From an uncultured Actinomycetes bacterium (lineage in GTDB: Bacteria > Actinomycetota > Thermoleophilia > Gaiellales > JAICJC01), in NCBI GenBank assembly GCA_963797175.1, contig CAWCOL010000009.1, positions 588,585 to 652,584 of the forward strand: a DNA stretch of 64,000 bases, written 5' to 3'. A program made the position numbers and the translations under genes. This document shows positions 1 through 64,000 of this stretch, piece by piece. The notes below the pieces were generated by a model. That model worked only from the letters and a program-made list of their open reading frames with translations. It was not told the DNA's origin and ran no database searches. Every line of letters begins with the position of its first letter. Positions within the stretch are counted from its first letter, which is position 1.

Positions 1-1451
1 GCCTTGCCGCCGAGCTGCTCACCCGTGAGCACGGCCACCTGATCGGCGGCGAGTGGGTGCCCTCGCGGTCGGGCAAGACGTTCCCCGTCTACAACCCCGC
101 GAACGGCGAGGTGATCGCCAACGTCGCCCACGGCGACCGGCACGACATCGACGCCGCGGTCACCGCCGCCCGCACGGCCCTCGACGGCCCCTGGTCGCGG
201 ATGCCGCACACGGAGCGCGCGCGCCTCCTGTTCGCCCTCGCCGACCTGGTCGAGGAGCGGGCCGATGAGCTGGCGCTGATCGACACGCTGGACAACGGCA
301 AGCCCTTCCGCGCGGCCCGCGAGGTCGATCTGGAGAGCGCGATCGACGAGCTGCGCGAGTCGGCGGGCTGGGCCACCAAGATCCTGGGCGACTCGGTGCG
401 CGTGCCCGAAGGCGACGTCCACGCCTACACCGTGCGCGAGCCGGTCGGCGTGTGCGGGCTGATCGTGCCCTGGAACTACCCGTTCATGATCGCGATCGAG
501 AAGGTCGCACCGGCGCTGGCGGCCGGCTGCACCGCGGTGCTGAAGCCCGCCGAGCAGACGCCGCTGTCGGCGCTCGCGCTGGGGCAGCTGCTGCTCGAGG
601 TCGGCTTCCCCGAGGGCGTGCTCAACATCGTCACCGGCGAGGGCGACGCCGGCGCCGCGCTGGCGGAGCACCCCGACGTGGACAAGATCTCGTTCACCGG
701 CTCGACCGAGGTCGGCAAGTCGATCATCCGGGCCGCGAGCGGGAACCTGAAGCGCGTCACCCTGGAGCTGGGCGGCAAGTCGCCGGTCGTGATCTTCCCG
801 GACGCCGATCTCGACAAGGCGATCCGCGGCGCGGCGAACGGGATCTTCGCCAACAGCGGCCAGGTCTGCGTGGCCAACTCCCGCCTGTACGCCCACCGCG
901 ACGTGTTCGACCAGGTGGTCGAGGGGATCGCCGACCGGGCCCGCAAGCTCCAGGTCGGCCCCGGAACCGATCCGGCCAGCGACATCGGGCCGCTGGTGTC
1001 GCAGGAGCAGTTCGACCGCGTGTCGGGCTACCTCGCGTCGGGCTCCGAGGAGGGGGCGACGACGATCGCGGGCGGCGGGCGGCTCGACCGCGAGGGCTAC
1101 TTCGTCGAGCCGACCGTGCTGGTGAACGTGCAGCCGGACATGCGGATCATGCGCGAGGAGATCTTCGGCCCCGTACTGGCCGCCGACTCGTTCGACGACG
1201 ACGACCTCCAGCGCATCGCCGACGACGCCAACGACACCACCTACGGCCTCGCTGCCTACGTGTGGACGCGCGACGTCGGCGTGGCACACAAGATGGCGAG
1301 CAAGATCAAGGCGGGCTCGGTGCGCATCAACGGCGGATTCGCGCCGGGAATGCCGTTCGGCGGCTACAAGCAGTCGGGGTGGGGCCGCGAGCAGGGGCGC
1401 GGCGGCATCGAGGCCTACACCGAGGTGAAGTCGGTCACGATCGGCCTCTGA
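1..1451 (+). CDS. aldehyde dehydrogenase family protein (5' end upstream of window)
   Basis: The frame is open back to base 1 (..HLIGGEWVPSRSGKTFPVYNPANGEVIA..). ALDH hallmarks are present: GLIVPWNYP, ELGGKSP, the Cys region NSGQVCVANSR and the C-terminal PFGGYKQSGWGRE. Confidence 0.93.
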   Translation, partial: LAAELLTREHGHLIGGEWVPSRSGKTFPVYNPANGEVIANVAHGDRHDIDAAVTAARTALDGPWSRMPHTERARLLFALADLVEERADELALIDTLDNGKPFRAAREVDLESAIDELRESAGWATKILGDSVRVPEGDVHAYTVREPVGVCGLIVPWNYPFMIAIEKVAPALAAGCTAVLKPAEQTPLSALALGQLLLEVGFPEGVLNIVTGEGDAGAALAEHPDVDKISFTGSTEVGKSIIRAASGNLKRVTLELGGKSPVVIFPDADLDKAIRGAANGIFANSGQVCVANSRLYAHRDVFDQVVEGIADRARKLQVGPGTDPASDIGPLVSQEQFDRVSGYLASGSEEGATTIAGGGRLDREGYFVEPTVLVNVQPDMRIMREEIFGPVLAADSFDDDDLQRIADDANDTTYGLAAYVWTRDVGVAHKMASKIKAGSVRINGGFAPGMPFGGYKQSGWGREQGRGGIEAYTEVKSVTIGL

Positions 1452-1518
1452 CGTCCGCTCGCGCGACGGCGGGGGTCGGAATAAGATGAACGTCGCCACC
1501 GACACAGAGAGGGACTAG

Positions 1519-2886
1519 ATGAGCGACTACGCAGTGATCAACCCGGCGACGGGCGAGCAGATCAAGGAGTACCCGACGATCAGCGACGGCGACCTCGCCG
1601 CGGCGATCGACGCGGCCGACCGCGCGCACCGCGAGTGGTCGCGGAAGACGGGCGTGGAGGAGCGCGCCGCGCTCGTGCGCCGCGTCGGCGCGCTGCACAC
1701 CGAGCGCCGCCAGGAGCTCGCCGAGATCATCTCGCGCGAGATGGGCAAGCCGGTGGAGCAGGCGCTGGGCGAGGTCGATTTCTGCGCGGCGATCTACGCG
1801 TACTACGCCGACAACGCGACGTCGCTGCTGGCGGACGAGCCGATCAACCTGTCCGAAGGCGACGGCTCCGCGTTCGTGCGCCGCAGCTCGATCGGCGTCA
1901 TTCTCGGGATCATGCCGTGGAACTACCCGTACTACCAGGTCGCCCGCTTCGCCGGCCCGAACCTCGTGGTCGGCAACACGATCCTGCTCAAGCACGCGCC
2001 GCAGTGCCCCGAGTCCGCGGCGGCGATCCAGAAGATGTACGACGACGCCGGCTTCCCGGCGGGCGCGTACACCAACATCTACGCGACGAACGATCAGATC
2101 GCCGACGTGATCGCCGATCCGCGCGTGCAGGGCGTCTCGGTCACCGGCTCGGAGCGCGCAGGCGCGGCCGTCGCCGAGGTGGCCGGGCGCAACCTGAAGA
2201 AGGTCGTGCTCGAGTTGGGCGGCTCCGACCCGTTCATCCTGCTCAGCACCGACAACATCGACAGCGTCGTCGACTCCGCGGTGGCCGCGCGGCTCGAGAA
2301 CGCCGGCCAGGCCTGCAACGCGGCCAAGCGCTTCATCGTCGCGGACAACCTCTACGACCCGTTCGTGCAGAAGCTGACCGCGGCGCTCGAGGCCGTCGAG
2401 CCGGGCGACCCGTCGTCGTCTGACACCGAGATGGGGCCGCTCTCGTCGACCCTCGCAGCCGACCGGCTGGAGGATCAGCTGAAGCGGGCGACGTCGCAGG
2501 GCGCGAAGCTCGAGGGCGGCAGCCGCAAGGGCAACTTCATCGCGCCGGGCGTGCTGACCGGTGTCGAGCCCGGCAACGACGCCTACCGCGAGGAGCTGTT
2601 CGGCCCGATCGCGATCGTGTTCAAGGTCGGCTCCGAGGAGGAGGCGGTCACGCTCGCCAACGACACGCCCTTCGGGCTCGGCTCGTACCTGTTCACCACC
2701 GACGACGACCAGGCGTTGCGCGTCGCCGACCGGATCGAGGCGGGCATGGTGTTCATCAACGTCGTCGGCGCCGACGCCGCAGAGCTGCCGTTCGGCGGGG
2801 TCAAGCGCTCCGGCTTCGGCCGCGAGCTCGGCCGCTACGCGACCGAGGAGTTCGTCAACCGCAAGATGGTGCGCGTCGGCGGCTGA
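1519..2886 (+). CDS. NAD(P)+-dependent succinate-semialdehyde dehydrogenase-like aldehyde dehydrogenase
   Basis: 455-aa ORF starting MSDYAVINPATGE. It contains IMPWNYPYYQ, LELGGSDP, GQACNAAKRF and PFGGVKRSGFGRELG. A purine-rich SD-like sequence (agagaggga) precedes the ATG. Confidence 0.9.
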   Translation: MSDYAVINPATGEQIKEYPTISDGDLAAAIDAADRAHREWSRKTGVEERAALVRRVGALHTERRQELAEIISREMGKPVEQALGEVDFCAAIYAYYADNATSLLADEPINLSEGDGSAFVRRSSIGVILGIMPWNYPYYQVARFAGPNLVVGNTILLKHAPQCPESAAAIQKMYDDAGFPAGAYTNIYATNDQIADVIADPRVQGVSVTGSERAGAAVAEVAGRNLKKVVLELGGSDPFILLSTDNIDSVVDSAVAARLENAGQACNAAKRFIVADNLYDPFVQKLTAALEAVEPGDPSSSDTEMGPLSSTLAADRLEDQLKRATSQGAKLEGGSRKGNFIAPGVLTGVEPGNDAYREELFGPIAIVFKVGSEEEAVTLANDTPFGLGSYLFTTDDDQALRVADRIEAGMVFINVVGADAAELPFGGVKRSGFGRELGRYATEEFVNRKMVRVGG

Positions 2887-2925
2887 GCGGCCGGTCGCGT
2901 CCGCGATCGCCCCGGCGGGCGAGGA

Positions 2926-4335
2926 TCAGATGCCCTCGACGGCGTTGACCTCGCCCGCCGCGACCGCCTCCCGCAGGCGGGCGTGGTCGCGCTCGTTCTG
3001 GTCGGCGTAGAGCTCGGCGAACCGCCCCATCGCCCGGTCGAAGACCGGGCCCTTGCCCAGGTAGGCGGCGATCGCCAGGCGATCGCCGGAGCGGGCATGG
3101 GAGCGCGCCAGCGACCAGGCGCAGGCACGGGTGTAGGTGAGCAGGCCGTGCTCGGTCATCCGTGACAGGTCGGCCGACGCCTTCCAGTCCCACAGCTGCC
3201 GCACATAGAAGTCGCGCTCGGTGCCGTCCAGGTCGGGGCTGCGCTGCCAGCTGAGGAAGATGTCGGTCGCCGCCTGCATCATCCGCTGGCCGCGGACGAC
3301 CCGCTCGCCGTGGCTGGGGAACTCGCTGCGCCCCAGGTACGGCTCCAGCACCGAGGCCTGCGCCTCCTTTGCCTGGAGCATGACCGCGTCCTCGCCTCCG
3401 CGGCCGACCAGCAGGATCACCCACGCCCGGGTGCCGACGCTGCCGATGCCGACGACCTTGCGGGCCATATCCGCCAGCTCGTAGGAGCGGACGAGGTGCT
3501 GGCGGTCGGCGTGCAGACCGGCGATGTACTGCTCGAGCAGCCCGGCCACGTACTCGCGGCGCTCATCGCGGTCGCCCTCGAACAGCTCCCGCAGCGGCGT
3601 CAGCAGCGGCGGCACGCTGACGAACCGGAGCCGCCCGTCCACCGTCTCGGTCAGCTTGCGCACGGCCCGGGCGCTGTCCTTGCGCCGTCCCTTGTCGAAC
3701 GTGCGGGTGAACAGCTCGTGGCTGTCGGCGTCGAGCTTGGTGCCGAAGCGCGCCGTCAGCTCGTCGGCGTCCAGGCGCTCGTACCAGGCGTCGAGGTAGC
3801 TCTCCTTGGCGAACTCGCGCATGCCCTCGCGGTACTCGCGGACGGTGCGCTCGACGATGCCGCGGCGGCGCGCGGCCGGCAGGTCGATGTCGCGGCCGGC
3901 GATCTCGATGCTCGCCACCATCCGCTTGAGGTCCCACTCCCACGGGCCGGGCAGCGTCTCGTCGAAGTCGTTCGCGCCGAACACCAGGTGGCGGTCGGGC
4001 GCCGCGAACCCGCCGAAGTTGGAGATGTGGGCGTCACCGCACGCCTGCACGATCAGGCCGGAGACCGGGGTCGGGGCGAGGTCGGCCGCCATCACCGCCG
4101 CGGCGCCGCGGAAGAACGTGAACGGCGAGACCAGCATCCGGCCGTAGCGGATCGGCACCAGCTCGGGCAGGCGCGACGCGGCCTGCTGGTGCAGCGTCGC
4201 CACCGGATCGGGCCGGCCCGGACCCGGCGCCCACTCCGCGTGGCTCGACCGCGGCGCGAACTGCCGGGCCAGCCGCCCACGCTCCTCGTCCTCGCCATTC
4301 TCCAGGCGGGCGACGGCTGCGGTACTGGTGGACAT
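2926..4335 (-). CDS. DUF2252 domain-containing protein
   Basis: Characteristic N-terminal region (SRLPELVPIRYGRMLVSPFTFFRGAA..ACGDAHISNFG). I chose the ATG at 4335 (MSTSTAAVARLE) rather than the ORF-track start at 4578, which would run into the sulfatase gene. Confidence 0.8.
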   Translation of the reverse strand: MSTSTAAVARLENGEDEERGRLARQFAPRSSHAEWAPGPGRPDPVATLHQQAASRLPELVPIRYGRMLVSPFTFFRGAAAVMAADLAPTPVSGLIVQACGDAHISNFGGFAAPDRHLVFGANDFDETLPGPWEWDLKRMVASIEIAGRDIDLPAARRRGIVERTVREYREGMREFAKESYLDAWYERLDADELTARFGTKLDADSHELFTRTFDKGRRKDSARAVRKLTETVDGRLRFVSVPPLLTPLRELFEGDRDERREYVAGLLEQYIAGLHADRQHLVRSYELADMARKVVGIGSVGTRAWVILLVGRGGEDAVMLQAKEAQASVLEPYLGRSEFPSHGERVVRGQRMMQAATDIFLSWQRSPDLDGTERDFYVRQLWDWKASADLSRMTEHGLLTYTRACAWSLARSHARSGDRLAIAAYLGKGPVFDRAMGRFAELYADQNERDHARLREAVAAGEVNAVEGI

Positions 4336-4461
4336 CAGCCAAAACGGTACCCGCATCGCGCCCGGCGCGAGTCCGCGGTTGACGGATTCTGCGCGCGCCC
4401 CACCCGCACCCGCGGTACGATCGCACCAACTGGATGGGACAGCCGAGGGGTTGGTGTCAGC

Positions 4462-6811
4462 ATGGCCAAGCGCGACTTCAAGGGTGTTGTCAACATTGAT
4501 ATCAAGGACTCGACGCCGGACTGGGAGCCGTTCACCCAGCCGATCGCCGAGCCCGACTCGCCGAACGTCGCTGTACATCGTCCTGGACGACGTCGGCTTC
4601 TCGGCGATGGCGCCGTTCGGCGGCCTGATCGAGACGCCGAACGTCCAGCGGATCGCCGACGCGGGCCTGACCTACACGAACTTCCACACCACGGCGCTGT
4701 GCTCGCCCACCCGCTCGTGCCTGCTCACCGGGCGCAACCACACCACCAACGGGATGGGCTGCATCACCGAGGCGACGTCCGGGTTCCCCAACGCGAACGG
4801 GCACATCCCGTTCGAGTGCGCGAACCTCGCCGAGGTGCTGGTCGAGCGCGGCTGGAACACGTACCACGTCGGCAAGTGGCACCTGTGCGCCGAGGACGAG
4901 ATGAACCTGGCGTCGTCGAAGCGGCAGTGGCCGCTGGGCCGCGGGTTCGAGCGCTACTACGGCTTCCTCGGCGGCGAGACGAACCAGTGGTATCCCGACC
5001 TGGTCTACGACAACCACCCGGTGCGGCAGCCGGCCACGCCCGAGGAGGGCTACCACCTGAGCGTGGATCTGACCGACCGGGCGATCGAGTTCGTGCAGGA
5101 CGCGAAGGCGATCGCCCCGGACAAGCCCTTCTTCCTCTACTACTGCCCGGGTGCCGCGCACGCGCCGCACCACGCCCCCAAGGAGTGGATCGACAAGTAC
5201 AAGGGCACGTTCGACATGGGCTACGAGGCGTACCGCGAGGGCGTTTTCGACCGCCAGAAGGAGCTGGGGATCATCCCCGCCGACGCCGAGCTCTCGCCGA
5301 TCGACCCGTACATCGACACCACCAGCCACGACGGCAAGCCGTGGTCGGCCGGCGACCGGGTGTTGCCCTGGGAGACGCTGTCCGAGGACGAGAAGCGCCT
5401 GTTCCGGCGGATGGCCGAGGTCTACGCCGGGTTCCTGGCCCACGCCGACCACCAGCTCGGCCGCCTGCTGGACTTCCTCGAGGAGTCGGGTGAGCTCGAC
5501 AACACGATCATGGTGCTCGTCTCCGACAACGGCGCGTCCGGCGAGGGCGGGCCGAACGGGTCGGTGAACGAGAACAAGTTCTTCAACGGCATCCCGGACT
5601 CGATGGAGGAGAACCTCAAGCAGCTCGACGACCTGGGCAGCCCGCGCACCTACAACCACTACCCGACCGGTTGGGCCTGGGCCTTCAACACGCCGTTCAA
5701 GCTGTGGAAGCGCTACGCGAACTTCGAGGGCGGCACCGCCGACCCGCTGCTCGTCTCCTGGCCGAAGGGGATCGCCGCCCGGGGCGAGGTGCGCCGCCAG
5801 TACAACCACGCGGTGGACATCGTGCCGACGCTGCTGGACTGCCTCGAGATCGAGATGCCCGAGGTCGTCAAGGGGTACACGCAGCACCCGATCGAGGGCG
5901 TCAGCTTCGCCGGGACGTTCGCCGACGCGGATGCCGCGACGCCGAAGACGACGCAGTTCTACTCGATGCTGGGCACGCGGGCGATCTGGCACGACGGCTG
6001 GAAGGCGGCCACGGCCGTCCCCGCCGCGCCGGACTCGTGGGGCGACTTCGCCCAGCAGCGCTGGGAGCTGTACGACACGACGTCGGATCCGACCGAGTGC
6101 CACGACCTGGCGGACGCCGACCCGGTCAAGCTCCAGGAGCTGATCGGGCTGTGGTGGGCGGAGGCCGGCCGCTACCAGGCGCTGCCGCTGGAGTCCCGTG
6201 GAGCGATCGAGATCCTGGGCACGCAGCGGCCCGAGCTGTCGCGGCCGCGGACGCGCTACATCTACCGCCCCGGCGGCGCCGAGATCCCCGAGTCGGTCGC
6301 GCCGAACATGCGCAACCGCTCGTTCACGATCGCGGCGGAGCTGGACGTCGAGACGGCGGAGGCCGGCGGCGTGCTCTTCTCGCAGGGCTCGCGGTTCGGC
6401 GGGCAGGCCCTCGCGATCAGAGGCGGGAAGCTGGTCTTCATCTACAACTTCATCGGGCAGCGGATCCAGGAGGTCGAGTCCTCCGCGGCGGTGCCGACCG
6501 GCCACGTGGTCGTCTCGGCGTCGTTCGAGCGCGAGAACGCCGAGCTGCCGGCGACGGGGACGCTGACCCTCTACATCCGCGACGAGGCGGTCGGATCGGC
6601 GACGATCATGACCCAGCCGGGCAAGTTCGGGCTGGGCGGCGGCGGGCTGGTCGTGGGAGCGGCGGGCGCGGAGCCGGTCACGGACGACCTTCCCGGCGAG
6701 GCGCCACACGCGTTCGTCGGCGGCACGATCAAGCGGCTGGCGATCGACGTCAGCGGCGAGGCGTTCGTCGACCTGGCGGCCGAGGCACGGGCGGCGTTCG
6801 CCCGGCAGTGA
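4462..6811 (+). pseudogene. arylsulfatase (AtsA-like, formylglycine type), reading frame interrupted near 4570
   Basis: The conserved N-terminus MAKRDFKGVVNIDIKDSTPDWEPFTQPIAEPDSPNV lies in one frame (ATG 4462). The rest (LYIVLDDVGF..HTTALCSPTRSCLLTGRN..GKWHL..VSDNGASGEGG) lies in the +1-offset frame down to the stop at 6811. An extra base at about 4570 explains this. Confidence 0.75.
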
Positions 6812-6820
6812 CCTGCGGGC

Positions 6821-7486
6821 TCAGTTCCGCGCCTCGGCTCGTGCGAGGAGCTGCTCGAAGAAGGGACGGAGGTCGGCCGGGAGCTCGTCAACGGCGAGCG
6901 CCCGGCGCAGGCCGTCGGCGTCGTCCCGGTCGCCGGCGATCAGCCGGGTCAGCTCGCTGACCGCGACACGGGCGGGGTGGCGCGCGAGCACCTCGACCGG
7001 GTCGCCGGCGCCGATGTCACCCTCGACCGCGATGCGCAGGTAGTAGCCGGTGCGGCCCGCCGCCAGGAAGCGCCGCACCATGCCGGCGTCCTGGAAGTGC
7101 ACGCCCAGCTTGTAGCAGGGCAGCCGCGGCTGCGTCACGACCAGCTCGACCGAGCCGATTCGCAGGCGGTCGCCGATCGCGACATCGTCCTCGAGCGGCG
7201 CGCCCTCGATCGTGAGGTTCTCGCCAAAGGCGCCCCACCCCAGACTCCGGCCCAGCTGGTCCCGCCAGAACGGGTAGTGCTCTGCGGGATAGGCGTAGAT
7301 CGCCTTGTCGGGGCCGCCATGCACCGTCAGGTCGGCCTGGCCGTCGCCCTCGAGGTTGACGCCGGCAGCACGGACACGCCCTTCGACCGGCCGCTTCAGG
7401 ATCCCGGTCGTGACCGGCTCACCCCGCCACGTCGTCGTGCGAGGCAGGCCGACGTTCAGCGAGACGACGCGCGCGACGGTGCTCAC
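6821..7486 (-). CDS. MOSC domain-containing protein (YiiM-like)
   Basis: 221 aa from the GTG at 7486. Motifs include GDGQADLTVHGGPDKAIYAY, GENLTIEG and VVTQPRLPCYKLG. The GTG start overlaps the upstream gene's TGA (GTGA). Confidence 0.85.
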   Translation of the reverse strand: MSTVARVVSLNVGLPRTTTWRGEPVTTGILKRPVEGRVRAAGVNLEGDGQADLTVHGGPDKAIYAYPAEHYPFWRDQLGRSLGWGAFGENLTIEGAPLEDDVAIGDRLRIGSVELVVTQPRLPCYKLGVHFQDAGMVRRFLAAGRTGYYLRIAVEGDIGAGDPVEVLARHPARVAVSELTRLIAGDRDDADGLRRALAVDELPADLRPFFEQLLARAEARN

Positions 7487-8646
7487 CGGTCGATCGGCGT
7501 CGAGCCGTCCACGGCCGGCAGCGACATCGCCGCGCGGCGCATCGAGAACATCGCAGCGTCGTCGCGGGCGACGCCCAGGGCGACGTCCGCGACCAGCTCG
7601 CCCAGCGCCGGCCCGAACTTGAACGCGTGGCCCGAGCAGCCGCAGGCGACGACCAGCGGCCCGTCGGCGTCGATCACGAAGTCGGTGTCGGGCGTCATCG
7701 TCCACGGGTGGCGCTGGCTCTCCAGCACGGATGCGGGCGTGCTCGGGAAGCGGCGGTGCACCCACTCGGCCAGCTCGCCCTGTTCGCGCAGGTCGGGCGG
7801 CCACTCCGTGGCCGAGCCGCTCCACGGCTCGGGCCCACCGGCATCGAACGCAAACTTGTAGCCGACGCCGGGCACCGGGTGGCCGTAGACGCCGCGGCCG
7901 CTCTGCTCGATCCCCCAGTCCGCGATCCCCGGCCGGCCGACCAACGCGGGCAGATCGAAGTAGGTGACCTGGGCGACCGCCGGGGTGAGCGGCAGATCGA
8001 TGCCGAGCGGCAGGAGCAGCTCGGACGCCCACGGGCCGGCGGCGATGACGACCATGGCGGCGCGGAGCGCTCGCGTCCCGGTCGTGATCTGCGCCTCACC
8101 GTGCCCCGGCACGAGCTCGGTGACGCGTTCGCGCACCAGCTGCGCGCCGAGTCGCTCGGCGGCCACGGCCATCGCATCCATGCCCTCGGAGGCACGCACG
8201 GTGCCGCCGGTCGCGTGGTGCAGGGCGTGCTCGCCGGGTGCGAGACGCAGCTCGGGGAAGGCGGATGCCAGCGCCGCGGCGTCGACCATGCGCGACTCGA
8301 TCCCCTCAGCCGCCATGCCCTCGCCGAGATGGTCGAGCAGGTCGGCCGGCCCCAGATCGACCTGGCCCGTGAGGTGCAGGATCGTGTGGCCGGTCTCGGC
8401 CTCGAGCGCCCGCCACGCGTCGATCGCCTCGCGCGCGAGGCGGACGTACGCCGGCTCGGTGTACGCGGTGCGGATCGAGCGCGACGCGCCGGTGGACGAC
8501 GTCAGCGGATGGCCGGAGCCGAGCGCGTCCAGCGCGACCACGCGGCGGCCGCGGCGCGCGAGCGCCAGCGTCGTCGCCAGGCCGATCAGGCCCTGGCCGA
8601 CGACCACGACGTCGTGGTGATCCGCTCCGTCACGCATCGGCCGCAC
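7483..8646 (-). CDS. FAD-dependent oxidoreductase (DAO family, monomeric sarcosine oxidase / N-methyl-amino-acid oxidase-like)
   Basis: N-terminal dinucleotide-binding motif DVVVVGQGLIGLATTLALARRG. The C-terminal region CGCSGHAFKFGPALGE is typical of MSOX/SolA-type enzymes. Confidence 0.8.
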   Translation of the reverse strand: MRPMRDGADHHDVVVVGQGLIGLATTLALARRGRRVVALDALGSGHPLTSSTGASRSIRTAYTEPAYVRLAREAIDAWRALEAETGHTILHLTGQVDLGPADLLDHLGEGMAAEGIESRMVDAAALASAFPELRLAPGEHALHHATGGTVRASEGMDAMAVAAERLGAQLVRERVTELVPGHGEAQITTGTRALRAAMVVIAAGPWASELLLPLGIDLPLTPAVAQVTYFDLPALVGRPGIADWGIEQSGRGVYGHPVPGVGYKFAFDAGGPEPWSGSATEWPPDLREQGELAEWVHRRFPSTPASVLESQRHPWTMTPDTDFVIDADGPLVVACGCSGHAFKFGPALGELVADVALGVARDDAAMFSMRRAAMSLPAVDGSTPIDR

Positions 8647-8692
8647 TATCCCGCACCCGCCACCCTCGAGGTTCCAATCGGGTCAGAGGGAG

Positions 8693-9055
8693 CTATCGGC
8701 CGGCGATGACCGCGACCACGGCGGCGAGCACCAGGCCGTACGCCGCCGCCCGGTGCATCGTGCGGCGGGCGTGGTAGCCGGCAGCGAGGCGGGCAACCCG
8801 GGCCGCGGAGCCGGCGTTGGCGAGCGCGTCCAGCGGCGCCCGCGGCACGTCGGACAGCGTCCGTGCCTGCCAGTAGCCGATCATCCGGCGCGTCTCGGAC
8901 CGCGCCCGCATGCGGTGCACCGGCAGGCGCCGGTGCCGCTCCAGCCAGTAGGCGAGCGACTCGAGCGACTGCTCGACATCGGGTGCGAGCATCTCGCGGA
9001 CGATCCGGTCGTCGTCGGCACCGGCCATGCCGACATCGTAGGCGCTAGCAGCCAC
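8693..9055 (-). CDS. hypothetical protein with C-terminal transmembrane helix
   Basis: 120-aa ORF in an operon position between the hydrolase and oxidase genes. It has high G/C third positions and a hydrophobic C-terminus (AAAYGLVLAAVVAVIAG). No family recognised. Confidence 0.5.
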   Translation of the reverse strand: MAASAYDVGMAGADDDRIVREMLAPDVEQSLESLAYWLERHRRLPVHRMRARSETRRMIGYWQARTLSDVPRAPLDALANAGSAARVARLAAGYHARRTMHRAAAYGLVLAAVVAVIAGR

Positions 9056-10967
9056 GCCTGGGAATCCTCTCGCTCCACCTGCGGCTGTGGAACGGCTGTC
9101 CGTCGCGCGTCACGTCCAGCGTCAGCTCGACGGCGAACTCCTCGGCGGTGCAGGTGAAGCTGCCGCTCGCCTCGGCCATGCAGTCGAGGCCGGGCCGCGT
9201 CAGCCGGAACCGGGTCCGGCCCTCGACGTCGACCGACAGCGGGTCGTCCTCGCGCACCCGTGTCCGGTAGACGTGCCCCTCCTCGCACCGCACGCCCTCG
9301 CCGGGGAGCTCGAACGCCCACCAGTCCTCGGCGTCGATCCCGGCCCCGGCCGGATCCCGGACGACCTCCCACCGCGACGGCCGGTCGGCGACCTCGCCCT
9401 CCGTCCACGTCACCGGCACCATCTCGGTGCCCGGGGTGAAGGGCCTGGCGTCGTCGGGCAGACCGGGCAGCGTCAGCTCCACCGCGCCGGCCACCTCGAT
9501 CGGCGCCAGCACAGGCAACGGCCACAGGCACGGCCAGTCGTTGACCGCCACGGCGACGCGGATGCGATGGCCCGGCCGGAACCGCCACCCGGTCGCCATC
9601 AGATCGACGTCGACGGTCGCGTCGCCCTCACAGACGACGTTGAGCGCTCCACGGGTGACCGGCTGGGACTCGCCGGCCGGAGAGACGTCGTTCAGCTTGA
9701 CCGAGACGATCGCCCTCGGCCCCGGATGGCGGATCGCGAGCCGCACGCGAGGCGCGCCCAGCACCTCGACCGGCGCGTCCAGCGGTTCGGTCTCGAAGCA
9801 CGCGCTGCTCGCCTCGTCCTCGCGCTGGTCGCCGAACAGGCCGCTGTCCGGCGGCGGCGGGCACCAGTTGCCGGTGGCGAGGCCGACCGACGCCGAGGCG
9901 GGCGCGGTGCCGCCGACGCCCAGGCTCAGCACCGTGTCGGCAGCCGACCTCGGCCACGCCTCGCTCGCGAGCCACTCGCCCGAGACGCGGGCCTGCTCCA
10001 CCGCGGGGGAGTCGTGCTCCTCGACGAACACGACCGAGCGCGGCCGTGCCGGCTCGCCGCCGTCCGCGGCATCCGGGTCGAGGTGCCGCCGGAAGAAGCT
10101 GATCAGCTCGCCCATGAACGGGTAGCGCGGCTCGGGCACGCCGCGATCCGGCGCGACGTGCGTCCACGGGCCGGCCAGCAGCTGCCATGGGCAGCGCAGG
10201 CTCCGCGCCATCCGCAGCCCGGCCGTGCGGTAGCCGTCGTGCCAGCCCGAGACGATGAACACCGGGCACTCGATCCGCTCGAAGTCGGGCCGCAGCGAGC
10301 CGTTGCGCCAGTACGGCCCGTCGTGCTGCTCGGCCACCCAGCGCAGCACCCAGGGCGTCGTCGCGTCGATCCGCTCCCGCCAGCGGCGGTCGAACTCCGG
10401 CCCCTCCCCCTCGCCCGGCGGCAGCGCGTTCATGCCGATCATCCGGATCGGGTAGTTGCTGAGCTCGAACGCGGACAGCGCGCCGCCGTCGAAGTGCATG
10501 TCGTCGGTGTAGCGGTCGTCCGTCGCGTAGACCGGCGCGATCGCCCGCAGCGCCGGCGGGCGGCGGGCGGCGAGCTGGATGCAGGAGAAGCCGCCGTACG
10601 ACTTGCCCCACGACCCGACGTTGCCGTTGCACCACTCCTGCCGCGCCATCCACTCGACCACCTCGACCCCGTCCAGCTGCTCGGCCTCGGTGTACTCATC
10701 CACAGCAACGCCCTCCGAGCTCCCCGTGCCGCGCACGTCCAGCCGGACGCAGACGAAGCCGGCCTCGACCAGCACCAGGTTCTGGCCGCGGTCCTGGAGC
10801 GCGCGGAGGTCGTCCTTGCGGTAGGGGATGTGCTCGAGGATCGCGCCGAAGCGCCCTGGCCGGTTGGGGCGGTAGACGTCCGCCGAGAGGTGGATGCCGT
10901 CCCGCATCGCGATGCGGACGTCGCGGTCGACGATCACGCGCCCGTCCGCCAGCAGCAGCTCGCTCAC
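9045..10967 (-). CDS. CocE/NonD family hydrolase (S15 X-Pro dipeptidyl-peptidase-like), copy 1
   Basis: Motifs ILEHIPYRKDD, VRLDVRGTGSSEG, the nucleophile elbow GKSYGG and APVYATDDRYTDDMH. The preferred GTG at 10967 overlaps the upstream stop (GTGA). The alternative ATG at 10997 would give a 34-nt overlap. Confidence 0.88.
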   Translation of the reverse strand: MSELLLADGRVIVDRDVRIAMRDGIHLSADVYRPNRPGRFGAILEHIPYRKDDLRALQDRGQNLVLVEAGFVCVRLDVRGTGSSEGVAVDEYTEAEQLDGVEVVEWMARQEWCNGNVGSWGKSYGGFSCIQLAARRPPALRAIAPVYATDDRYTDDMHFDGGALSAFELSNYPIRMIGMNALPPGEGEGPEFDRRWRERIDATTPWVLRWVAEQHDGPYWRNGSLRPDFERIECPVFIVSGWHDGYRTAGLRMARSLRCPWQLLAGPWTHVAPDRGVPEPRYPFMGELISFFRRHLDPDAADGGEPARPRSVVFVEEHDSPAVEQARVSGEWLASEAWPRSAADTVLSLGVGGTAPASASVGLATGNWCPPPPDSGLFGDQREDEASSACFETEPLDAPVEVLGAPRVRLAIRHPGPRAIVSVKLNDVSPAGESQPVTRGALNVVCEGDATVDVDLMATGWRFRPGHRIRVAVAVNDWPCLWPLPVLAPIEVAGAVELTLPGLPDDARPFTPGTEMVPVTWTEGEVADRPSRWEVVRDPAGAGIDAEDWWAFELPGEGVRCEEGHVYRTRVREDDPLSVDVEGRTRFRLTRPGLDCMAEASGSFTCTAEEFAVELTLDVTRDGQPFHSRRWSERIPRRGC

Positions 10968-12886
10968 ACGCCGTCCCGCGGGATCCGCTCGCTCCACGTC
11001 CGCTCGGCGAAGGGCTCGCCGTCGGCCTGGACCTCGAGATGCAGGTCGACCAGGAACTCGTCCGCGGTCGCCGCGAACCGTGCCTTCGACAGCACGTCGG
11101 CGACGAAGCCGTCACGGGTGAGGACGTAGTGGCAGCTGCCCCACGTGCTCGCCGTCAGCGGGTCGTCGTCCGCCGCCAGCGCCCAGCGCTGGTTGGCCTC
11201 CGTCACCGACCAGCCCTCATCAGGAGCCTCGTCGCGGTACGCGGTCGAGACGGTGATCCCCGAGCGGCCGGCGTGCACATCGGTGACCACCTTCCAGTCC
11301 GACTCGCCGGTCGCCTCGATGCCCGGCTGCGCGATCTCGACCAGCCGGCCCTCCGGCGGTGTGAACGGCACGGCATCCGCGGGCAGCCCGGGCAGTACCA
11401 GCTCGACCGGCGAGGTGATCGCGAGCGGCGCGACCTGCGGCAGCGGCCACAGGTTGGGCCAGTCGCTGACCGCGACCGCGACCCGGATCCGGTGGCCGGC
11501 CGCGAACCGCCAGCCGGTGGTCATCAGCGGCAGCTCGAGCTCGGCGTCGCCCGCCACCTCGAGGTTGACGGCCGCACTGGTCACGTGCTGGGACGAGCCG
11601 TCCGGTGCCAGGCTCTGGAGCTTGACCGAGACCAGGGTGCGGGGCCCGGGGTGGCGCAGCGAGAACCGCACCACCGGCTCGCCGAACACCGCCACCGGCT
11701 CGGCCAGCGGCTCGCCGTCGAAGGTCGCGCTGAGGGCGTCGTCGCGGCGCTGGTCGAGGAACTGGCCGGTGTGCGGCGGCGGCGGGCACCACTGGCCGGT
11801 CATGATCCCCGCGGTCACGCTGGGCGGTGCGACCGCGGGCGCTCCCAGGGTGACGGTGCGACGCTCGACGCCCTCCGGCCAGCGCTCCGACGCCAGCCAC
11901 TCGCCCGACACCGTCTCGTGCGGCCGGGCCGGCGAGTCGGGGCTGCCGATGAAGAACACCGACCGCGGCCGGTGCGGCGCGTCGGTGGGCGGCGCGTCGT
12001 CCAGGTGGCGGTGGAAGAACCGCGCCATCTCGGCCAGGAACGGGTAGCGCGGCCCGGGCACGCCGCGGTCGGGCAGCGTGTGGCACCACGGCCCGGCGAG
12101 CAGCTCCCACGGCGCCTCCAGCCGCTCGCCCATGCGCAGCGCCGCCGTCCGGTAGCCATCCCGCCACCCGGCGCAGATCAGCACCGGGCAGGCGATGCGC
12201 CCGAAGTCGGGCCGCAGCGAGCCGTTCCGCCAGTAGGGCCCGTCGTGCTGGCGGCGGATCCATTCGACCACCCACGCCGGGGTCGTCTCGATCCGCTCCC
12301 GCCACGCCCGGTCGAACTCGGGGCCGCGTTCGCCCAGCGGCGGCAGCACGTTCATCGCGATCATCGAGGTCGGGTAGGCGGGCAGGCTGCTGGCGTTGAG
12401 CGCGCCGCCGTGAAAGTGCATGTCGTCGGTGTAGCGATCGTCGGTCGCGTAGACCGGCGCGATCGCCCGCAGCGCCGGCGGCCGCAGCGCCGCCAGCTGG
12501 ATGCACGAGAACCCGCCGTAGGAGACGCCCCACGAGGCGACCGCCCCGGTGCACCACGGCTGGGCGGCCATCCACGCGACGACCTCGAGGCCGTCCTGCT
12601 GCTCCGCTCGCGTGTACTCGTCCACGGCGACGCCCTGCGAGCTGCCCGTGCCGCGCACGTCAAGGCGCACGCAGGCGAAGCCGGCCTCGACCAGGAAGCT
12701 GTTCTGGGAGCGGTCCTCGATCGCCCGCAGGTCGTCCTTGCGGTAGGGGATGTGCTCCAGGATCGCCGGGTAGCGGCCGGGCGCGCTGGGGCGGTAGACG
12801 TCAACCGAGAGCCGGACGCCGTCGCTCGCGACCACCCCCACGTCGCGCTCGAGGATCACGTCCCCACCGCCGAGCACGACCGTCAC
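10964..12886 (-). CDS. CocE/NonD family hydrolase, copy 2 (tandem paralogue)
   Basis: Same motifs as copy 1 (GVSYGG). By eye it is about three quarters identical to copy 1 over the catalytic domain. The start is uncertain (GTG at 12886 or 12907; the ORF is open to 12973). Confidence 0.85.
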   Translation of the reverse strand: MTVVLGGGDVILERDVGVVASDGVRLSVDVYRPSAPGRYPAILEHIPYRKDDLRAIEDRSQNSFLVEAGFACVRLDVRGTGSSQGVAVDEYTRAEQQDGLEVVAWMAAQPWCTGAVASWGVSYGGFSCIQLAALRPPALRAIAPVYATDDRYTDDMHFHGGALNASSLPAYPTSMIAMNVLPPLGERGPEFDRAWRERIETTPAWVVEWIRRQHDGPYWRNGSLRPDFGRIACPVLICAGWRDGYRTAALRMGERLEAPWELLAGPWCHTLPDRGVPGPRYPFLAEMARFFHRHLDDAPPTDAPHRPRSVFFIGSPDSPARPHETVSGEWLASERWPEGVERRTVTLGAPAVAPPSVTAGIMTGQWCPPPPHTGQFLDQRRDDALSATFDGEPLAEPVAVFGEPVVRFSLRHPGPRTLVSVKLQSLAPDGSSQHVTSAAVNLEVAGDAELELPLMTTGWRFAAGHRIRVAVAVSDWPNLWPLPQVAPLAITSPVELVLPGLPADAVPFTPPEGRLVEIAQPGIEATGESDWKVVTDVHAGRSGITVSTAYRDEAPDEGWSVTEANQRWALAADDDPLTASTWGSCHYVLTRDGFVADVLSKARFAATADEFLVDLHLEVQADGEPFAERTWSERIPRDGV

Positions 12887-12954
12887 CGGGCCTCCATGCG
12901 CGGCGACACTAGCACCACGGGATCGGGCCGGAGGCGGTCGGTACACTCTCCGCG

Positions 12955-14434
12955 ATGGAGGCGGTCGCGGCACTGTCGGGGCGGGGACTGATGCCCGGCG
13001 TGCTCGACGCGATCGCCCGGGATGACCTGCCGGTCGAGATCAGCGCGGACGCGCTCGACCGCATCCGCGACGCGCAGGCCTGCCTCGACCGCGCCGTCGA
13101 GGCAGGGACGGCGGTGTACGGCGTGACCACCGGGCTCGGCCACCGGGTGACCATGCGGATCGACCCGCCCGGCGGCGGCGAGCACGCGCTGCGCACGCTC
13201 CGCGGCAGGGCGGTCGCCGTCGGCCAGCCGCTGCCCCGCGAGGTCGTTCGCGCAGCCATGGCGGCCCGCCTGAACGGCCTCTGCGCCGGCCGCTCCGGCG
13301 CCGGCGAGGAGGCGGCGCAGGCGCTGGCCGCAATGCTGAACGCTGGCGTCCACCCGATCGTGCCGCGGCACGGCTCGATCGGCGCGGCCGACCTCTGCCT
13401 GCTCGCCCACATCGGCCTGGTGGTCGCAGGCGAGGGCGAGGCCGAGCTGGACGGCGAGCGGATGAGCGGCGCCGCGGCGCTGGCGGCCGCGGGCATCGCC
13501 GCGGCCCGGCTGGGGCCGCGGGACGGACTGGCGCTGTGCAGCGCCTCGTCGGTGTCGGCCGGCACGGCCGCGCTCGAGCTCGTCCGCGCGCGCCGCCTGC
13601 TGGAGTGGCTCCAGTCGGCCGCGGCGCTCTCGATGGAGGGATTCCGGGCGCAGCCTGACGCCGATCGACCCGCGGGTGGTCGCCGCACGGCCGGCACCCG
13701 GGCAGGAGTGGGCCGCCGCCGGGCTGCGGCAGCGGCTCGCCGGCGGAGCGCTGACCGAGCCGGGCGCGGCGCGGCGGCTCCAGGACCCGCTCAGCTTCCG
13801 TTGCGCCGCATCGATCCACGGCTCGCTCCATGCCGCGCTCGACCTGCTCGAGGCCGCGGTCGAGCCGGAGCTGAACGGCGCCGGCGACAATCCGCTCGTC
13901 CTGGCGGCTGACGATCTCGTCGTCTCCACAGGCAACTTCCACACCTCCGCACTCGCGCTGGCCGCCGACGCGACGGCGATCGCGATCGCCCAGGCAGCGG
14001 CGCCCGCAGCCGAGCGGCCCGGCCGGCTCTGCAACGCCGCACTCAGCGGGCTGCCCCCCAACCTCACCCGCGGGCCGGCCGGCTCGGCAGGCATGGCACC
14101 GCTCCAGAAGCCGGCGCACGCGCTGGTCAGCGCCATCCGCCAGCGCGCCGCCCCGCTCGCGATCGACCCCAGCGTGACCGCAGAGGGTGTCGAGGACGAC
14201 GCCACCAACGCCACGCTCGCCGTCTTCCGCCTGACCGACCAGCTCGACCTCCTGGCCCAGCTGATCGCGGTCGAGTTGGTGTGCGCCGCGCAGGCGGTGG
14301 ACCTGGCCGAGCCGGGCAGGTTGGGCGCCGCCACCGCCGAGACGCACGCCGCCGTACGGGCCCTCGTCCCGCCGCTCGCCGACGACCGCCCGCTGAGCGC
14401 CGACATCGCAGCCGTGCTCGCGATTGTGACGTGA
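12955..14434 (+). pseudogene. histidine/aromatic amino acid ammonia-lyase family protein, frame interrupted near 13650 and lacking the Ala-Ser-Gly MIO triad
   Basis: The N-terminal half (YGVTTGLG..HGSIGAADLCLLAH..LSMEGFRA) is in one frame. The C-terminal half (SLTPIDPRVVAARPAPGQ..QDPLSFRC..GDNPLV..GNFH) is in the +1-offset frame. The two halves are collinear with the HutH/PAL layout. Confidence 0.75.
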
Positions 14435-14566
14435 CGCCGCGAGACGGTTACGATGAGCAATCCGCCGCGTCCGGGGCTATTGTGCACCGTTCCGGTGGGG
14501 AATCCCGGCTACCACCCCGCCCTTGACCCTCGGCCCCAAACCAGCACCACCAGGGAGGCGAATCTC

Positions 14567-15694
14567 GTGACCACCACCAATCATCGAGCGCTGGGGGCGC
14601 TCACGCGCGGGTCGCTGCTGCGCCGTGCGGGCGCCGGCGCCCTCGGGCTCTCCGCCGCGCAGCTGCTGGCGGCGTGCGGCTCCAGCTCCTCCGGCTCGTC
14701 GGCATCCGCCGGCTCCGGCGGCGGCACCATCTCCGGCGAGGCGATCCTCAGCAACTACCCGGGCTGGATGGGCAAGGACAACCTCGCCGCCTTCCACGCC
14801 AAGTACCCGGACGCCTCGATCAAGATGATCTCCAACGCCACGTCCTCGAGCGCAGAGGTCGTGCTCCAGTTCAAGAGCAAGCAGTACGACTTCCTGCTGT
14901 CGGACACCACCGACTCGGGCCAGGCGGCGGCTGCCGACCTGATCACCGAGATCGACTGGTCGAAGGTGCCCAACATCAAGAACATCTCGCAGAAGTTCCG
15001 CACGGCGTATCCGTGGGGCCTGCCCACCGACTACGGCAAGGTCGGCATCGCCTACCGGCCCGACCTGATCGGGAACGCGACCATCACCAGCTGGCACGAC
15101 CTCTGGGAGCTGATCCCCAAGCACCCCGGCCAGACCGTGTTCATCGACCTCGAGCGCGACTGCATGGGGTCGACCTGCAAGTACCTGGGGTTCTCGTCCA
15201 ACACCACCAACCCGGACGACATGTCCAAGGTGCAGGACGCGATCACCAGCGTCAAGCCGCACCTCAAGGCGTTCCTCAACACCAACGTCGGCGCCGGCCT
15301 GATCAACGGATCGACGGCGATGGCGATGGACTGGGACTACGACGTCGCCCTGCTCCAGCAGAAGGAGCCGAAGATCAAGTGGGTGCTGCCCGACGAGGGC
15401 GTCCACGCCTACCTGGAGGGCTTCACCGCGGTGCAGGACACGAGCAAGATCGACGTGATCCAGGCCTTCCTCAACTTCCTGGCGGAGCCGGCGCAGTACG
15501 CGGACTTCGTGAACACCACCGGCACCGCCTACATGATGCCGGCGGCCACGCCGCTGGTGAAGAAGTCGATCTCGCAGAACCCGATCCTGGTGCCGACCGA
15601 CGAGATCCTGGCCAAGACCGAGTTCGACAAGTACCTGGGCGCTGACGGCTCGACGCTCTGGACCAACACGTGGAACGCGATCAAGGCGGCGTAG
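14567..15694 (+). CDS. ABC transporter substrate-binding lipoprotein (PotD/PotF spermidine/putrescine-type)
   Basis: GTG at 14567 preceded by GGGAGG. It has a Tat-like/lipoprotein signal (RGSLLRRAGAGALGLSAAQLLAACG). The body is PBP2 PotD-like and it is the first gene of a 4-gene ABC operon. Confidence 0.85.
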   Translation: MTTTNHRALGALTRGSLLRRAGAGALGLSAAQLLAACGSSSSGSSASAGSGGGTISGEAILSNYPGWMGKDNLAAFHAKYPDASIKMISNATSSSAEVVLQFKSKQYDFLLSDTTDSGQAAAADLITEIDWSKVPNIKNISQKFRTAYPWGLPTDYGKVGIAYRPDLIGNATITSWHDLWELIPKHPGQTVFIDLERDCMGSTCKYLGFSSNTTNPDDMSKVQDAITSVKPHLKAFLNTNVGAGLINGSTAMAMDWDYDVALLQQKEPKIKWVLPDEGVHAYLEGFTAVQDTSKIDVIQAFLNFLAEPAQYADFVNTTGTAYMMPAATPLVKKSISQNPILVPTDEILAKTEFDKYLGADGSTLWTNTWNAIKAA

Positions 15695-15747
15695 CCGCAG
15701 GCCACGCCGTCGCGCCGCCTCCCCGGGCGACCCCGGGGAGGCGGCGC

Positions 15748-16593
15748 GTGCAGTCCGACCGCCTGGCGCGGCTGGCGCTGCTGCTGCCCACGCTGCTGAT
15801 CACGGCGGTGTGCTTCCTGATCCCGCTGGGGCTGATCGCGCTCTACTCGTTCGGCACCGTCAACCAGGTCAACTTCGACGTCTACTTCGGCTGGACGGTC
15901 CACAACTACCGGGACTTCACGTCCGCCCTGTACGTCCACACGCTGGCCCGCAGCGTGTTCCTCTCGCTGTCCACCACGCTGGTCTGCGCCGTCCTCGGCT
16001 TCACCTTCGCCTACTACATCAGCCGCCAGCCGCCGCGGGTGCAGCGGCTGCTGCTGGTGGCGGTGATCGTCCCGTTCTGGACGAGCTTCATCGTCCGCAC
16101 CTACGCCTGGGTGGATCTGCTCCAGAACCTGGGGCCGCTCGACCGCTTCGCCCGCGCCCTGGGGCTGCACGGCCACATCGACGTGCTCTACACGCCGTAC
16201 TCGATCGGCATCGGCATCCTCTACTCGTACCTGCCGCTGATGATCCTGCCCATCTACGTCTCGCTGGAGCGGATCGACCCCGCGCTCTACGACGCGTCCG
16301 CCGACCTGGGCGCGACCCCGTGGCGCCAGTTCCGCCGCGTCGTGCTGCCGCAGGCCGTGCCCGGGCTGATCGCGGGCATCATCATCGTCGGCGTCCCCGC
16401 CCTGGGCGAGTACGTCATCCCCGAGATCCTGGGCGGCGGCAAGACGCTGATGGCCGGCAATCTGCTGGCCGACCAGTTCCTGGAGACGGGCAACTACCCA
16501 TTCGGCTCGGCGCTGGCCGTGTCCGTGATGGTCGTGCTGATGCTGCTGCTGTTCCTGCTGCGTCGCGCGCAGCCGGCGGTGGAGACGCCGTGA
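15748..16593 (+). CDS. ABC transporter permease (PotB-like)
   Basis: Polytopic membrane protein with an EAA-loop-like DASADLGATPWRQFRRVVLP. The GTG at 15748 follows GGGGAGG. Confidence 0.88.
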   Translation: MQSDRLARLALLLPTLLITAVCFLIPLGLIALYSFGTVNQVNFDVYFGWTVHNYRDFTSALYVHTLARSVFLSLSTTLVCAVLGFTFAYYISRQPPRVQRLLLVAVIVPFWTSFIVRTYAWVDLLQNLGPLDRFARALGLHGHIDVLYTPYSIGIGILYSYLPLMILPIYVSLERIDPALYDASADLGATPWRQFRRVVLPQAVPGLIAGIIIVGVPALGEYVIPEILGGGKTLMAGNLLADQFLETGNYPFGSALAVSVMVVLMLLLFLLRRAQPAVETP

Positions 16594-17410
16594 ACATCCG
16601 CCGCCACCCGGTCGCCGCGCCGCTCAGCCTGCTGATCCTGCTGTTCATGTGGCTGCCGCTGATCGTGGTCGCGATCAACTCGTTCAACCAGCAGGCGCTG
16701 ATGGCCGGCTGGGGCGGGTTCACGACGCACTGGTACCGCATGGCGCTGCAGGACGAGAACGTCCGCACCGGCCTCAAGACGACGCTGATCATCGCGGTCG
16801 CGTCATCGATCCTGTCGCTGTTCGTCGCGGTCACCGGCGCGCTCTGGTGGCGGCGGGCCTCGCCCCGCGCGCGGGCCGTCTACGACGCGCTGATCTACGC
16901 CCGCATCATCCTGCCCGAGGTCGTCTTCGCCACGGCGCTCTTCTTCCTCTTCCTCAAGATCCATTTCAGCCTGGGCCTGACGGCGATGGTGATCGGCCAC
17001 ACCGTCTGGAACTCGGCGTACGTCGCGATCATCGTGCAGGCGCGGATGGCGGGCCTCGACCCGGCGCTGGAGGAGGCCGCGGCCGACCTGGGTGCGACGC
17101 CGTGGCGCACGTTCCGGCGGGTGACGCTCTCGGCGCTGATGCCGGCGATCGTCGCCTCGGGGCTGCTCGCCTTCACCTTCTCGTTCGACGACGTCGTCAC
17201 GTCGGTGTTCCTCCAGGGCGCGTCGGACTCGCCGCTGCCGGTCGTGATCCTGGGCATGATCCGGTTCCGGATCACGCCGGAGATCAACGCGATCGGCCTG
17301 CTCGTGATGCTGTTCACGGTGACGCTGATGAGCTGCGCCGTGGTCGTCTACGCCACCGCCGGCGCGCGCAGCCGGTCGGGCCGGAAGGGAACGATGCTGG
17401 ACATGTACCG

Positions 17411-17414
<4 letters not shown>
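16590..17414 (+). CDS. ABC transporter permease (PotC-like)
   Basis: The GTG at 16590 overlaps the upstream TGA (GTGA). It contains EAAADLGATPWRTFRRVTL and several TM helices. Confidence 0.88.
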
Positions 17415-18520
<1,106 letters not shown>

Positions 18521-18775
18521 CGCTCCCAGACCCGCTCCTCGAGCAGCGGCACGACGCCCTGCTCGATGAACATGCGGAAGTGCGGCGTGCGCCGGTGGGC
18601 CTGGAAGGCGTCCTCGTCCACATAGCGCTCGTAGAGGGCAAAGCGGTCGGGATCGTCCGCCGAGCGGTTGGCCGTGAACGTCAGACAGCCGGGCTCGGCC
18701 CGGGTCGGCCCGACGTGGCGGGCCAGGATCGCAGCGACCTCGTCGCCGGTGCCCGGGAGCGTGCGGTAGCGGGCG

Positions 18776-19474
18776 ATGACGACGATCATCCGCGGCTCAC
18801 CCGGCCATGCTACCGGCGCGAGCGGGACGTACACTGCCGCCGTGGCAGACTGGGTCACGATCTCGGCGCTGGCGACCGCCGGCGGGACGCTGGTGCTGGC
18901 CGGCGCGACGTTCGCGTCGGTGCGCTCCGCCAACCGGGCGTCGCGTGTGTCCGAGCGCGCGCTGCTCGCCACGCAGCGGCCGCTGCTGATGCCCTCGCGG
19001 CTCCAGGACCCGCCGCTCAAGGTCGGGTTCATCGACGGCAAGTGGTTCCATGTGCCCGGCGGGTGCGGCGTCGCCGAGGCCGAGGACGAAGCGGTGTATC
19101 TGATCATGTCGCTGCGCAACGTCGGCACGGGGATGGCGGTGCTCCATGGCTGGCAGTTCACGGCTGAACGCCAGTTGGGCGCATCGCCGATGCCGCCGCT
19201 CGACTCGTTCCACCGGCTGACGCGCGACCTCTACGTGCCGGCGTCGGACATGGGGTTCTGGCAGGGCGCGATGCGCGACACCGGGGACGACGAGTTCGAC
19301 GCCGCCCAGGACGCGGTGCGGTCACGCCGGGCGTTCACGATCGACGTGCTCTACGGCGACCACGAGGGCGGCCAGCGCGTGATCAGCCGGTTCACGATGA
19401 ACGCCCGCCAGGACGGCACGTGGGTGGCCTCCGTCGCCCGCCACTGGAACATCGACCGCCCCGATCCTCGTTAG
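18776..19474 (+). CDS. hypothetical protein with N-terminal TM helix
   Basis: 232-aa ORF with coding-type G/C third positions and one hydrophobic segment (WVTISALATAGGTLVLAGATF). The start may be the GTG at 18842. No family recognised. Confidence 0.5.
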   Translation: MTTIIRGSPGHATGASGTYTAAVADWVTISALATAGGTLVLAGATFASVRSANRASRVSERALLATQRPLLMPSRLQDPPLKVGFIDGKWFHVPGGCGVAEAEDEAVYLIMSLRNVGTGMAVLHGWQFTAERQLGASPMPPLDSFHRLTRDLYVPASDMGFWQGAMRDTGDDEFDAAQDAVRSRRAFTIDVLYGDHEGGQRVISRFTMNARQDGTWVASVARHWNIDRPDPR

Positions 19475-19671
19475 CGCTGGGGCATCGCGCGCCGCAGCGA
19501 CCATCCCAGCAGCACGACCACCAGCAGCGGCAGGACGAGGTAGGCTCCGTAGCCCGCCTCGGCCGCGAGAGCGGTCAGCCCCAGTCCCGCGACCACGCCG
19601 ACCGCGACCCGCCAGTCGTCGCCGACGACGAACTCGTAGAGGAACCGGCAGAGGTCGGCCGCGCGGCTCAC
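19471..19671 (-). CDS. small membrane protein (66 aa)
   Basis: The GTG at 19671 overlaps the TGA of the upstream membrane-protein gene (GTGA). It has two hydrophobic segments (VAVGVVAGLGLTALAA, YLVLPLLVVVLLGW). Confidence 0.5.
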   Translation of the reverse strand: MSRAADLCRFLYEFVVGDDWRVAVGVVAGLGLTALAAEAGYGAYLVLPLLVVVLLGWSLRRAMPQR

Positions 19672-20444
19672 TCGCCACCGCCTCCGGCCAGGGCGGGCGC
19701 TGCCGTGCCGCGCAGAAGGCGCACCATGACGCGGCTGACCAGGACGTAGAAGACGATCAGCCCGAGCAGGGCGAGATCGGTACCCGGCCAGTCCACCCCC
19801 GCTCCCTCGGCGCCCCAGAACGTCCCGAACGAGGTCAGCATGATGCCGACCGAGTACTTCATCGTGTTCTCGGGGACGCGCGCGAGCGGCGCCCGCGCCA
19901 TCACGCCCGCGCCGGCGACCAGGAGCACTGCGGCGACCGCGCCCGCGGCCGCCAGCGGCACGCTGCCCTGGTTGCTGCCGAACGTGACCACGATGAAGGC
20001 CACCTCCAGCCCCTCCAGCAGCACGCCCTTGAACGAGACCAGGAAGGCGTAGCCGTCGATGCCCTCGCGCCCGGTGGCGCCCGCGGCCGCCGCCAGCTCG
20101 GCCTCGTGGCGGAAGATCGCGTCCTCGTCGTGCAGCGCCTTGAGGCCGCTCGAGCGGAGGATCGCCTTGCGCAGCCACTGGAGGCCGAAGACGAGCAGCA
20201 GGCCACCGACCACGACCCGCAGTACCGAGAGCGGCAGGGCGGTCAGCGCCGGCCCCAGCGCCGCGACGATGACGGCGAGGCACAGCGAGGCCGCGCCGAC
20301 GCCGATCAGCGCCGAGCGCCAGCTCCGCGTCATGCCGACGGCGAGCACGATCGTCAACGCCTCCACCGCCTCGACGGCGCTGGCCAGGAAGCTGGACAGC
20401 ACCAGCAGAAGGGCGTTCACCGTGTGCCCACCGCGGCCGTCCAC
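19668..20444 (-). CDS. integral membrane protein (COG4280-like)
   Basis: About 250 aa and polytopic, with an internal duplication signature (EAVEALTIVLAVG / LEGLEVAFIVVTFG). The start is the GTG at 20444 or 20420. Confidence 0.7.
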   Translation of the reverse strand: MDGRGGHTVNALLLVLSSFLASAVEAVEALTIVLAVGMTRSWRSALIGVGAASLCLAVIVAALGPALTALPLSVLRVVVGGLLLVFGLQWLRKAILRSSGLKALHDEDAIFRHEAELAAAAGATGREGIDGYAFLVSFKGVLLEGLEVAFIVVTFGSNQGSVPLAAAGAVAAVLLVAGAGVMARAPLARVPENTMKYSVGIMLTSFGTFWGAEGAGVDWPGTDLALLGLIVFYVLVSRVMVRLLRGTAAPALAGGGGE

Positions 20445-20514
20445 CGCACGTCGTGGGCCGCTCTCCTCACACGGCGATCGTACCCAAGGCCCGCAGCCGA
20501 GCGTGCACCGTGCC

Positions 20515-20553
20515 GCGCCGCCGCTCCGATCCGCTTACCGGGAACGGCGGCGC
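20515..20553 (-). terminator. hairpin 15 nt downstream of the small peptide ORF
   Basis: GCGCCGCCG (20515-20523) pairs with CGGCGGCGC (20545-20553), a 9-bp GC stem with a 21-nt loop. There is no U-tract, which is common in high-GC genomes. Confidence 0.35.
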
Positions 20554-20567
20554 GCAGCCTGACTGCA

Positions 20568-20657
20568 CTACGGTCCCCACTCCTTGCCGGCGGCGACCCA
20601 GGCCGAGGCCAGGGTGGCAATTGCGAGGACGACCGACGGGCGGATGTACCTGTACAT
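20568..20657 (-). CDS. 29-aa signal-peptide-like small ORF (candidate exported pro-peptide)
   Basis: ATG at 20657 with AAGGAGG 8 nt upstream. The peptide is MYRYIRPSVVLAIATLASAWVAAGKEWGP. G/C is at 26 of 29 third positions. It is not in the ORF track because it is shorter than 60 aa. Confidence 0.5.
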   Translation of the reverse strand: MYRYIRPSVVLAIATLASAWVAAGKEWGP

Positions 20658-20675
20658 GGAGCTCCCCTCCTTGTC

Positions 20676-20740
20676 GTTGCCTATTGGCAACATTCGCAGA
20701 ACCGGTTGCCACGTGCAAGCGTCAGTTGCCAACGGGCAAC
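20676..20740. promoter_or_regulatory. operator-like array of GTTGCC-N4-GGCAAC inverted repeats
   Basis: Perfect copies at 20676-20691 and 20725-20740, and a degenerate copy (GTTGCC-ACGT-GCAAGC) at 20705-20720. All lie within the 95-bp divergent intergenic region. Confidence 0.6.
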
Positions 20741-20752
20741 GAGTCTCGTAGG

Positions 20753-22063
20753 ATGCTGCGAGTGGGCCGGGTCAAGCCGCAGCACGTCGACGATCCCGCC
20801 GAATTCGGGCGCCGTATCCACCGTCTCCGCAAGGGGCGCGGCCTGTCGCTCCGCGAGGTCTGCTTCCCCGGCTGCTCGCCCTCGTTCCTGTCCCGGGTCG
20901 AGGCCGGCCGGCGCGTGCCGAGCGCCACGGTCGTGATCGAGCTGTCGCGGCGCCTGGCGGTGGATCCCGAGGAGCTGCTCGGAAGGCGGCTGGACGGCCG
21001 CCTCTCGGAGGCCGACCTGATGGCGGCGGAGGTCTCGGCGCGGCTGGGCGAGGAGGGCGCCGAGGAGCGTCTCGACGACCTGCTCGCGCTGGCCCGGCAG
21101 CTGCGCGACCGCAACGGCGAGAGCCGCGTGCTGGAGGCGCTCGGCCTGCTCGCGATCGACCAGCGCCACGACGCCCGGGCGGTCGAGCTGCTGGAGGCGG
21201 CGCGCGCCGCCGACGGCTCACGCGGGCCGCGCGAGCGGCCGGCGCTCTACCGCGCCCTGGGCCGAGCCTACGCCGGCGGCGGCGACCTCGGCCACGCCAT
21301 CGCGGTGCTGCAGGAGGCGTTCGACGACGCCCGCGCCGACCCGCCCGATCCCGCCCTGATCGCCCAGTTCGGTACCTACCTGGCGAACGCGTACACCGAC
21401 GCCGGGCGGTTCACCGACGCCGTCACCGTCCTGTCCGGCGTGATCAAGCACGAGCGGGAGCTCGCCCCGGGGAACGCCCTGCGGCTGGAGTGGGCGCTGG
21501 CCCGCACCTACGCCGAGGACGGCAGGCTCTCGATCGCCGAGACCTACACCCGGCGGGTGCTCGCCCGCCTGGACGCGGTCGAGGACGAGCGGCTGATCGG
21601 CCACGCCCACCTGCTGCTCGCCGGCGTGCTTCTCGACCAGCACCGGGTGGATGACGCCGTCCCCCACCTCGACCAGACCGAGACGCTGCTGAATGGCTCG
21701 GAGCCGGTCGGCGGGCTGCGGCTCTCGCTGGAGCGGGCGCGTGCAGCCCTCGAGCTGGGCGACACCGATGAGGCCGAGGAGCGCGCGCGCCAGGCGCTGC
21801 GCCGCACCGAGGCGACCGAGCCGGGCGAGGCCGGCATCGCCTACACCGTCCTCGCCCGCGTCGAGATGGAGCGGGGCGACCTCGACGATGCCCGGTTTCT
21901 GTGCCGACAGGCGATCGACCTCATGACCGGCACCACGCCCCCGCACTACCTCGCCTCCTGCTACGAGCTGCTCTCCACGATCGAGGAGCGCTCCGGCAAC
22001 CTGCAGGCGGCGATCGAGGCCCTGCGGGCGCGGCCCGCCCGCGCCGCCAACGAGCGCGACTAG
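20753..22063 (+). CDS. XRE-family HTH transcriptional regulator with large TPR-like helical repeat domain
   Basis: The N-terminal HTH is FGRRIHRLRKGRGLSLREVCFPGCSPSFLSRVEAGRRVPS. About 350 aa of Ala/Leu/Arg-rich repeats follow (..YRALGRAYAGGGDLGHAIAVLQEA..). I chose the ATG at 20753. The longer track ORF from 20453 would cross the operator array. Confidence 0.85.
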   Translation: MLRVGRVKPQHVDDPAEFGRRIHRLRKGRGLSLREVCFPGCSPSFLSRVEAGRRVPSATVVIELSRRLAVDPEELLGRRLDGRLSEADLMAAEVSARLGEEGAEERLDDLLALARQLRDRNGESRVLEALGLLAIDQRHDARAVELLEAARAADGSRGPRERPALYRALGRAYAGGGDLGHAIAVLQEAFDDARADPPDPALIAQFGTYLANAYTDAGRFTDAVTVLSGVIKHERELAPGNALRLEWALARTYAEDGRLSIAETYTRRVLARLDAVEDERLIGHAHLLLAGVLLDQHRVDDAVPHLDQTETLLNGSEPVGGLRLSLERARAALELGDTDEAEERARQALRRTEATEPGEAGIAYTVLARVEMERGDLDDARFLCRQAIDLMTGTTPPHYLASCYELLSTIEERSGNLQAAIEALRARPARAANERD

Positions 22064-22099
22064 ACGCCGCGCCCGGGCGGGACCTGGCAAGCTGCGCCG

Positions 22100-22867
22100 G
22101 TGACCGGGACGCGGATCGCACACGCCATCGCCCAGCACGGGGTCGCCGCGGGCGCGATGCTGTTCGAATTCGACACGCCGGGCGTGATGCGGATCCTGGC
22201 GGCCGCCGACGTCGACTTCGCGATCGTCGACCTCGAGCACACCGGCTGGGACGCCGGGTCGCTGCGGACGCTGTGCGCGACCGGCCGCTCCACCGGTGTG
22301 CATACGATCACCAGGGTGGTGCGGGCGCAGTACCCGCTGATCGCACCGGCGCTGGACGCCGGTTCGCGCGGCGTGATGGCCCCGATGGTCGAGTCGCGGA
22401 TCGAGGCCGAGCTGCTGGTCGAGGCCGCGAAGTACCCGCCGATCGGCCGGCGCGGGTTCGGCATGCTGTTCGGCGACGAGCTGGCGGACGGCCCCGCGGC
22501 CTACGCCGAGCGCGCCAACCGTGACAACGTCGTCGTCGCCCAGATCGAGTCGCCGGCCGGCATCGAGAACGCCGACGCGATCGTCTCCGTGCCCGGCGTG
22601 GACATCGTCTGGCTGGGCCAGTTCGACCTCTCGCTGTCGCTCGGCATACCCGGGCAGTTCGACCATCCCCGGTTCACCGAGGCGGTGGATCACCTGCTGG
22701 CGGCCTGCAGGAACCACGGCCGGCCGCTGGGCCAGCTGGTCGGCTCCGCCGCCGAGGGCGCCGAGCTGCGGCGCCGCGGCTTCCAGGTGCTGGCCTACGC
22801 CGACGTCTGGGTGTTCGAGCAGGCGCTGCGGAACGGGCTGGACGCCCTCCGCCATCCGGCACCGTGA
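22100..22867 (+). CDS. HpcH/HpaI aldolase / citrate lyase beta-like family protein
   Basis: Motifs DFAIVDLEHTGWD, MAPMVES, YPPIGRRGFG, VVVAQIESPAGIENADAI and VDIVWLGQFDLSLSLG. Confidence 0.88.
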   Translation: MTGTRIAHAIAQHGVAAGAMLFEFDTPGVMRILAAADVDFAIVDLEHTGWDAGSLRTLCATGRSTGVHTITRVVRAQYPLIAPALDAGSRGVMAPMVESRIEAELLVEAAKYPPIGRRGFGMLFGDELADGPAAYAERANRDNVVVAQIESPAGIENADAIVSVPGVDIVWLGQFDLSLSLGIPGQFDHPRFTEAVDHLLAACRNHGRPLGQLVGSAAEGAELRRRGFQVLAYADVWVFEQALRNGLDALRHPAP

Positions 22868-22917
22868 GGCCCGCCGCCGCCGGCCGACGTGCACCGGCGG
22901 CGACGGAAGGCGACGGT

Positions 22918-23214
22918 CTACGCGACCGCAGGCGCCGGGTCAGGCCGCACGATCACCGTGTCGGCCACGCGGATGATCTCGTCCACCGGCAGGTCGGCCA
23001 ACTCGGCGTGCTTGCGGATCGCCTCCGGGCTGACCGCCTCGTAGATGCAGACGGTGCCGACGGTGCCCTCGCCCTCGTCCAGCACGTAGCTGCGGATCCA
23101 TCGGACATCGTCGGGCATGTCCTCGTTGCCGACCTTCGTCGAGCGGCCGGCGGCCGCCTCAAGATCGGCGCCCGAGCGCCAGCCGCTTCGTCGCAGAATC
23201 ACGTACAACTCCAT
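22918..23214 (-). CDS. DUF4242 domain-containing protein
   Basis: 98 aa from the ATG at 23214 (MELYVILRR..VRWIRSYVLDEG..VCIYEAVSPEAIRKHAELADLPVDEI), which matches my recollection of DUF4242. Confidence 0.7.
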   Translation of the reverse strand: MELYVILRRSGWRSGADLEAAAGRSTKVGNEDMPDDVRWIRSYVLDEGEGTVGTVCIYEAVSPEAIRKHAELADLPVDEIIRVADTVIVRPDPAPAVA

Positions 23215-23332
23215 CTCGTCCTCCTTGAGGTTCGCGTTTCGACGGGACCAGCGTAGATCCCGTCTCCCACCCAGACATCGGGAGGATCGCCCATCTTGCA
23301 CCACCGCGCCGCCGATGTGAGCGCGGTGACGT

Positions 23333-24364
23333 CTACGAGGCGTCGAGGAAGTCGATCACGATCTCCTCGGTCAGCCTGCCGCCGCCCTCGTCCAGCGCCT
23401 CGCGCAGCTCGGCCACCGGCAGCGCGCCCTCCTCGTAGCCCTCGACCAGCGCCGGGTGGATGTAGGACGAACGCGCAACCGCGGCGGTGTTGCCCAGGTC
23501 GGCAGCGACGACCTTGACGGCGTCGTTGATCGTCCGCCGGATGTCGTCGCCCGCCTCCGGTTCGGCCAGCGCCAGCGCCTCGGCCGCCAGCACGGTGCCG
23601 CCGAACGTGCGGAAGTCCTTCGCGCTGAACCCTTCGCCCGCCGACTCGCGGAGGTAGTCGTTGACATCCTCCGACCCGACGTCGCGCACCTCGTCCTCGT
23701 CGTCCAGGTAGGCAAAGAGCTCCTGGCCGGGGAGCTCCTGGCAGCGCTGGACGACGCGGGCCAGCCGCCGGTCGACCACGCGCAGGTCGTGCACCTTGCC
23801 GGACTTGCCGGTGTAGTGGAACGTCACAGTCTGGCCGCGCACGCGGGCGTGCTCGTCACGGATCGTGGTCGCACCGAACGAGTCGTTCAGCCGTGCGTAC
23901 TCCGTGTTGCCGACGCGCATCAGCGTCCGGTCGAGCAGCCGCAGCACCGCCGCCAGCACCTTGTCGTGCTGCATGCCCGGCAGGGAGAGGTCGGCGTCCA
24001 CCCGCTTGCGGATGGCGGGCAGCGCGCGGCCGAACTCGGCCACCCGCGCGAACTTCAGCTCGTCCCGGGCCGCCAGCCAGTCCGGGTGGTAGCGGTACTG
24101 CTTGCGGTGGCGCGCGTCGCGGCCGGTCGCCTGGAGGTGGCCGTTGTGCAGCACGCAGATCCAGACGTCCTCCCACGCAGGCGGGACGGCGAGCGCGCGG
24201 ATCCGCTCGAGCTCCGCCTCGTCGCCGATCCGCTTGCCCTTGACGTCGCGGTACGAGAACCCCGTGCCGGCACGGCGGCGCGTGATGCCGGGCACCGCGT
24301 CGGTGACGTAGCGGAGCCCGGCCTCCCTGGCGGCCGCTCGCGGCTCCTCCACCTCGGTCGTCAT
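23333..24364 (-). CDS. DNA topoisomerase IB (poxvirus-like bacterial TopIB)
   Basis: 343 aa with GFSYRD, PPAWEDVWI, LQATGRDARHRKQYRYH, FHYTGKSGK and a C-terminal SSYIHP tyrosine motif. Confidence 0.9.
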   Translation of the reverse strand: MTTEVEEPRAAAREAGLRYVTDAVPGITRRRAGTGFSYRDVKGKRIGDEAELERIRALAVPPAWEDVWICVLHNGHLQATGRDARHRKQYRYHPDWLAARDELKFARVAEFGRALPAIRKRVDADLSLPGMQHDKVLAAVLRLLDRTLMRVGNTEYARLNDSFGATTIRDEHARVRGQTVTFHYTGKSGKVHDLRVVDRRLARVVQRCQELPGQELFAYLDDEDEVRDVGSEDVNDYLRESAGEGFSAKDFRTFGGTVLAAEALALAEPEAGDDIRRTINDAVKVVAADLGNTAAVARSSYIHPALVEGYEEGALPVAELREALDEGGGRLTEEIVIDFLDAS

Positions 24365-24395
24365 CGCCGCCTTGGGTACCCGCCGGCGGACGCGG

Positions 24396-24806
24396 TCAAC
24401 CGCCCGACTCGGCGTGCTCCGCCAGCCACGTCTTGGCGACGCGCTTCTGCGCGCGGGTCAGCCACGCCTCGGCGACCAGGTCGAGCAGCTCCACGTCGTC
24501 GAGCTGCGCCAGCTGCGGGATCCGCACCAGCACCGCCGGGTAGCCGTCGAAGTGCGGCGTCGTGAAGTAGACGCCGCGGCCGTCGGAGAGCAGCAGCTCC
24601 TTCACGCCCTCGTCGGCAACCCGGAACATCAGCACGTCGTCCATCCGCTCGCCGGTGGCCGGGTCGAGCGCGTCGGGCCGCCGGCTCCGATGGAAGCAGA
24701 ACATCTTCCCGTGCACCAGGTAGCTGGGCCGCCCGTCGCCGGACAACTCCTTCGTCGTCTGCGGCATCGCCATCGCGAGCCGGTCGAGGTCGGCCATCGT
24801 CGCCAT
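24396..24806 (-). CDS. MmcQ/YjbR family DNA-binding protein
   Basis: 136 aa with PSYLVHGKMFCFH..FTTPHFDGYPAVLVRI, as I remember this family. It sits in an operon between the DUF899 and TopIB genes. Confidence 0.7.
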   Translation of the reverse strand: MATMADLDRLAMAMPQTTKELSGDGRPSYLVHGKMFCFHRSRRPDALDPATGERMDDVLMFRVADEGVKELLLSDGRGVYFTTPHFDGYPAVLVRIPQLAQLDDVELLDLVAEAWLTRAQKRVAKTWLAEHAESGG

Positions 24807-24812
24807 GCGGAT

Positions 24813-25559
24813 CTACGTGGCGAAGTTGGGCACGGCGCCGTGCGGGTCGGCGGCCCGGCCCTTCGGCTCCTCCCACTCCTCCTGCCGGCCCAGGGCCGTC
24901 ATGTCGAGGTAGTAGTACGACCCGCCGGTCATCTCACCGCCGCGCGCGTAGACCGAGTACGTGTGGTAGATCGTGTCGCCGTCGCGCAGGAAGCAGCTCT
25001 CGCCGGGCTGCTCCATCGGCTCGTCGCCCTCCAGGTAATACCCGGTGCCGGCCGCCTCGTGCTGCGCGCGGTTGCGATAGTTGTATTCCACCGGAGCAAC
25101 AGACGAGTCGAGGGTGACGTGGAAGTCGTAGTTGAAGTCGCTCCCGAACGACGAGTACACCGGGAACGACCAGCCGCGCTCGGCCCGGTAGCGCTCGAGC
25201 TTGGCCAGCGGCGCCCGCGCGATCACGACCATGTTCGTCTCGCGCACGCGCAGGTGCTCGAACAGCCCGTCGCACAGCTCGTCGGCGCCGGCCGTGCAGC
25301 TCTTGCAGCCGCTCTCCCAGCTCGGGTCGAACATGAAGTGGCGGACGATCAGCTGGCGCCGCCCGTCGAACAGGTCGAGCAGCGTCACCTGCCCGTCCGG
25401 CCCGTCGAACAGGTATTCCTTGTCGAGCCGCACCATCGGCAGCTCGCGGCGGTGGGTGTTGAGCACGTCGCGGGCGCGGGTCATCGCCTTCTCCTCGGCC
25501 AGCAGCGCCCTGCGGGCCTCCAGCCACTCGTCTCGTGATACGACCGTAGGCAGCGCCAT
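24813..25559 (-). CDS. DUF899 domain-containing (thioredoxin-like) protein
   Basis: Motifs VSRDEWLEARRALLAEEKAMTRARD, RRQLIVRHFMFDPSWESGCKSC and WSFPVYSSFGSDFNYDFHVT. Confidence 0.85.
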   Translation of the reverse strand: MALPTVVSRDEWLEARRALLAEEKAMTRARDVLNTHRRELPMVRLDKEYLFDGPDGQVTLLDLFDGRRQLIVRHFMFDPSWESGCKSCTAGADELCDGLFEHLRVRETNMVVIARAPLAKLERYRAERGWSFPVYSSFGSDFNYDFHVTLDSSVAPVEYNYRNRAQHEAAGTGYYLEGDEPMEQPGESCFLRDGDTIYHTYSVYARGGEMTGGSYYYLDMTALGRQEEWEEPKGRAADPHGAVPNFAT

Positions 25560-25782
25560 GGTGCCTCCTCATCTCGATCGGGATCGTCAACGTATGAGAC
25601 GCAGTTCACACCGCAAAGTCATCGGTGGCCGGACGGTTTCGGCGGCGCGTGACATCGGGGCGTCCTCCGGACGGTGGCCATGAAGCGCGTCGCCGGAACG
25701 ATCCCGGGCGGCCACTCGAACCCCGTCGAGCTCCCAGAACTGGTCGGGGGAGGCCCCGACCTCGGCCCAGAAGTTCAACTTC

Positions 25783-26412
25783 GTGCACACCGAGTTCATC
25801 CAGCCGACGATCACCTGCAACGGCCCCAGGTTCAACTTGACATCGCACTGGGTCGGCCTGGACGGGTTCAACTCGAACACGGTCGAGCAGGACGGCACGT
25901 TCGCCTCGTGCGGCGGGCCCGACCACATGACGCCGCCGTACTTCGCCTGGCACGAGCTGTCCCCGGCTGCGGCGATCAACGTCTTCCCGGTCAAGCCCGG
26001 CGACGTGATCGACGCGACCGTCTCGTTCGCCCACAACAAGTTCACGCTGACAGTGAGCGACGTCAGCAGCGGCAAGAGCGCGACCACCGCCGCCTCCTGT
26101 GCCGAGTGCCAGCGCTCGTCGGCCGAGTGGATCGTCGAGCGCCCGGCGCTGCGCAACAGCGACGCCAGCCAGTGCTTCATCACCGAGATGGCCAACTTCC
26201 ACATCGCGACCTTCACCAACGCGGTCGCCCGCGTGGACGGCGGCCAGGTGAAACCCGTCTCCGGCTTCACCAACATCCCGATCGACGCGATGCAGCGCCG
26301 CAACAACGGCCGCATCGCGATCCTCGCCCAGACCGACTCGCTCTCGCCCGACGGGACGACCTTCGACGTGGTCCGGCAGCGGCACGGACGGATCGTCCCG
26401 ATCCAGCTCTAG
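25783..26412 (+). CDS. peptidase G1 (eqolisin / scytalidoglutamic peptidase) family domain, N-terminally incomplete
   Basis: It contains HWVGLDG..VEQDG (catalytic Gln region) and SAEWIVERP (catalytic Glu region). Similarity continues upstream of the first start codon (SSQNWSGEAPTSAQKFNF) to an in-frame TGA at 25681. No signal peptide is present. Confidence 0.7.
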   Translation: MHTEFIQPTITCNGPRFNLTSHWVGLDGFNSNTVEQDGTFASCGGPDHMTPPYFAWHELSPAAAINVFPVKPGDVIDATVSFAHNKFTLTVSDVSSGKSATTAASCAECQRSSAEWIVERPALRNSDASQCFITEMANFHIATFTNAVARVDGGQVKPVSGFTNIPIDAMQRRNNGRIAILAQTDSLSPDGTTFDVVRQRHGRIVPIQL

Positions 26413-26437
26413 CCGCTCGGAACGATCGACCAACGAC

Positions 26438-26464
26438 GGAGGGCCGGCAGATTGCCGGCCCTCC
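26438..26464. terminator. bidirectional terminator hairpin between convergent genes
   Basis: GGAGGGCCGGC-agatt-GCCGGCCCTCC, a perfect 11-bp stem with a 5-nt loop. It lies between stops at 26412 (+) and 26492 (-). Confidence 0.7.
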
Positions 26465-26491
26465 GCGCGTCGTACGTGGTGTCGTCGGTGC

Positions 26492-27268
26492 TTACTGTCC
26501 CTGCGACATCCGGGCATGCGCCACGGTCGGGCTGCCTGCGCCGGGCAGGGAGCCGATCGAGGAGCACATCACGGTGACGTGCACGCTGGCGCCGTCGCCG
26601 ATCCAGTCAGCGTTCGGGAAGCCGAAGTACCCACCGAACTGGACGGGGACGCCTGCGGTGACGTTCACGGCCGAGACGCGCGTGAGGTCATCGGAGTAGC
26701 CGGTGGCGTTGGGCGTGAAGTAGTGGCCGTAGAAGCCGTCGTTCACGGGGGCCGCCGCGCCCTGCTTGATGGCGATGCGGAAGAACGGGCCGAGGTCGGT
26801 GTTGGCGGAGCCGGCGATCTGCCCGCTGGCGGTGACCAGGCAGCGACCGGAGATGCCCGGGGTCCACGCGCTGGAGAGGAAGTAGTTGTCCCCGGCGGCG
26901 AGCGTGCCGTTCGCGTCCGACATCCGCAGCGCGATCAGGCGGCTGAGGTCGCTCCCATGCAGGCCGTCGACGAGGTCGGCGTTCAGGTTGTTGACCCGCG
27001 TGGCCGAGTTCACGGTCAGCGGTGACTTGCCGGACGGCACCGACAGGGTGAGCGCCGTCGCGGAGCCGCCGCCGCTGTTCTGCTGGAGCGCCAGAGCAGC
27101 TCCGTTGTTCGTCGACGTCAGCTTCGTCTGCGCCGTGGCGGAGTTGGGGAACCCGATTTTCAGCGCCTGGCCGTTGGCGGCGTAGGCAGCGCCGCCCAGC
27201 GACAGGAAGAGCGCGGCACCGGCGACGGCCATCGCCGGAGACGGAACTCGAAGGTGCTTGCGGAACAT
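26492..27268 (-). CDS. secreted hypothetical protein
   Basis: Sec signal peptide MFRKHLRVPSPAMAVAGAALFLSLGGAAYA. It is Gly/Ala/Ser/Asn-rich and contains VNNLNADLVDGLHGSDL, a motif I associate with fibre-like secreted proteins. Confidence 0.75.
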   Translation of the reverse strand: MFRKHLRVPSPAMAVAGAALFLSLGGAAYAANGQALKIGFPNSATAQTKLTSTNNGAALALQQNSGGGSATALTLSVPSGKSPLTVNSATRVNNLNADLVDGLHGSDLSRLIALRMSDANGTLAAGDNYFLSSAWTPGISGRCLVTASGQIAGSANTDLGPFFRIAIKQGAAAPVNDGFYGHYFTPNATGYSDDLTRVSAVNVTAGVPVQFGGYFGFPNADWIGDGASVHVTVMCSSIGSLPGAGSPTVAHARMSQGQ

Positions 27269-27289
27269 GGTGACTGACCCTCCTTGGCG

Positions 27290-27312
27290 GTTGCCCGGCC
27301 AGTCCGGGCAAC
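27290..27312 (-). terminator. hairpin downstream of the DUF3618 gene
   Basis: GTTGCCCGG-ccagt-CCGGGCAAC, a perfect 9-bp stem, located 60 nt after the stop at 27372. Confidence 0.5.
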
Positions 27313-27371
27313 ATCGACCCGCATGACGGCGGGTGAGGAGGATTTCTTCCGCGTGACGTTCGGAACGAGGG

Positions 27372-27626
27372 TTAGTAGCCGAAGCGGCGGGCGGCGCGGC
27401 GCCCGACGGCGCGGCCGGCCAGCAGCGTGGCGCCGGCCGCGGCCATGCAGAACGCGAACGACCCGACCCCGACCACCGCGACCGTGCGGCGGCGCTGGGC
27501 GACCTGCTCCTTCAGCAGGGCCTTCGGGTCGCGCCCGTGCATCAGCTCCTGGACGTCACGTCCGAGGCGCTCGCGTCGCCGTTCGATGTCGGCGCGGATG
27601 TCGATGTCGCCTGGTGCTTGAGCCAT
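27372..27626 (-). CDS. DUF3618 domain-containing protein
   Basis: 84 aa from the ATG at 27626 (MAQAPGDIDIRADIERRRERLGRDVQEL..) with a C-terminal TM helix. Confidence 0.7.
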   Translation of the reverse strand: MAQAPGDIDIRADIERRRERLGRDVQELMHGRDPKALLKEQVAQRRRTVAVVGVGSFAFCMAAAGATLLAGRAVGRRAARRFGY

Positions 27627-28030
27627 TCCAGATCCTCCTTGGCCGAGGCCAGCGTCCGGTCGGGGACGGGCGGGACGGCGCTGTTGATGCTGCGCTTGCC
27701 GAGCAGCGCGAGCAGCGCGGCGATCAAGAGCGCGGCGAGCGCGACGATGGCCGCTGCCAGCCAGGCCGGCATCGTCTCGGACAGGCCGAGGATGATCGCC
27801 GCAACCACGCACGCCACGGTGATCAGGGCAAACAGCACCGCGCCGGCGATCATTCCGCCGCCGGTCGCAAACTGCTTGCCCTTCGCGGCCATCTCGCGCT
27901 TCGCCATCTCGATCTCGCCGCGCACCAGCGCTGAGGCGTCCTCGGCCATGCGCGTCACCAGCTGCGCGACCGAGAGCTTCGACGACGGGCGGCCGTCCTC
28001 GGTGGGCGGGATGTCTGGCTGGACGTCCAT
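27542..28030 (-). CDS. phage holin family (Holin-X-like) membrane protein
   Basis: ATG at 28030. It contains LVTRMAEDASALVRGEIEMAKREM followed by two TM helices. The 3' end overlaps the DUF3618 gene by 85 nt in another frame, so the true stop is uncertain. Confidence 0.65.
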   Translation of the reverse strand: MDVQPDIPPTEDGRPSSKLSVAQLVTRMAEDASALVRGEIEMAKREMAAKGKQFATGGGMIAGAVLFALITVACVVAAIILGLSETMPAWLAAAIVALAALLIAALLALLGKRSINSAVPPVPDRTLASAKEDLEWLKHQATSTSAPTSNGDASASDVTSRS

Positions 28031-28305
28031 CAGGCGTAGCGTATCGTGCCCGCGGGGGCCTGCCCGCAAACTGCCCGGCGGCTCAGATCGCGGGCGCCGG
28101 CATCGGCGACGGCTCGGGGATCGGCAGGTCCGGGGACGGCGGCGCCGGATCGGGCTCGCTCGGCGGCGGCTCGGGCGTCGGCGGCGGCAGGTCGGGGTCG
28201 GCCGGCGTCGGTGTCTGGGGGAGTCGCAGTCGGATCATTCAGGGCGGCGTTCCCGCGCGGCCGCCGCGGCAAACACCGCGGTTCGGGCCGTTGGCCGGCG
28301 GGTAG

Positions 28306-28824
28306 ATGGAGCGGATGAGCGAGATGCGCGAAGGCAACGCGGACACGCCGGAGCGGGACGGAGAGACCGCCGACGAGCGGCACAACCGCCAGCTGGTCGA
28401 ACTGCTGAACGAGCTGCGGGTGGCGCTGCCCGGGGTGCAGATGCTGTTCGGGTTCCTGCTTGCCGTCCCGTTCTCGGCCCGGTTCGGCAGCGTCTCGCAC
28501 GCGGAGCGGACGGTCTTCTTCGTCACGTTCATCGCCGCGGCGCTGGCGTCCGCGTGCCTGATCGCGCCTGCCAGCTTCCACCGCATCGTCTGGCGCCGGG
28601 GGCAGAAGCAGCGGCTGCTGCACATCTCCAGCGGCCTCGCCATCGCCGGCACGGGCTTTCTGGCGGTCGCGATCTGCGGCTCCGTCGCCCTCGTCACCTC
28701 GCTGCTGTTCGGCGGCGGCGCTGCGGTGTTCGTGGCCGCCGTCGCCGCCGGCGTCCTCGCCGCCGTCTGGTTCGCATTGCCCCTCGCCTACCGGATCACG
28801 CGCAGACCCGGCGCGGACCTCTGA
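28306..28824 (+). CDS. DUF6328 family membrane protein
   Basis: It contains ETADERHNRQLVELLNELRVALPGVQMLFGFLLAVPFSARF followed by further TM helices. Confidence 0.7.
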   Translation: MERMSEMREGNADTPERDGETADERHNRQLVELLNELRVALPGVQMLFGFLLAVPFSARFGSVSHAERTVFFVTFIAAALASACLIAPASFHRIVWRRGQKQRLLHISSGLAIAGTGFLAVAICGSVALVTSLLFGGGAAVFVAAVAAGVLAAVWFALPLAYRITRRPGADL

Positions 28825-28869
28825 CATTCCGGCACAGACACTCGCGCCGGCCACTGGGATGGTGGATGG

Positions 28870-29601
28870 GTGGGTGCAACGCTCTACAAGGCGCGGGGTG
28901 TGCCCCCGAAGCGCGCGGTGTGCGCGATCTGCGTCGAGCGCACGCGCGGCCGCACCGAGCTGGTCGACCTCGGCCGCGGGGTCACGGTGTGGCTGTGCCC
29001 CGATCACGCCGGCGACGACTTCCGGAGGCGGCGGAGCGGTCGCGACTTCGCGCTCACGCTGCACCGCCTGTGGAGCGCGCACGGCTGCCTCACCCGCACG
29101 CGCAGCCGAGCGCTCACCGATCACCTCGACATGCTGCGCGGGAGCGGCCCGCCGGGCCGAGGGAGGCCGGGCTCCTACTCCTGGCGCTCCCTGCGAACGG
29201 AGGCCGAGGCCCGCTTCGCCGCGGGCGAGCCGACCACCCAGGTGATCGCCGAACTCCGCGCCCGACACCGGGGCGACTACGCCACCGTCCCCAGCATCCG
29301 CACCATGCGCCGCTGGTACACCCAACGCCGCTGGCTCCAGCTCCCTTCCGCTGAGCCGAAGAGCAGCGACAAGGGCACGAACGACGCCCCTCCATCGGCG
29401 TCCGGTGCTCCCACGGCTGTCCCACCACCCGCGGACGCACCGTCGGGGAGCTCGATCGTTCGTGCGGCGGGATTGTCACTTGACCGACCGCACCCCGGCC
29501 AAGTGGCAATCACCCCCTCGACCACCTCCGAGCCTCCAGGAGGGGATGTGCAGTCCGGAATCCCGTCCTCGAACACCAGACCGCCGCCCGACCAGCGATA
29601 G
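28870..29601 (+). CDS. hypothetical protein, N-terminal Cys-rich (zinc-ribbon-like) region and Pro/Ser-rich tail
   Basis: 243-aa ORF with CAIC..(22 aa)..CPDH near the N-terminus. The last 80 aa or so are low-complexity. No family recognised. Confidence 0.45.
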   Translation: MGATLYKARGVPPKRAVCAICVERTRGRTELVDLGRGVTVWLCPDHAGDDFRRRRSGRDFALTLHRLWSAHGCLTRTRSRALTDHLDMLRGSGPPGRGRPGSYSWRSLRTEAEARFAAGEPTTQVIAELRARHRGDYATVPSIRTMRRWYTQRRWLQLPSAEPKSSDKGTNDAPPSASGAPTAVPPPADAPSGSSIVRAAGLSLDRPHPGQVAITPSTTSEPPGGDVQSGIPSSNTRPPPDQR

Positions 29602-29625
29602 GACGAGGACACGAACCGGTTCGGC

Positions 29626-29665
29626 GCGTCGGGCCGGGCCCCCCGGGCCAGGCCCGGCCCGACGC
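29626..29665. terminator. strong hairpin between convergent genes
   Basis: GCGTCGGGCCGGGCC (29626-29640) pairs with GGCCCGGCCCGACGC (29651-29665), a perfect 15-bp stem with a 10-nt loop. It is preceded by the palindrome GAACCGGTTC. Confidence 0.65.
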
Positions 29666-29784
29666 ACGAGAGCGCCCGGCGGAGATGTACCGTCAAACTA
29701 TGGCCGACGATCCCGCGTCGAACGAGTCCGTCGGAGCGAGGATCGGTTCGAGTGCCAGGAGTGTCATGGGACGACTCACCCGCG

Positions 29785-30177
29785 CTACATGCAGCTGCTG
29801 CCGCTCGTCGCGGAGCAGACCGCTGCTGCCGGGAGGAGCAGGACGGCGTACCACACGCCGATCATGAGCAGCGACGCACCCGCGAGGGCAACCGCTCGAA
29901 GCACGCGATAGCCCGTCAGCAACCCGAGAACGAACGCCGCCAACGGTGGGATCGATATCACCGTCCACACCAAGAGGCGATCGCGCGATACGCCGGGGTT
30001 CGTGATGCCATCGGCGAATACCGCGAGCACAACCAGAGCAGGGATCAGGCCGAGCGACGCGGCCAGCACGGAACGGCGACCCAATCGTTCATCGAGCATC
30101 CACTCAGTGTCGGCATCTGCCGGGCGGATCGTGACTTGGCGACGAGCGCGGCACCGAAGGACACGAGACGCGAGCAA
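29785..30177 (-). CDS. hypothetical membrane protein
   Basis: 130-aa ORF with three hydrophobic segments. The start may be the internal ATG at 30099 (MLDERLG..). No family recognised. Confidence 0.4.
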   Translation of the reverse strand: MLASRVLRCRARRQVTIRPADADTEWMLDERLGRRSVLAASLGLIPALVVLAVFADGITNPGVSRDRLLVWTVISIPPLAAFVLGLLTGYRVLRAVALAGASLLMIGVWYAVLLLPAAAVCSATSGSSCM

Positions 30178-30284
30178 TGCTCCAAGACGGACGACGCAGG
30201 TTTCCCCTCCCCACCTGTCGGGAATACTTGAGCGGTAAAGCAGTTTTGGATCCAGTCGGATCCGCCAGTCCCGGGAGGCACGAG

Positions 30285-30791
30285 ATGCTGCGCACGATTC
30301 TGCGAGTGACGATAGGGGTGCTGTTCATCGGCCACGGCACCCAGAAGCTGTTCGGCTGGTTCGGCGGCAGCGGGCTGGACGCGACGGCCGACGGATTCGA
30401 GAACCTCGGCCTGCACCCCGGCCGCGAGAACGCGATCGCGGGCGGCACGGCGGAGGCAGTGGGTGGCGCGCTGCTGGCGGCCGGGCTTGCGACACCGCTC
30501 GCCGTCGGAGCGCTGATCAGCGTGATGGTCACGGCCATCCGCACGGTGCACCTGAAGAACGGCGTCTGGACCACGAACGGCGGCTACGAGTACAACCTCG
30601 TCATCATCGCCGCCCTGCTCACCCTGGCCGAGGCGGGCCCGGGACCGGTCTCGATCGATGCGCTGATCGGCCAGGACACGGGCTCGTCGCTGCGCGCGCT
30701 GGGCCTCGCCGCGCTGGGCGCGGGCGCGTCGGCGGCCGCCATCGAGCGCGCCCGCCGGGTCGAGCCGGCACTGGTCCACTCCGGATCGTGA
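30285..30791 (+). CDS. DoxX family membrane protein
   Basis: The ATG at 30285 follows GGGAGG. It starts MLRTILRVTIGVLFIGHGTQKLFGWFGG, the typical DoxX opening. Confidence 0.85.
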   Translation: MLRTILRVTIGVLFIGHGTQKLFGWFGGSGLDATADGFENLGLHPGRENAIAGGTAEAVGGALLAAGLATPLAVGALISVMVTAIRTVHLKNGVWTTNGGYEYNLVIIAALLTLAEAGPGPVSIDALIGQDTGSSLRALGLAALGAGASAAAIERARRVEPALVHSGS

Positions 30792-30945
30792 GGGCCCTCA
30801 CGCGGTATCCCCACCGCCGGTGAGGCGCATCACTCTGCCCCAAACTGCCGCCACCGACCCTGCGTAGTCGCTGCCCGAGGGACGCCGTGCGGTCCGCCCG
30901 AGCGGGGGTGGCACGGGTCCGAAACGGCAAGGCAGGGGGTACGGG

Positions 30946-31764
30946 ATGACCGACCGACTCGCAACCGCAGGCTCGCAGACGAGCGCCGAGCTGCTGCAGG
31001 TGATGTCCCGCCGATCGCTGCTTCGCAGCGGCGCGCTGGCCGGCGGCCTGGCCGTGGCCGGCACGATGCTCGGCGAGAGCGTCGCCAAGGGCAGCACGGG
31101 CGTCACGCCGGCGGCGAAGATCTTCCAGATCACGCAGACCGCGGAGCAGCTGGCCGTGACGCTCTACAGCCACGGCGTGCAGAACGGCCTCGGCCTCGCG
31201 GACGACGATCTCGACTACTTCAAGGCCGCGGCGATCCACGAGCAGATCCACCAGCGCTTCTTCGCGACCCTGACCGGCGTCGAGGTGCAACCGGCCACGC
31301 ACTTCAGCTTCCCGGCCGGCCCGTCCACGTTCACCGACCTGCGCACGTTCATCATCGCCCAGCAGCACCTCGAGGGCGTCTTCGACACGGCGTTCCTGGC
31401 GGCTGTCCGCGAACTGGCCGCACAGGGCCGGTCGCGAGACGCGCAGATCATGGCCCAGATCGCCTGCAACGAGGCTGAGCACCGGGTGCTCGCGCGCGAG
31501 ATCGCGGCCTCCTCCGGGTTCGCCCAGCTGCCCAACATCAACCCGGGCGGCAGCGGCACCGTCCCCACCAGCCCGCCCGACAACTGGGGCTTCACCCCGG
31601 TGTTCTTCCACACGACGCCCCAGGTCGTGGACCTCGTCAAGGCGGACGGGTTCATGAGCCCACGGCCGGGCAACGACTTCGTCTACGCGCCGATCAACTT
31701 CCGTGGCGAGGTCTACGGCGACGTGTTCGAGCGCATCACCTTCAGGACGCCCTTCGCGGCCTGA
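30946..31764 (+). CDS. Tat-exported ferritin-like domain protein
   Basis: Twin-arginine signal SRRSLLRSGALAGGLAVAG. The ferritin-like helices include EQLAVTLYSHG, AAAIHEQIH, QQHLEG and CNEAEHR. Confidence 0.75.
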   Translation: MTDRLATAGSQTSAELLQVMSRRSLLRSGALAGGLAVAGTMLGESVAKGSTGVTPAAKIFQITQTAEQLAVTLYSHGVQNGLGLADDDLDYFKAAAIHEQIHQRFFATLTGVEVQPATHFSFPAGPSTFTDLRTFIIAQQHLEGVFDTAFLAAVRELAAQGRSRDAQIMAQIACNEAEHRVLAREIAASSGFAQLPNINPGGSGTVPTSPPDNWGFTPVFFHTTPQVVDLVKADGFMSPRPGNDFVYAPINFRGEVYGDVFERITFRTPFAA

Positions 31765-31793
31765 CGGCGAAGGCGGGGGTGCTGAAGCCAGTC

Positions 31794-33977
31794 TCAGCGC
31801 CCCCGCTCCGCCGGCACCTGGCGGCTCCAGCCGGGGCGGCCGGGCCAGCCGCTTAGCCCGCCCAGCACGGCGATCACGCCGGGGGCGAGCAGCGAGCGGA
31901 CGACGTACGTCTCGATCACGATCCCGCTCACCATCGCGACGGCGAGCTCGAGGAACGAGCGGATCGGGATCACGGCGAGCAGGGCGAAGCTGGCTGCCAG
32001 CGACATGCCGGCGGCGCGGATCGCCCGCGACGTCCGCGGCGCCGAGATCGCAATCGCGTCGCGCAGCGGCCGGCGGCCGGCCTCCTGCCAGATCCGGCCG
32101 GTCACCAGCACGTTGTAGTCGGAGCTGAGCGAGACCAGCAGCACGGCCGCCGCGAACGGCACGTAGTAGGTGATGTCGGGGTAGCCGAGCACGGTCTGGA
32201 ACAGCCAGGTCGTCAGACCCAGCGCGGCACCGACGCTGAGCACCGTCACCGCCAGCAGCAGCACCGGCGTGACCAGCGCCCGCATGAACGCGATCAGCAG
32301 CAGCAGGTTCACCAGCAGCACCGCGCCGATGACACGGACGGCGTCGCCGCGCACGGCGTCCACCGCGGCCCGTGCGAGCGGGGTCTGACCCGCGAACGCG
32401 ACGTGATCGCCACCCATCCCGGCGTCGTCCAGGAGCCCCGGCATGCTGTCCTCGAGCCGTCGCAGGTCCTCGATGCCGGACGCCCCCAGCGGGTCGTGCT
32501 CGCCGATCATCAGGTAGCGGGCGGCTCGCCCGTCGGCCGTGACGAAGACGCGGGGCCCGCCCGGAGCCGGCTGGTCGGCCGGGCCGGCGACTCCGGCGTA
32601 GCCCGGCTGCGAGCCGAGCGCGTGCTGGAGCCGGGCCAGGCTGAGCGGGTCGAGCGGCGAGTCGTTGCCGCTCTGGACATCGACCTCGACCGGCCCCAGG
32701 ATCCCCGGTGCGAACCCCCGGCCGGCGGCGTCGGCGGCCGAGCGCGCCTCGCTGCTCGCCGGCAGCCCGCTGATCGCGTCGATGCCGACCCGCATGTGGA
32801 ACGCCTGGTAGGCGCCGACCGCGAGCACCGCGAGGCAGACGATGCTGATGGCGAGCGCTCCCGGCCGGCCGGCAGCGCCGTAGGCGAAGCGCTCGCGTAG
32901 GCGGCGGCCCTGGCCGGCGCCGGCCGCAGGGGTGTGCGAGGGCCACACCGCCGCGCGCCCCAGCAGCGCAAGCAGGGCGGGCACGAAGACGAGGCAGACA
33001 ATCATCGCGATCAGGACGGTGATCGCGAGCACCGGCCCCAGGTTGCGGAAGAAATCGACCGAGGCGGTGCGCAGCGCGACCAGCGAGACCGACAGGATGA
33101 CGCCGCCGGTGAACACGATCGGCGCCACGGCCGCGGCCGCCGCCTGGGCGCAGTCGGCGGGCGATCCACCGGCATGGAGGCGGTCGCGGAAGTCGCTCAG
33201 AAAGAAGACGGTGTAGTCGGTGACCACGCCGAGCAGCAGGGCCACCACCAGCGGCTCGATCGCCTGCGGCAGCGTCAGGTCGAGCCGGCTCGCGGCCTCG
33301 CCCAGCCCCCACAGCGCGATCGCGAAGGTGACGCCGACCGTCGCCAGCGTGGCCAGGGCGGCGCCGGGCGAGCGGAACGTGAGCAGGATGATGAGCCCGA
33401 TCGCCGCCAGCGTGAGCGCCTCGATCAGGCCCAGCCGGTCGAGGATCAGCCGCCCCTGCTCGAGCTGGGCCGGCGTCACACCGGTGATGCCGTTGGTGCC
33501 GCCCGGCGGGTGCGGCAGCACCTGCGCATAGTCCTTCGCCAGCCGCTCGCGATCGACCTGGAGCACACTGGGGTCGAAGGCGAGGTACGTGATCGCCGTG
33601 GTGCCCGTCTCCCGCGATCCGGGGACGACGCCGCTGACGTTCAGGATCGGCAGGGCGAACCGCACGCCGGCCGGGTCCTGATGGCCGTCGGTCGTGCGCG
33701 CCTGGCCGGCGATCGCCTGCACCTGCGCCGCGCCGAGGCGGTTCGGGTCGCGGACGACGACGGCAGTGTCGGTGCCCGCTGGGAAGCCGAACAGGCGTGC
33801 CGAGTTCGCCTCGGCCTTCAGCGCCGGCGCGTCCTTCGGCACCAGGTCGAGCACCGGGCCGTCGGTCTGGAACTGCTGTGCGTGGAATCCGCACCAGACG
33901 GCGGCCGCGACCACCGCGGGCACGACCAGCCAGCGGCCACGCACGACGACGGCGGCAAGCACGCGCGCGAGCGACAC
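31794..33977 (-). CDS. MMPL family (RND superfamily) transporter
   Basis: 727 aa with two bundles of TM helices and periplasmic loops. It contains VVTDYTVFFLSDFR and SSDYNVLVTGRI motifs. Confidence 0.88.
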   Translation of the reverse strand: MSLARVLAAVVVRGRWLVVPAVVAAAVWCGFHAQQFQTDGPVLDLVPKDAPALKAEANSARLFGFPAGTDTAVVVRDPNRLGAAQVQAIAGQARTTDGHQDPAGVRFALPILNVSGVVPGSRETGTTAITYLAFDPSVLQVDRERLAKDYAQVLPHPPGGTNGITGVTPAQLEQGRLILDRLGLIEALTLAAIGLIILLTFRSPGAALATLATVGVTFAIALWGLGEAASRLDLTLPQAIEPLVVALLLGVVTDYTVFFLSDFRDRLHAGGSPADCAQAAAAAVAPIVFTGGVILSVSLVALRTASVDFFRNLGPVLAITVLIAMIVCLVFVPALLALLGRAAVWPSHTPAAGAGQGRRLRERFAYGAAGRPGALAISIVCLAVLAVGAYQAFHMRVGIDAISGLPASSEARSAADAAGRGFAPGILGPVEVDVQSGNDSPLDPLSLARLQHALGSQPGYAGVAGPADQPAPGGPRVFVTADGRAARYLMIGEHDPLGASGIEDLRRLEDSMPGLLDDAGMGGDHVAFAGQTPLARAAVDAVRGDAVRVIGAVLLVNLLLLIAFMRALVTPVLLLAVTVLSVGAALGLTTWLFQTVLGYPDITYYVPFAAAVLLVSLSSDYNVLVTGRIWQEAGRRPLRDAIAISAPRTSRAIRAAGMSLAASFALLAVIPIRSFLELAVAMVSGIVIETYVVRSLLAPGVIAVLGGLSGWPGRPGWSRQVPAERGR

Positions 33978-34086
33978 CGGAGCGGTGGGCTGGCTGCTCG
34001 TCGCTCATCCGGCGCCTGTGCCCGTCGCGTCCACCGGGTAAACACCGGGGCGTTTGCCGCGAGGGCCGGAGGGGCACGGGCCGGGC

Positions 34087-34494
34087 ATGGCACAGACAGA
34101 CCGACACGACATCGTTCCCGGGACCAGCGGGGGCGCGCGGGCGCCCATCGTCGACGACCCGCCGCGCCGGCGCCACCGCCGGATGGCGACCATCCTCGGC
34201 GGCACGCTGACGGGCTTTCTGATCGGCGCCGTCGCGGTGCTGCTGATCGACCGCGCCCGCTACAGCGGCGACGCCGGCGACCCGAAGACGTGGATCTTCG
34301 GCCTGCCCATGCTGCTGGCGATCGCCGGCACCGTGATCGGCGCCGTGCTGGATGGCATGCGCAACGTCGAGGACGTGGACGCGCCGGTGCGGCTGCGGCG
34401 CTTCGAGCGCCAGGGCCGCGCCGCCACCAGCGTCGAGGGCCAGACGCCGGGCTCGTCGGTGCCGCCGGTGTACGAGGACGACGGGACCGGCTAG
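34087..34494 (+). CDS. hypothetical membrane protein
   Basis: ATG at 34087 (MAQTDRHD..) and two TM helices (ILGGTLTGFLIGAVAVLLI, IFGLPMLLAIAGTVIGAVL). No family recognised. Confidence 0.5.
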   Translation: MAQTDRHDIVPGTSGGARAPIVDDPPRRRHRRMATILGGTLTGFLIGAVAVLLIDRARYSGDAGDPKTWIFGLPMLLAIAGTVIGAVLDGMRNVEDVDAPVRLRRFERQGRAATSVEGQTPGSSVPPVYEDDGTG

Positions 34495-34511
34495 CGCCGC
34501 TACGCACATCC

Positions 34512-34535
34512 GCGTTACGCAATCTTGCGTTACGC
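34512..34535. promoter_or_regulatory. direct repeat / palindrome upstream of the ATPase gene
   Basis: GCGTTACGC occurs at 34512-34520 and 34527-34535. The inverted repeat ACGCAA-tc-TTGCGT at 34517-34530 lies in a locally AT-richer stretch 25 nt before the start at 34560. Confidence 0.4.
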
Positions 34536-34559
34536 CGAGCTGCGTGACATACTGCGACC

Positions 34560-35702
34560 GTGGCCGACCGCAACCCGTTCCGCTACGGCGACCTGGCGTT
34601 GGACGAGAGCTTCACCGACCGCGAGCTGGAGCTGGCGGAGCTCCGGGCCGACGCGCTGAACGGCCAGAACGTCGTCGTGTTCGCCCCGCGCCGGTACGGC
34701 AAGTCGTCGCTGGTCTGGCGGCTCTCACAGCAACTCGTCCGCAAGCGCGTACTGGTCGCCCAGGTCGACCTGATGCGCGCGCCCACCCGCGAGCGGCTGG
34801 CCGAGAAGCTGGCGCAGGCGATCCACGAGCAGATCGCGTCGCCGCTGTTCCGTGCGCGGGAGCGGCTGCGGGTGTTCCAGGGCCTGCGGATCTCGCCCAC
34901 CATCACGGTCGATCCGGCCGACGGCAGCGTCGGGTTCGCGTTCCGCGCCGGGCACGCGCCGGAGGACCTGGACGCAACGCTGGAGCGGCTGCTCGAGCTG
35001 CCGGCCCAGCTCGCCGCCGAGCGCGGCCGCCGGGTGGTGATGGTGTTCGACGAGTTCCAGGAGGTCGTCGAGATCGACCCCGGCCTGCCGGCCCTGATGC
35101 GCGCAATCTTCCAGGCCCAGCCCGAGGTCGCGCACATCTACCTGGGCAGCAAGCGGCACATGATCGAGCGGCTGTTCAACGACCGCAACGAGCCGTTCTG
35201 GCGCAGCGCCAAGCAGCTCGAGCTGGGCGTGATCGAGCCGGCGGCGTTCCGGCCGTGGATCGACGACCGGCTGCGGCTGACGGATCGTTCGATCACCGAG
35301 GGCGCGATGGACGACCTGCTGGCGCTGACCGGCGGGCATCCCTACGCCACGCAGGAGCTCTGCTACTTCCTGTGGGAGGAGCTGGCGGGCGGCGCGGTCG
35401 CCGGCCCGGCCGACGTGGATGCGGCGCTGGCGCGCGTGCTCCAGTCCGAGAACGCGCACTTCAGCCGCGTGTGGGAGAAGGCGTCGCGGGTGCAGCGGGT
35501 GAGCCTCCAGGCGCTCGCCCGCGAGCCGGGCCGGCCGCTGGCGGCCGCGTACCGCGGGCGCCACGGGCTGCCGGCCGCCTCGTCGGTGCAGCGGGCGGTC
35601 GAGGCGCTGGAGACCGACGAGCTGATCGGCCGCGGCGCCGACGGGCTCTACCGCATCACCGAGCCGTTCCTGGCCGCCTGGGTGCGCCGCTTCGGCTCGT
35701 GA
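34560..35702 (+). CDS. AAA-type ATP-binding protein (Arch_ATPase / ORC-Cdc6-like)
   Basis: It opens NPFRYGDLALDESFTDRELELAEL. It has Walker A-like APRRYGKSSL, Walker B VVMVFDEFQEV and a C-terminal winged-helix-like tail. Confidence 0.75.
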   Translation: MADRNPFRYGDLALDESFTDRELELAELRADALNGQNVVVFAPRRYGKSSLVWRLSQQLVRKRVLVAQVDLMRAPTRERLAEKLAQAIHEQIASPLFRARERLRVFQGLRISPTITVDPADGSVGFAFRAGHAPEDLDATLERLLELPAQLAAERGRRVVMVFDEFQEVVEIDPGLPALMRAIFQAQPEVAHIYLGSKRHMIERLFNDRNEPFWRSAKQLELGVIEPAAFRPWIDDRLRLTDRSITEGAMDDLLALTGGHPYATQELCYFLWEELAGGAVAGPADVDAALARVLQSENAHFSRVWEKASRVQRVSLQALAREPGRPLAAAYRGRHGLPAASSVQRAVEALETDELIGRGADGLYRITEPFLAAWVRRFGS

Positions 35703-35705
35703 GGG

Positions 35706-36035
35706 TCAGCGTGCCGCCGGCTCCGGGCCGGGCACGTGCGCGAGCACCTCGAAGTGGTCGGCGTGACGGTCGCGCTCGACCAGGTAGTGGTCGTCCTCGG
35801 GGTAGAAGACCGCCACCTCCGGGTCGTCGCCGGCGAAGCCACGGACGGCGTCCATCGAGTCCCACAGCGTGAACATCAGGAAGCGCGTCAGCGATCCCTC
35901 GTCCTGCGCGAGCATCCAGACGCCGCGGTTGCCGGCCGTCGCCGCGTACTCGGCGACGCCGGTCTGCTCGAGGTAGCGGGCGTAGGCATCTCGGTCGTCG
36001 CGGCGCACGGCGCCTCGCCAGGTTCGGGCGATCAT
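35706..36035 (-). CDS. ABM-like (antibiotic biosynthesis monooxygenase superfamily) protein
   Basis: 109 aa from the ATG at 36035 (MIARTWRGAVRRDDRDAYARYLEQTGV..FLMFTLWDSMDAVRGFAGDD). Confidence 0.6.
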   Translation of the reverse strand: MIARTWRGAVRRDDRDAYARYLEQTGVAEYAATAGNRGVWMLAQDEGSLTRFLMFTLWDSMDAVRGFAGDDPEVAVFYPEDDHYLVERDRHADHFEVLAHVPGPEPAAR

Positions 36036-36055
36036 GGCGGCTCCAATCGTTCGAG

Positions 36056-36297
36056 GTCTCGGCACGGCGGAGTCTGCCACTTCGAGGGCCGCCGTCCGGT
36101 GTCCGGCACCAGGTCTGGCACCGTACCGGGCCCCAGTCGCAACGGATCCGGAGCTCCGTGACGGTCAGATGGGGAAGGTGTGACGGTCCAGGTCGGCGAG
36201 ATTCCGCGTAACCATCGGGTGTCGAGAGGGTGTCCGGCACGGGGTCTGGCACCGTGCCAGACCCCCATCACAGCCGGCCCGGAACGCCGTGACGGTC
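36056..36297. repeat. repeat-dense intergenic region (37-nt direct repeat, 25-nt perfect palindrome, reiterated 9-mers)
   Basis: 37-nt copies lie at 36098-36134 and 36229-36265 (32/37 identical). The palindrome GGGGTCTGGCAC-c-GTGCCAGACCCC lies at 36241-36265. A GTCYGGCAC-like motif occurs 6 times, and GTGACGGTC occurs 3 times (36158, 36180, 36289). Confidence 0.8.
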
Positions 36298-36429
36298 CGG
36301 GGTGAAAGGCGCCACACACTCGGCGCGAGGCATGGATGAGAACGCCCGCCTCGAACGTCGGGTTAACCGCACCTCCGAACCCCGGGCACCTCCACCGCGA
36401 GCGGCCCCGGTCGCTGCGACGCTCCGTCT

Positions 36430-38172
36430 GTGATCTCTACCGCACACATCCCGTACCGGACGACGAACGTCGTCACCTGGATCGGCCGGCGCCTGCCCCG
36501 TGGTTGGGCGGATCTCGGCCTCCAGCTGGCGGTGTTCGCGCTGTTCGACGTGCTCTACGAGCTGAGCCGGATCCTTGCGACCGGCGACCGCGGCGCGGCC
36601 CTGAGCCACTCGCAGTCGATCGTCTCGGCAGAGCGCAGCCTCGGGATGTTTCACGAGCTGGACGTGCAGCACTGGGCGATGAACGCACCCGGGATCGTCC
36701 TGGACGTCGCGAACTGGACGTACTTCAACTGCCAGTTCACGATCAGCTTCGGGTTCCTGTTCTGGGTCTACCTGCGGCGGAACGAGGCATTCCCGCTCGT
36801 CCGCAACATCTTCATCGTCGCCAACGCGATCGGCCTGGTGGGCTACATGCTCTACCCGGCCGCACCGCCGCGGATGCTGACCGGCCTCGGCTTCGTGGAC
36901 ACGCTGCACAGCACGGGGGTCAATCACGACTCCGGGGCGATCCACGCCCTGGCGAACCCCTACGCGGCCATGCCCAGCCTGCACACCGCCTACGCGCTGA
37001 TCGTCGGCACGTCGGCCGTGCTGCTGGTGCGCAACCGCATCCTCCGTGCGCTCTGGGTGTTCTACCCGGCGCTGGTCGTGTTCTCGATCGTCACCACGGC
37101 CAATCACTTCTTCCTCGACGCGGCCGGCGGCGCAGTCGTGGCGGGCACCGCCACGCTGGTCGTCATCGCGGCCCGCAGGCGCAGCCGCCGGATGGCTGCT
37201 GCGCTGGTGGCGGCGCCGGTCGCGTCGTTTCTGGTTTATCGCATGGCCGGCCAGGTGAGCGGGGTCGCCGACGCCCTTCGGGCCGTCGCCCTCGGCTCCC
37301 TGCTGCTGGCCGCCCTCGCCAACCTGGCCAGCGTGTGGCTGAAGACCGCCGTCTGGCAGCGCGCCCTTGGCGCCCTCCCCGGCGCGCCGCGGCTTGGCTA
37401 CCGGGCGCTGCTGCCGGCCGTCTTCATCGGCTTTCTCTTCAACACGGTGCTCGCGGCCCGGCTGGGCGAGGTGGCACGCGGACTGGTGCTGCACCGCCGG
37501 GCCCGGGCCGAGGGCACCGAGATCGGCGCAGCGGCCATCGCCGGCACGCTCGTCGCCGAGCAGCTCGTGCTCGGCATCTCGCTCGCGCTGCTGGGCGGGC
37601 TGCTGACCGTGACGATTGTCGATCTGCCGGGCTGGGCGGCCACCAGCCTGGTGGGCCTCGGCGCCTTCCTGATGGGCGTCGTGGTCGCCGGATACCTGGC
37701 CAGGCGCGCGGGATTGCGACTCCCCTCCTCGCTCGCGCGCCTGGCCGGGCCGGCACGAGGCGCCATGGACGGCGCGTCGTCGCTCGCCCGCCACCCGCGG
37801 CAGGCGGCGATCGCGATCGTGCTCGGCATGCTCTCCTGGATCGCGCAGCTGGCCGGGATCTGGTGGACGCTGGCCGCGTTCGGGCTGCCCCACGGGGTCG
37901 AGGTCTCGGCCGCCGTGTTCCTCGTCTCGACGCTGGTCGGGATCTTCCCGCTCATGCCCGGCAACGTCGGCGTCTTCCAGTTCGCCGTCGCCGGCGTCCT
38001 GGCATCGTCCTACGGCGTGGCCGCGGCGCCCGGTGCGGCGTTCGCGATCGGCCTCCAGGGCACCGAGGTGCTGCTGGGCGCCGGCATCGGCATGCTGTTC
38101 CTGGCGGTCGAGGGCATCAGCTTCGCGGAGGTGCGCGACCGCGCGTCCCTCCCCGCCAGCATCAACCGCTAG
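36430..38172 (+). CDS. fusion membrane protein: PAP2-like (PAP2_3 / IPC-synthase-like) domain + lysylphosphatidylglycerol-synthase TM (flippase-like, UPF0104) domain
   Basis: The N-terminal half contains YPAAPPRM..NPYAAMPSLHTAYAL, typical of PAP2_3. The C-terminal half contains FIGFLFNTVLAARLGEVAR..PGNVGVFQFAVAGVL, typical of LPG_synthase_TM. It is a single uninterrupted 580-aa ORF. Confidence 0.7.
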   Translation: MISTAHIPYRTTNVVTWIGRRLPRGWADLGLQLAVFALFDVLYELSRILATGDRGAALSHSQSIVSAERSLGMFHELDVQHWAMNAPGIVLDVANWTYFNCQFTISFGFLFWVYLRRNEAFPLVRNIFIVANAIGLVGYMLYPAAPPRMLTGLGFVDTLHSTGVNHDSGAIHALANPYAAMPSLHTAYALIVGTSAVLLVRNRILRALWVFYPALVVFSIVTTANHFFLDAAGGAVVAGTATLVVIAARRRSRRMAAALVAAPVASFLVYRMAGQVSGVADALRAVALGSLLLAALANLASVWLKTAVWQRALGALPGAPRLGYRALLPAVFIGFLFNTVLAARLGEVARGLVLHRRARAEGTEIGAAAIAGTLVAEQLVLGISLALLGGLLTVTIVDLPGWAATSLVGLGAFLMGVVVAGYLARRAGLRLPSSLARLAGPARGAMDGASSLARHPRQAAIAIVLGMLSWIAQLAGIWWTLAAFGLPHGVEVSAAVFLVSTLVGIFPLMPGNVGVFQFAVAGVLASSYGVAAAPGAAFAIGLQGTEVLLGAGIGMLFLAVEGISFAEVRDRASLPASINR

Positions 38173-38181
38173 CTCGAGCCG

Positions 38182-38979
38182 CTACCCGACCTTGTAGGAG
38201 CGCAGCGCCGTCACGGCGTGGATGCGCGCGATGGCGAACAGGTTGCCGCTCGTGTCCGACTTGACCATGCCGACGCCCGGCGCGAACCACGCGAGCGTGA
38301 CGAACGTCGTGTTCGAGGGGAACGCCTCACCGGCCAGCACCGCACGCAGCCGGATGGTGGTGACGACGCGGACGACCTGCGCGCGGAAGGTTCCCGCCGG
38401 CACCGTCACCGGCCGCACCGCGAGCGCACGGTAGGCGAGGGTCGCCGTCCCCCGGGTCGTGGCCGCATCGCCCTCGAACCGCAGCTTGCCCGCCAGCTGG
38501 TAGGACTGCGTCCAGGTGTCGCCGGGCGACACGGTGCGGGGGAACGTGACGCCGCGAACCTTCCCCGTCGTGATCTTCACCAGCGCGCCGGACGCCGCGT
38601 TGATGCTGCCCGCGACGCCGCCGCCGAACTGGAGGCCGGTGACGCCGTCGGGGCCGCAGCGGTAGTGGGTCAGGCGGCTCAGCTCGGGAAAAGCGCTGGT
38701 GATGACGAAGCCGGATGGGCCGGCGGCGGAGATCGTGTCCCGGTAGCTCGACGCGCCGAAGGAGGCGGTGACGCCGTAGGACCAGGTGTCGCCCTTCCCG
38801 ACCGGCTGGAGCGGTGTCGCGCAGGCGCCCGAGCCCGAGCCGTCGGAGGTGCCGCCGCCGGTCGTGCCCGTGGGCGGGTCGCTCGTCGCCGGCGTCGAGG
38901 AACTGCTGCTGCCGCCGTTGCAGCCGGCCGCCAGAGCGGCGGCGGCCAGGACCAGCACGGCGAGTCGGAGCGGAGCCAT
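38182..38979 (-). CDS. lipoprotein, function unknown
   Basis: Signal peptide plus lipobox MAPLRLAVLVLAAAALAAGC, then a Ser/Gly/Thr linker and a beta-rich body. Confidence 0.75.
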   Translation of the reverse strand: MAPLRLAVLVLAAAALAAGCNGGSSSSSTPATSDPPTGTTGGGTSDGSGSGACATPLQPVGKGDTWSYGVTASFGASSYRDTISAAGPSGFVITSAFPELSRLTHYRCGPDGVTGLQFGGGVAGSINAASGALVKITTGKVRGVTFPRTVSPGDTWTQSYQLAGKLRFEGDAATTRGTATLAYRALAVRPVTVPAGTFRAQVVRVVTTIRLRAVLAGEAFPSNTTFVTLAWFAPGVGMVKSDTSGNLFAIARIHAVTALRSYKVG

Positions 38980-39065
38980 GGCATCCAGGGTACACGGGCG
39001 GGGGTGACACGCCAGACCCCCGGAAGGCGGACGCGCAGGCCGCTGAACCCGCCGATACTGACCGC

Positions 39066-39458
39066 GTGGAGCCCGCGTCCCAACGGCTGTTCGAGTATCC
39101 GCACTGCCCGCTTCGGCGGCGTGCGCACGCGCTCGCCGACCGGCTGCCGGTGATCCGGCCGCTGGCGGGGATGGTGTGGCCCGCGGCCCGCCGCGCCGAC
39201 CGGGTCGAGCTGGCCGCCGACGGCGTCCGCGCCCGCGCGCTGGCCGGCTTCGTCCGCATCGGCTGGGACGAGGTGACCGTCGTCCGCCGCTCGCGCACCT
39301 TCACCGGCAGCGTCAGCGTGGCCGTCGAGGCGCGCTGGCCGCGGCGCCGGATCGAGGTCGTCGAGAGCCTGCCCGGCTTCGAGCAGCTCGTCCGGGCGCT
39401 GCGCGAGCACACGGGCGTCGGCGAGGTGGTCGATCTGGCCGCCCACCGCGCCGCCTGA
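39066..39458 (+). CDS. hypothetical protein
   Basis: 130 aa from the GTG at 39066, with coding-type third positions. No family recognised. Confidence 0.45.
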   Translation: MEPASQRLFEYPHCPLRRRAHALADRLPVIRPLAGMVWPAARRADRVELAADGVRARALAGFVRIGWDEVTVVRRSRTFTGSVSVAVEARWPRRRIEVVESLPGFEQLVRALREHTGVGEVVDLAAHRAA

Positions 39459-39507
39459 GCCACCACCCCCACTTCACAGCGGCGCGCGGTACCCGTACGC
39501 TCGATGC

Positions 39508-39699
39508 GTGAGCACCCTCGACCGCATCGTCGTCACCGCCGATCCGCACGAGCTGCGCGCCGGCGAGGATGGGGTCGTGGACGTCTTCGCATCGCTCCAG
39601 CGCCAGTTCTTCTGGGCCGACACGGTTATCGTGTCCCCTGATGGCACGGACATCGACCGCGACGACGACGAGGTGCTCGAGGGCGAAATCGTCTCGTAG
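39508..39699 (+). CDS. small acidic hypothetical protein (63 aa)
   Basis: GTG start, high G/C third positions and an acidic C-terminus (DIDRDDDEVLEGEIVS). Confidence 0.4.
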   Translation: MSTLDRIVVTADPHELRAGEDGVVDVFASLQRQFFWADTVIVSPDGTDIDRDDDEVLEGEIVS

Positions 39700-39736
39700 C
39701 GCGGGCGACCGCCCGGCCCGCAACCCCGGTGATGGG

Positions 39737-39764
39737 TTGACGGCGGCTCTGGCGGGCGTACCCT
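39737..39764 (+). promoter_or_regulatory. candidate sigma70-type promoter for the surface-protein operon
   Basis: TTGACG (39737-39742), a 16-nt spacer and TACCCT (39759-39764), about 50 nt upstream of the ATG at 39817. Confidence 0.35.
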
Positions 39765-39816
39765 CGAAGTGGTAAACCTACCCAGCTGGGGGGCACGACT
39801 GAGAGGCGGGCGCGGG

Positions 39817-40416
39817 ATGACGCGGGGCAGAGGGCTACTGACAGTGGTGCTGGCAGGACTGCTGCTGCTGTCGACGGCGGCTCCGGCACTCGCCGACAAC
39901 GCCCCACCACCCCCACCACCGCCGCCCGGTGGTGGCGGCGGGAGCAGCGGCGGAGGCTCCTCCGGGGGCGGTTCCTCCGGCGGCGGCTCCAGCGGAGGAT
40001 CGTCGACGACAACCACCACCAGCAGCTCCGGCTCCTCAGGCTCCAGCTCCACGACCAGCACAGGCTCCAGCTCCAGCAACACGACACCGCCTCCGGCCAC
40101 GCACCACAAGAAGCCGAAGGCGCACAAGAAGACCGTCCACAAGGCGAAGCCCAAGCCGCCCGTTCCGCTCCCCAGCGGCCAGCCCGCCGACCACCACGCC
40201 GAAATCGCCAGCAGCCTTCCCACAGTGACAGCGATCTCCACCATCTCGAGCGCGACCGTCGCGACCCCGGCGACGCCGTCGTCGATGACCTCGAACGCCG
40301 TCTGGATCGTGGTGGGCGCAGCCGCCGTCCCGCTCGTCCTGATCGCCGCCTTCGCCGCGCTCCGGCCGTCATTCCGACGGCGGGCCGCCCAGCGCAGCAG
40401 GCCCGTCGCCCGTTAG
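39817..40416 (+). CDS. low-complexity secreted protein with C-terminal membrane anchor
   Basis: Signal peptide MTRGRGLLTVVLAGLLLLSTAAPALA. It continues with P8, (GGGSS)n, a Ser/Thr tract, a basic HHKKPKAHKKTVHKAKPKPP tract, a C-terminal TM helix and an RRRAAQRSR tail. Confidence 0.7.
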   Translation: MTRGRGLLTVVLAGLLLLSTAAPALADNAPPPPPPPPGGGGGSSGGGSSGGGSSGGGSSGGSSTTTTTSSSGSSGSSSTTSTGSSSSNTTPPPATHHKKPKAHKKTVHKAKPKPPVPLPSGQPADHHAEIASSLPTVTAISTISSATVATPATPSSMTSNAVWIVVGAAAVPLVLIAAFAALRPSFRRRAAQRSRPVAR

Positions 40417-40429
40417 ATCGAGGAGCAGC

Positions 40430-43400
40430 ATGAAATCTCGCCGCCGTATCGTCGCGCTCGTCGCCGTCCTCTCTGGGCTCGCCCTGGCCGCCCAGAGCGC
40501 CCAGGCGACCGTCGGGCCTGTCGGCTTCGACCCACCCACCGGGGTGGCGTTCGGCGCGCATGCGGCCGGCACGACGACGGCCCAGACGGTGACGCTGACG
40601 AACGAGGGCGACGAGGATCTCGTGTTCGACGCGGCCGGCGTCTCGCTGTCCGGCACCAACGCCGACCAGTTCGCGCTCGCGAACGACACCTGCTCCGGCG
40701 CGACGGTGCCCGCCGGACTGACCTGCACCTTCGACGTGCGGTTCTCGCCCACCACGCACGTGGACGCGACCGCGGCCGTCTCCTTCTCGGCCAACGTTGC
40801 CGTCGCCGACTACCCGCTGTCCGGCACCGGCCAGGCCGGCGAGATCACCGAGAGCGCGATCCCCGTGTTCCCCAAGCGCGACGTCGGCACCGTCAGCCCG
40901 CCTCGCAACGTCACCATCCGCAACGTGGGCAACATCCCGGTCACGGTGGGCACACCGTCCACGGGCAACGCCGCGTTCGTCATCCAGAGCACGACCTGCG
41001 CCGGCGCCGTGCTCGCCCCCAACGCCATCTGCCGCGTGATGCTGGCCTTCGCGCCGCTCAGCCCCGGCGTTTTCAACGACGCGCTGACCGTCCCCAGCGA
41101 CGCCAACACGGCGATCGGGGCGCTCTCCGGCACCGGCATCCAGGGCGCGGTCACGATCACGCCCGCATCGCACGCGCTGACGTTCACCTCGCAGGTCGGC
41201 GTGGCCAGCGGTGAGCAGCAGATCAAGCTGAAGAACACCGGCAACTCGTCGGTGACGATCACCGCCCACACCACGCCGGGCGGCGATTTCACGGTCAGCT
41301 CCGACACGTGCACCGGCGTCACCCTGGCCGGCGCCGCGACCTGCGCGATCGGCGTCAAGTTCACGCCCAGCGGGCCCGGCGCGGCCACGGAGCAGTCGAT
41401 CGACATCTCCTACACCGGCGCGGCCGACACCCACCAGACCGTCACCCTCGACGGCACCGGCACCCAGGGCACCGTCAACGTCTCGACCACCGCGATCACG
41501 TTCCCGGACACCCCGGTCGGGCAGACCAGCATGAGCATCCCGATCACGGTCACGAACAACGGCAGCGCCGACGTGACCATGGGCACGGCGAGCCTCCCCG
41601 CCGGCGACTTCCAGATCGCGACCGACAACTGCTCGGGGAACACGGTGCATGCGGGCGGCGACACCTGCGCGATCCGCGTCAGCTTCACGCCGTCGGCCGC
41701 AGGCGCCTCGGCGGAGCGCACCGTCACGATCGCCTACACCGGCGCCCCGGGTTCGCCCCAGGCCGTCACGCTGGACGGCAACGGCATCCAGGGCACCGTC
41801 GGCATCAACCCGGCCGACGGCAACATCGACTTCCCCGACACGGTGGTCGGGCAGAGCAGCAACGACGCGATCGTCGTCACCAACAACGGCAGCGCCACGG
41901 TGCACATCACCGGGCCGATCGCACAGCCCGGAGCGCCGTTCAGCATCGTCGCCACCGCCTGCGCCAACAAGGACCTCGCGCCGGGCGGCTCGTGCACGAT
42001 CCCCGTCACCTTCACCCCCACCGCGCGCGGCGCGGCAGCGACCGGCACCGTCACGGTCGCCTACACCGGCGCGCCCGGCTCGCCTCAGAGCGTCACCCTG
42101 GACGGCAACGGCCTGCGCGGCGTGCTGGGCACCAACAAAACTGCGATCGCGTTCCCGCCGACCGCGCTCGGCACCACCTCGAACAGCAGCGTGACCGTCT
42201 CGAACACCGGTGACGCCGACATGCACGTGGCGGCGCCCGCCGCCCCGGGCGGCGACTTCTCGGTGGACGCCAGCAACTGCACCGCCGCCGTGCTGCACCC
42301 GGGCGACACCTGCTCGGTGGGCGTCACCTATGCGCCCTCGGCGATCGGGGCTTCGGCAGGCAAGACGCTGACGATCACCTCGGCCGACGCGGACGGCTCG
42401 CCCAAGACGGTCAACCTGACGGGCTCCGGCACCGCCGGCGGCACCGTCGGCGTCACGCCGGGCACGCTGCCCTTCGGCCAGGTGCCGGTGACCACCGACA
42501 GCGCCGGCCAGACCGTGACCGTCAAGAACTCCGGCACCGCGCCGGTGACGATGGGCGCCGTCAGCGCGTCGGGCAGCCAGTACCAGGTGACCAACGGCTG
42601 CGCCGGCAAGACGCTCGCAATCAGCGGCGCCGCCGCTTCCTGCACGATCACCGTCGCGTTCGCGCCGACCGCGACCGGCGCCGACCCCCAGACGCTGACG
42701 ATCGCCTACGCCGGCGCCGACACGACGCAGTCCACGGTCGCACTGACCGGCACCGGCACCCAGGCCGTGATCGGCGTCTCGCCGGGGACCATCCCCTTTG
42801 ACCCGCAGCCGGTCGGCACGACCAGCCCCGCGCAGACGATCACCGTCACCAACAGCGGCACCGCCGACACGACGATGGGCACCGTCTCGCTCCCGTCCGG
42901 GCCGTACGCGATCACCGCCGACAACTGCTCGGGCAACGTCGTCCATGCGGGCGGCGACACCTGCATCGTCAAGGTCGCGTTCACCCCGACCGTGAACGGC
43001 GCCGCGCCCAGCCGTCTGCTCTCGATCCCGTTCTCGGGCGGCGGCGCGGCCAACTCGCCGAAGACGGTGAACCTCTCCGGCAGCGGCACGCCGGGCGGCA
43101 GCATCGCCGTCACGCCGGGCACGCTCGCCTTCGGCCAGGTGCCGGTCGGGACGACCAGCGCCGGCCAGACGGTCACCGTCACGAACTCGGGCACCGACGT
43201 CGTCGTGATGGGCGCCGTCGCGCTCCCGGCCGGCTCCGACTACCAGCTGACGAACGGCTGCGCGGGCGTCACGCTGGCCACCAGCGGCGCAGCGGCCAAG
43301 TGCACGATCACCGTCGCGTTCAAGCCCACGGCGATCGGCACCGACCCCGACACGCTGACGGTCAAGTACACCGGCGCCGACACGACGCAGGCCACTGTCG

Positions 43401-45988
43401 CGCTGACCGGCACCGGGACGCAGGCCGTGATCGGCGTCGCGCCCGGCACGATCCCGTTCGGCCCCCAGGCGGTGGGCACCACCAGTGCGGCGCAGACCGT
43501 GACCGTGACCAACAGCGGCAGCGCCGACGCGACCATGGGCACCGTCTCGCTGCCCTCCGGGCCCTACAGCATCACGGCGGATACCTGCTCGGGCAACGTC
43601 GTCCACGCGGGCGGCGACACCTGCACCGTGAAGGTCGCGTTCACGCCGACGGTCAGCGGTGCGGCGCCCGGCCGCCTGCTCTCGATCCCGTTCTCCGGCG
43701 GCGGCTCGACCGGCTCGCCCAAGACGGTGAACCTCTCCGGCACCGGCACGCCCGGCGGCAGCATCGGTGTCGCGCCGACCTCGCTCGCATTCGGCCAGGT
43801 GCCGATCACGACCACCAGCGCCGGCCAGACAGTCACGGTCACCAACTCGGGCACCGACGTCGTCGTGATGGGCACCGTGACAGTTCCCACCGGCTCCGAC
43901 TACGTGCTCACCAACGGCTGCGCCGGCAAGACGCTGGCGACCAGCGGGGCGGCGGCCAAGTGCACGATCACCGTCGCGTTCGCACCGACCGCGACCGGGG
44001 CCGACCCGGACGCGCTGACGATCCGCTACACCGGCGCCGACACCACGCAGAACACGGTGGCGCTGACCGGCACGGGCACCCAGGCCGTGATCGGATCCTC
44101 GCCGGCAGCGATCGCCTTCCCGGACACCGACCTTGGCACCACCAGCCCCGCCCAGACGATCACCGTCACCAACAGCGGCACGGCCGACGCCACCATCGGC
44201 ACCGTCGCGCTGCCGACGGGCGCGTTCGGCGTCACAGCCGACACATGCACCGGCGCGGTCATCCACGCGAGCGGCGGCACCTGCACGGTCAAGGTCGCAT
44301 TCACGCCGACCGCGGTCGGCGCGGCGCCCGGCCGCAGCGTCACGATCCCGTACTCGGGCGGCGGCGCCGCGGGCACCAACCGGACGGTCGCGCTGACCGG
44401 CAACGGCACGCCCGGCGGCACGGTCACGATCGACAAGACCGCGCTCGACTTCGGCAACGTCAAGGTGGGGACGACCAGCGTCGCCCAGACCGTGACGCTC
44501 AAGAACACCGGCACCTCGACCGTCGCCATCAGCTCGGGCGGCGCCGTGTTCCAGCCGCAGACCGCGCCGTACACGATGACGGACGGCTGCGCCGGCAAGA
44601 CGCTGGCCGTCAGCGGCGCCGCGGCGTCCTGCACCATCACGGTCAGCTTCAAGCCGACCGACGCCGTCGACGACTCGAGCCGGCTCTCGATCGGCTACTC
44701 GGGCGCGGACGACGGCGGCAAGCTGGTCGACCTGAGCGGCACCGGCACCGTGCCGGCGCTGACGTTCTCACCGGCCACCGGGCTCACCTTCTCGACCCCC
44801 GTCGGCTCGACCAGCGCGGCCCAGACGCTGACCGTCAAGAACACCGGCAACGCCGTCATGAACCTCTCCGGCGTGACGCTGACCGGCACGAACAAGACGC
44901 TGTTCCACATCAGCGCGACCACCTGCGGCACCACCATCGCCGCGGCCGGCAGCTGCACGGTCGGCGTCACGTTCAGCCCGACGTCCTCGGCGCTGGCCAC
45001 CGCCTCGATCCAGGTCGGGGACGACGCCGCCGGCGCGCCGCACCTTGCGAACCTGAGCGGCACCGGCACGGTGCCCGGCATCCAGACCGCGCCCACGTCG
45101 CTGACGTTCGACCCGCTCCAGGACGGCCTGGTCTCGGTCGCGAAGCCGGTGACGATCAAGAACACCGGCGCTGCGCCGCTCGTGATCGGCACGATCACCG
45201 TGACCGGCGCCAACAACCTCAGCTTCATCATCAAGAGCGGCGGCGACGCCTGCAGCGGCAAGACGATCGCGCCGGCCGGCACGTGCATCGTCCAGGTGCA
45301 GTTCCGGCCGCGCCTGATCTCGGCCAAGGTCGCCTCACTCTCGATCCCCAGCAACGCGGGCTCCACCGCGAACGTCGCGCTGGCGGGCAACTCGATCGCC
45401 CCGCCGCCGGTGACGGCGCTGAAGGGCGCGGTCGGCTGCACCACCGCACAGCTGACCTGGACGGCGCCGAGCGCCCCCCAGTTCAACCGGGTCGTCGTGG
45501 TGCGGAACCGCGACCACGAGCCGACGTCGCCCACCGACGGCACCGTGCTCCCCCACGGCACCGGCACGCTGAGCGACTCCAAGCTGGTGATGCTGAACAC
45601 GTACCACTACGCCGTCTTCGCGGTGTACACGGCCTACGACGACGCGGAGCGGCTGATCAACGCCAAGCCGGCGGTGATCGGCCTGTTCACCAGCCGCGTG
45701 TGCTCCCCGATGAACGGCGCCAGCATCGCCGACCTGACGCCGCTGGTGGACTGGAACCCGTTCACGGCCGGCAGCACGTATGCGATCCGGCTGGTCAACT
45801 CGGGCGGGACGACGATCAACGTCAAGTACCCGACGATGACGCAGTTCCAGATCCTCGCGTCCTGGAGCTACGGCGGCGCGACGCGGAGGCTCGGCAGCGG
45901 GCAGACGTACACCTGCTACGTCTACGCCTACAACAGCCAGTACCCGGTGGGCCGGCTGATCGGCTTCACCAAGTTCACCGAGCGCTGA
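40430..45988 (+). CDS. giant secreted repeat protein: 15 choice-of-anchor-D (ASH/HYDIN-like Ig-fold) repeats + FN3-like and unknown C-terminal domains
   Basis: Signal peptide MKSRRRIVALVAVLSGLALAAQSAQA. Fifteen repeats of about 105 aa follow, each with a V(T/K)NxG...C.G..L..G..C.I.V.F.P pattern. The ATG at 40430 follows GAGGAG, 13 nt after the upstream stop. Confidence 0.9.
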   Translation: MKSRRRIVALVAVLSGLALAAQSAQATVGPVGFDPPTGVAFGAHAAGTTTAQTVTLTNEGDEDLVFDAAGVSLSGTNADQFALANDTCSGATVPAGLTCTFDVRFSPTTHVDATAAVSFSANVAVADYPLSGTGQAGEITESAIPVFPKRDVGTVSPPRNVTIRNVGNIPVTVGTPSTGNAAFVIQSTTCAGAVLAPNAICRVMLAFAPLSPGVFNDALTVPSDANTAIGALSGTGIQGAVTITPASHALTFTSQVGVASGEQQIKLKNTGNSSVTITAHTTPGGDFTVSSDTCTGVTLAGAATCAIGVKFTPSGPGAATEQSIDISYTGAADTHQTVTLDGTGTQGTVNVSTTAITFPDTPVGQTSMSIPITVTNNGSADVTMGTASLPAGDFQIATDNCSGNTVHAGGDTCAIRVSFTPSAAGASAERTVTIAYTGAPGSPQAVTLDGNGIQGTVGINPADGNIDFPDTVVGQSSNDAIVVTNNGSATVHITGPIAQPGAPFSIVATACANKDLAPGGSCTIPVTFTPTARGAAATGTVTVAYTGAPGSPQSVTLDGNGLRGVLGTNKTAIAFPPTALGTTSNSSVTVSNTGDADMHVAAPAAPGGDFSVDASNCTAAVLHPGDTCSVGVTYAPSAIGASAGKTLTITSADADGSPKTVNLTGSGTAGGTVGVTPGTLPFGQVPVTTDSAGQTVTVKNSGTAPVTMGAVSASGSQYQVTNGCAGKTLAISGAAASCTITVAFAPTATGADPQTLTIAYAGADTTQSTVALTGTGTQAVIGVSPGTIPFDPQPVGTTSPAQTITVTNSGTADTTMGTVSLPSGPYAITADNCSGNVVHAGGDTCIVKVAFTPTVNGAAPSRLLSIPFSGGGAANSPKTVNLSGSGTPGGSIAVTPGTLAFGQVPVGTTSAGQTVTVTNSGTDVVVMGAVALPAGSDYQLTNGCAGVTLATSGAAAKCTITVAFKPTAIGTDPDTLTVKYTGADTTQATVALTGTGTQAVIGVAPGTIPFGPQAVGTTSAAQTVTVTNSGSADATMGTVSLPSGPYSITADTCSGNVVHAGGDTCTVKVAFTPTVSGAAPGRLLSIPFSGGGSTGSPKTVNLSGTGTPGGSIGVAPTSLAFGQVPITTTSAGQTVTVTNSGTDVVVMGTVTVPTGSDYVLTNGCAGKTLATSGAAAKCTITVAFAPTATGADPDALTIRYTGADTTQNTVALTGTGTQAVIGSSPAAIAFPDTDLGTTSPAQTITVTNSGTADATIGTVALPTGAFGVTADTCTGAVIHASGGTCTVKVAFTPTAVGAAPGRSVTIPYSGGGAAGTNRTVALTGNGTPGGTVTIDKTALDFGNVKVGTTSVAQTVTLKNTGTSTVAISSGGAVFQPQTAPYTMTDGCAGKTLAVSGAAASCTITVSFKPTDAVDDSSRLSIGYSGADDGGKLVDLSGTGTVPALTFSPATGLTFSTPVGSTSAAQTLTVKNTGNAVMNLSGVTLTGTNKTLFHISATTCGTTIAAAGSCTVGVTFSPTSSALATASIQVGDDAAGAPHLANLSGTGTVPGIQTAPTSLTFDPLQDGLVSVAKPVTIKNTGAAPLVIGTITVTGANNLSFIIKSGGDACSGKTIAPAGTCIVQVQFRPRLISAKVASLSIPSNAGSTANVALAGNSIAPPPVTALKGAVGCTTAQLTWTAPSAPQFNRVVVVRNRDHEPTSPTDGTVLPHGTGTLSDSKLVMLNTYHYAVFAVYTAYDDAERLINAKPAVIGLFTSRVCSPMNGASIADLTPLVDWNPFTAGSTYAIRLVNSGGTTINVKYPTMTQFQILASWSYGGATRRLGSGQTYTCYVYAYNSQYPVGRLIGFTKFTER
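42420..44650 (+). repeat. tandem ~660-nt (two-domain) super-repeat inside the giant gene, about 3.4 copies
   Basis: The landmark TTCGGCCAGGTGCC recurs at 42473, 43130 and 43790. Long runs of near-identical DNA lie between units (for example GGCACCGACGTCGTCGTGATGGGC in two units). Confidence 0.85.
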
Positions 45989-45996
45989 CCGCCCGT

Positions 45997-47073
45997 CTAC
46001 GGGACGAGGTAGCCGAGCGCGACGTACGCGAAGAGCAGGATCTGCGCCGTCGGCGCGAACACCGAGTAGAAGCGGTGCAGCGTCGGGTGGCGCAGGCCGA
46101 GGTCGGCGAGCGAGAAGAACACCGGGAAGGCGACCAGCCCGAAGCGTCCCGATGACTGGAGGATCCCGGCCACCAGCGGCATCGCGAAGATGCCGGCGAC
46201 GTAGAGGATGTCCTCGACCCGGTGTCGGGCGAAGATCGGCCGCCGGACAACGGGGATCAGGAGCGACGCGTACACCAGCACCGCCAGCACGCTGAGCAGG
46301 TGCACGGGCCGCTGGTCGGTCGCGAAGTCGCTGAGCTCGGTGAACAGCGCCAGCGGCGGCACGCTGGGATGCCCGCCCCACTGCGACTGGACGTGCACCA
46401 TCGCCAGCCAGTCGCCCGTGTCGCGGTGCAGCAGCGCCGAGAACATGCCGAAGCCGACCGCCGGGGCGACCGAGGCCAGCGCCCACGCCGGGCTGCGCCG
46501 GCGCCACGCGATCCACAGCAGCGGCGCGATCAGGGCCAGGCCTGTCACGCGCGTCAGCCCCGCCAGCAGGCCGAGGGCTGCCGCCTGCGCCGGGCGGTCG
46601 CGGTCGACGAACACGAACAGCCAGACGGCCAGGGCCAGGAAGATCCCCTCCGTGTACGCCAGCGAGAAGACGAAGGCGAACGGCGAGAGCAGGATGTAGA
46701 GGACGGCGCGCTGGGCGATCGCCTCGGACAGCCGCTCGCGGGCGAGCGTGTACATGCCGACCAGGGCCGCCAGCAGGGCGAGGCTCGAGATCGCCAGCGC
46801 GGCGACCGCGTCGCCGGCGCCCGGCACGTTGCGGGCGACGTCGATCAGCGCCGGGTAGAGCGGGAAGAACGCGACCGAGTTCGTCCCGGTCAGGTAGCCG
46901 ATGTGGGAGATCTGGATGTAGTAGACCGAGTCCCAGCCGGTCAGGGCGATCCAGGGCTGGGTCTGCCACTCCTCGATGTGCCGGTGCCACGCCAGCTGCG
47001 ACGTCACCAGCACTCCCAGGCTCAAGGTGACGACGCGGCTTGCCGACCACAGCAAGAGCACGCGGCGCCACAT
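45997..47073 (-). CDS. GT-C-type integral membrane glycosyltransferase-like protein (PIG-V / mannosyltransferase family)
   Basis: 358 aa from the ATG at 47073 (MWRRVLLLWSASRVV..GWDSVYYIQISHIGY..AFFPLYPAL), with about 9 TM helices. The longer track ORF would run through the tRNA gene. Confidence 0.65.
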   Translation of the reverse strand: MWRRVLLLWSASRVVTLSLGVLVTSQLAWHRHIEEWQTQPWIALTGWDSVYYIQISHIGYLTGTNSVAFFPLYPALIDVARNVPGAGDAVAALAISSLALLAALVGMYTLARERLSEAIAQRAVLYILLSPFAFVFSLAYTEGIFLALAVWLFVFVDRDRPAQAAALGLLAGLTRVTGLALIAPLLWIAWRRRSPAWALASVAPAVGFGMFSALLHRDTGDWLAMVHVQSQWGGHPSVPPLALFTELSDFATDQRPVHLLSVLAVLVYASLLIPVVRRPIFARHRVEDILYVAGIFAMPLVAGILQSSGRFGLVAFPVFFSLADLGLRHPTLHRFYSVFAPTAQILLFAYVALGYLVP

Positions 47074-47126
47074 GGCGCGGTATCGTACTGACCACGAGCC
47101 GCCCGCGTCCGCGTGGTGCGGTACCA

Positions 47127-47216
47127 GGAGAGGTGGCCGAGTGGCTGAAGGCGCCCGCCTGCTAAGTGGGTCTGGGGGGTAAACCTCCAGCGAGGGTTCG
47201 AATCCCTCCCTCTCCG
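47127..47216 (+). tRNA. tRNA-Ser (anticodon GCU)
   Basis: GGAGAGG acceptor stem, anticodon loop CTGCTAA, a long variable arm, T-arm GAGGGTTCGAATCCCTC and a 3' end CCTCTCCG. Confidence 0.9.
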
Positions 47217-47251
47217 TTTCGGCACACGATGTTCCCGGACAAGGCGGCGGC

Positions 47252-47944
47252 TTGAGTCGAGAGCGGTGGATGGCGCTGGCGTTCGCCATCGGATCGATGT
47301 GCTTTCTGGTCGGCCCGTTCCCCGGCTACGCGAACCTGGTCGGCGCGCGCGCGGACGCGGCGACGTTCTTCGTCGGCTCGATCTTCTTCACCGTGGGAGG
47401 CGGCCTCCAGACGTCGATGGCGTTCGCGCGCCGTCACGACCACGGCGCCGGGCGGGCCGCATGGTGGAGCGCCACCGTGCAGTCGGCCGGGACGGTGTTC
47501 TTCAACATCTCGACGTTCGCGGCGCTCCACACGGCCTTCTCCAACGCGCACTACGACCGGCTGGTCTGGCGGCCGGACGCGCTGGGCTCGGTGTGCTTCC
47601 TGGTGTCGGGTGCGATCGCCTACCGCGCGGCGCCGCGGCGCGGATGGCTGCCGCTGCGGGGTGCGCACGGGTGGTGGGAGCCCGCCGTGAACCTGCTCGG
47701 CTGCATCTTCTTCGGCGTGTCGGCGATCGCCGGGTTCGTGGTGCCGTCGAGCGGATCGATCATCGATCTCGCGGCCGCCAACTGGAACACCTGCCTGGGC
47801 GCGGCGTGCTTCCTGGCCTGCGCCGTCGGCACGCTGCGCAGCGATCGGACCTCGAAGATCGTCCGGCGACACCACCGCCTCGGCCTCCGGGACGCCGCCC
47901 CGGATCACGTGGCTCAGCGCCCGGTGCCTCCGTCGGCGGCGTAG
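47252..47944 (+). CDS. YrhK-like membrane protein
   Basis: Four repeated TM segments carry G-S-x-x-F-type motifs (AIGSMCFLVGPF, FVGSIFFTVGG, LGSVCFLVSGA, LGCIFFGVSA). Confidence 0.6.
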   Translation: MSRERWMALAFAIGSMCFLVGPFPGYANLVGARADAATFFVGSIFFTVGGGLQTSMAFARRHDHGAGRAAWWSATVQSAGTVFFNISTFAALHTAFSNAHYDRLVWRPDALGSVCFLVSGAIAYRAAPRRGWLPLRGAHGWWEPAVNLLGCIFFGVSAIAGFVVPSSGSIIDLAAANWNTCLGAACFLACAVGTLRSDRTSKIVRRHHRLGLRDAAPDHVAQRPVPPSAA

Positions 47945-49413
47945 CGGACGATCATCTGATCGGTCATCCACTCGACGGGCGCCCGGTCGTCGGTCAGCGG
48001 GTCGCTGCTCGGCGCCACCGGCTTCGCGTGGTCGAGCGCGGACGCCGCGACTGCGACCAGCCGCGGCGGTGCGCCCTCCAGCCGTAGCCGCAGTTCGTCG
48101 GGCGAGACGTGGTCGCGGAAGCCGGCGACGATCATGTTGAAGGCGCCGGACGGCCACATGTAGACGGTCGCGAACTCGGTGGCCATGGTGCCCGCGATCG
48201 CATTCGGGAGCCGGTCGTCACCAGGCACCCGGCCGACGTTGGCCATCACCACGCCGCCGGGGTTGAGGCGGTCGTGGGCGAGCGACCAGAACTCCTGGGT
48301 CGTCAGGTAGAAGGGGATGTACGGCTGGCGGAACGCATCCAGGAAGATCGCGTCGTAGTCGGAGCGATGGGTCTCCAGGTAGACCCGGCCGTCGTCGGTG
48401 GCGACCCGCACGCGCGGGTTGTCGTCGAGGCCGAAGTAGCGGCGGCCGGCCGCCGTGACGTCGCCGTCCAGCTCGATGCCGAGCACGTTCACGTCGGGCC
48501 AGATCTTGCCGTAGGCACGGCCCACGGTGCCCCCCGCGTAGCCGACCATCGCCAGGTTCCGGAGCGGCCGGCCGTGGATCACCGGCGCGAGCAGGAACTG
48601 ATCCCAGTAGCCGCCCGTCATCACCGTGTCCGCCTGCCAGATCGAGTGCTCGGCCCAACCCTCGTTGAGGTGGAGCACCCGTGAGCCGTCGCTGCGCTGG
48701 ACGACCTGGATGAACTGGTACGGCGACTCGGTCTCGAAGATCACGCCGCTCCCGGGCTTGATCAGCCCGGGCGGCAGCAGCGCCAGGGCCGCGATGGCGG
48801 CGGGCACGAGCACGTAGCGGCGGCCCAGCGCCGGGGCCGCGACCAGCGCCAGCAGCGCGGCGGTCGCGAGCATCGTCCGCCGCGTGCCGATCAGCGGGAT
48901 CAGGATGGCGACGGGGATGAACGTGCCGAGGATGCTGCCCGCCGTCGAGATCGCGTACATCTTGCCGGCCACCTCACCGGCCTTCTCGACCGTCTCCACG
49001 CCCAGGCGGACGGCGAACGGCGAGGCCATCCCGAGCAGCGTGATGGGCACGGAGAAGATCGCCATCGCGGCAAAGAACGAGCCGAGGAACGCGCCCACCG
49101 AGGCGTTCGCGAACGCGTCGACCGCGACGCTGAGGAGCGGCTCGGCGAGGAACGGTGTGATCGCGATCGCCGCGGCGGCCAGCAGCATCAGCCGGGCCAG
49201 GTAGGGCAGGTGCGGATGGCGGTCTGCCAGCCGGCCACCGAGGAAGTACCCCGCGGCCAGGTAGATCAGGATCAGGCCGATGATGTTCGCCCAGATCAGG
49301 ATCGACGCACCGAAGAACGGCGCCAGCAACCGGGAGGCCGACATCTCCGTCGACATGGTCGTCGCGCCGGCGACGAACACCAGCGGCGCGAGCAGGCGTC
49401 TCGACGCGGTCAC
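47914..49413 (-). CDS. fused membrane domain / spermidine synthase-like aminopropyltransferase
   Basis: The N-terminal 200 aa or so are polytopic. The C-terminal SpeE-like domain contains NLAMVGYAGGTVGR, LGIELDGDV, YDAIFLDAFRQPYIPFYLTT and GGVVMANV. Confidence 0.85.
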   Translation of the reverse strand: MTASRRLLAPLVFVAGATTMSTEMSASRLLAPFFGASILIWANIIGLILIYLAAGYFLGGRLADRHPHLPYLARLMLLAAAAIAITPFLAEPLLSVAVDAFANASVGAFLGSFFAAMAIFSVPITLLGMASPFAVRLGVETVEKAGEVAGKMYAISTAGSILGTFIPVAILIPLIGTRRTMLATAALLALVAAPALGRRYVLVPAAIAALALLPPGLIKPGSGVIFETESPYQFIQVVQRSDGSRVLHLNEGWAEHSIWQADTVMTGGYWDQFLLAPVIHGRPLRNLAMVGYAGGTVGRAYGKIWPDVNVLGIELDGDVTAAGRRYFGLDDNPRVRVATDDGRVYLETHRSDYDAIFLDAFRQPYIPFYLTTQEFWSLAHDRLNPGGVVMANVGRVPGDDRLPNAIAGTMATEFATVYMWPSGAFNMIVAGFRDHVSPDELRLRLEGAPPRLVAVAASALDHAKPVAPSSDPLTDDRAPVEWMTDQMIVRYAADGGTGR

Positions 49414-49480
49414 GGAGCCGAGTGTAGACCCGCCGGTCAGATCACAGCCGGGCCGGGATCACCGAGGCGCCCCGCGCCGG

Positions 49481-50284
49481 TCAGGCGCGCGGCTTGAGGG
49501 CGGGCATGTAGCTGTCCTGCTCGAGCCAGTGGCCGCCGTCGATGGTGAAGTTCATGCCGGTCACGTACGAGGCGAACGGCGAACAGAGGGCGGTCGTCCA
49601 CCACCCGATCTCCTCGACGGTCGCCATCCGGCCCAGCGGGACCGTCGCCTCCACCCGCTCGCGGTCGGCCTGGTCGGGCCAGAGCGCCGCGCCCGCGCCC
49701 TCGGTGTCGGTCGGGCCGGGACAGATCGTGTTGACGCGGATGGCGTGCGGCGCCCACTCGACCGCGAGCGTCTTGGTCATCGCGATCAGGCCCGCCTTGG
49801 CGGCGGCCGAGTGCACCGTGCCGGGGCCGCCCGTCCACGCGTAGCTGGCGACCACCGACAGCACCGCGCCGCCGCGGCCCTGCGCGATCATCTGCCGGCC
49901 CGCCGCCCGGGTGCAGAGCCAGCCGCCGTCGAGCACGATCGAGACGACCGCGCGCCAGCCGTTGGGCGAGAGGTCCTCGGCCTTGACGACGAAGTTGCCC
50001 GCGGCGTTGTTGACCAGTACGTCCACGGCGCCGAACCGCTCCACCGCCGCCGCCACCATCGCGTCCACCTGCTCGGGATCGCGCACGTCGGCGGGGGCCG
50101 CCGCCGCGCGGCCGCCGGCCGCCTCGACCAGCGCCACCGTCTCCTCCAGCGGTTCGGGCCGGCGGCCGGACACGACCACGTCGGCGCCGAGGCGCGCGAA
50201 CTCGAGCGCCATCGCCCGCCCCATCCCGCTGCCGCCGCCCGTGACGAGCGCGACCTTCCCCTCGTAGCAGCCGTCAGCCAGCAT
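49481..50284 (-). CDS. SDR family oxidoreductase (dienoyl-/enoyl-CoA reductase-like)
   Basis: It contains KVALVTGGGSGMGRA, NNAAGNF, YAWTGGPGTVHSAAAKAG and IRVNTICPGP. Confidence 0.88.
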   Translation of the reverse strand: MLADGCYEGKVALVTGGGSGMGRAMALEFARLGADVVVSGRRPEPLEETVALVEAAGGRAAAAPADVRDPEQVDAMVAAAVERFGAVDVLVNNAAGNFVVKAEDLSPNGWRAVVSIVLDGGWLCTRAAGRQMIAQGRGGAVLSVVASYAWTGGPGTVHSAAAKAGLIAMTKTLAVEWAPHAIRVNTICPGPTDTEGAGAALWPDQADRERVEATVPLGRMATVEEIGWWTTALCSPFASYVTGMNFTIDGGHWLEQDSYMPALKPRA

Positions 50285-52331
50285 CCGAGCCTCCCTCCTG
50301 CGCGGGAATGATGCGCGCGTCCAGCGCCAGCGCGCCGTGCGGCGTCACCAGCAGCGGGTTGATCTCGATCTCGGCGATGTCGGGCCGCGCCGCGGCCAGC
50401 TGCGACAGCGCCGCCGCCGCCTTCGCCGCCGCCCGCAGGTCGACCGCCTGGCGGCCGCGGCTCGGCCCGAGCAGCGAGGCGTGGCGCAGCCGGTTCAGCA
50501 GCCGCTCCGCCTCCTCCACGTCGAGCGGCGCCAGACCGATCGCCACGTCCTTGAACACCTCGGCGTAGATGCCGCCCAGCCCGACCAGCGCAACCGGCCC
50601 GAACCGGGGGTCGCGGCGGACGCCGACGATCAGCTCGACGCCTTCGGACAGCGGCGCCATCCGCTCGACCGAGAACTCGGGCGGCGCCAGCCGCTCCTCG
50701 AGGTCGGCCGCCTCCCAGGCGAGCTGGTCCTCGTCGGCGATGCCGACCTTGACGCCGCCGGCGTCCGACTTGTGGAGGATGCCGAGCGCCTTGACCACGA
50801 CCGGGAAGCCGAGCCGCCGTCCCGCCTTGTGGATGTCCTCCAGCGTGCGGCACCGGCGTGCCTCGACGAACGGCACGCCCGCCGCCTCCAGCAGTTCGCG
50901 CGCGCCGAAGTAGCTGTCGTCCAGCACCCCCGACTGCCGCGGCGGCAGCGGCGGCGCGCCGGTCGGCGCGTGCGTCTCCACCAGCGCGGCGGTCGCCGCG
51001 ACGGCGGCCTCGATGGTCGGGTAGACGGGGATGCCGGCCTCGCGCTGCGCCTCGGCGGTCGCCGACGCGTGATACATCGTCTGCGCCACGACCGGCTTGC
51101 CTGTCTCGGCAACGGCACGGCCGATGTCGCGCGCAACCTCCACCTCGGCGTCCTTGAACTCGTCCGAGTACTGGCTGTAGCCGCCGAAGTAGCCGGTCAT
51201 CAGCACCCCGTCCACCTCGTCGGAGGCGAGCAGCACGCGGGCGGTGCGCGAGAACGAGGTGAAGTCCTGCTCGCCGCCGCCGGCCAGGTCGACCGGGTTG
51301 CGGGTGGCCGCCGTCGGCGGCAGCTCGGCCGCGATCCGCGCCGACAGCTCGTCGGAGAAGCGCGGAAGCTCCAGTCCGGCGGCATCGGCCACGTCGCAGG
51401 CGATCGCGCCGTGCCCGCCGCCATCGCCGAGGACGGCAATCCGCGGGCCGGCCAGCCGCCGCTCGCCGATCAGCGCATGGGCCAGGTCGATCATCTGCGA
51501 CGGCGTCTGCACCAGGTGCGCCCCGGCGCTGTGGCAGGCGGCTTCGACCACGTCTAGCGCCGACACCATCGCGCCGGTGTGCGAGGCGGCCGCCCGGGCG
51601 CTGGCCTCGCTGCGGCCGACGGTGATCACCAGCACCGGCTTGCCGGCGCCCGCGCAGGCGTCCACGAACGCGCGGCCGTCCCGGAAGTCCTCGGCGTAGA
51701 CGGCGATCAGCCGGGTCTCCTCGTGCAGCCCGAAGGAGGTGACCAGCTCGGCCAGGTCGAGGTCGGACTGGTTGCCCACAGAGGCGAAGCGGGAGAAGCC
51801 GAGCCCGTACGGGCGCGACAGCAGCCCCAGCTCGAGGGCGAGGTTGCCGCTCTGGCTGATCAGCCCGATCGAGCCGGGCGGGAACTCGTTCGAGCAGATG
51901 CCCAGCTCCGAGGAGGCGTCGTAGACGCCCAGGCAGTTGGGGCCGAGCAGCATCGCGCCCGCGGCGCGCACCCGCGCCACCAGGGCGGCCTCGCGCTCGC
52001 GCGCCTCGTCGCCGGTCTCGCCCAGCCCCGCCGTGATCCCCACGATCGCCCGGGCGCCGCGCTCGAGCGAGGCGTCGACCGCCTCCTCGAAGCCCGCGGC
52101 GGGCACCGAGACGACGACCAGCTCGGGCGCCTCGGGCAGGTCGGCGACCGAGGCGTAGGCGGGCCGGCCCAGCACCTCGCCGCCGTTGCGGTTGACCAGG
52201 AAGACCGGGCGCCGGTGCTCGCCGCGCAGCGCCCCGCGCGCGAGCCAGTTGCCCCACTTGGCGGGGTCGTCGGACGCGCCAAGGATCGCGACGGAGGCGG
52301 GCGCAAACAGCGGTTGGAGGTCGCGGGCCAT
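50274..52331 (-). CDS. ADP-forming acyl-CoA synthetase (acetate--CoA ligase family; CoA-binding + ATP-grasp domains)
   Basis: ATG at 52331 (MARDLQPLFAPASVAILGASDDPAKWG). It contains GPNCLGV, SQSGNL and a C-terminal ATP-grasp region (FPVVVKALGILHKSDAGGVKVGI). Confidence 0.88.
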   Translation of the reverse strand: MARDLQPLFAPASVAILGASDDPAKWGNWLARGALRGEHRRPVFLVNRNGGEVLGRPAYASVADLPEAPELVVVSVPAAGFEEAVDASLERGARAIVGITAGLGETGDEAREREAALVARVRAAGAMLLGPNCLGVYDASSELGICSNEFPPGSIGLISQSGNLALELGLLSRPYGLGFSRFASVGNQSDLDLAELVTSFGLHEETRLIAVYAEDFRDGRAFVDACAGAGKPVLVITVGRSEASARAAASHTGAMVSALDVVEAACHSAGAHLVQTPSQMIDLAHALIGERRLAGPRIAVLGDGGGHGAIACDVADAAGLELPRFSDELSARIAAELPPTAATRNPVDLAGGGEQDFTSFSRTARVLLASDEVDGVLMTGYFGGYSQYSDEFKDAEVEVARDIGRAVAETGKPVVAQTMYHASATAEAQREAGIPVYPTIEAAVAATAALVETHAPTGAPPLPPRQSGVLDDSYFGARELLEAAGVPFVEARRCRTLEDIHKAGRRLGFPVVVKALGILHKSDAGGVKVGIADEDQLAWEAADLEERLAPPEFSVERMAPLSEGVELIVGVRRDPRFGPVALVGLGGIYAEVFKDVAIGLAPLDVEEAERLLNRLRHASLLGPSRGRQAVDLRAAAKAAAALSQLAAARPDIAEIEINPLLVTPHGALALDARIIPAQEGGSDAG

Positions 52332-52413
52332 GGGCCGGAGGAGTCTGCCAGACCCGCCCCGGGCCGCGTCGCACGAACCGAAACCACGCTCCAATCGGCT
52401 GTGGCCACGATGC

Positions 52414-52441
52414 TTGACATCCCCGACCACTTCGTTACAGT
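52414..52441 (+). promoter_or_regulatory. candidate sigma70-type promoter of the second ABC operon
   Basis: TTGACA (52414-52419), a 16-nt spacer and TACAGT (52436-52441). The inverted repeat TGACTG-N6-CAGTCA at 52459-52476 lies between the promoter and the GTG at 52496. Confidence 0.45.
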
Positions 52442-52495
52442 CCTCAGCCACAAGGTATTGACTGGCTGATCAGTCAGGACAGGGAAGGACCCTCC

Positions 52496-53791
52496 GTGCG
52501 GCATCCAAAAGAACGGCCGAGCCTCGCGACGTTGGCCAGTAGACGCGAGTTCCTCCTGCGCTCCGGAGGCGCCGCGCTCGCCCTCTCCAGCGCCGGCAGC
52601 CTGCTGGCAGCGTGCAGCAACTCGACCACGCCCGCCGGCCAGACCGCCGGCAGCAACGGCGAGCCGGTGGGCCCCGGCGGGCTCCCGCTGGCGCGCCCCG
52701 ACAAGCAGGTCAAGCTGCCGCTGTGGCGCCAGCCGATCGAGTCCGGCATGGAGCCCGAGTCCGGCGGCACCTTCACGGTCTACAACTATCCCGCCTACAT
52801 CTACCCGAACCTGCTCAAGCAGTTCGGCCAGAAGTACGGCGTCACCGTCAAGGTGGCGCCCTTCGACGACATCAACTCCGGGATCGCGAAGCTCGCCTCG
52901 GGCGCCATCTCCCCCGACGTCACCAACATGACGCCGGACAACCTCGACCGCGTCGTCGCCGGCAAGCTGATCCAGCCGATCAACCACGACTACATCCCCA
53001 ACCTGAAGAACGTGTGGCCCTCGCTGCAGAGCCCCTTCTACGACGTCGGCTCCCAGTACGGCGTGCCCTACACGACGTATGCGACGGGCATCGCCTGGCG
53101 CACCGACCGGGTCAGCGAGGACATCGCGGGGATGGCGAACCCGCTCGACATCTTCTGGCAGTCGCAGGCCTACAAGGGCAAGGTCGCCCTGCTCAGCGAG
53201 CCGCGCGAGACGATCGCGATGGCACTGCTGCGCAAGGGCCACACGGACGTCAACACCGAGGATCCGAAGCTGATCGACCAGGCCGTGTCCGACCTCCAGG
53301 AGCTGTACGGGATCTGCAACGTGCTCGTCAACGACCTCCAGTACGAGAACATCCCGGAGGACAAGACGTGGCTGAATCAGGCCTGGTCGGGCGACATGCT
53401 CTCCGGCTACTTCTACTTCCTGCCCAAGCCCAGCGTCGGCAAGCTGCTGCGCTTCTGGAACCCCGGCTACGGCAAGGGGCCGATCCAGAACGACATGTGG
53501 TCGGTGTGCGCGAACACGAAGAAGCCGGTGCTCGCCCACCTCTGGCTCAACTTCCTGATCGACAACGGCGTCGCCTACTCGAACTTCGTCAACTTCAACG
53601 GCTACCAGCCGCCGCTGACCGAGATCGACCCTGACGAGCTCGTCAGGAAGGGCGTGATCCCGGAGAACCTCAAGAACAGCATCCTCACCGCCGCCGACCT
53701 GGGACCGGACTCCCTCCAGGAGATGACGCTGACCGAGACCGGCCAGCAGCTCTGGCAGAACGGCTACTCGCAGTTCCTCGCGGGCGCGTAG
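52496..53791 (+). CDS. ABC transporter substrate-binding lipoprotein (PotD/PotF-type)
   Basis: Tat/lipoprotein signal SRREFLLRSGGAALALSSAGSLLAAC. The body is PotD-like (VYNYPAYIYPNLLKQF..GVPYTTYATGIAWR). Confidence 0.85.
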   Translation: MRHPKERPSLATLASRREFLLRSGGAALALSSAGSLLAACSNSTTPAGQTAGSNGEPVGPGGLPLARPDKQVKLPLWRQPIESGMEPESGGTFTVYNYPAYIYPNLLKQFGQKYGVTVKVAPFDDINSGIAKLASGAISPDVTNMTPDNLDRVVAGKLIQPINHDYIPNLKNVWPSLQSPFYDVGSQYGVPYTTYATGIAWRTDRVSEDIAGMANPLDIFWQSQAYKGKVALLSEPRETIAMALLRKGHTDVNTEDPKLIDQAVSDLQELYGICNVLVNDLQYENIPEDKTWLNQAWSGDMLSGYFYFLPKPSVGKLLRFWNPGYGKGPIQNDMWSVCANTKKPVLAHLWLNFLIDNGVAYSNFVNFNGYQPPLTEIDPDELVRKGVIPENLKNSILTAADLGPDSLQEMTLTETGQQLWQNGYSQFLAGA

Positions 53792-53801
53792 TGATCGCCT
53801 G

Positions 53802-54695
53802 ATGTACCCGCGCTGGCTCTGGCCCACCTTCGCAGCACCGGGCGTGATCTGGCTGGTGGTGCTGTTCCTGATCCCGTTCTACGCGGTGATGGGCGTGGCC
53901 TTCGGGACGATCGACCCGATCCTGCAGACGCCGGTGCCGATCTGGAACCCGCTGCAGTGGAACATGGGCTGGATCACGCAGGTGCTGCACGAGCTGGCGC
54001 CGGGGGGCATCTACTTCGACGTCGCCGTACGCACGATCCGGTACGTGGCCATCTCGCTGGCCGGCTGCATCCTGATCGGCTACCCCGTCGCCTACTACAT
54101 CGCCCGGCACGCCGGCCGGACGAAGAATCTGCTCCTGATCCTGCTGATCCTGCCCTTCTGGATCAGCTACCTGATGCGGATGCTGGCGTGGGTCAACCTG
54201 CTGGCGCCGGACGGGCTCGTCAACCGGTTCCTGATCTGGGCGCACGTCCTCAGCACCCCGTACGGCTTCCTGGACGGCCAGTCCTCCACGGTGATCTGGG
54301 CGCTCATCTACGGCTACATCCCGTACTTCATCCTGCCCCTGTACGCGTCGCTCGACCGGATCGACCGGCGCTACCTGGAGGCGGCGCGTGACCTCGGCGC
54401 CAGCCCGTTCCGCGCGTTCCTGCACGTGACGCTGCCGCTCAGCAAGACGGGCCTGCTGGGCGGCGCCGTGCTGATCGTGCTGCCGATGTTCGGCGACTAC
54501 TACACGCCCAACCTCGTCTCCGGCGCGCCGACCACGTCGATGATCGGCAACCAGATCGACCTCTACTTCCACGGCGGGCCGCAGCCGACCATCGGCGCAG
54601 CGCTGACCATCGTCCTGTCGGCCTTCCTGCTGGTGCTGATGGGCTACTACCTGTGGAGCGTGCACAAGGCGACCAAGGAGCTCCGGGCCTCGTGA
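53802..54695 (+). CDS. ABC transporter permease (PotB-like)
   Basis: Polytopic membrane protein with EAARDLGASPFRAFLHVTLP. Confidence 0.88.
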   Translation: MYPRWLWPTFAAPGVIWLVVLFLIPFYAVMGVAFGTIDPILQTPVPIWNPLQWNMGWITQVLHELAPGGIYFDVAVRTIRYVAISLAGCILIGYPVAYYIARHAGRTKNLLLILLILPFWISYLMRMLAWVNLLAPDGLVNRFLIWAHVLSTPYGFLDGQSSTVIWALIYGYIPYFILPLYASLDRIDRRYLEAARDLGASPFRAFLHVTLPLSKTGLLGGAVLIVLPMFGDYYTPNLVSGAPTTSMIGNQIDLYFHGGPQPTIGAALTIVLSAFLLVLMGYYLWSVHKATKELRAS

Positions 54696-55633
54696 GCGAG
54701 TCCGCCGTCAGCACGCGCCCTCAACAGGACTTCACCCTCTGGCAGCGGACCACCGGCTGGATCTCGAACCCGTGGGGCCGCCCCCGGTTCCTGGCGGTGT
54801 TCACGTGGATCTACATGCTGTGGGCGCTGGTGCCGGTCGCGATCGCGATCCAGTTCTCGTTCAACGACAGCCGCTCGCGCACAGTCTGGGCCGGTTTCTC
54901 GACCCGCTGGTACTGGGGCGACCCCATCAACTCGATCTGGAACGACGCCTCGCTGCACGACGCGCTGATCCACAGCCTGACCCTGGCCGCATGGGATGTG
55001 GTCATCGCCGTGCCGATCGGCGTTGCCCTGGCGCTGGGGCTGGCCCGCTGGCACGGCCACGGCTCGGGCCCCTCGAACTTCCTGATGCTGTTCCCGCTGG
55101 TCACGCCCGAGATCGTGATGGGCGTCGCGCTGCTGCTGCTGTTCACCCAGCTGCCGCCGTTCGACACCATCGTGCACACGGGCGGGCTGGCGCAGGTGCT
55201 GGGCCACGTCACGTTCTCGGTCAGCTACGTGGTGGTGATCGTCCGCGGCCGCCTGTTCTCGATCGGCAGGGAGTACGAGGAGGCGGCGGCCGACCTGGGG
55301 GCGACGCCGGCCGTGGCGCTGCGGAAGGTGCTGCTGCCGCTGCTCACGCCCGCCGTGGTCGCCAGCGCGGCGATCGTGTTCGCGATCTCGATCGACGACT
55401 TCGTGATCAGCCAGTACCTCTCCAATGGCCCCGACACGACGACGGTGCCGATGGTGATCTACGACGCCACCCGAGCGGCGCCGACCCCGGCCACCAACGC
55501 GATCGCCACCGTCCTGGTGCTGATCACGCTGAGCACGGTCGTGGCCGGATTCTTCGTCTGGCGATTCTTCACCCGGGGCGAGCGCGGCGCCGGCCAGTCC
55601 GCCATGCGCGACTTCGCAGCCTTCGACGTTTGA
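54692..55633 (+). CDS. ABC transporter permease (PotC-like)
   Basis: The GTG at 54692 overlaps the upstream TGA (GTGA). It contains EAAADLGATPAVALRKVLLP. Confidence 0.85.
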   Translation: MSESAVSTRPQQDFTLWQRTTGWISNPWGRPRFLAVFTWIYMLWALVPVAIAIQFSFNDSRSRTVWAGFSTRWYWGDPINSIWNDASLHDALIHSLTLAAWDVVIAVPIGVALALGLARWHGHGSGPSNFLMLFPLVTPEIVMGVALLLLFTQLPPFDTIVHTGGLAQVLGHVTFSVSYVVVIVRGRLFSIGREYEEAAADLGATPAVALRKVLLPLLTPAVVASAAIVFAISIDDFVISQYLSNGPDTTTVPMVIYDATRAAPTPATNAIATVLVLITLSTVVAGFFVWRFFTRGERGAGQSAMRDFAAFDV

Positions 55634-55681
55634 CCCGTCTGGTACCTTTGTTCCCCCTGAATCGATCCGAGGAGACGTCCA

Positions 55682-56800
55682 GTGGCCGGTGGTGAAGTCA
55701 AGCTGATCAGCCTCGTCAAGATGTTCGGAGACTTCACGGCCGTGGACGGCATCGACCTGGAGATGCCCGCGGGCGAGTTCTTCTCGATGCTGGGCCCCTC
55801 CGGCTGCGGCAAGACGACGACGCTGCGGATGATCGCCGGCTTCGAGCAGCCGACCGACGGCGAGATCCTGCTCGACGGCGAGAACATGGCGTACACGCCA
55901 CCCCATAAGCGGAACGTGAACACCGTGTTCCAGAGCTACGCCCTGTTCCCGCACATGTCGGTGTGGGACAACGTCGCGTTCGGGCTGCGCCGCCAGAAGA
56001 CGAGCAAGTCCGACATCAAGTCGCGCACCAACGAGGCGCTGGACCTGGTGCAGATGGACCGGTTCGCCAAGCGCAAGCCATCGCAGCTCTCCGGCGGCCA
56101 GCAGCAGCGCGTCGCCCTGGCGCGCGCCCTGGTGCTGAAGCCCGCCGTGCTGCTGCTGGACGAGCCGCTGGGCGCCCTCGACGCGAAGCTGCGCAAGCAG
56201 CTCCAGCTCGAGCTGAAGGCGCTCCAGCAGCAGGTCGGGATCACGTTCATCTACGTGACGCACGACCAGGAGGAGGCGCTGACCATGAGCGACCGGATCG
56301 CCGTGATGAGCGACGGCCGGGTCGAGCAGGTGGCGCAGCCGCAGGAGGTCTACGAGGAGCCCGCGACCACGTTCGTGGCCGACTTCCTGGGCGTCTCCAA
56401 CCTGATGTCGGCGACGGCGCAGGGCGAGTCGGGCGGTCGCTGCAAGGTCAAGGTCGGCGAGTTCGACCTGTTCGCCGGGCGCGGCGAGGTGACCACCAGC
56501 GGCGACACCAAGATCGTGATCCGGCCCGAGCGCGTCAAGCTCGACAACCACGAATCGACCGGCGAGAACTACCTGCCGGGCATGGTTGAGCGCGTCGTCT
56601 ACCTCGGCAACGCGAACCAGGTGATCGTGCGGCTGGCGCACGGCGAGAACGTGCAGGCGCTCGTCCAGAACACGGGCGACGAGCTGCACTACCGCCAGGG
56701 CGACCCCGTCAAGGTGTGCCTGCCCGCGCAGGCCCTCCGCGTGCTGACCGACACCGGCACCGCGCCGGTGGACGAGAACGCGGCCGTCGCCGTCGGCTGA
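55682..56800 (+). CDS. ABC transporter ATP-binding protein (PotA-like)
   Basis: Walker A GPSGCGKTT, signature LSGGQQQRVALARAL, Walker B LLLDEPL and a TOBE-like C-terminus. Confidence 0.92.
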   Translation: MAGGEVKLISLVKMFGDFTAVDGIDLEMPAGEFFSMLGPSGCGKTTTLRMIAGFEQPTDGEILLDGENMAYTPPHKRNVNTVFQSYALFPHMSVWDNVAFGLRRQKTSKSDIKSRTNEALDLVQMDRFAKRKPSQLSGGQQQRVALARALVLKPAVLLLDEPLGALDAKLRKQLQLELKALQQQVGITFIYVTHDQEEALTMSDRIAVMSDGRVEQVAQPQEVYEEPATTFVADFLGVSNLMSATAQGESGGRCKVKVGEFDLFAGRGEVTTSGDTKIVIRPERVKLDNHESTGENYLPGMVERVVYLGNANQVIVRLAHGENVQALVQNTGDELHYRQGDPVKVCLPAQALRVLTDTGTAPVDENAAVAVG

Positions 56801-56804
56801 GCCG

Positions 56805-57236
56805 GTGGAGCAGCGCGTCAGCCTGGTCACGCTCGGCGTCGCCGACCTCGAGCGGGCGCGGCGCTTCTACACGGCGCTGGGCTGGCGGGACAACTCGCCT
56901 GAGGGCGCCGACGTCGTCTTCTTCCAGTCGGGCAGCATGGTGCTCGGCCTGTGGGGCCGCGACCAGCTGGCGGAGGACAGCGGCGTGCAGGACGGCGGCG
57001 GCTGGGGCGGCGTCACGCTGGCGCAGAACGTGCGCTCGCCGGCCGAGGTGGACGCCGTGCTGGCGACCGCCCGCGGCGCCGGCGCGTCCATCCCGCGCGA
57101 GGGCGCCGAGACGTTCTGGGGCGGCTACTCGGGCATGTTCGTCGACCCCGACGGGCATCCCTGGGAGGTCGCGCACAACCCCAGCTGGGAGATCACGGAC
57201 GACGGCGCCACCCGGCTGCCCGACTACGGCAGCTAG
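56805..57236 (+). CDS. VOC (glyoxalase/bleomycin resistance/dioxygenase) family protein
   Basis: It contains VSLVTLGVADLERARRFYTALGW and FVDPDGHPWEVAHNP. Confidence 0.85.
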   Translation: MEQRVSLVTLGVADLERARRFYTALGWRDNSPEGADVVFFQSGSMVLGLWGRDQLAEDSGVQDGGGWGGVTLAQNVRSPAEVDAVLATARGAGASIPREGAETFWGGYSGMFVDPDGHPWEVAHNPSWEITDDGATRLPDYGS

Positions 57237-58396
57237 CGCGTCAGCCGGCGGGCGATGATCAGCCGCTGGATGTCGGAGGTGCCCTCCTCGAGCTCCTCCA
57301 GGCGGGCGTCGCGCGACCACTTCTCGACCGGATACTCGCGGCTGTAGCCCCAGCCGCCAAGCGTCTGCAGCGCCGCCCAGGTCACCCAGGTCGCCGTCTC
57401 CGACGCGAACAGCTTGGCCTGCGCCGCCTCGACCGGCGCGTGCCTGCCCTCGTCCATCAGCGCCGCGGCGCGGTGGGTGAGCAGCCGGGCGGCGTCGATC
57501 CGGGTCGCCATGTCGGCCAGGCGGAAACCGACCGCCTGGTGCTCGGCGATCGGCTTGCCGAAGGCGGTGCGGTCGCGGGCGTACTCGACGGCGTACTCGA
57601 AGGCGGCGCGGGCGATGCCGACGGCGCTGGCCGCGAGATGGATCCGCGACTCGTCGAAGGTGTGCATGAGGCTGTAGAAGCCCTTGCCCTCCTCGCCCAG
57701 CAGGCGGTCGGCCGGGATCCGGCAGTCCTGCAGGAACAGCTCGGTGTTGATGATCGCCCGCTGGCCCATCTTGCGCATCGGCTCGCCGAAACTGATCCCG
57801 GGATCGGACTTCTCGACCACGAACGCCGTGACGCCCTTGGAGCCGGTGCCGGGCGCCACCGTCGCGAAGATCACGTAGTACTCGGCGATCCCGCCGTTCG
57901 AGATCCACGTCTTCTGGCCGTTCAGCACGTAGTGGTCGCCGTGGCGGACGGCGCTCGCCGCCATCGCCGCCGTGTCCGACCCGACGCCGGGCTCGGTCGA
58001 TGCCAGCGCGGTCAACGGCGGCCGCTCGGTGCAGAGCGGAGCGATCCAGCGCTGCCGCTGCTCGGCGGTCCCCACCTCGAGCACCGGGCGGGCGAAGAAC
58101 GCGCCGGAGCAGATCAGGTTGCCGATGCCGGCGCAGCCCCAGTTCAGCTCCTCCTGGACGATGCAGCCGGTGAGCACGTCGGTGATACCGCCGCCGCCGA
58201 CGTCCTCGGGGAGCATGAACGACGTCAGCCCCACCTCGGCGGCCTTGTAGACGACGTCCACCGGGCAGTGCGTGTCCCGCTCGTCCACCTCGGCGGCGAT
58301 CGGGCGGATCTCCCGGCGCGCGAACTCGCGCGCGAGCTCCTGGATCTCGCGCTGCTCGTCGGTCAGGCCGGGGGTGTAGGGCGCGAGCTCGGGCAT
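57233..58396 (-). CDS. acyl-CoA dehydrogenase
   Basis: 387 aa with LTDEQREIQELAREFARREI, TEPGVGSD, WISNGG and a C-terminal EGTSDIQRLIIAR. Confidence 0.92.
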   Translation of the reverse strand: MPELAPYTPGLTDEQREIQELAREFARREIRPIAAEVDERDTHCPVDVVYKAAEVGLTSFMLPEDVGGGGITDVLTGCIVQEELNWGCAGIGNLICSGAFFARPVLEVGTAEQRQRWIAPLCTERPPLTALASTEPGVGSDTAAMAASAVRHGDHYVLNGQKTWISNGGIAEYYVIFATVAPGTGSKGVTAFVVEKSDPGISFGEPMRKMGQRAIINTELFLQDCRIPADRLLGEEGKGFYSLMHTFDESRIHLAASAVGIARAAFEYAVEYARDRTAFGKPIAEHQAVGFRLADMATRIDAARLLTHRAAALMDEGRHAPVEAAQAKLFASETATWVTWAALQTLGGWGYSREYPVEKWSRDARLEELEEGTSDIQRLIIARRLTR

Positions 58397-58466
58397 CCGG
58401 GCGACGCTAGCAGACCCTCGATTTACCGCGTCGCACGAGGCTGCCGATAAACTGGCGACGCACCCT

Positions 58467-58556
58467 GGAGGGGTGGCAGAGTGGTTGAATGCGGCGGTCT
58501 CGAAAACCGTTATGGGCGGTTTACGTCCATCGAGGGTTCGAATCCCTCCCCCTCCG
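58467..58556 (+). tRNA. tRNA-Ser (anticodon CGA)
   Basis: GGAGGGG acceptor stem, anticodon stem-loop GCGGT-CTCGAAA-ACCGT, a long variable arm, T-arm GAGGGTTCGAATCCCTC and a 3' end CCCCTCCG. Confidence 0.9.
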
Positions 58557-58653
58557 CTGATCTGAGTCGAGGAGCGCGGTTGCGTAGGGAGATCCCCGAT
58601 GCGGGCCGCCGCCGGCCGGACGATGGTGAGGCCAACCGAACGGAGGCTTCACC

Positions 58654-59170
58654 ATGCGCCGCACATCATCTCGAACCGCGACCGCCGCGCTCCTGGCCGT
58701 GGCCTGTGCCGTCGCTGCCGGATGCGGCGGCACCGGACAGGCGACTCCCGCGTCCACCGCCAGGACGGCCGCCATCACCGCATCGTCGTCCGACGCCGGC
58801 ACCAGCCGGCTGGGCGGACAGCGCCGCCACCATCTGCGAGAACGCCCTGGCTGACGACACGCACCAGCTGGTCACCCACTTCGACGCCTCTCACATCAGA
58901 CAACACGGGATGGCGATCGTTGACGCAGGGTCGAAGCTCGACGCCCTCGGCGCCCCGGCCGGCGGCGACGCCGCCGCGTACGCGCACATGATCGAGCTGT
59001 ACAAGAGGAGCGCGGTCTACCACGGCCTCGCCCTGCGCGACCTGGCAAAGGGGCGCGCGGGCAACGCCGCCGGGGAGTACGCCGTCGCACTCGACCTCGC
59101 GGACAAGGCCGACCGCCTGGCCGTCGGGTACGGCGCGGCGTCCTGCAACCGGTTCGGGATGGAGGGCTAG
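58654..59170 (+). pseudogene. lipoprotein of unknown function, frame interrupted near 58800-58812
   Basis: The ATG at 58654 follows GGAGG and encodes MRRTSSRTATAALLAVACAVAAGCGG (lipobox). That frame stops at 58854. A well-biased ORF continues in the +1-offset frame (..WADSAATICENALADD..) to 59170. Confidence 0.6.
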
Positions 59171-59190
59171 CGTGAACGCCCGCAGGGCGC

Positions 59191-59226
59191 GGCGGGGAGG
59201 GCTGGAGCCCGAAGGCCCTCCCCGCC
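59191..59226. terminator. hairpin between convergent genes
   Basis: GGCGGGGAGGGC (59191-59202) pairs with GCCCTCCCCGCC (59215-59226), a perfect 12-bp stem. Confidence 0.6.
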
Positions 59227-59237
59227 GACCCCTCCGT

Positions 59238-59696
59238 CTACGCCGCCGCCGGCGCCGCGGGGAGATTCAGCGCGGCCTTGCCGCGCATCGGCACGGCGAG
59301 CACCGGGCAGGGAGCGGTGTGCAGCAGCCGCTGGGTGATGCTGCCGTTGAGCAGGCCCAGCACCGGCGAGTGGCCGCGCGCGGCGACCACGATCAGGCCG
59401 GCCTCGTGGCGCTCGGCGACGTCCGCGATGATCTTGGCGGCGCGCCCACCGACGACCGAGTGCATCTCGAGGGTGGCGTCGACGCCGGCGTCGCGCAGCT
59501 CGTCCACGATCTCGTGGAGACGGGCGCGGATCCGCGCCTCGTCGCCGCGGTAAGGCAGATTGGCGCGTCCGGTGACCAGCTCGCTGACATGGACGATGAC
59601 GATGCGCGAGAGGAACCGGTCGGCGAGCTCCTGGGCGGTCGGCAGGGCGGCCTCCGAGTCGGGGCCGTCCACCGCGAAGATGACTGTGTCGAACAT
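59238..59696 (-). CDS. universal stress protein (UspA family)
   Basis: It contains IVIVHV, AKIIADVAERHEAGLIVVAARGHS and GSITQRLLHTAPCPVLAVP. Confidence 0.88.
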   Translation of the reverse strand: MFDTVIFAVDGPDSEAALPTAQELADRFLSRIVIVHVSELVTGRANLPYRGDEARIRARLHEIVDELRDAGVDATLEMHSVVGGRAAKIIADVAERHEAGLIVVAARGHSPVLGLLNGSITQRLLHTAPCPVLAVPMRGKAALNLPAAPAAA

Positions 59697-59814
59697 GGTC
59701 TCAACTCCTCTGGAACAACAGGTCTGACGTCACGGTATGGCCGCTCTTCGGCACAGGCCAGCTGCGTTCAGCCACGGTTCATCCGAACCGGCGGTATGCT
59801 GTTGAGATCGCCTG

Positions 59815-60945
59815 ATGCATGAAGCACTGCTTCACGGACCGAGCACCGGGTCGCCGGATCTCGACCGGGCCCTCGGCGGCCTCTACTGGGGCGACAACGT
59901 CGTCTGGGAGCACGACGCCGCGGATCCCGCCACCCCGTTCTACGCGGCGGTCGAGGCGGCCGCCGCGGCGTTCGACGACGCGTTCTGGGTGACCGTCGAC
60001 CGGCCGCCGGCCACGGCGCTCGACGTGATCGACGCCCGGCCGGGCACGCCGCTGGCGCAGCCCGGGGCCCTGCTCGCGGCGATCGCCCGCCGCGGCGGCC
60101 GTCGCGGCCGCAGCCTGGTGCTGTTCGAGTCGATGGACGCGATGAGCGAGCGGTGGGGCATCGACACGGCGCGGCGCTTCTTCGTGCGCTGCTGCCCGAT
60201 GCTGCTGGAGGTGGGCGCGATCGCCTACTGGTCGCTGTCGCTGCGCGGACCCGCCGCCGGTGTCCGGCGGGCCATCGCGGACGTCACCCAGTGCGTGCTG
60301 GTGCTGCGCGACGGGCGGCTGCGGGTGGCGAAGGCGGAGGGCCGCCCGCCCGGCGTTCAGGGCAGCGTCTACCGCTACACGCTGGAGGACGGTCTCCCGC
60401 ACCTCGAGGCCGCGACCACCTCGGCGCGCCTGGGGGCCGCGCTTCGGGCGCTGCGCGCGCAGCGCGGGCTCAGCCAGCGCGACCTGGCGGCGATGGCGGG
60501 CGTCAGCCCGAGCGCGATCTCGCAGGCCGAACGCGGCATCCGCGGCCTGTCGCTCGACACGCTGCTCGACATGACGGCCGAGCTCGACATCACCGTCGAC
60601 GAGCTGCTCCGCGGGCAGTCCGCGCCCGGCTACCGGCTGGGCCGCCGCGACGACCCGGCCGCCGAGCCGACGGGCCGGCCGACGCCGCTGCTGGACGACC
60701 CGGGAGCCGGGCTGCGCGCGTACCTGGTGCGGCTGCCGCCGGGCGGCGCCGGGAAGCCGCACATGCCGCACCAGGGCCTCGAGCTGATCGCCGGTGTGGG
60801 CGGCCTGGTGCAGATCGTGCTGTCCTCGGGGCGTCCGGTGCTGCGGCCGGGAGATGCCCTGATGGCCGATCGCGAGACGGTCGTGGGATGGCGCAACATC
60901 GGCCACCGGCCGGCGTCGCTGCTGTGGATCCTGCGCGACGGGTGA
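59815..60945 (+). CDS. three-domain regulator: degenerate RecA/KaiC-like domain + XRE HTH + cupin
   Basis: The N-terminus STGSPDLDRALGGLYWGDNVVW..SLVLFESMDAM resembles the KaiC/RAD55 layout but has no GxxxxGK[ST]. The HTH is LRAQRGLSQRDLAAMAGVSPSAISQAERG. The C-terminal cupin-like region contains HQGLELIAGVGGLVQIVL. Confidence 0.65.
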   Translation: MHEALLHGPSTGSPDLDRALGGLYWGDNVVWEHDAADPATPFYAAVEAAAAAFDDAFWVTVDRPPATALDVIDARPGTPLAQPGALLAAIARRGGRRGRSLVLFESMDAMSERWGIDTARRFFVRCCPMLLEVGAIAYWSLSLRGPAAGVRRAIADVTQCVLVLRDGRLRVAKAEGRPPGVQGSVYRYTLEDGLPHLEAATTSARLGAALRALRAQRGLSQRDLAAMAGVSPSAISQAERGIRGLSLDTLLDMTAELDITVDELLRGQSAPGYRLGRRDDPAAEPTGRPTPLLDDPGAGLRAYLVRLPPGGAGKPHMPHQGLELIAGVGGLVQIVLSSGRPVLRPGDALMADRETVVGWRNIGHRPASLLWILRDG

Positions 60946-60947
60946 GG

Positions 60948-61271
60948 CTACGCGGCGCGGGCGGCGCTGCCGGCCGTCAGGCGGCTCTCGATGCCGACCA
61001 GCAGGTGCAGCGCGCGGAGCGGATGATCGCCGTAGAGCGGCGACTCGCCCGCACGGGTGAGGACGCGCTCGAGGTCGCGCAGCGCGGCCCCGTCGACCGG
61101 CCTCGCCGTGTCGCGCAGCAGGTCGGCGATGTCGCGCATCGTCCCGGCCGAGGCACGCAGCACGGGCGCCGGGATCGGGATGCGGGCGAGCGGCCGGCCG
61201 AACAGCATCGGCGGCTCCAGTGCGGAGTCGATGAAGTGCGCCAAACGTGTGCGTCGTGTTCGCTGATCCAT
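60948..61271 (-). CDS. hypothetical protein
   Basis: 107-aa ORF with strong G/C third-position bias. No family recognised. Confidence 0.45.
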   Translation of the reverse strand: MDQRTRRTRLAHFIDSALEPPMLFGRPLARIPIPAPVLRASAGTMRDIADLLRDTARPVDGAALRDLERVLTRAGESPLYGDHPLRALHLLVGIESRLTAGSAARAA

Positions 61272-61343
61272 ACGGTGAATGTATCCCTCAGATGCCCCTC
61301 GCGTGGTGGGGAAAACCCCCCAATCGACGGCGGCCGCGCGCCG

Positions 61344-62492
61344 TCACCACCGGTCGGCGTCCTCCAGGGCGCCGGCGAGCGCTTCGACGTCGGAACTGTC
61401 GTTGTACACATGAAGGGACACGCGGATGCCGTCCCCGCGCGAGCTGACCACGATGTGGCGCTCCTCGGCGAGTCGGCTCTGGATCGCCGATGCGGGATGC
61501 GTGGGATGCTGCAGGGAGACGATGTGGTGGCTCGCCCCCGGCGTGTCGAGATCCCGGAACGGCACCCAGCCGTGGGGCGCGGTCAGCGCCACAAGCTCGC
61601 ACGCCAGGGCCTCGGCGTGTCGGGCGATCGCCGGGAGGCCGACGCCGGCCAGCAGGTCGATGGAGGTGCGCAGACCGGCGGCCGAGCTGTAGGCGATGGT
61701 CGACAGCTCGAACCGCCGCGCGTCGGTCGCAAGCGCCAGCGCTTCGGGGTGGAACTGGAACGGATGCTGGGTGCCCTTCCAGCCAACGATGGCCGGTATG
61801 TCCTTCATCAGCTGGTCGGCGACGGCGAGCAAGGCGACGCCGCCGTGCGAGGACAGCCACTTGTAGCCGCTGCACACCAGCGCGTCGGCAGCCGACGTGC
61901 GCAGGCTCACTGGCATCGCCCCCGCCATCTGCGTGACGTCGACGATGACCCGCGCACCGACCGCGTGAGCGCGCCGAACGACCGCGCCGACGTCGACCAG
62001 CGATCCGGTCGCGTACTGCACCGCACTGAAACACACCGCCGTGGTGTCGGTGTGAACGCCGGCGACGAGCGCCGACGTCAGATCGTCGCCCGAACGATCC
62101 TCGACCCAGGTGACCTGCGTGCCGTACCGCTCGCGCGCCACGAGCCACGGGTAGGTCACGCTGGGGAAGTCGGACCGGACGAGGAGCACCTCGCCGCCGG
62201 CACCTGCGGTCAGGATCGCGAGCTGACCGAGCGCCTCGCTCGCTCCACCCACCACCGCCACCGACCGCTGCGGCGCGTCGAACAACCCGGCCGCAGCCTC
62301 GCGGAGGTCATCCAGAATCCGTTCCTCGGCAGCGTCCGAGAGCCGCGCATTGCCGTGCTGCGCCACATCGACGAGGAAGTCGACCATCGCCTGCGTCGAC
62401 CGGCGCGGAACCAGGCCAAGCGACGCCTGATTCAGATACACGCAACGCTCCAGCGCGGCGTACTCGTCCCGTGGGATCAGGGCCGCGGTCAC
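61344..62492 (-). CDS. class V aminotransferase / cysteine desulfurase-like PLP enzyme
   Basis: GTG at 62492. It contains VYLNQASLG, FSAVQYATG, VDVTQ and a PLP-lysine region SGYKWL. The longer track ORF extends through the ArsR promoter region. Confidence 0.8.
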   Translation of the reverse strand: MTAALIPRDEYAALERCVYLNQASLGLVPRRSTQAMVDFLVDVAQHGNARLSDAAEERILDDLREAAAGLFDAPQRSVAVVGGASEALGQLAILTAGAGGEVLLVRSDFPSVTYPWLVARERYGTQVTWVEDRSGDDLTSALVAGVHTDTTAVCFSAVQYATGSLVDVGAVVRRAHAVGARVIVDVTQMAGAMPVSLRTSAADALVCSGYKWLSSHGGVALLAVADQLMKDIPAIVGWKGTQHPFQFHPEALALATDARRFELSTIAYSSAAGLRTSIDLLAGVGLPAIARHAEALACELVALTAPHGWVPFRDLDTPGASHHIVSLQHPTHPASAIQSRLAEERHIVVSSRGDGIRVSLHVYNDSSDVEALAGALEDADRW

Positions 62493-62592
62493 ACCACAGT
62501 CCGCCGCACTCGCCCTGTGAACCTGCCCCGAAGACGCATCGCGCTCGAGTATCCCTGACCGGCCGCGACCCGGCGTGGAACGATCGACCGGC

Positions 62593-62620
62593 TTGACATA
62601 TACCGATATCGGAATATGAT
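62593..62620 (+). promoter_or_regulatory. near-consensus promoter with embedded palindromic operator (ArsR operon)
   Basis: TTGACA (62593-62598), a 16-nt spacer and TATGAT (62615-62620). The perfect palindrome CCGATATCGG (62603-62612) lies in the spacer. The ATG at 62628 lies 8 nt after the -10 box. Confidence 0.6.
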
Positions 62621-62627
62621 TGCGTCC

Positions 62628-62972
62628 ATGGCACGAGCAGCGACCACGTCGGATGTCTTCAACGCGATCGCCGAGCCGCAGCGCCGGGAGATCCTGGTGC
62701 TGCTGCGGGCGGGCGAGCGGCCGGTGACCGAGGTTGCCCAGGAGCTGGGGATGGCCCAGCCGGGGGCGTCCAAACACCTGCGGGTGCTCCGGGAGGTCGG
62801 GCTGGTGCGCGACCGCAGGGCGGGCAAACAGCGCCTGTACGCCCTCGACGCCGGCGGGCTGCGGCGGATTCACGAGTGGACCGGCGGGTTCGAGCGGTTC
62901 TGGAACGAGAGCTTCGACCGGCTGGACGCGTACGTGCAGGATCTCAAGCAGGCAACGCAGGAGGAGGAGTAG
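62628..62972 (+). CDS. ArsR/SmtB family transcriptional regulator
   Basis: It contains FNAIAEPQRREILVLLRAGERPVTEVAQELGMAQPGASKHLRVLREVGLV. I prefer the ATG at 62628, because the track start at 62616 sits inside the -10 box. Confidence 0.88.
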   Translation: MARAATTSDVFNAIAEPQRREILVLLRAGERPVTEVAQELGMAQPGASKHLRVLREVGLVRDRRAGKQRLYALDAGGLRRIHEWTGGFERFWNESFDRLDAYVQDLKQATQEEE

Positions 62973-62975
62973 CTG

Positions 62976-63482
62976 ATGAGCGCGACGGGACGAGGAGCGC
63001 CGGCGCGGCCGGCGACGGCCGACCGCGAGATCGTGATCTCCCGGGCGATCGATGCCCCACGGGAGCTGGTGTTCGAGGCGTTCACCGACGTCCGGCACCT
63101 GTCGCGGTGGTGGGGACCGGCGGGATTCACCACCACCACGCGGGCGTTCGAGTTCCGCGTCGGCGGGGAGTGGGACTTCGTCATGCACGGACCGGACGGG
63201 ACGGACTACCAGGAGTGGATCTCCTGGACAGAGATCGCGCCGCCGGAGCGGATCGCGCTGCTCCACGGTGAGTCGCGCGGCGACCCGAACGCCTTCGAGT
63301 CGCTCGTGACGTTCGCGCCCGATGGCGCGGCGACCCGGATCGAGATGCGCACCGTGTTCCCCACCAGGGAGCTGCGCGACGAGGCGGTCGAGAAGTACCA
63401 CGCGATCGAGGGCGGCCGGCAGACCCTGGACAACCTGGCTGCCTACGTCACCGAGATGGTTCGCAAGGGAGGCGAGGACTGA
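62976..63482 (+). CDS. SRPBCC family protein (Aha1/AHSA1 domain)
   Basis: It contains ISRAIDAPRELVFEAFTDVRHLSRWWGP. This is the typical partner gene of this ArsR subfamily. Confidence 0.85.
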   Translation: MSATGRGAPARPATADREIVISRAIDAPRELVFEAFTDVRHLSRWWGPAGFTTTTRAFEFRVGGEWDFVMHGPDGTDYQEWISWTEIAPPERIALLHGESRGDPNAFESLVTFAPDGAATRIEMRTVFPTRELRDEAVEKYHAIEGGRQTLDNLAAYVTEMVRKGGED

Positions 63483-64000
63483 TGGCCGGTGCGGTGTTCT
63501 TCAGCGTGTCGATGTCGCTGGACGGCTTCATCGCGCCCGAGGAGCGGACGGACGACCCGGATCGGCAGCGCTGGATGGCGCAGTGGATGGAGCTGCAGGG
63601 GTGGATCTTCCCGCTGCGGTTCTTCCAGGAGAACCTGAAGCTGGGCGAGGGCGGCGAGGAGGGGCGCGACAACGACATCGCGCGGGAGACGTTCGAGCGC
63701 ACCGGCGCGAGCGTGATGGGCAAGCGCATGTTCGACCTCGGCGAGCAGATGTGGCCGGAGGAGGCGCCGTTCCACACGCCGGTCTACGTCGTGACGCACG
63801 AGCAGCGCGCCCCCTGGGAGCGGCCGGGCGGCACCACCTTCCACTTCGTCAACGACGGGATCGAGCCCGCGCTCGACCGGGCCCGCGAGGCCGCCGGCGA
63901 CCGGGACGTCCGCATCGCCGGCGGCGGCGCCACGATCCTCGAGTACGTGAACGCCGGCCTGGTCGACGAGTTCACCATCGCGCTCGCACCCGTGTTGTTC
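63482..64000 (+). CDS. dihydrofolate reductase-like (RibD C-terminal domain) family protein, 3' end outside window
   Basis: The ATG at 63482 overlaps the upstream TGA by 1 nt. It contains FFSVSMSLDGFIA, VMGKRMFD and RIAGGGATILEYVNAGLVDEF. The frame is open to the window end. Confidence 0.8.
   Translation, partial: MAGAVFFSVSMSLDGFIAPEERTDDPDRQRWMAQWMELQGWIFPLRFFQENLKLGEGGEEGRDNDIARETFERTGASVMGKRMFDLGEQMWPEEAPFHTPVYVVTHEQRAPWERPGGTTFHFVNDGIEPALDRAREAAGDRDVRIAGGGATILEYVNAGLVDEFTIALAPVLF

Follow-up and report, generated by a model that had tools for sequence, protein, structure and literature searches.

Genetically encoded peptides that signal through cytoplasmic HTH-TPR receptors count as a hallmark of the Firmicutes and of the mobile elements of that phylum. 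The DNA analyzed here, a stretch of 64,000 nucleotides that we call the window, comes from the Gaiellales, dominant or abundant but barely cultured soil Actinomycetota. On its minus strand lies a 29-codon frame, divergent from the gene of an HTH-TPR regulator. A reading made without database searches (the sequence-only reading) had proposed this pair as a candidate RRNPP- or Rgg/SHP-like cassette. The questions are whether the small frame is a gene and whether its product is the ligand of the regulator beside it. The 29-codon frame is a genuine conserved gene. As to its function, we lean slightly toward a self-contained, autoregulated peptide/receptor cassette in which this mini-gene would encode the regulator's own ligand.

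The mini-gene, the regulator gene and their control signals

The mini-gene translates exactly as had been claimed, from 20657 down to 20568. Likewise, the consensus Shine-Dalgarno reported 8 nt before the ATG was found at 20672-20666, and the earlier count of G or C at third codon positions (26 of 29, read from the sequence) was reproduced. In group A, the loci with a long form of the mini-gene, a GGAGG-type Shine-Dalgarno precedes the start in 14 of the 15 variants listed; the exception, locus L103, has GAAGGGG only. Public protein collections annotate the product as 'hypothetical protein', four peptide variants matched no Pfam or NCBIfam family, and an Rfam scan of 20300-20900 returned two chance-level matches only.

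The peptide promoter was predicted by aligning orthologous loci, which have TTGACA-N17-TAGCGT, TACTGT or TAGTGT at the same position. Past the stop codon, the structure described earlier as a 9-bp GC hairpin (20515-20553, 15 nt after the stop) is real, but it has arms of 14 nt each (20514-20527 and 20541-20554; complementarity 93%) and lies 13 nt after the stop. Because it lacks a T-run, a consensus terminator scan made no call; it is a probable factor-independent terminator closing the mini-gene unit. At the equivalent site, hairpins are strong and unrelated in sequence in group-A and remote loci; groups B and C have weaker ones, and those of group B show compensatory changes.

Table 1. Coordinates of the features in the window.
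Feature	Position	Strand	Details
Hairpin, GC-rich	20514..20554	-	14-bp stem, 13-nt loop; 13 nt 3' of mini-gene stop
Mini-gene	20568..20657	-	29 codons + stop TAG; product MYRYIRPSVVLAIATLASAWVAAGKEWGP; basis: translation and orthologous ORFs
Shine-Dalgarno of mini-gene	20666..20672	-	AAGGAGG; 8 nt 5' of ATG
Operator O1 (putative)	20676..20691	.	GTTGCCTATTGGCAAC; perfect palindrome; abuts peptide -10 and covers predicted transcription start
Predicted peptide promoter	20690..20718	-	-10 GAATGT (20695-20690), 17-nt spacer, -35 TTGCAC (20718-20713)
Partial third operator-like copy	20705..20720	.	GTTGCCACGTGCAAGC; 9/12 specified bases
Operator O2 (putative)	20725..20740	.	GTTGCCAACGGGCAAC; perfect palindrome; overlaps regulator -35 TTGCCA (20726-20731)
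Regulator -10 box	20749..20754	+	TAGGAT; 7 nt before GTG 20762
Regulator, XRE-type HTH and nine TPR repeats	20762..22063	+	433 aa from GTG 20762; basis: Pfam and AlphaFold2

The neighboring gene had been read as encoding a divergent protein of 436 aa. It is indeed divergent and of the XRE-HTH and TPR type, but translation probably starts at GTG 20762, giving 433 aa, and not at ATG 20753, because homologs begin MGR.... With this start, 104 bp separate the regulator from the mini-gene. The TAGGAT box would end 7 nt upstream of the GTG, which implies a leaderless regulator mRNA, and the same succession of -10 box, 7 nt and GTG is present in groups B and C.

The operator-like palindrome array noticed in the shared intergenic region comprises two perfect 16-mers, O1 and O2, with centers 49 bp apart, and a partial third copy. 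The rest of the 64 kb contains no mismatch-free copy of TTGCCN4GGCAA. O1 and O2 lie 48-52 bp apart in 11 of the 11 group-A loci examined, and in 11 loci an O1-equivalent palindrome is centered 24-33 bp from the peptide start codon. The placement of O1 and O2 suggests repression of the peptide promoter, not activation, and the regulator itself may bind both sites as an autoregulatory loop.

Conservation of the gene pair and of the peptide C-terminus

The sequence-only reading had asked whether relatives keep a small ORF with a conserved C-terminus next to the regulator; many of them do. Specifically, an ORF with a Shine-Dalgarno and ending in W-(G/S)-P or W-G-H adjoins 75 of 137 regulator homologs and is absent at 62, among which is one entire clade, linked to an M24 peptidase. 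The 137 loci are the homologs with enough upstream DNA in Gaiellales MAGs and soil metagenomes, remote relatives among them being taken from 263 clusters at E<=1e-30. Six-frame translation of 675 kb gave 38 matches to the motif [GA][KR]xW[GSA]?P-stop, and all 38 fall opposite in strand to a regulator and 124-208 nt upstream of it; another 197 kb, from metagenome loci, yielded 27 matches, all 27 on the strand opposite the regulator. The looser W[GSA]?P-stop matched 65 times in 38.6 kb of regulator upstream regions and 73 times in 866 kb outside them, where about 16 matches are upstream of partial, unindexed regulator copies and about 57 remain. The pairing of mini-gene and regulator is far beyond chance.

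Within the peptide, conservation is limited to the last 5-8 residues, G-[K/x]-x-W-G-P, with the mini-gene core G-K-x-W-G-P; the unit WVAAGKEWGP put forward earlier is not conserved as such. The pN/pS of the mini-gene is 0.38 in the last 10 codons versus 0.80 in the N-terminal part. Indels among variants are multiples of three, and several synonymous codons are used at the Gly, Pro and stop positions. By codon comparison, the C-terminal residues are under purifying selection and the N-terminus keeps signal-peptide character only. While the W-(G)-P anchor is fixed, positions -4/-5 differ by clade (KE, KD, KG, KL, TN, NN, PP, RL, KA), a pattern that suggests a family of receptor-specific ligands. 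The stop is TAA in 42 of 63 mini-ORFs versus 19 of 456 background genes, and this enrichment suggests selection for efficient peptide release.

The mini-ORF might be a chance frame of the GC-rich intergenic DNA, or the unit might be a non-coding small RNA: spurious ORFs abound in high-GC genomes, and the nucleotide sequence of the whole unit hardly varies within groups B and C. Between clades, however, the amino-acid motif survives synonymous and conservative codon changes, the Shine-Dalgarno and start codon are conserved, and the motif is exclusive to this position. Moreover, there was no Rfam match, and the Shine-Dalgarno and ORF are unpaired in consensus folds. We give a chance frame or small RNA almost no weight.

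The flanking genes vary: an OFeT-like gene at the window locus, an MFS gene at loci L001 and L002, a GlsB-like gene at L007, and convergent neighbors at L008 and L012 and in groups B and C. Judged by synteny, mini-gene and regulator are a conserved two-gene module across the Gaiellales, independent of these genes. Long-form (group A) and 8-codon (group B) cassettes coexist in single genomes. A tblastn search of the regulator against plasmids and phages gave no match; there is thus no sign of a mobile element, and the cassette was taken as chromosomal. The COG4280-like membrane operon and HpcH-type aldolase had been named as candidate targets; the data give the membrane-protein and aldolase genes no support in this role, since neither is a conserved neighbor. 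The idea that the mini-ORF serves the OFeT-like membrane protein encoded downstream, as its subunit or leader, was dropped on the same ground.

The genes 3' of the mini-gene also bear on whether it encodes a cis-acting leader or arrest peptide. Here, W-(G)-P would stall at the stop in the manner of TnaC or SecM and control read-through of the hairpin 13 nt beyond, with the hydrophobic N-terminus as a force sensor, as in MifM. A C-terminal Pro slows translation termination, the last two or three residues and the stop are invariant across very divergent loci, and in 5 of 9 group-A loci a co-directional membrane-protein gene comes next. In groups B and C and four group-A loci, by contrast, the next gene is convergent, and there is therefore nothing for a leader to attenuate; downstream genes, where present, are not homologous, and mini-gene loci lack the dependent downstream gene in cis that characterizes leader peptides. 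Nor is the stop one release-factor-specific codon: it varies, with a bias to the best-terminating TAA, and its distance from the hairpin is not fixed. An arrest peptide, which would also leave the obligatory link to a TPR regulator unexplained, is quite unlikely.

In another reading, the mini-ORF is the precursor of a RiPP or cofactor, for example with a Lys/Arg-Trp cross-link; its enzymes would be encoded elsewhere, and the HTH-TPR protein would regulate the pathway. A tiny gene with a conserved K/R-x-W core fits such a role, and minimal precursor genes exist in Actinomycetota, the 5-codon biarylitide precursor genes of actinomycetes being comparable. Yet in no clade is a radical-SAM enzyme, P450, cyclase or dedicated transporter kept as a neighbor, and K/R is not conserved in remote members (TN, NN, PP or PV). 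We consider a modified product highly improbable.

Groups B and C are two sister clades, nested among long-form lineages, in which the mini-gene has only 8 codons, MYAGRLWP and MDGGKAWP. These products consist of Met and the conserved C-terminal core; the core is therefore taken to be the functional part, able to act without export, and export is not universal. The peptide of L147, a remote relative, has a hydrophilic N-terminus without an export signal. Scored by rules, the window peptide and, of 19 other long variants, 17 have an n-region charge of +1 to +4, an uncharged run of 15-18 and (-3,-1)-compatible sites at which cleavage would free a fragment of 5-10 residues. Such a site precedes GK in every group-A variant. 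This does not hold for the A-S-A site: at its -1 position, Val is found in one third of the group-A variants, which makes the processing site uncertain. Of the Sec-type layout with A-S-A cleavage claimed earlier, the general shape stands: the long-form product resembles a pro-peptide with a basic N-terminus, a small-residue c-region and a conserved short C-terminus. A-S-A cleavage is not general, and the 8-codon forms have no signal.

Two other assignments of the mini-ORF were dropped, a lipoprotein for want of a lipobox and a type I toxin because 8-codon forms cannot be membrane toxins. A scan of a subset of the window ORFs identified no Opp-type or peptide-type importer. It included one solute-binding protein, of the SBP_bac_8/SBP_bac_1 type, which is not the typical family of Opp-type oligopeptide-binding proteins. 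On a wider scale, the Gaiellales may have a large lineage-specific RRNPP-like family, each genome bearing two or three paralogous cassettes. Its ligands would share a W-(G)-P-COOH anchor and differ at their specificity positions, and in some clades a secreted ancestor would have been cut to an 8-codon gene for the mature ligand. We offer this picture tentatively, as somewhat less likely than not.

Relatives of the TPR domain

The HTH and TPR-like repeat architecture described earlier for the regulator is borne out by both Pfam and AlphaFold2. Pfam matched HTH_31/HTH_3 at residues 17-75, together with TPR_12, TPR_16, other TPR families and TPR_MalT; in the AlphaFold2 model (pLDDT 90), the HTH is followed by 18 helices forming nine TPR repeats. 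No signal peptide or transmembrane segment was seen in the regulator sequence. Some 16 charged or aromatic residues vary little or not at all across 80 aligned homologs, for example R97, E128, R171, R251, Y253, H286, R328 and E411. Using the helix limits of the model, these residues are predicted to sit on the first helix of each TPR repeat.

A comparison of this domain with RRNPP receptors had been proposed; NprR and a phage Rap lead the bacterial matches by TM-score, and other TPR proteins score better by sequence. In profile searches against the PDB, the TPR region matched MalT (1hz4; E 4e-8) and kinesin light chain (5e-8) ahead of NprR (2e-3 to 6e-3), the only RRNPP receptor whose TPR region the profile picks up. 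PlcR, ComR and Rgg match via the HTH, the Rgg match running about 50 residues beyond it. The NCBIfam model of the NsdA family (NF053720) scored 71.7 bits, under its cut-off of 75, and aligned only regulator residues 108-285 to profile positions 228-413 of 432; on this partial alignment, NsdA is a related actinobacterial TPR lineage of which the regulator is not a member. With Foldseek, the best bacterial TM-scores were those of NprR (5dbk_A; TMq 0.58, TMt 0.69) and of phage phi3T Rap with its pheromone (TMt 0.67), although their E-values equal those of generic TPR proteins. Eukaryotic APPBP2 bound to the RxxGP C-degron (8jal) was also among the top matches (TMq 0.56). Against viral structures, Foldseek returned generic TPR or Sel1 proteins of giant viruses only, and no AimR or Rap.

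Since MalT and NsdA outscore NprR by sequence, the regulator is RRNPP-like by architecture, not by demonstrated homology. Like RRNPP receptors, it combines a TPR sensor with an N-terminal XRE-type HTH, and a small peptide gene adjoins its own. STAND/MalT and AfsR/SARP proteins, which place an NTPase module (NB-ARC/AAA) before the TPR sensor and have a LuxR- or OmpR-type DNA-binding domain, differ from it: the match is confined to the TPR_MalT repeats, the regulator has no ATPase domain, and its DNA-binding domain is XRE-type. At 433 aa, it is also unlike the Rgg/SHP subfamily, with proteins of about 285 aa and Rgg C-terminal models; Rgg or related models are absent among its Pfam and NCBIfam matches. 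Of the RRNPP or Rgg/SHP proposal, the genuine small gene, the conserved gene pair, the pro-peptide shape and the NprR-like architecture hold; the Rgg assignment and general export do not.

A candidate peptide/receptor circuit and its known parallels

In the cassette that we favor, we infer peptide binding to the TPR domain, export and processing, the sign of regulation and a downstream regulon. The mini-gene would be transcribed from its own promoter and end at its own hairpin. The basic hydrophobic N-terminus of the 29-residue pre-peptide would lead into or across the membrane, and cleavage at the small-residue c-region would free a short peptide ending ...G-K-E-W-G-P-COOH. Once re-imported, the peptide would be the ligand of the TPR superhelix of the divergent cytoplasmic XRE-HTH regulator; with the 8-codon paralogs, it would meet the regulator directly in the cytoplasm. 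Ligand-free regulator may occupy O1 and O2 as two dimers, five helical turns apart, and so block the transcription start of the mini-gene as well as the -35 box in front of the regulator gene. The ligand would then alter oligomerization or DNA binding and so set the level of both genes.

Some observations sit uneasily with a ligand. An 8-residue cytoplasmic ligand under the control of its own receptor would have no obvious sensory input, 62 of the 137 regulators lack the small ORF, and the scanned window ORFs include no Opp-type importer. Across RRNPP families, ligands also usually vary far more than the W-(G)-P anchor does. The mini-gene might instead be the regulated output, a secreted or membrane-active effector such as an antimicrobial, a membrane modulator or a signal for a different receptor, with the regulator's TPR domain sensing a small molecule or protein partner. 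The putative operators do sit on the peptide promoter, the long forms resemble secreted or membrane peptides, many regulators persist without the small ORF, and by sequence the TPR domain is nearer to regulators of the MalT and NsdA types, for which no binding of a neighboring gene's peptide is known. A signal-less product of 8 residues, however, would be a poor effector and yet keeps the exact conserved core, and the variation at -4/-5 tracks receptor clades, which better fits co-evolution with the adjacent receptor. An effector is therefore an unlikely role for the mini-gene, although one to be taken seriously.

If the ligand assignment is true, RRNPP-style signaling logic extends to another phylum, across the Gaiellales. 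The 8-codon gene would rank with the shortest known functional genes, with signaling switched naturally from a public, secreted mode to a private, cytoplasmic one, and the paralogs would offer a natural experiment on a secreted signal turning cell-internal. Concrete synthetic peptides for these organisms would include GKEWGP, GRLWP and GKAWP. Gene finders and RRNPP detectors that require a signal peptide or a minimum ORF length overlook such genes. Small molecules are said to be the signals of Actinomycetota (PMC10075063). We found no publication describing an RRNPP-like system in Actinobacteria or Actinomycetota, which is absence of evidence only.

Enclosure of the free C-terminus of a short peptide by a TPR superhelix is seen with APPBP2/RxxGP, Hop/CHIP/EEVD and PEX5/SKL, and the group-A core K-x-W-G-P fits the [R/K]-x-x-G-P of the APPBP2 C-degron. 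These proteins are eukaryotic and have no DNA-binding domain; the likeness points to a mechanistic possibility and is no sign of common descent.

PrgX/PrgQ (iCF10) of pCF10, a plasmid from Enterococcus faecalis, likewise pairs a cytoplasmic HTH regulator, whose peptide-binding domain is built of helical repeats, with an adjoining ligand gene. PrgQ, a peptide of about 22 residues, is basic and hydrophobic at its N-terminus and is active through its C-terminal heptapeptide. The O1/O2 arrangement resembles that of PrgX, in which a strong XBS1 and a weaker XBS2 overlapping the promoter repress the peptide promoter (PMC5552905). PrgX is plasmid-borne, from a Firmicute and of about 317 aa, whereas the regulator here is chromosomal, actinobacterial and of 433 aa with nine TPR repeats. 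The operators of PrgX are 91 bp apart, as compared with 48-52 bp; PrgX also has a second, chromosomally encoded inducer peptide, and the peptide here ends W-G-P.

Rgg/SHP and ComR/ComS of streptococci also pair an XRE-HTH and TPR-like receptor with an adjacent, often divergent gene of 17-35 codons, whose product has a basic N-terminus and hydrophobic body and yields the mature peptide from its C-terminus. Anchor residues are conserved in some families, the WW motif of type II XIPs being an example. We know of no 8-codon ligand gene in these systems. Rgg and ComR have about 285-300 aa and belong to another phylum, and no Rgg family model matches the regulator here. Peptides of the SHP/ComS type are exported by PptAB and not by a classical signal (PMC5167397, PMC7564271). 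ComS is also active inside the producer cell without export, a parallel to the signal-less 8-codon forms (PMC6211226).

NprR/NprX of the Bacillus cereus group equals the regulator in architecture and size (HTH and nine TPR repeats in about 420 aa), although the sequence similarity of NprR is no better than that of generic TPR proteins. NprX is a Sec-dependent pro-peptide of 43 residues, encoded downstream and co-directionally, whose active part is internal. PatS of heterocyst-forming cyanobacteria has 13-17 codons and no secretion signal, and its C-terminal penta- or hexapeptide directly binds HetR, a transcription factor. HetR does not belong to the HTH-TPR proteins, patS and hetR do not form a cassette, and the PatS peptide moves between filament cells; PatS/HetR is a precedent, outside the Firmicutes, for a genetically encoded mini-peptide ligand.

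A short ORF conserved opposite the regulator

The 29-codon minus-strand ORF (mini-gene) reported by the sequence-only reading was reproduced from the window sequence, with an AAGGAGG Shine-Dalgarno sequence 8 nt 5′ of the start and G/C at 26 of 29 third positions. The hairpin past its stop is also present. However, its arms measure 14 nt, not the 9 bp first reported, and it was missed by a consensus terminator scan because it has no T-run. In family scans, no Pfam, NCBIfam or Rfam family covers the mini-peptides; they are already in public protein collections, where gene callers named them 'hypothetical protein'.

The divergent regulator belongs to a family from Gaiellales MAGs (Thermoleophilia, Actinomycetota) with identities of 46-68% and 2-3 paralogues per genome; every relative compared is a MAG or metagenome sequence. 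A six-frame scan of the window and 71 genome loci (675 kb in total) for the motif [GA][KR]xW[GSA]?P-stop gave 38 matches; each of the 38 lay 124-208 nt upstream of a regulator gene and on the opposite strand. Similarly, all 27 matches in a second set (72 metagenome loci, 197 kb) were on the opposite strand, and the looser W[GSA]?P-stop was enriched ~26-fold within intervals upstream of regulators. Such an ORF, with its conserved C-terminus, is kept at 75 of the 137 regulator loci with enough upstream sequence.

The long form has the marks of a coding sequence. Of 15 distinct sequences, 14 have a GGAGG-type Shine-Dalgarno sequence; they open with ATG or GTG and vary in length by multiples of three nucleotides. 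Non-synonymous changes cluster N-terminally, pN/pS being 0.38 in the last ten codons versus 0.80 in the N-terminal two thirds. Codon choice varies among several synonyms at the Gly, Lys and Pro of the motif, and TAA, TAG and TGA all serve as stops; thus, the constraint acts on the peptide and not on the DNA. Read by residue rules, 18 of 20 long variants have an N-terminus like the proposed signal peptide; the 8-codon forms described below and the remote locus L147 do not, and the signal-peptide-like N-terminus is thus dispensable in some members. A near-identical relative of the window peptide, P0122 (...AAGKERGP), has Arg in place of the otherwise invariant Trp, which points either to an error in sequencing or to a naturally occurring loss-of-function allele. 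Some apparent frameshifts (at L011) fall within homopolymers and could be artefacts of assembly. The mini-ORF of L014, which has also lost its Shine-Dalgarno sequence, looks truly decayed.

A W-(G)-P ending at the free C-terminus is invariant, and the residues at -4 and -5 differ from clade to clade. An invariant W-(G)-P-stop is what a peptide arresting the ribosome at this site might display. This explanation is nevertheless very unlikely, since many loci have no downstream cistron and since TAA, the most efficient terminator among stop codons, ends 42 of 63 mini-ORFs versus 19 of 456 (4%) long GC3-rich ORFs at the same loci. TGA is depleted; a need to terminate efficiently after a C-terminal proline may have selected for this bias.

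Features of the cassette, its relatives and the surrounding window
Feature	Location	Strand	Sequence or remark
Mini-gene	20657-20568	minus	MYRYIRPSVVLAIATLASAWVAAGKEWGP (translation)
Hairpin	20514-20527 and 20541-20554 (arms)		begins 13 nt past mini-gene stop
O1, putative operator	intergenic, ~100-bp region		perfect 16-bp palindrome GTTGCCTATTGGCAAC
O2, putative operator	intergenic, ~100-bp region		perfect 16-bp palindrome GTTGCCAACGGGCAAC
Regulator -10 box and GTG start	20749-20764		
HpaI/HpcH-type aldolase	22100-22867		Pfam, NCBIfam
Two tandem S15 peptidase genes	9045-13039	minus	Peptidase_S15 + PepX_C
1,881-residue ORF	40343-45988	plus	ASH / HYDIN-type repeats
8-codon genes	L021-L052, L089-L125; e.g. 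L021:3865-3891, L025:1056-1082	minus	
Catabolic-type genes, groups B and C (example)	L033:2948-3778 and upstream		
Remote peptide	L144		MKARLVALCVVLGGLASLVGDLPWGH
Remote peptide	L146		...EGAGPPWGP
Remote peptide	L147		MEPRLTPLRPPSPASSRPGGGSGGIWP; N-terminus hydrophilic
Remote peptide	L148		...LLASGPVWP
Remote peptide	L149		...GGVGPAWP; same direction as regulator
Remote peptide	L150		...MPGEGPPWP

Eight-codon forms and clades without a mini-gene

In two regulator clades, the position of the long form is taken by 8-codon ORFs: MYAGRLWP, MYGGRIWP and MYAGKLWP in group B, and MDGGKAWP and MPGGKAWP in group C. Each is Met followed by the C-terminal core conserved among long forms. These ORFs have an AAGGAG Shine-Dalgarno sequence, a TTGAC -35 box of a predicted promoter and a hairpin with compensatory changes. 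They stand alone between the regulator and a convergent FAH-family gene (named by eye), and no in-frame start was found upstream of them. They appear to be among the shortest conserved ORFs and are missed by any gene finder with a minimum length. The mini-gene could alternatively encode an effector that the regulator controls rather than a ligand, but this fits the 8-mers poorly and seems unlikely.

In the regulator tree, groups B and C are monophyletic sisters; long-form members are spread over deep branches to either side of the root. This distribution makes it probable that the long form came first and that the 8-codon form arose by truncation. The more distant relatives, drawn from 263 clusters (E<=1e-30), also belong to Gaiellaceae and have mini-ORF versions of their own.

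A whole paralogue clade has no mini-ORF (L043, L053-L055, L058-L061, L063, L065-L067, L106-L112). Upstream of its regulators lies a co-directional M24 (Xaa-Pro) peptidase gene, and downstream a convergent M16 one. That proline-specific peptidases adjoin a receptor whose relatives are paired with X-Pro-terminated peptides may not be a coincidence. Two tandem S15 X-Pro dipeptidyl-peptidase genes also lie ~7.5 kb from the cassette in the window. In the clade that lost the mini-gene, at L009, L010, L013, L040 and L050, the regulator is followed by a second, convergent ORF, which is much longer (called at ~760-910 codons) and groups with the regulator family.

Regulator, putative operators and gene neighbourhood

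The regulator has an XRE-type HTH at residues 17-75 followed by generic TPR families (Pfam), the architecture described earlier. The 436-aa length did not stand: its ATG at 20753, the first and the one taken by gene callers, adds three residues absent from the homologues, all of which start MGR.... Together with a TAGGAT -10 box ending 7 nt ahead of GTG 20762, these starts indicate that the protein most likely begins at 20762, has 433 aa and is translated from a leaderless mRNA. The same layout of -10 box, 7 nt and GTG was seen at equivalent sites in groups B and C.

An AlphaFold2 model (pLDDT 90) comprises the HTH and then 18 helices forming nine TPR repeats. Foldseek against the PDB returned many TPR proteins with similar E-values. 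Ranked by TM-score, the top bacterial matches were apo NprR (0.58/0.69) and the pheromone-bound Rap of phage phi3T (0.57/0.67); the eukaryotic TPR protein APPBP2 with an RxxGP C-terminal degron matched at 0.56. At the sequence level, the HTH is similar to those of PlcR, ComR and Rgg; for the TPR part, MalT (4e-8) is a better match than NprR (2e-3), and the nearest curated family is the actinobacterial NsdA, just under its cut-off. In architecture, the modelled regulator thus matches the RRNPP receptors (HTH/TPR proteins sensing small peptides), a likeness that does not by itself establish descent from them. On the helices that form the groove, ~16 charged or aromatic positions show little or no variation among 80 aligned homologues, a pattern compatible with a conserved anchor for a ligand.

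The operator-like array noted between the genes comprises two perfect 16-bp palindromes, O1 and O2, 49 bp apart in the window, and a partial third copy; the palindrome core has no other mismatch-free occurrence in the 64 kb. At 11 long-form loci, the centre of O1 falls 24-33 bp ahead of the mini-gene's start codon, which puts the palindrome from the -10 box over the predicted transcription start. O2 is weaker; it sits 48-52 bp from O1 (some five turns of the helix), on the predicted -35 region of the regulator promoter. This spacing and overlap suggest that two dimers on one face of the helix would repress both promoters. Groups B and C have other repeat motifs (TTCTGTC / GACAGAA) at equivalent places, in keeping with the divergence of their HTH domains.

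At every long-form locus, a predicted TTGACn-N17-TAnnGT promoter, its -10 box abutting O1, is accompanied by a Shine-Dalgarno sequence, the ORF and a hairpin that is strong and GC-rich at all of them, with no sequence relation between loci. The gene beyond the mini-gene encodes an OFeT-like membrane protein in the window, an MFS transporter at L001/L002 and a GlsB-like protein at L007, and it is convergent at L008, L012, L016 and L019. The gene on the other side of the regulator likewise differs between loci. As judged from this synteny, the conserved module is the regulator plus mini-gene, not the mini-gene plus a downstream gene. Because the neighbours vary on both sides, the membrane-protein operon and HpcH aldolase that the sequence-only reading suggested as targets have no comparative support. 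Nor is there a conserved enzyme neighbour, as a RiPP precursor would call for, which makes that identity very unlikely for the mini-peptide. A tblastn search of plasmids and phages with the regulator found no relatives; the cassette is chromosomal.

Cassettes often occur among genes of aromatic-acid-catabolism type, at group B and C loci and, with the aldolase, in the window. Around groups B and C, these are an HpaB-like monooxygenase, an FAH-family hydrolase, a carboxymuconolactone-decarboxylase-like protein and an acyl-CoA dehydrogenase, names read off the sequence by eye; the surroundings may be synteny only. Elsewhere in the window, a 1,881-residue ORF with repeated ASH / HYDIN-type Ig-like domains, whose antisense frames are open and GC3-rich, probably encodes a large surface protein unrelated to the cassette.

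A candidate peptide ligand and its known counterparts

Overall, the mini-peptide may well be the ligand of the adjacent HTH-TPR regulator. This would account for several features: the mini-gene is obligatorily linked to a TPR receptor, its C-terminus combines a conserved anchor with positions specific to each clade, differing cassettes occur side by side in one genome, and the putative export signal could be lost in evolution with the core retained. That the window peptide is an extracellular, density-dependent signal is less likely than its being a ligand.

Several known systems offer parallels. NprR has the size and layout of the regulator model (HTH and nine TPR repeats). APPBP2 binds an RxxGP C-terminal degron, and the K-x-W-G-P core of group A, the long-form loci, fits [R/K]xxGP. 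PrgX represses through two sites at the prgQ promoter, XBS1 and XBS2, much as proposed for O1 and O2 (PMC5552905). The RRNPP ligand ComS, normally exported, can act on ComR inside the cell, a precedent for the signal-less 8-codon forms (PMC6211226), and PptAB exports short peptides that have no signal (PMC5167397, PMC7564271). RRNPP systems are described as a Firmicute trait, and Actinomycetota are said to use small molecules (PMC10075063); in the literature searched, we found no description of an HTH-TPR and mini-peptide cassette in Actinomycetota. The RRNPP design itself is already known; novelty appears to lie in the phylum, in the W-(G)-P anchor and in the putative 8-codon ligand genes.
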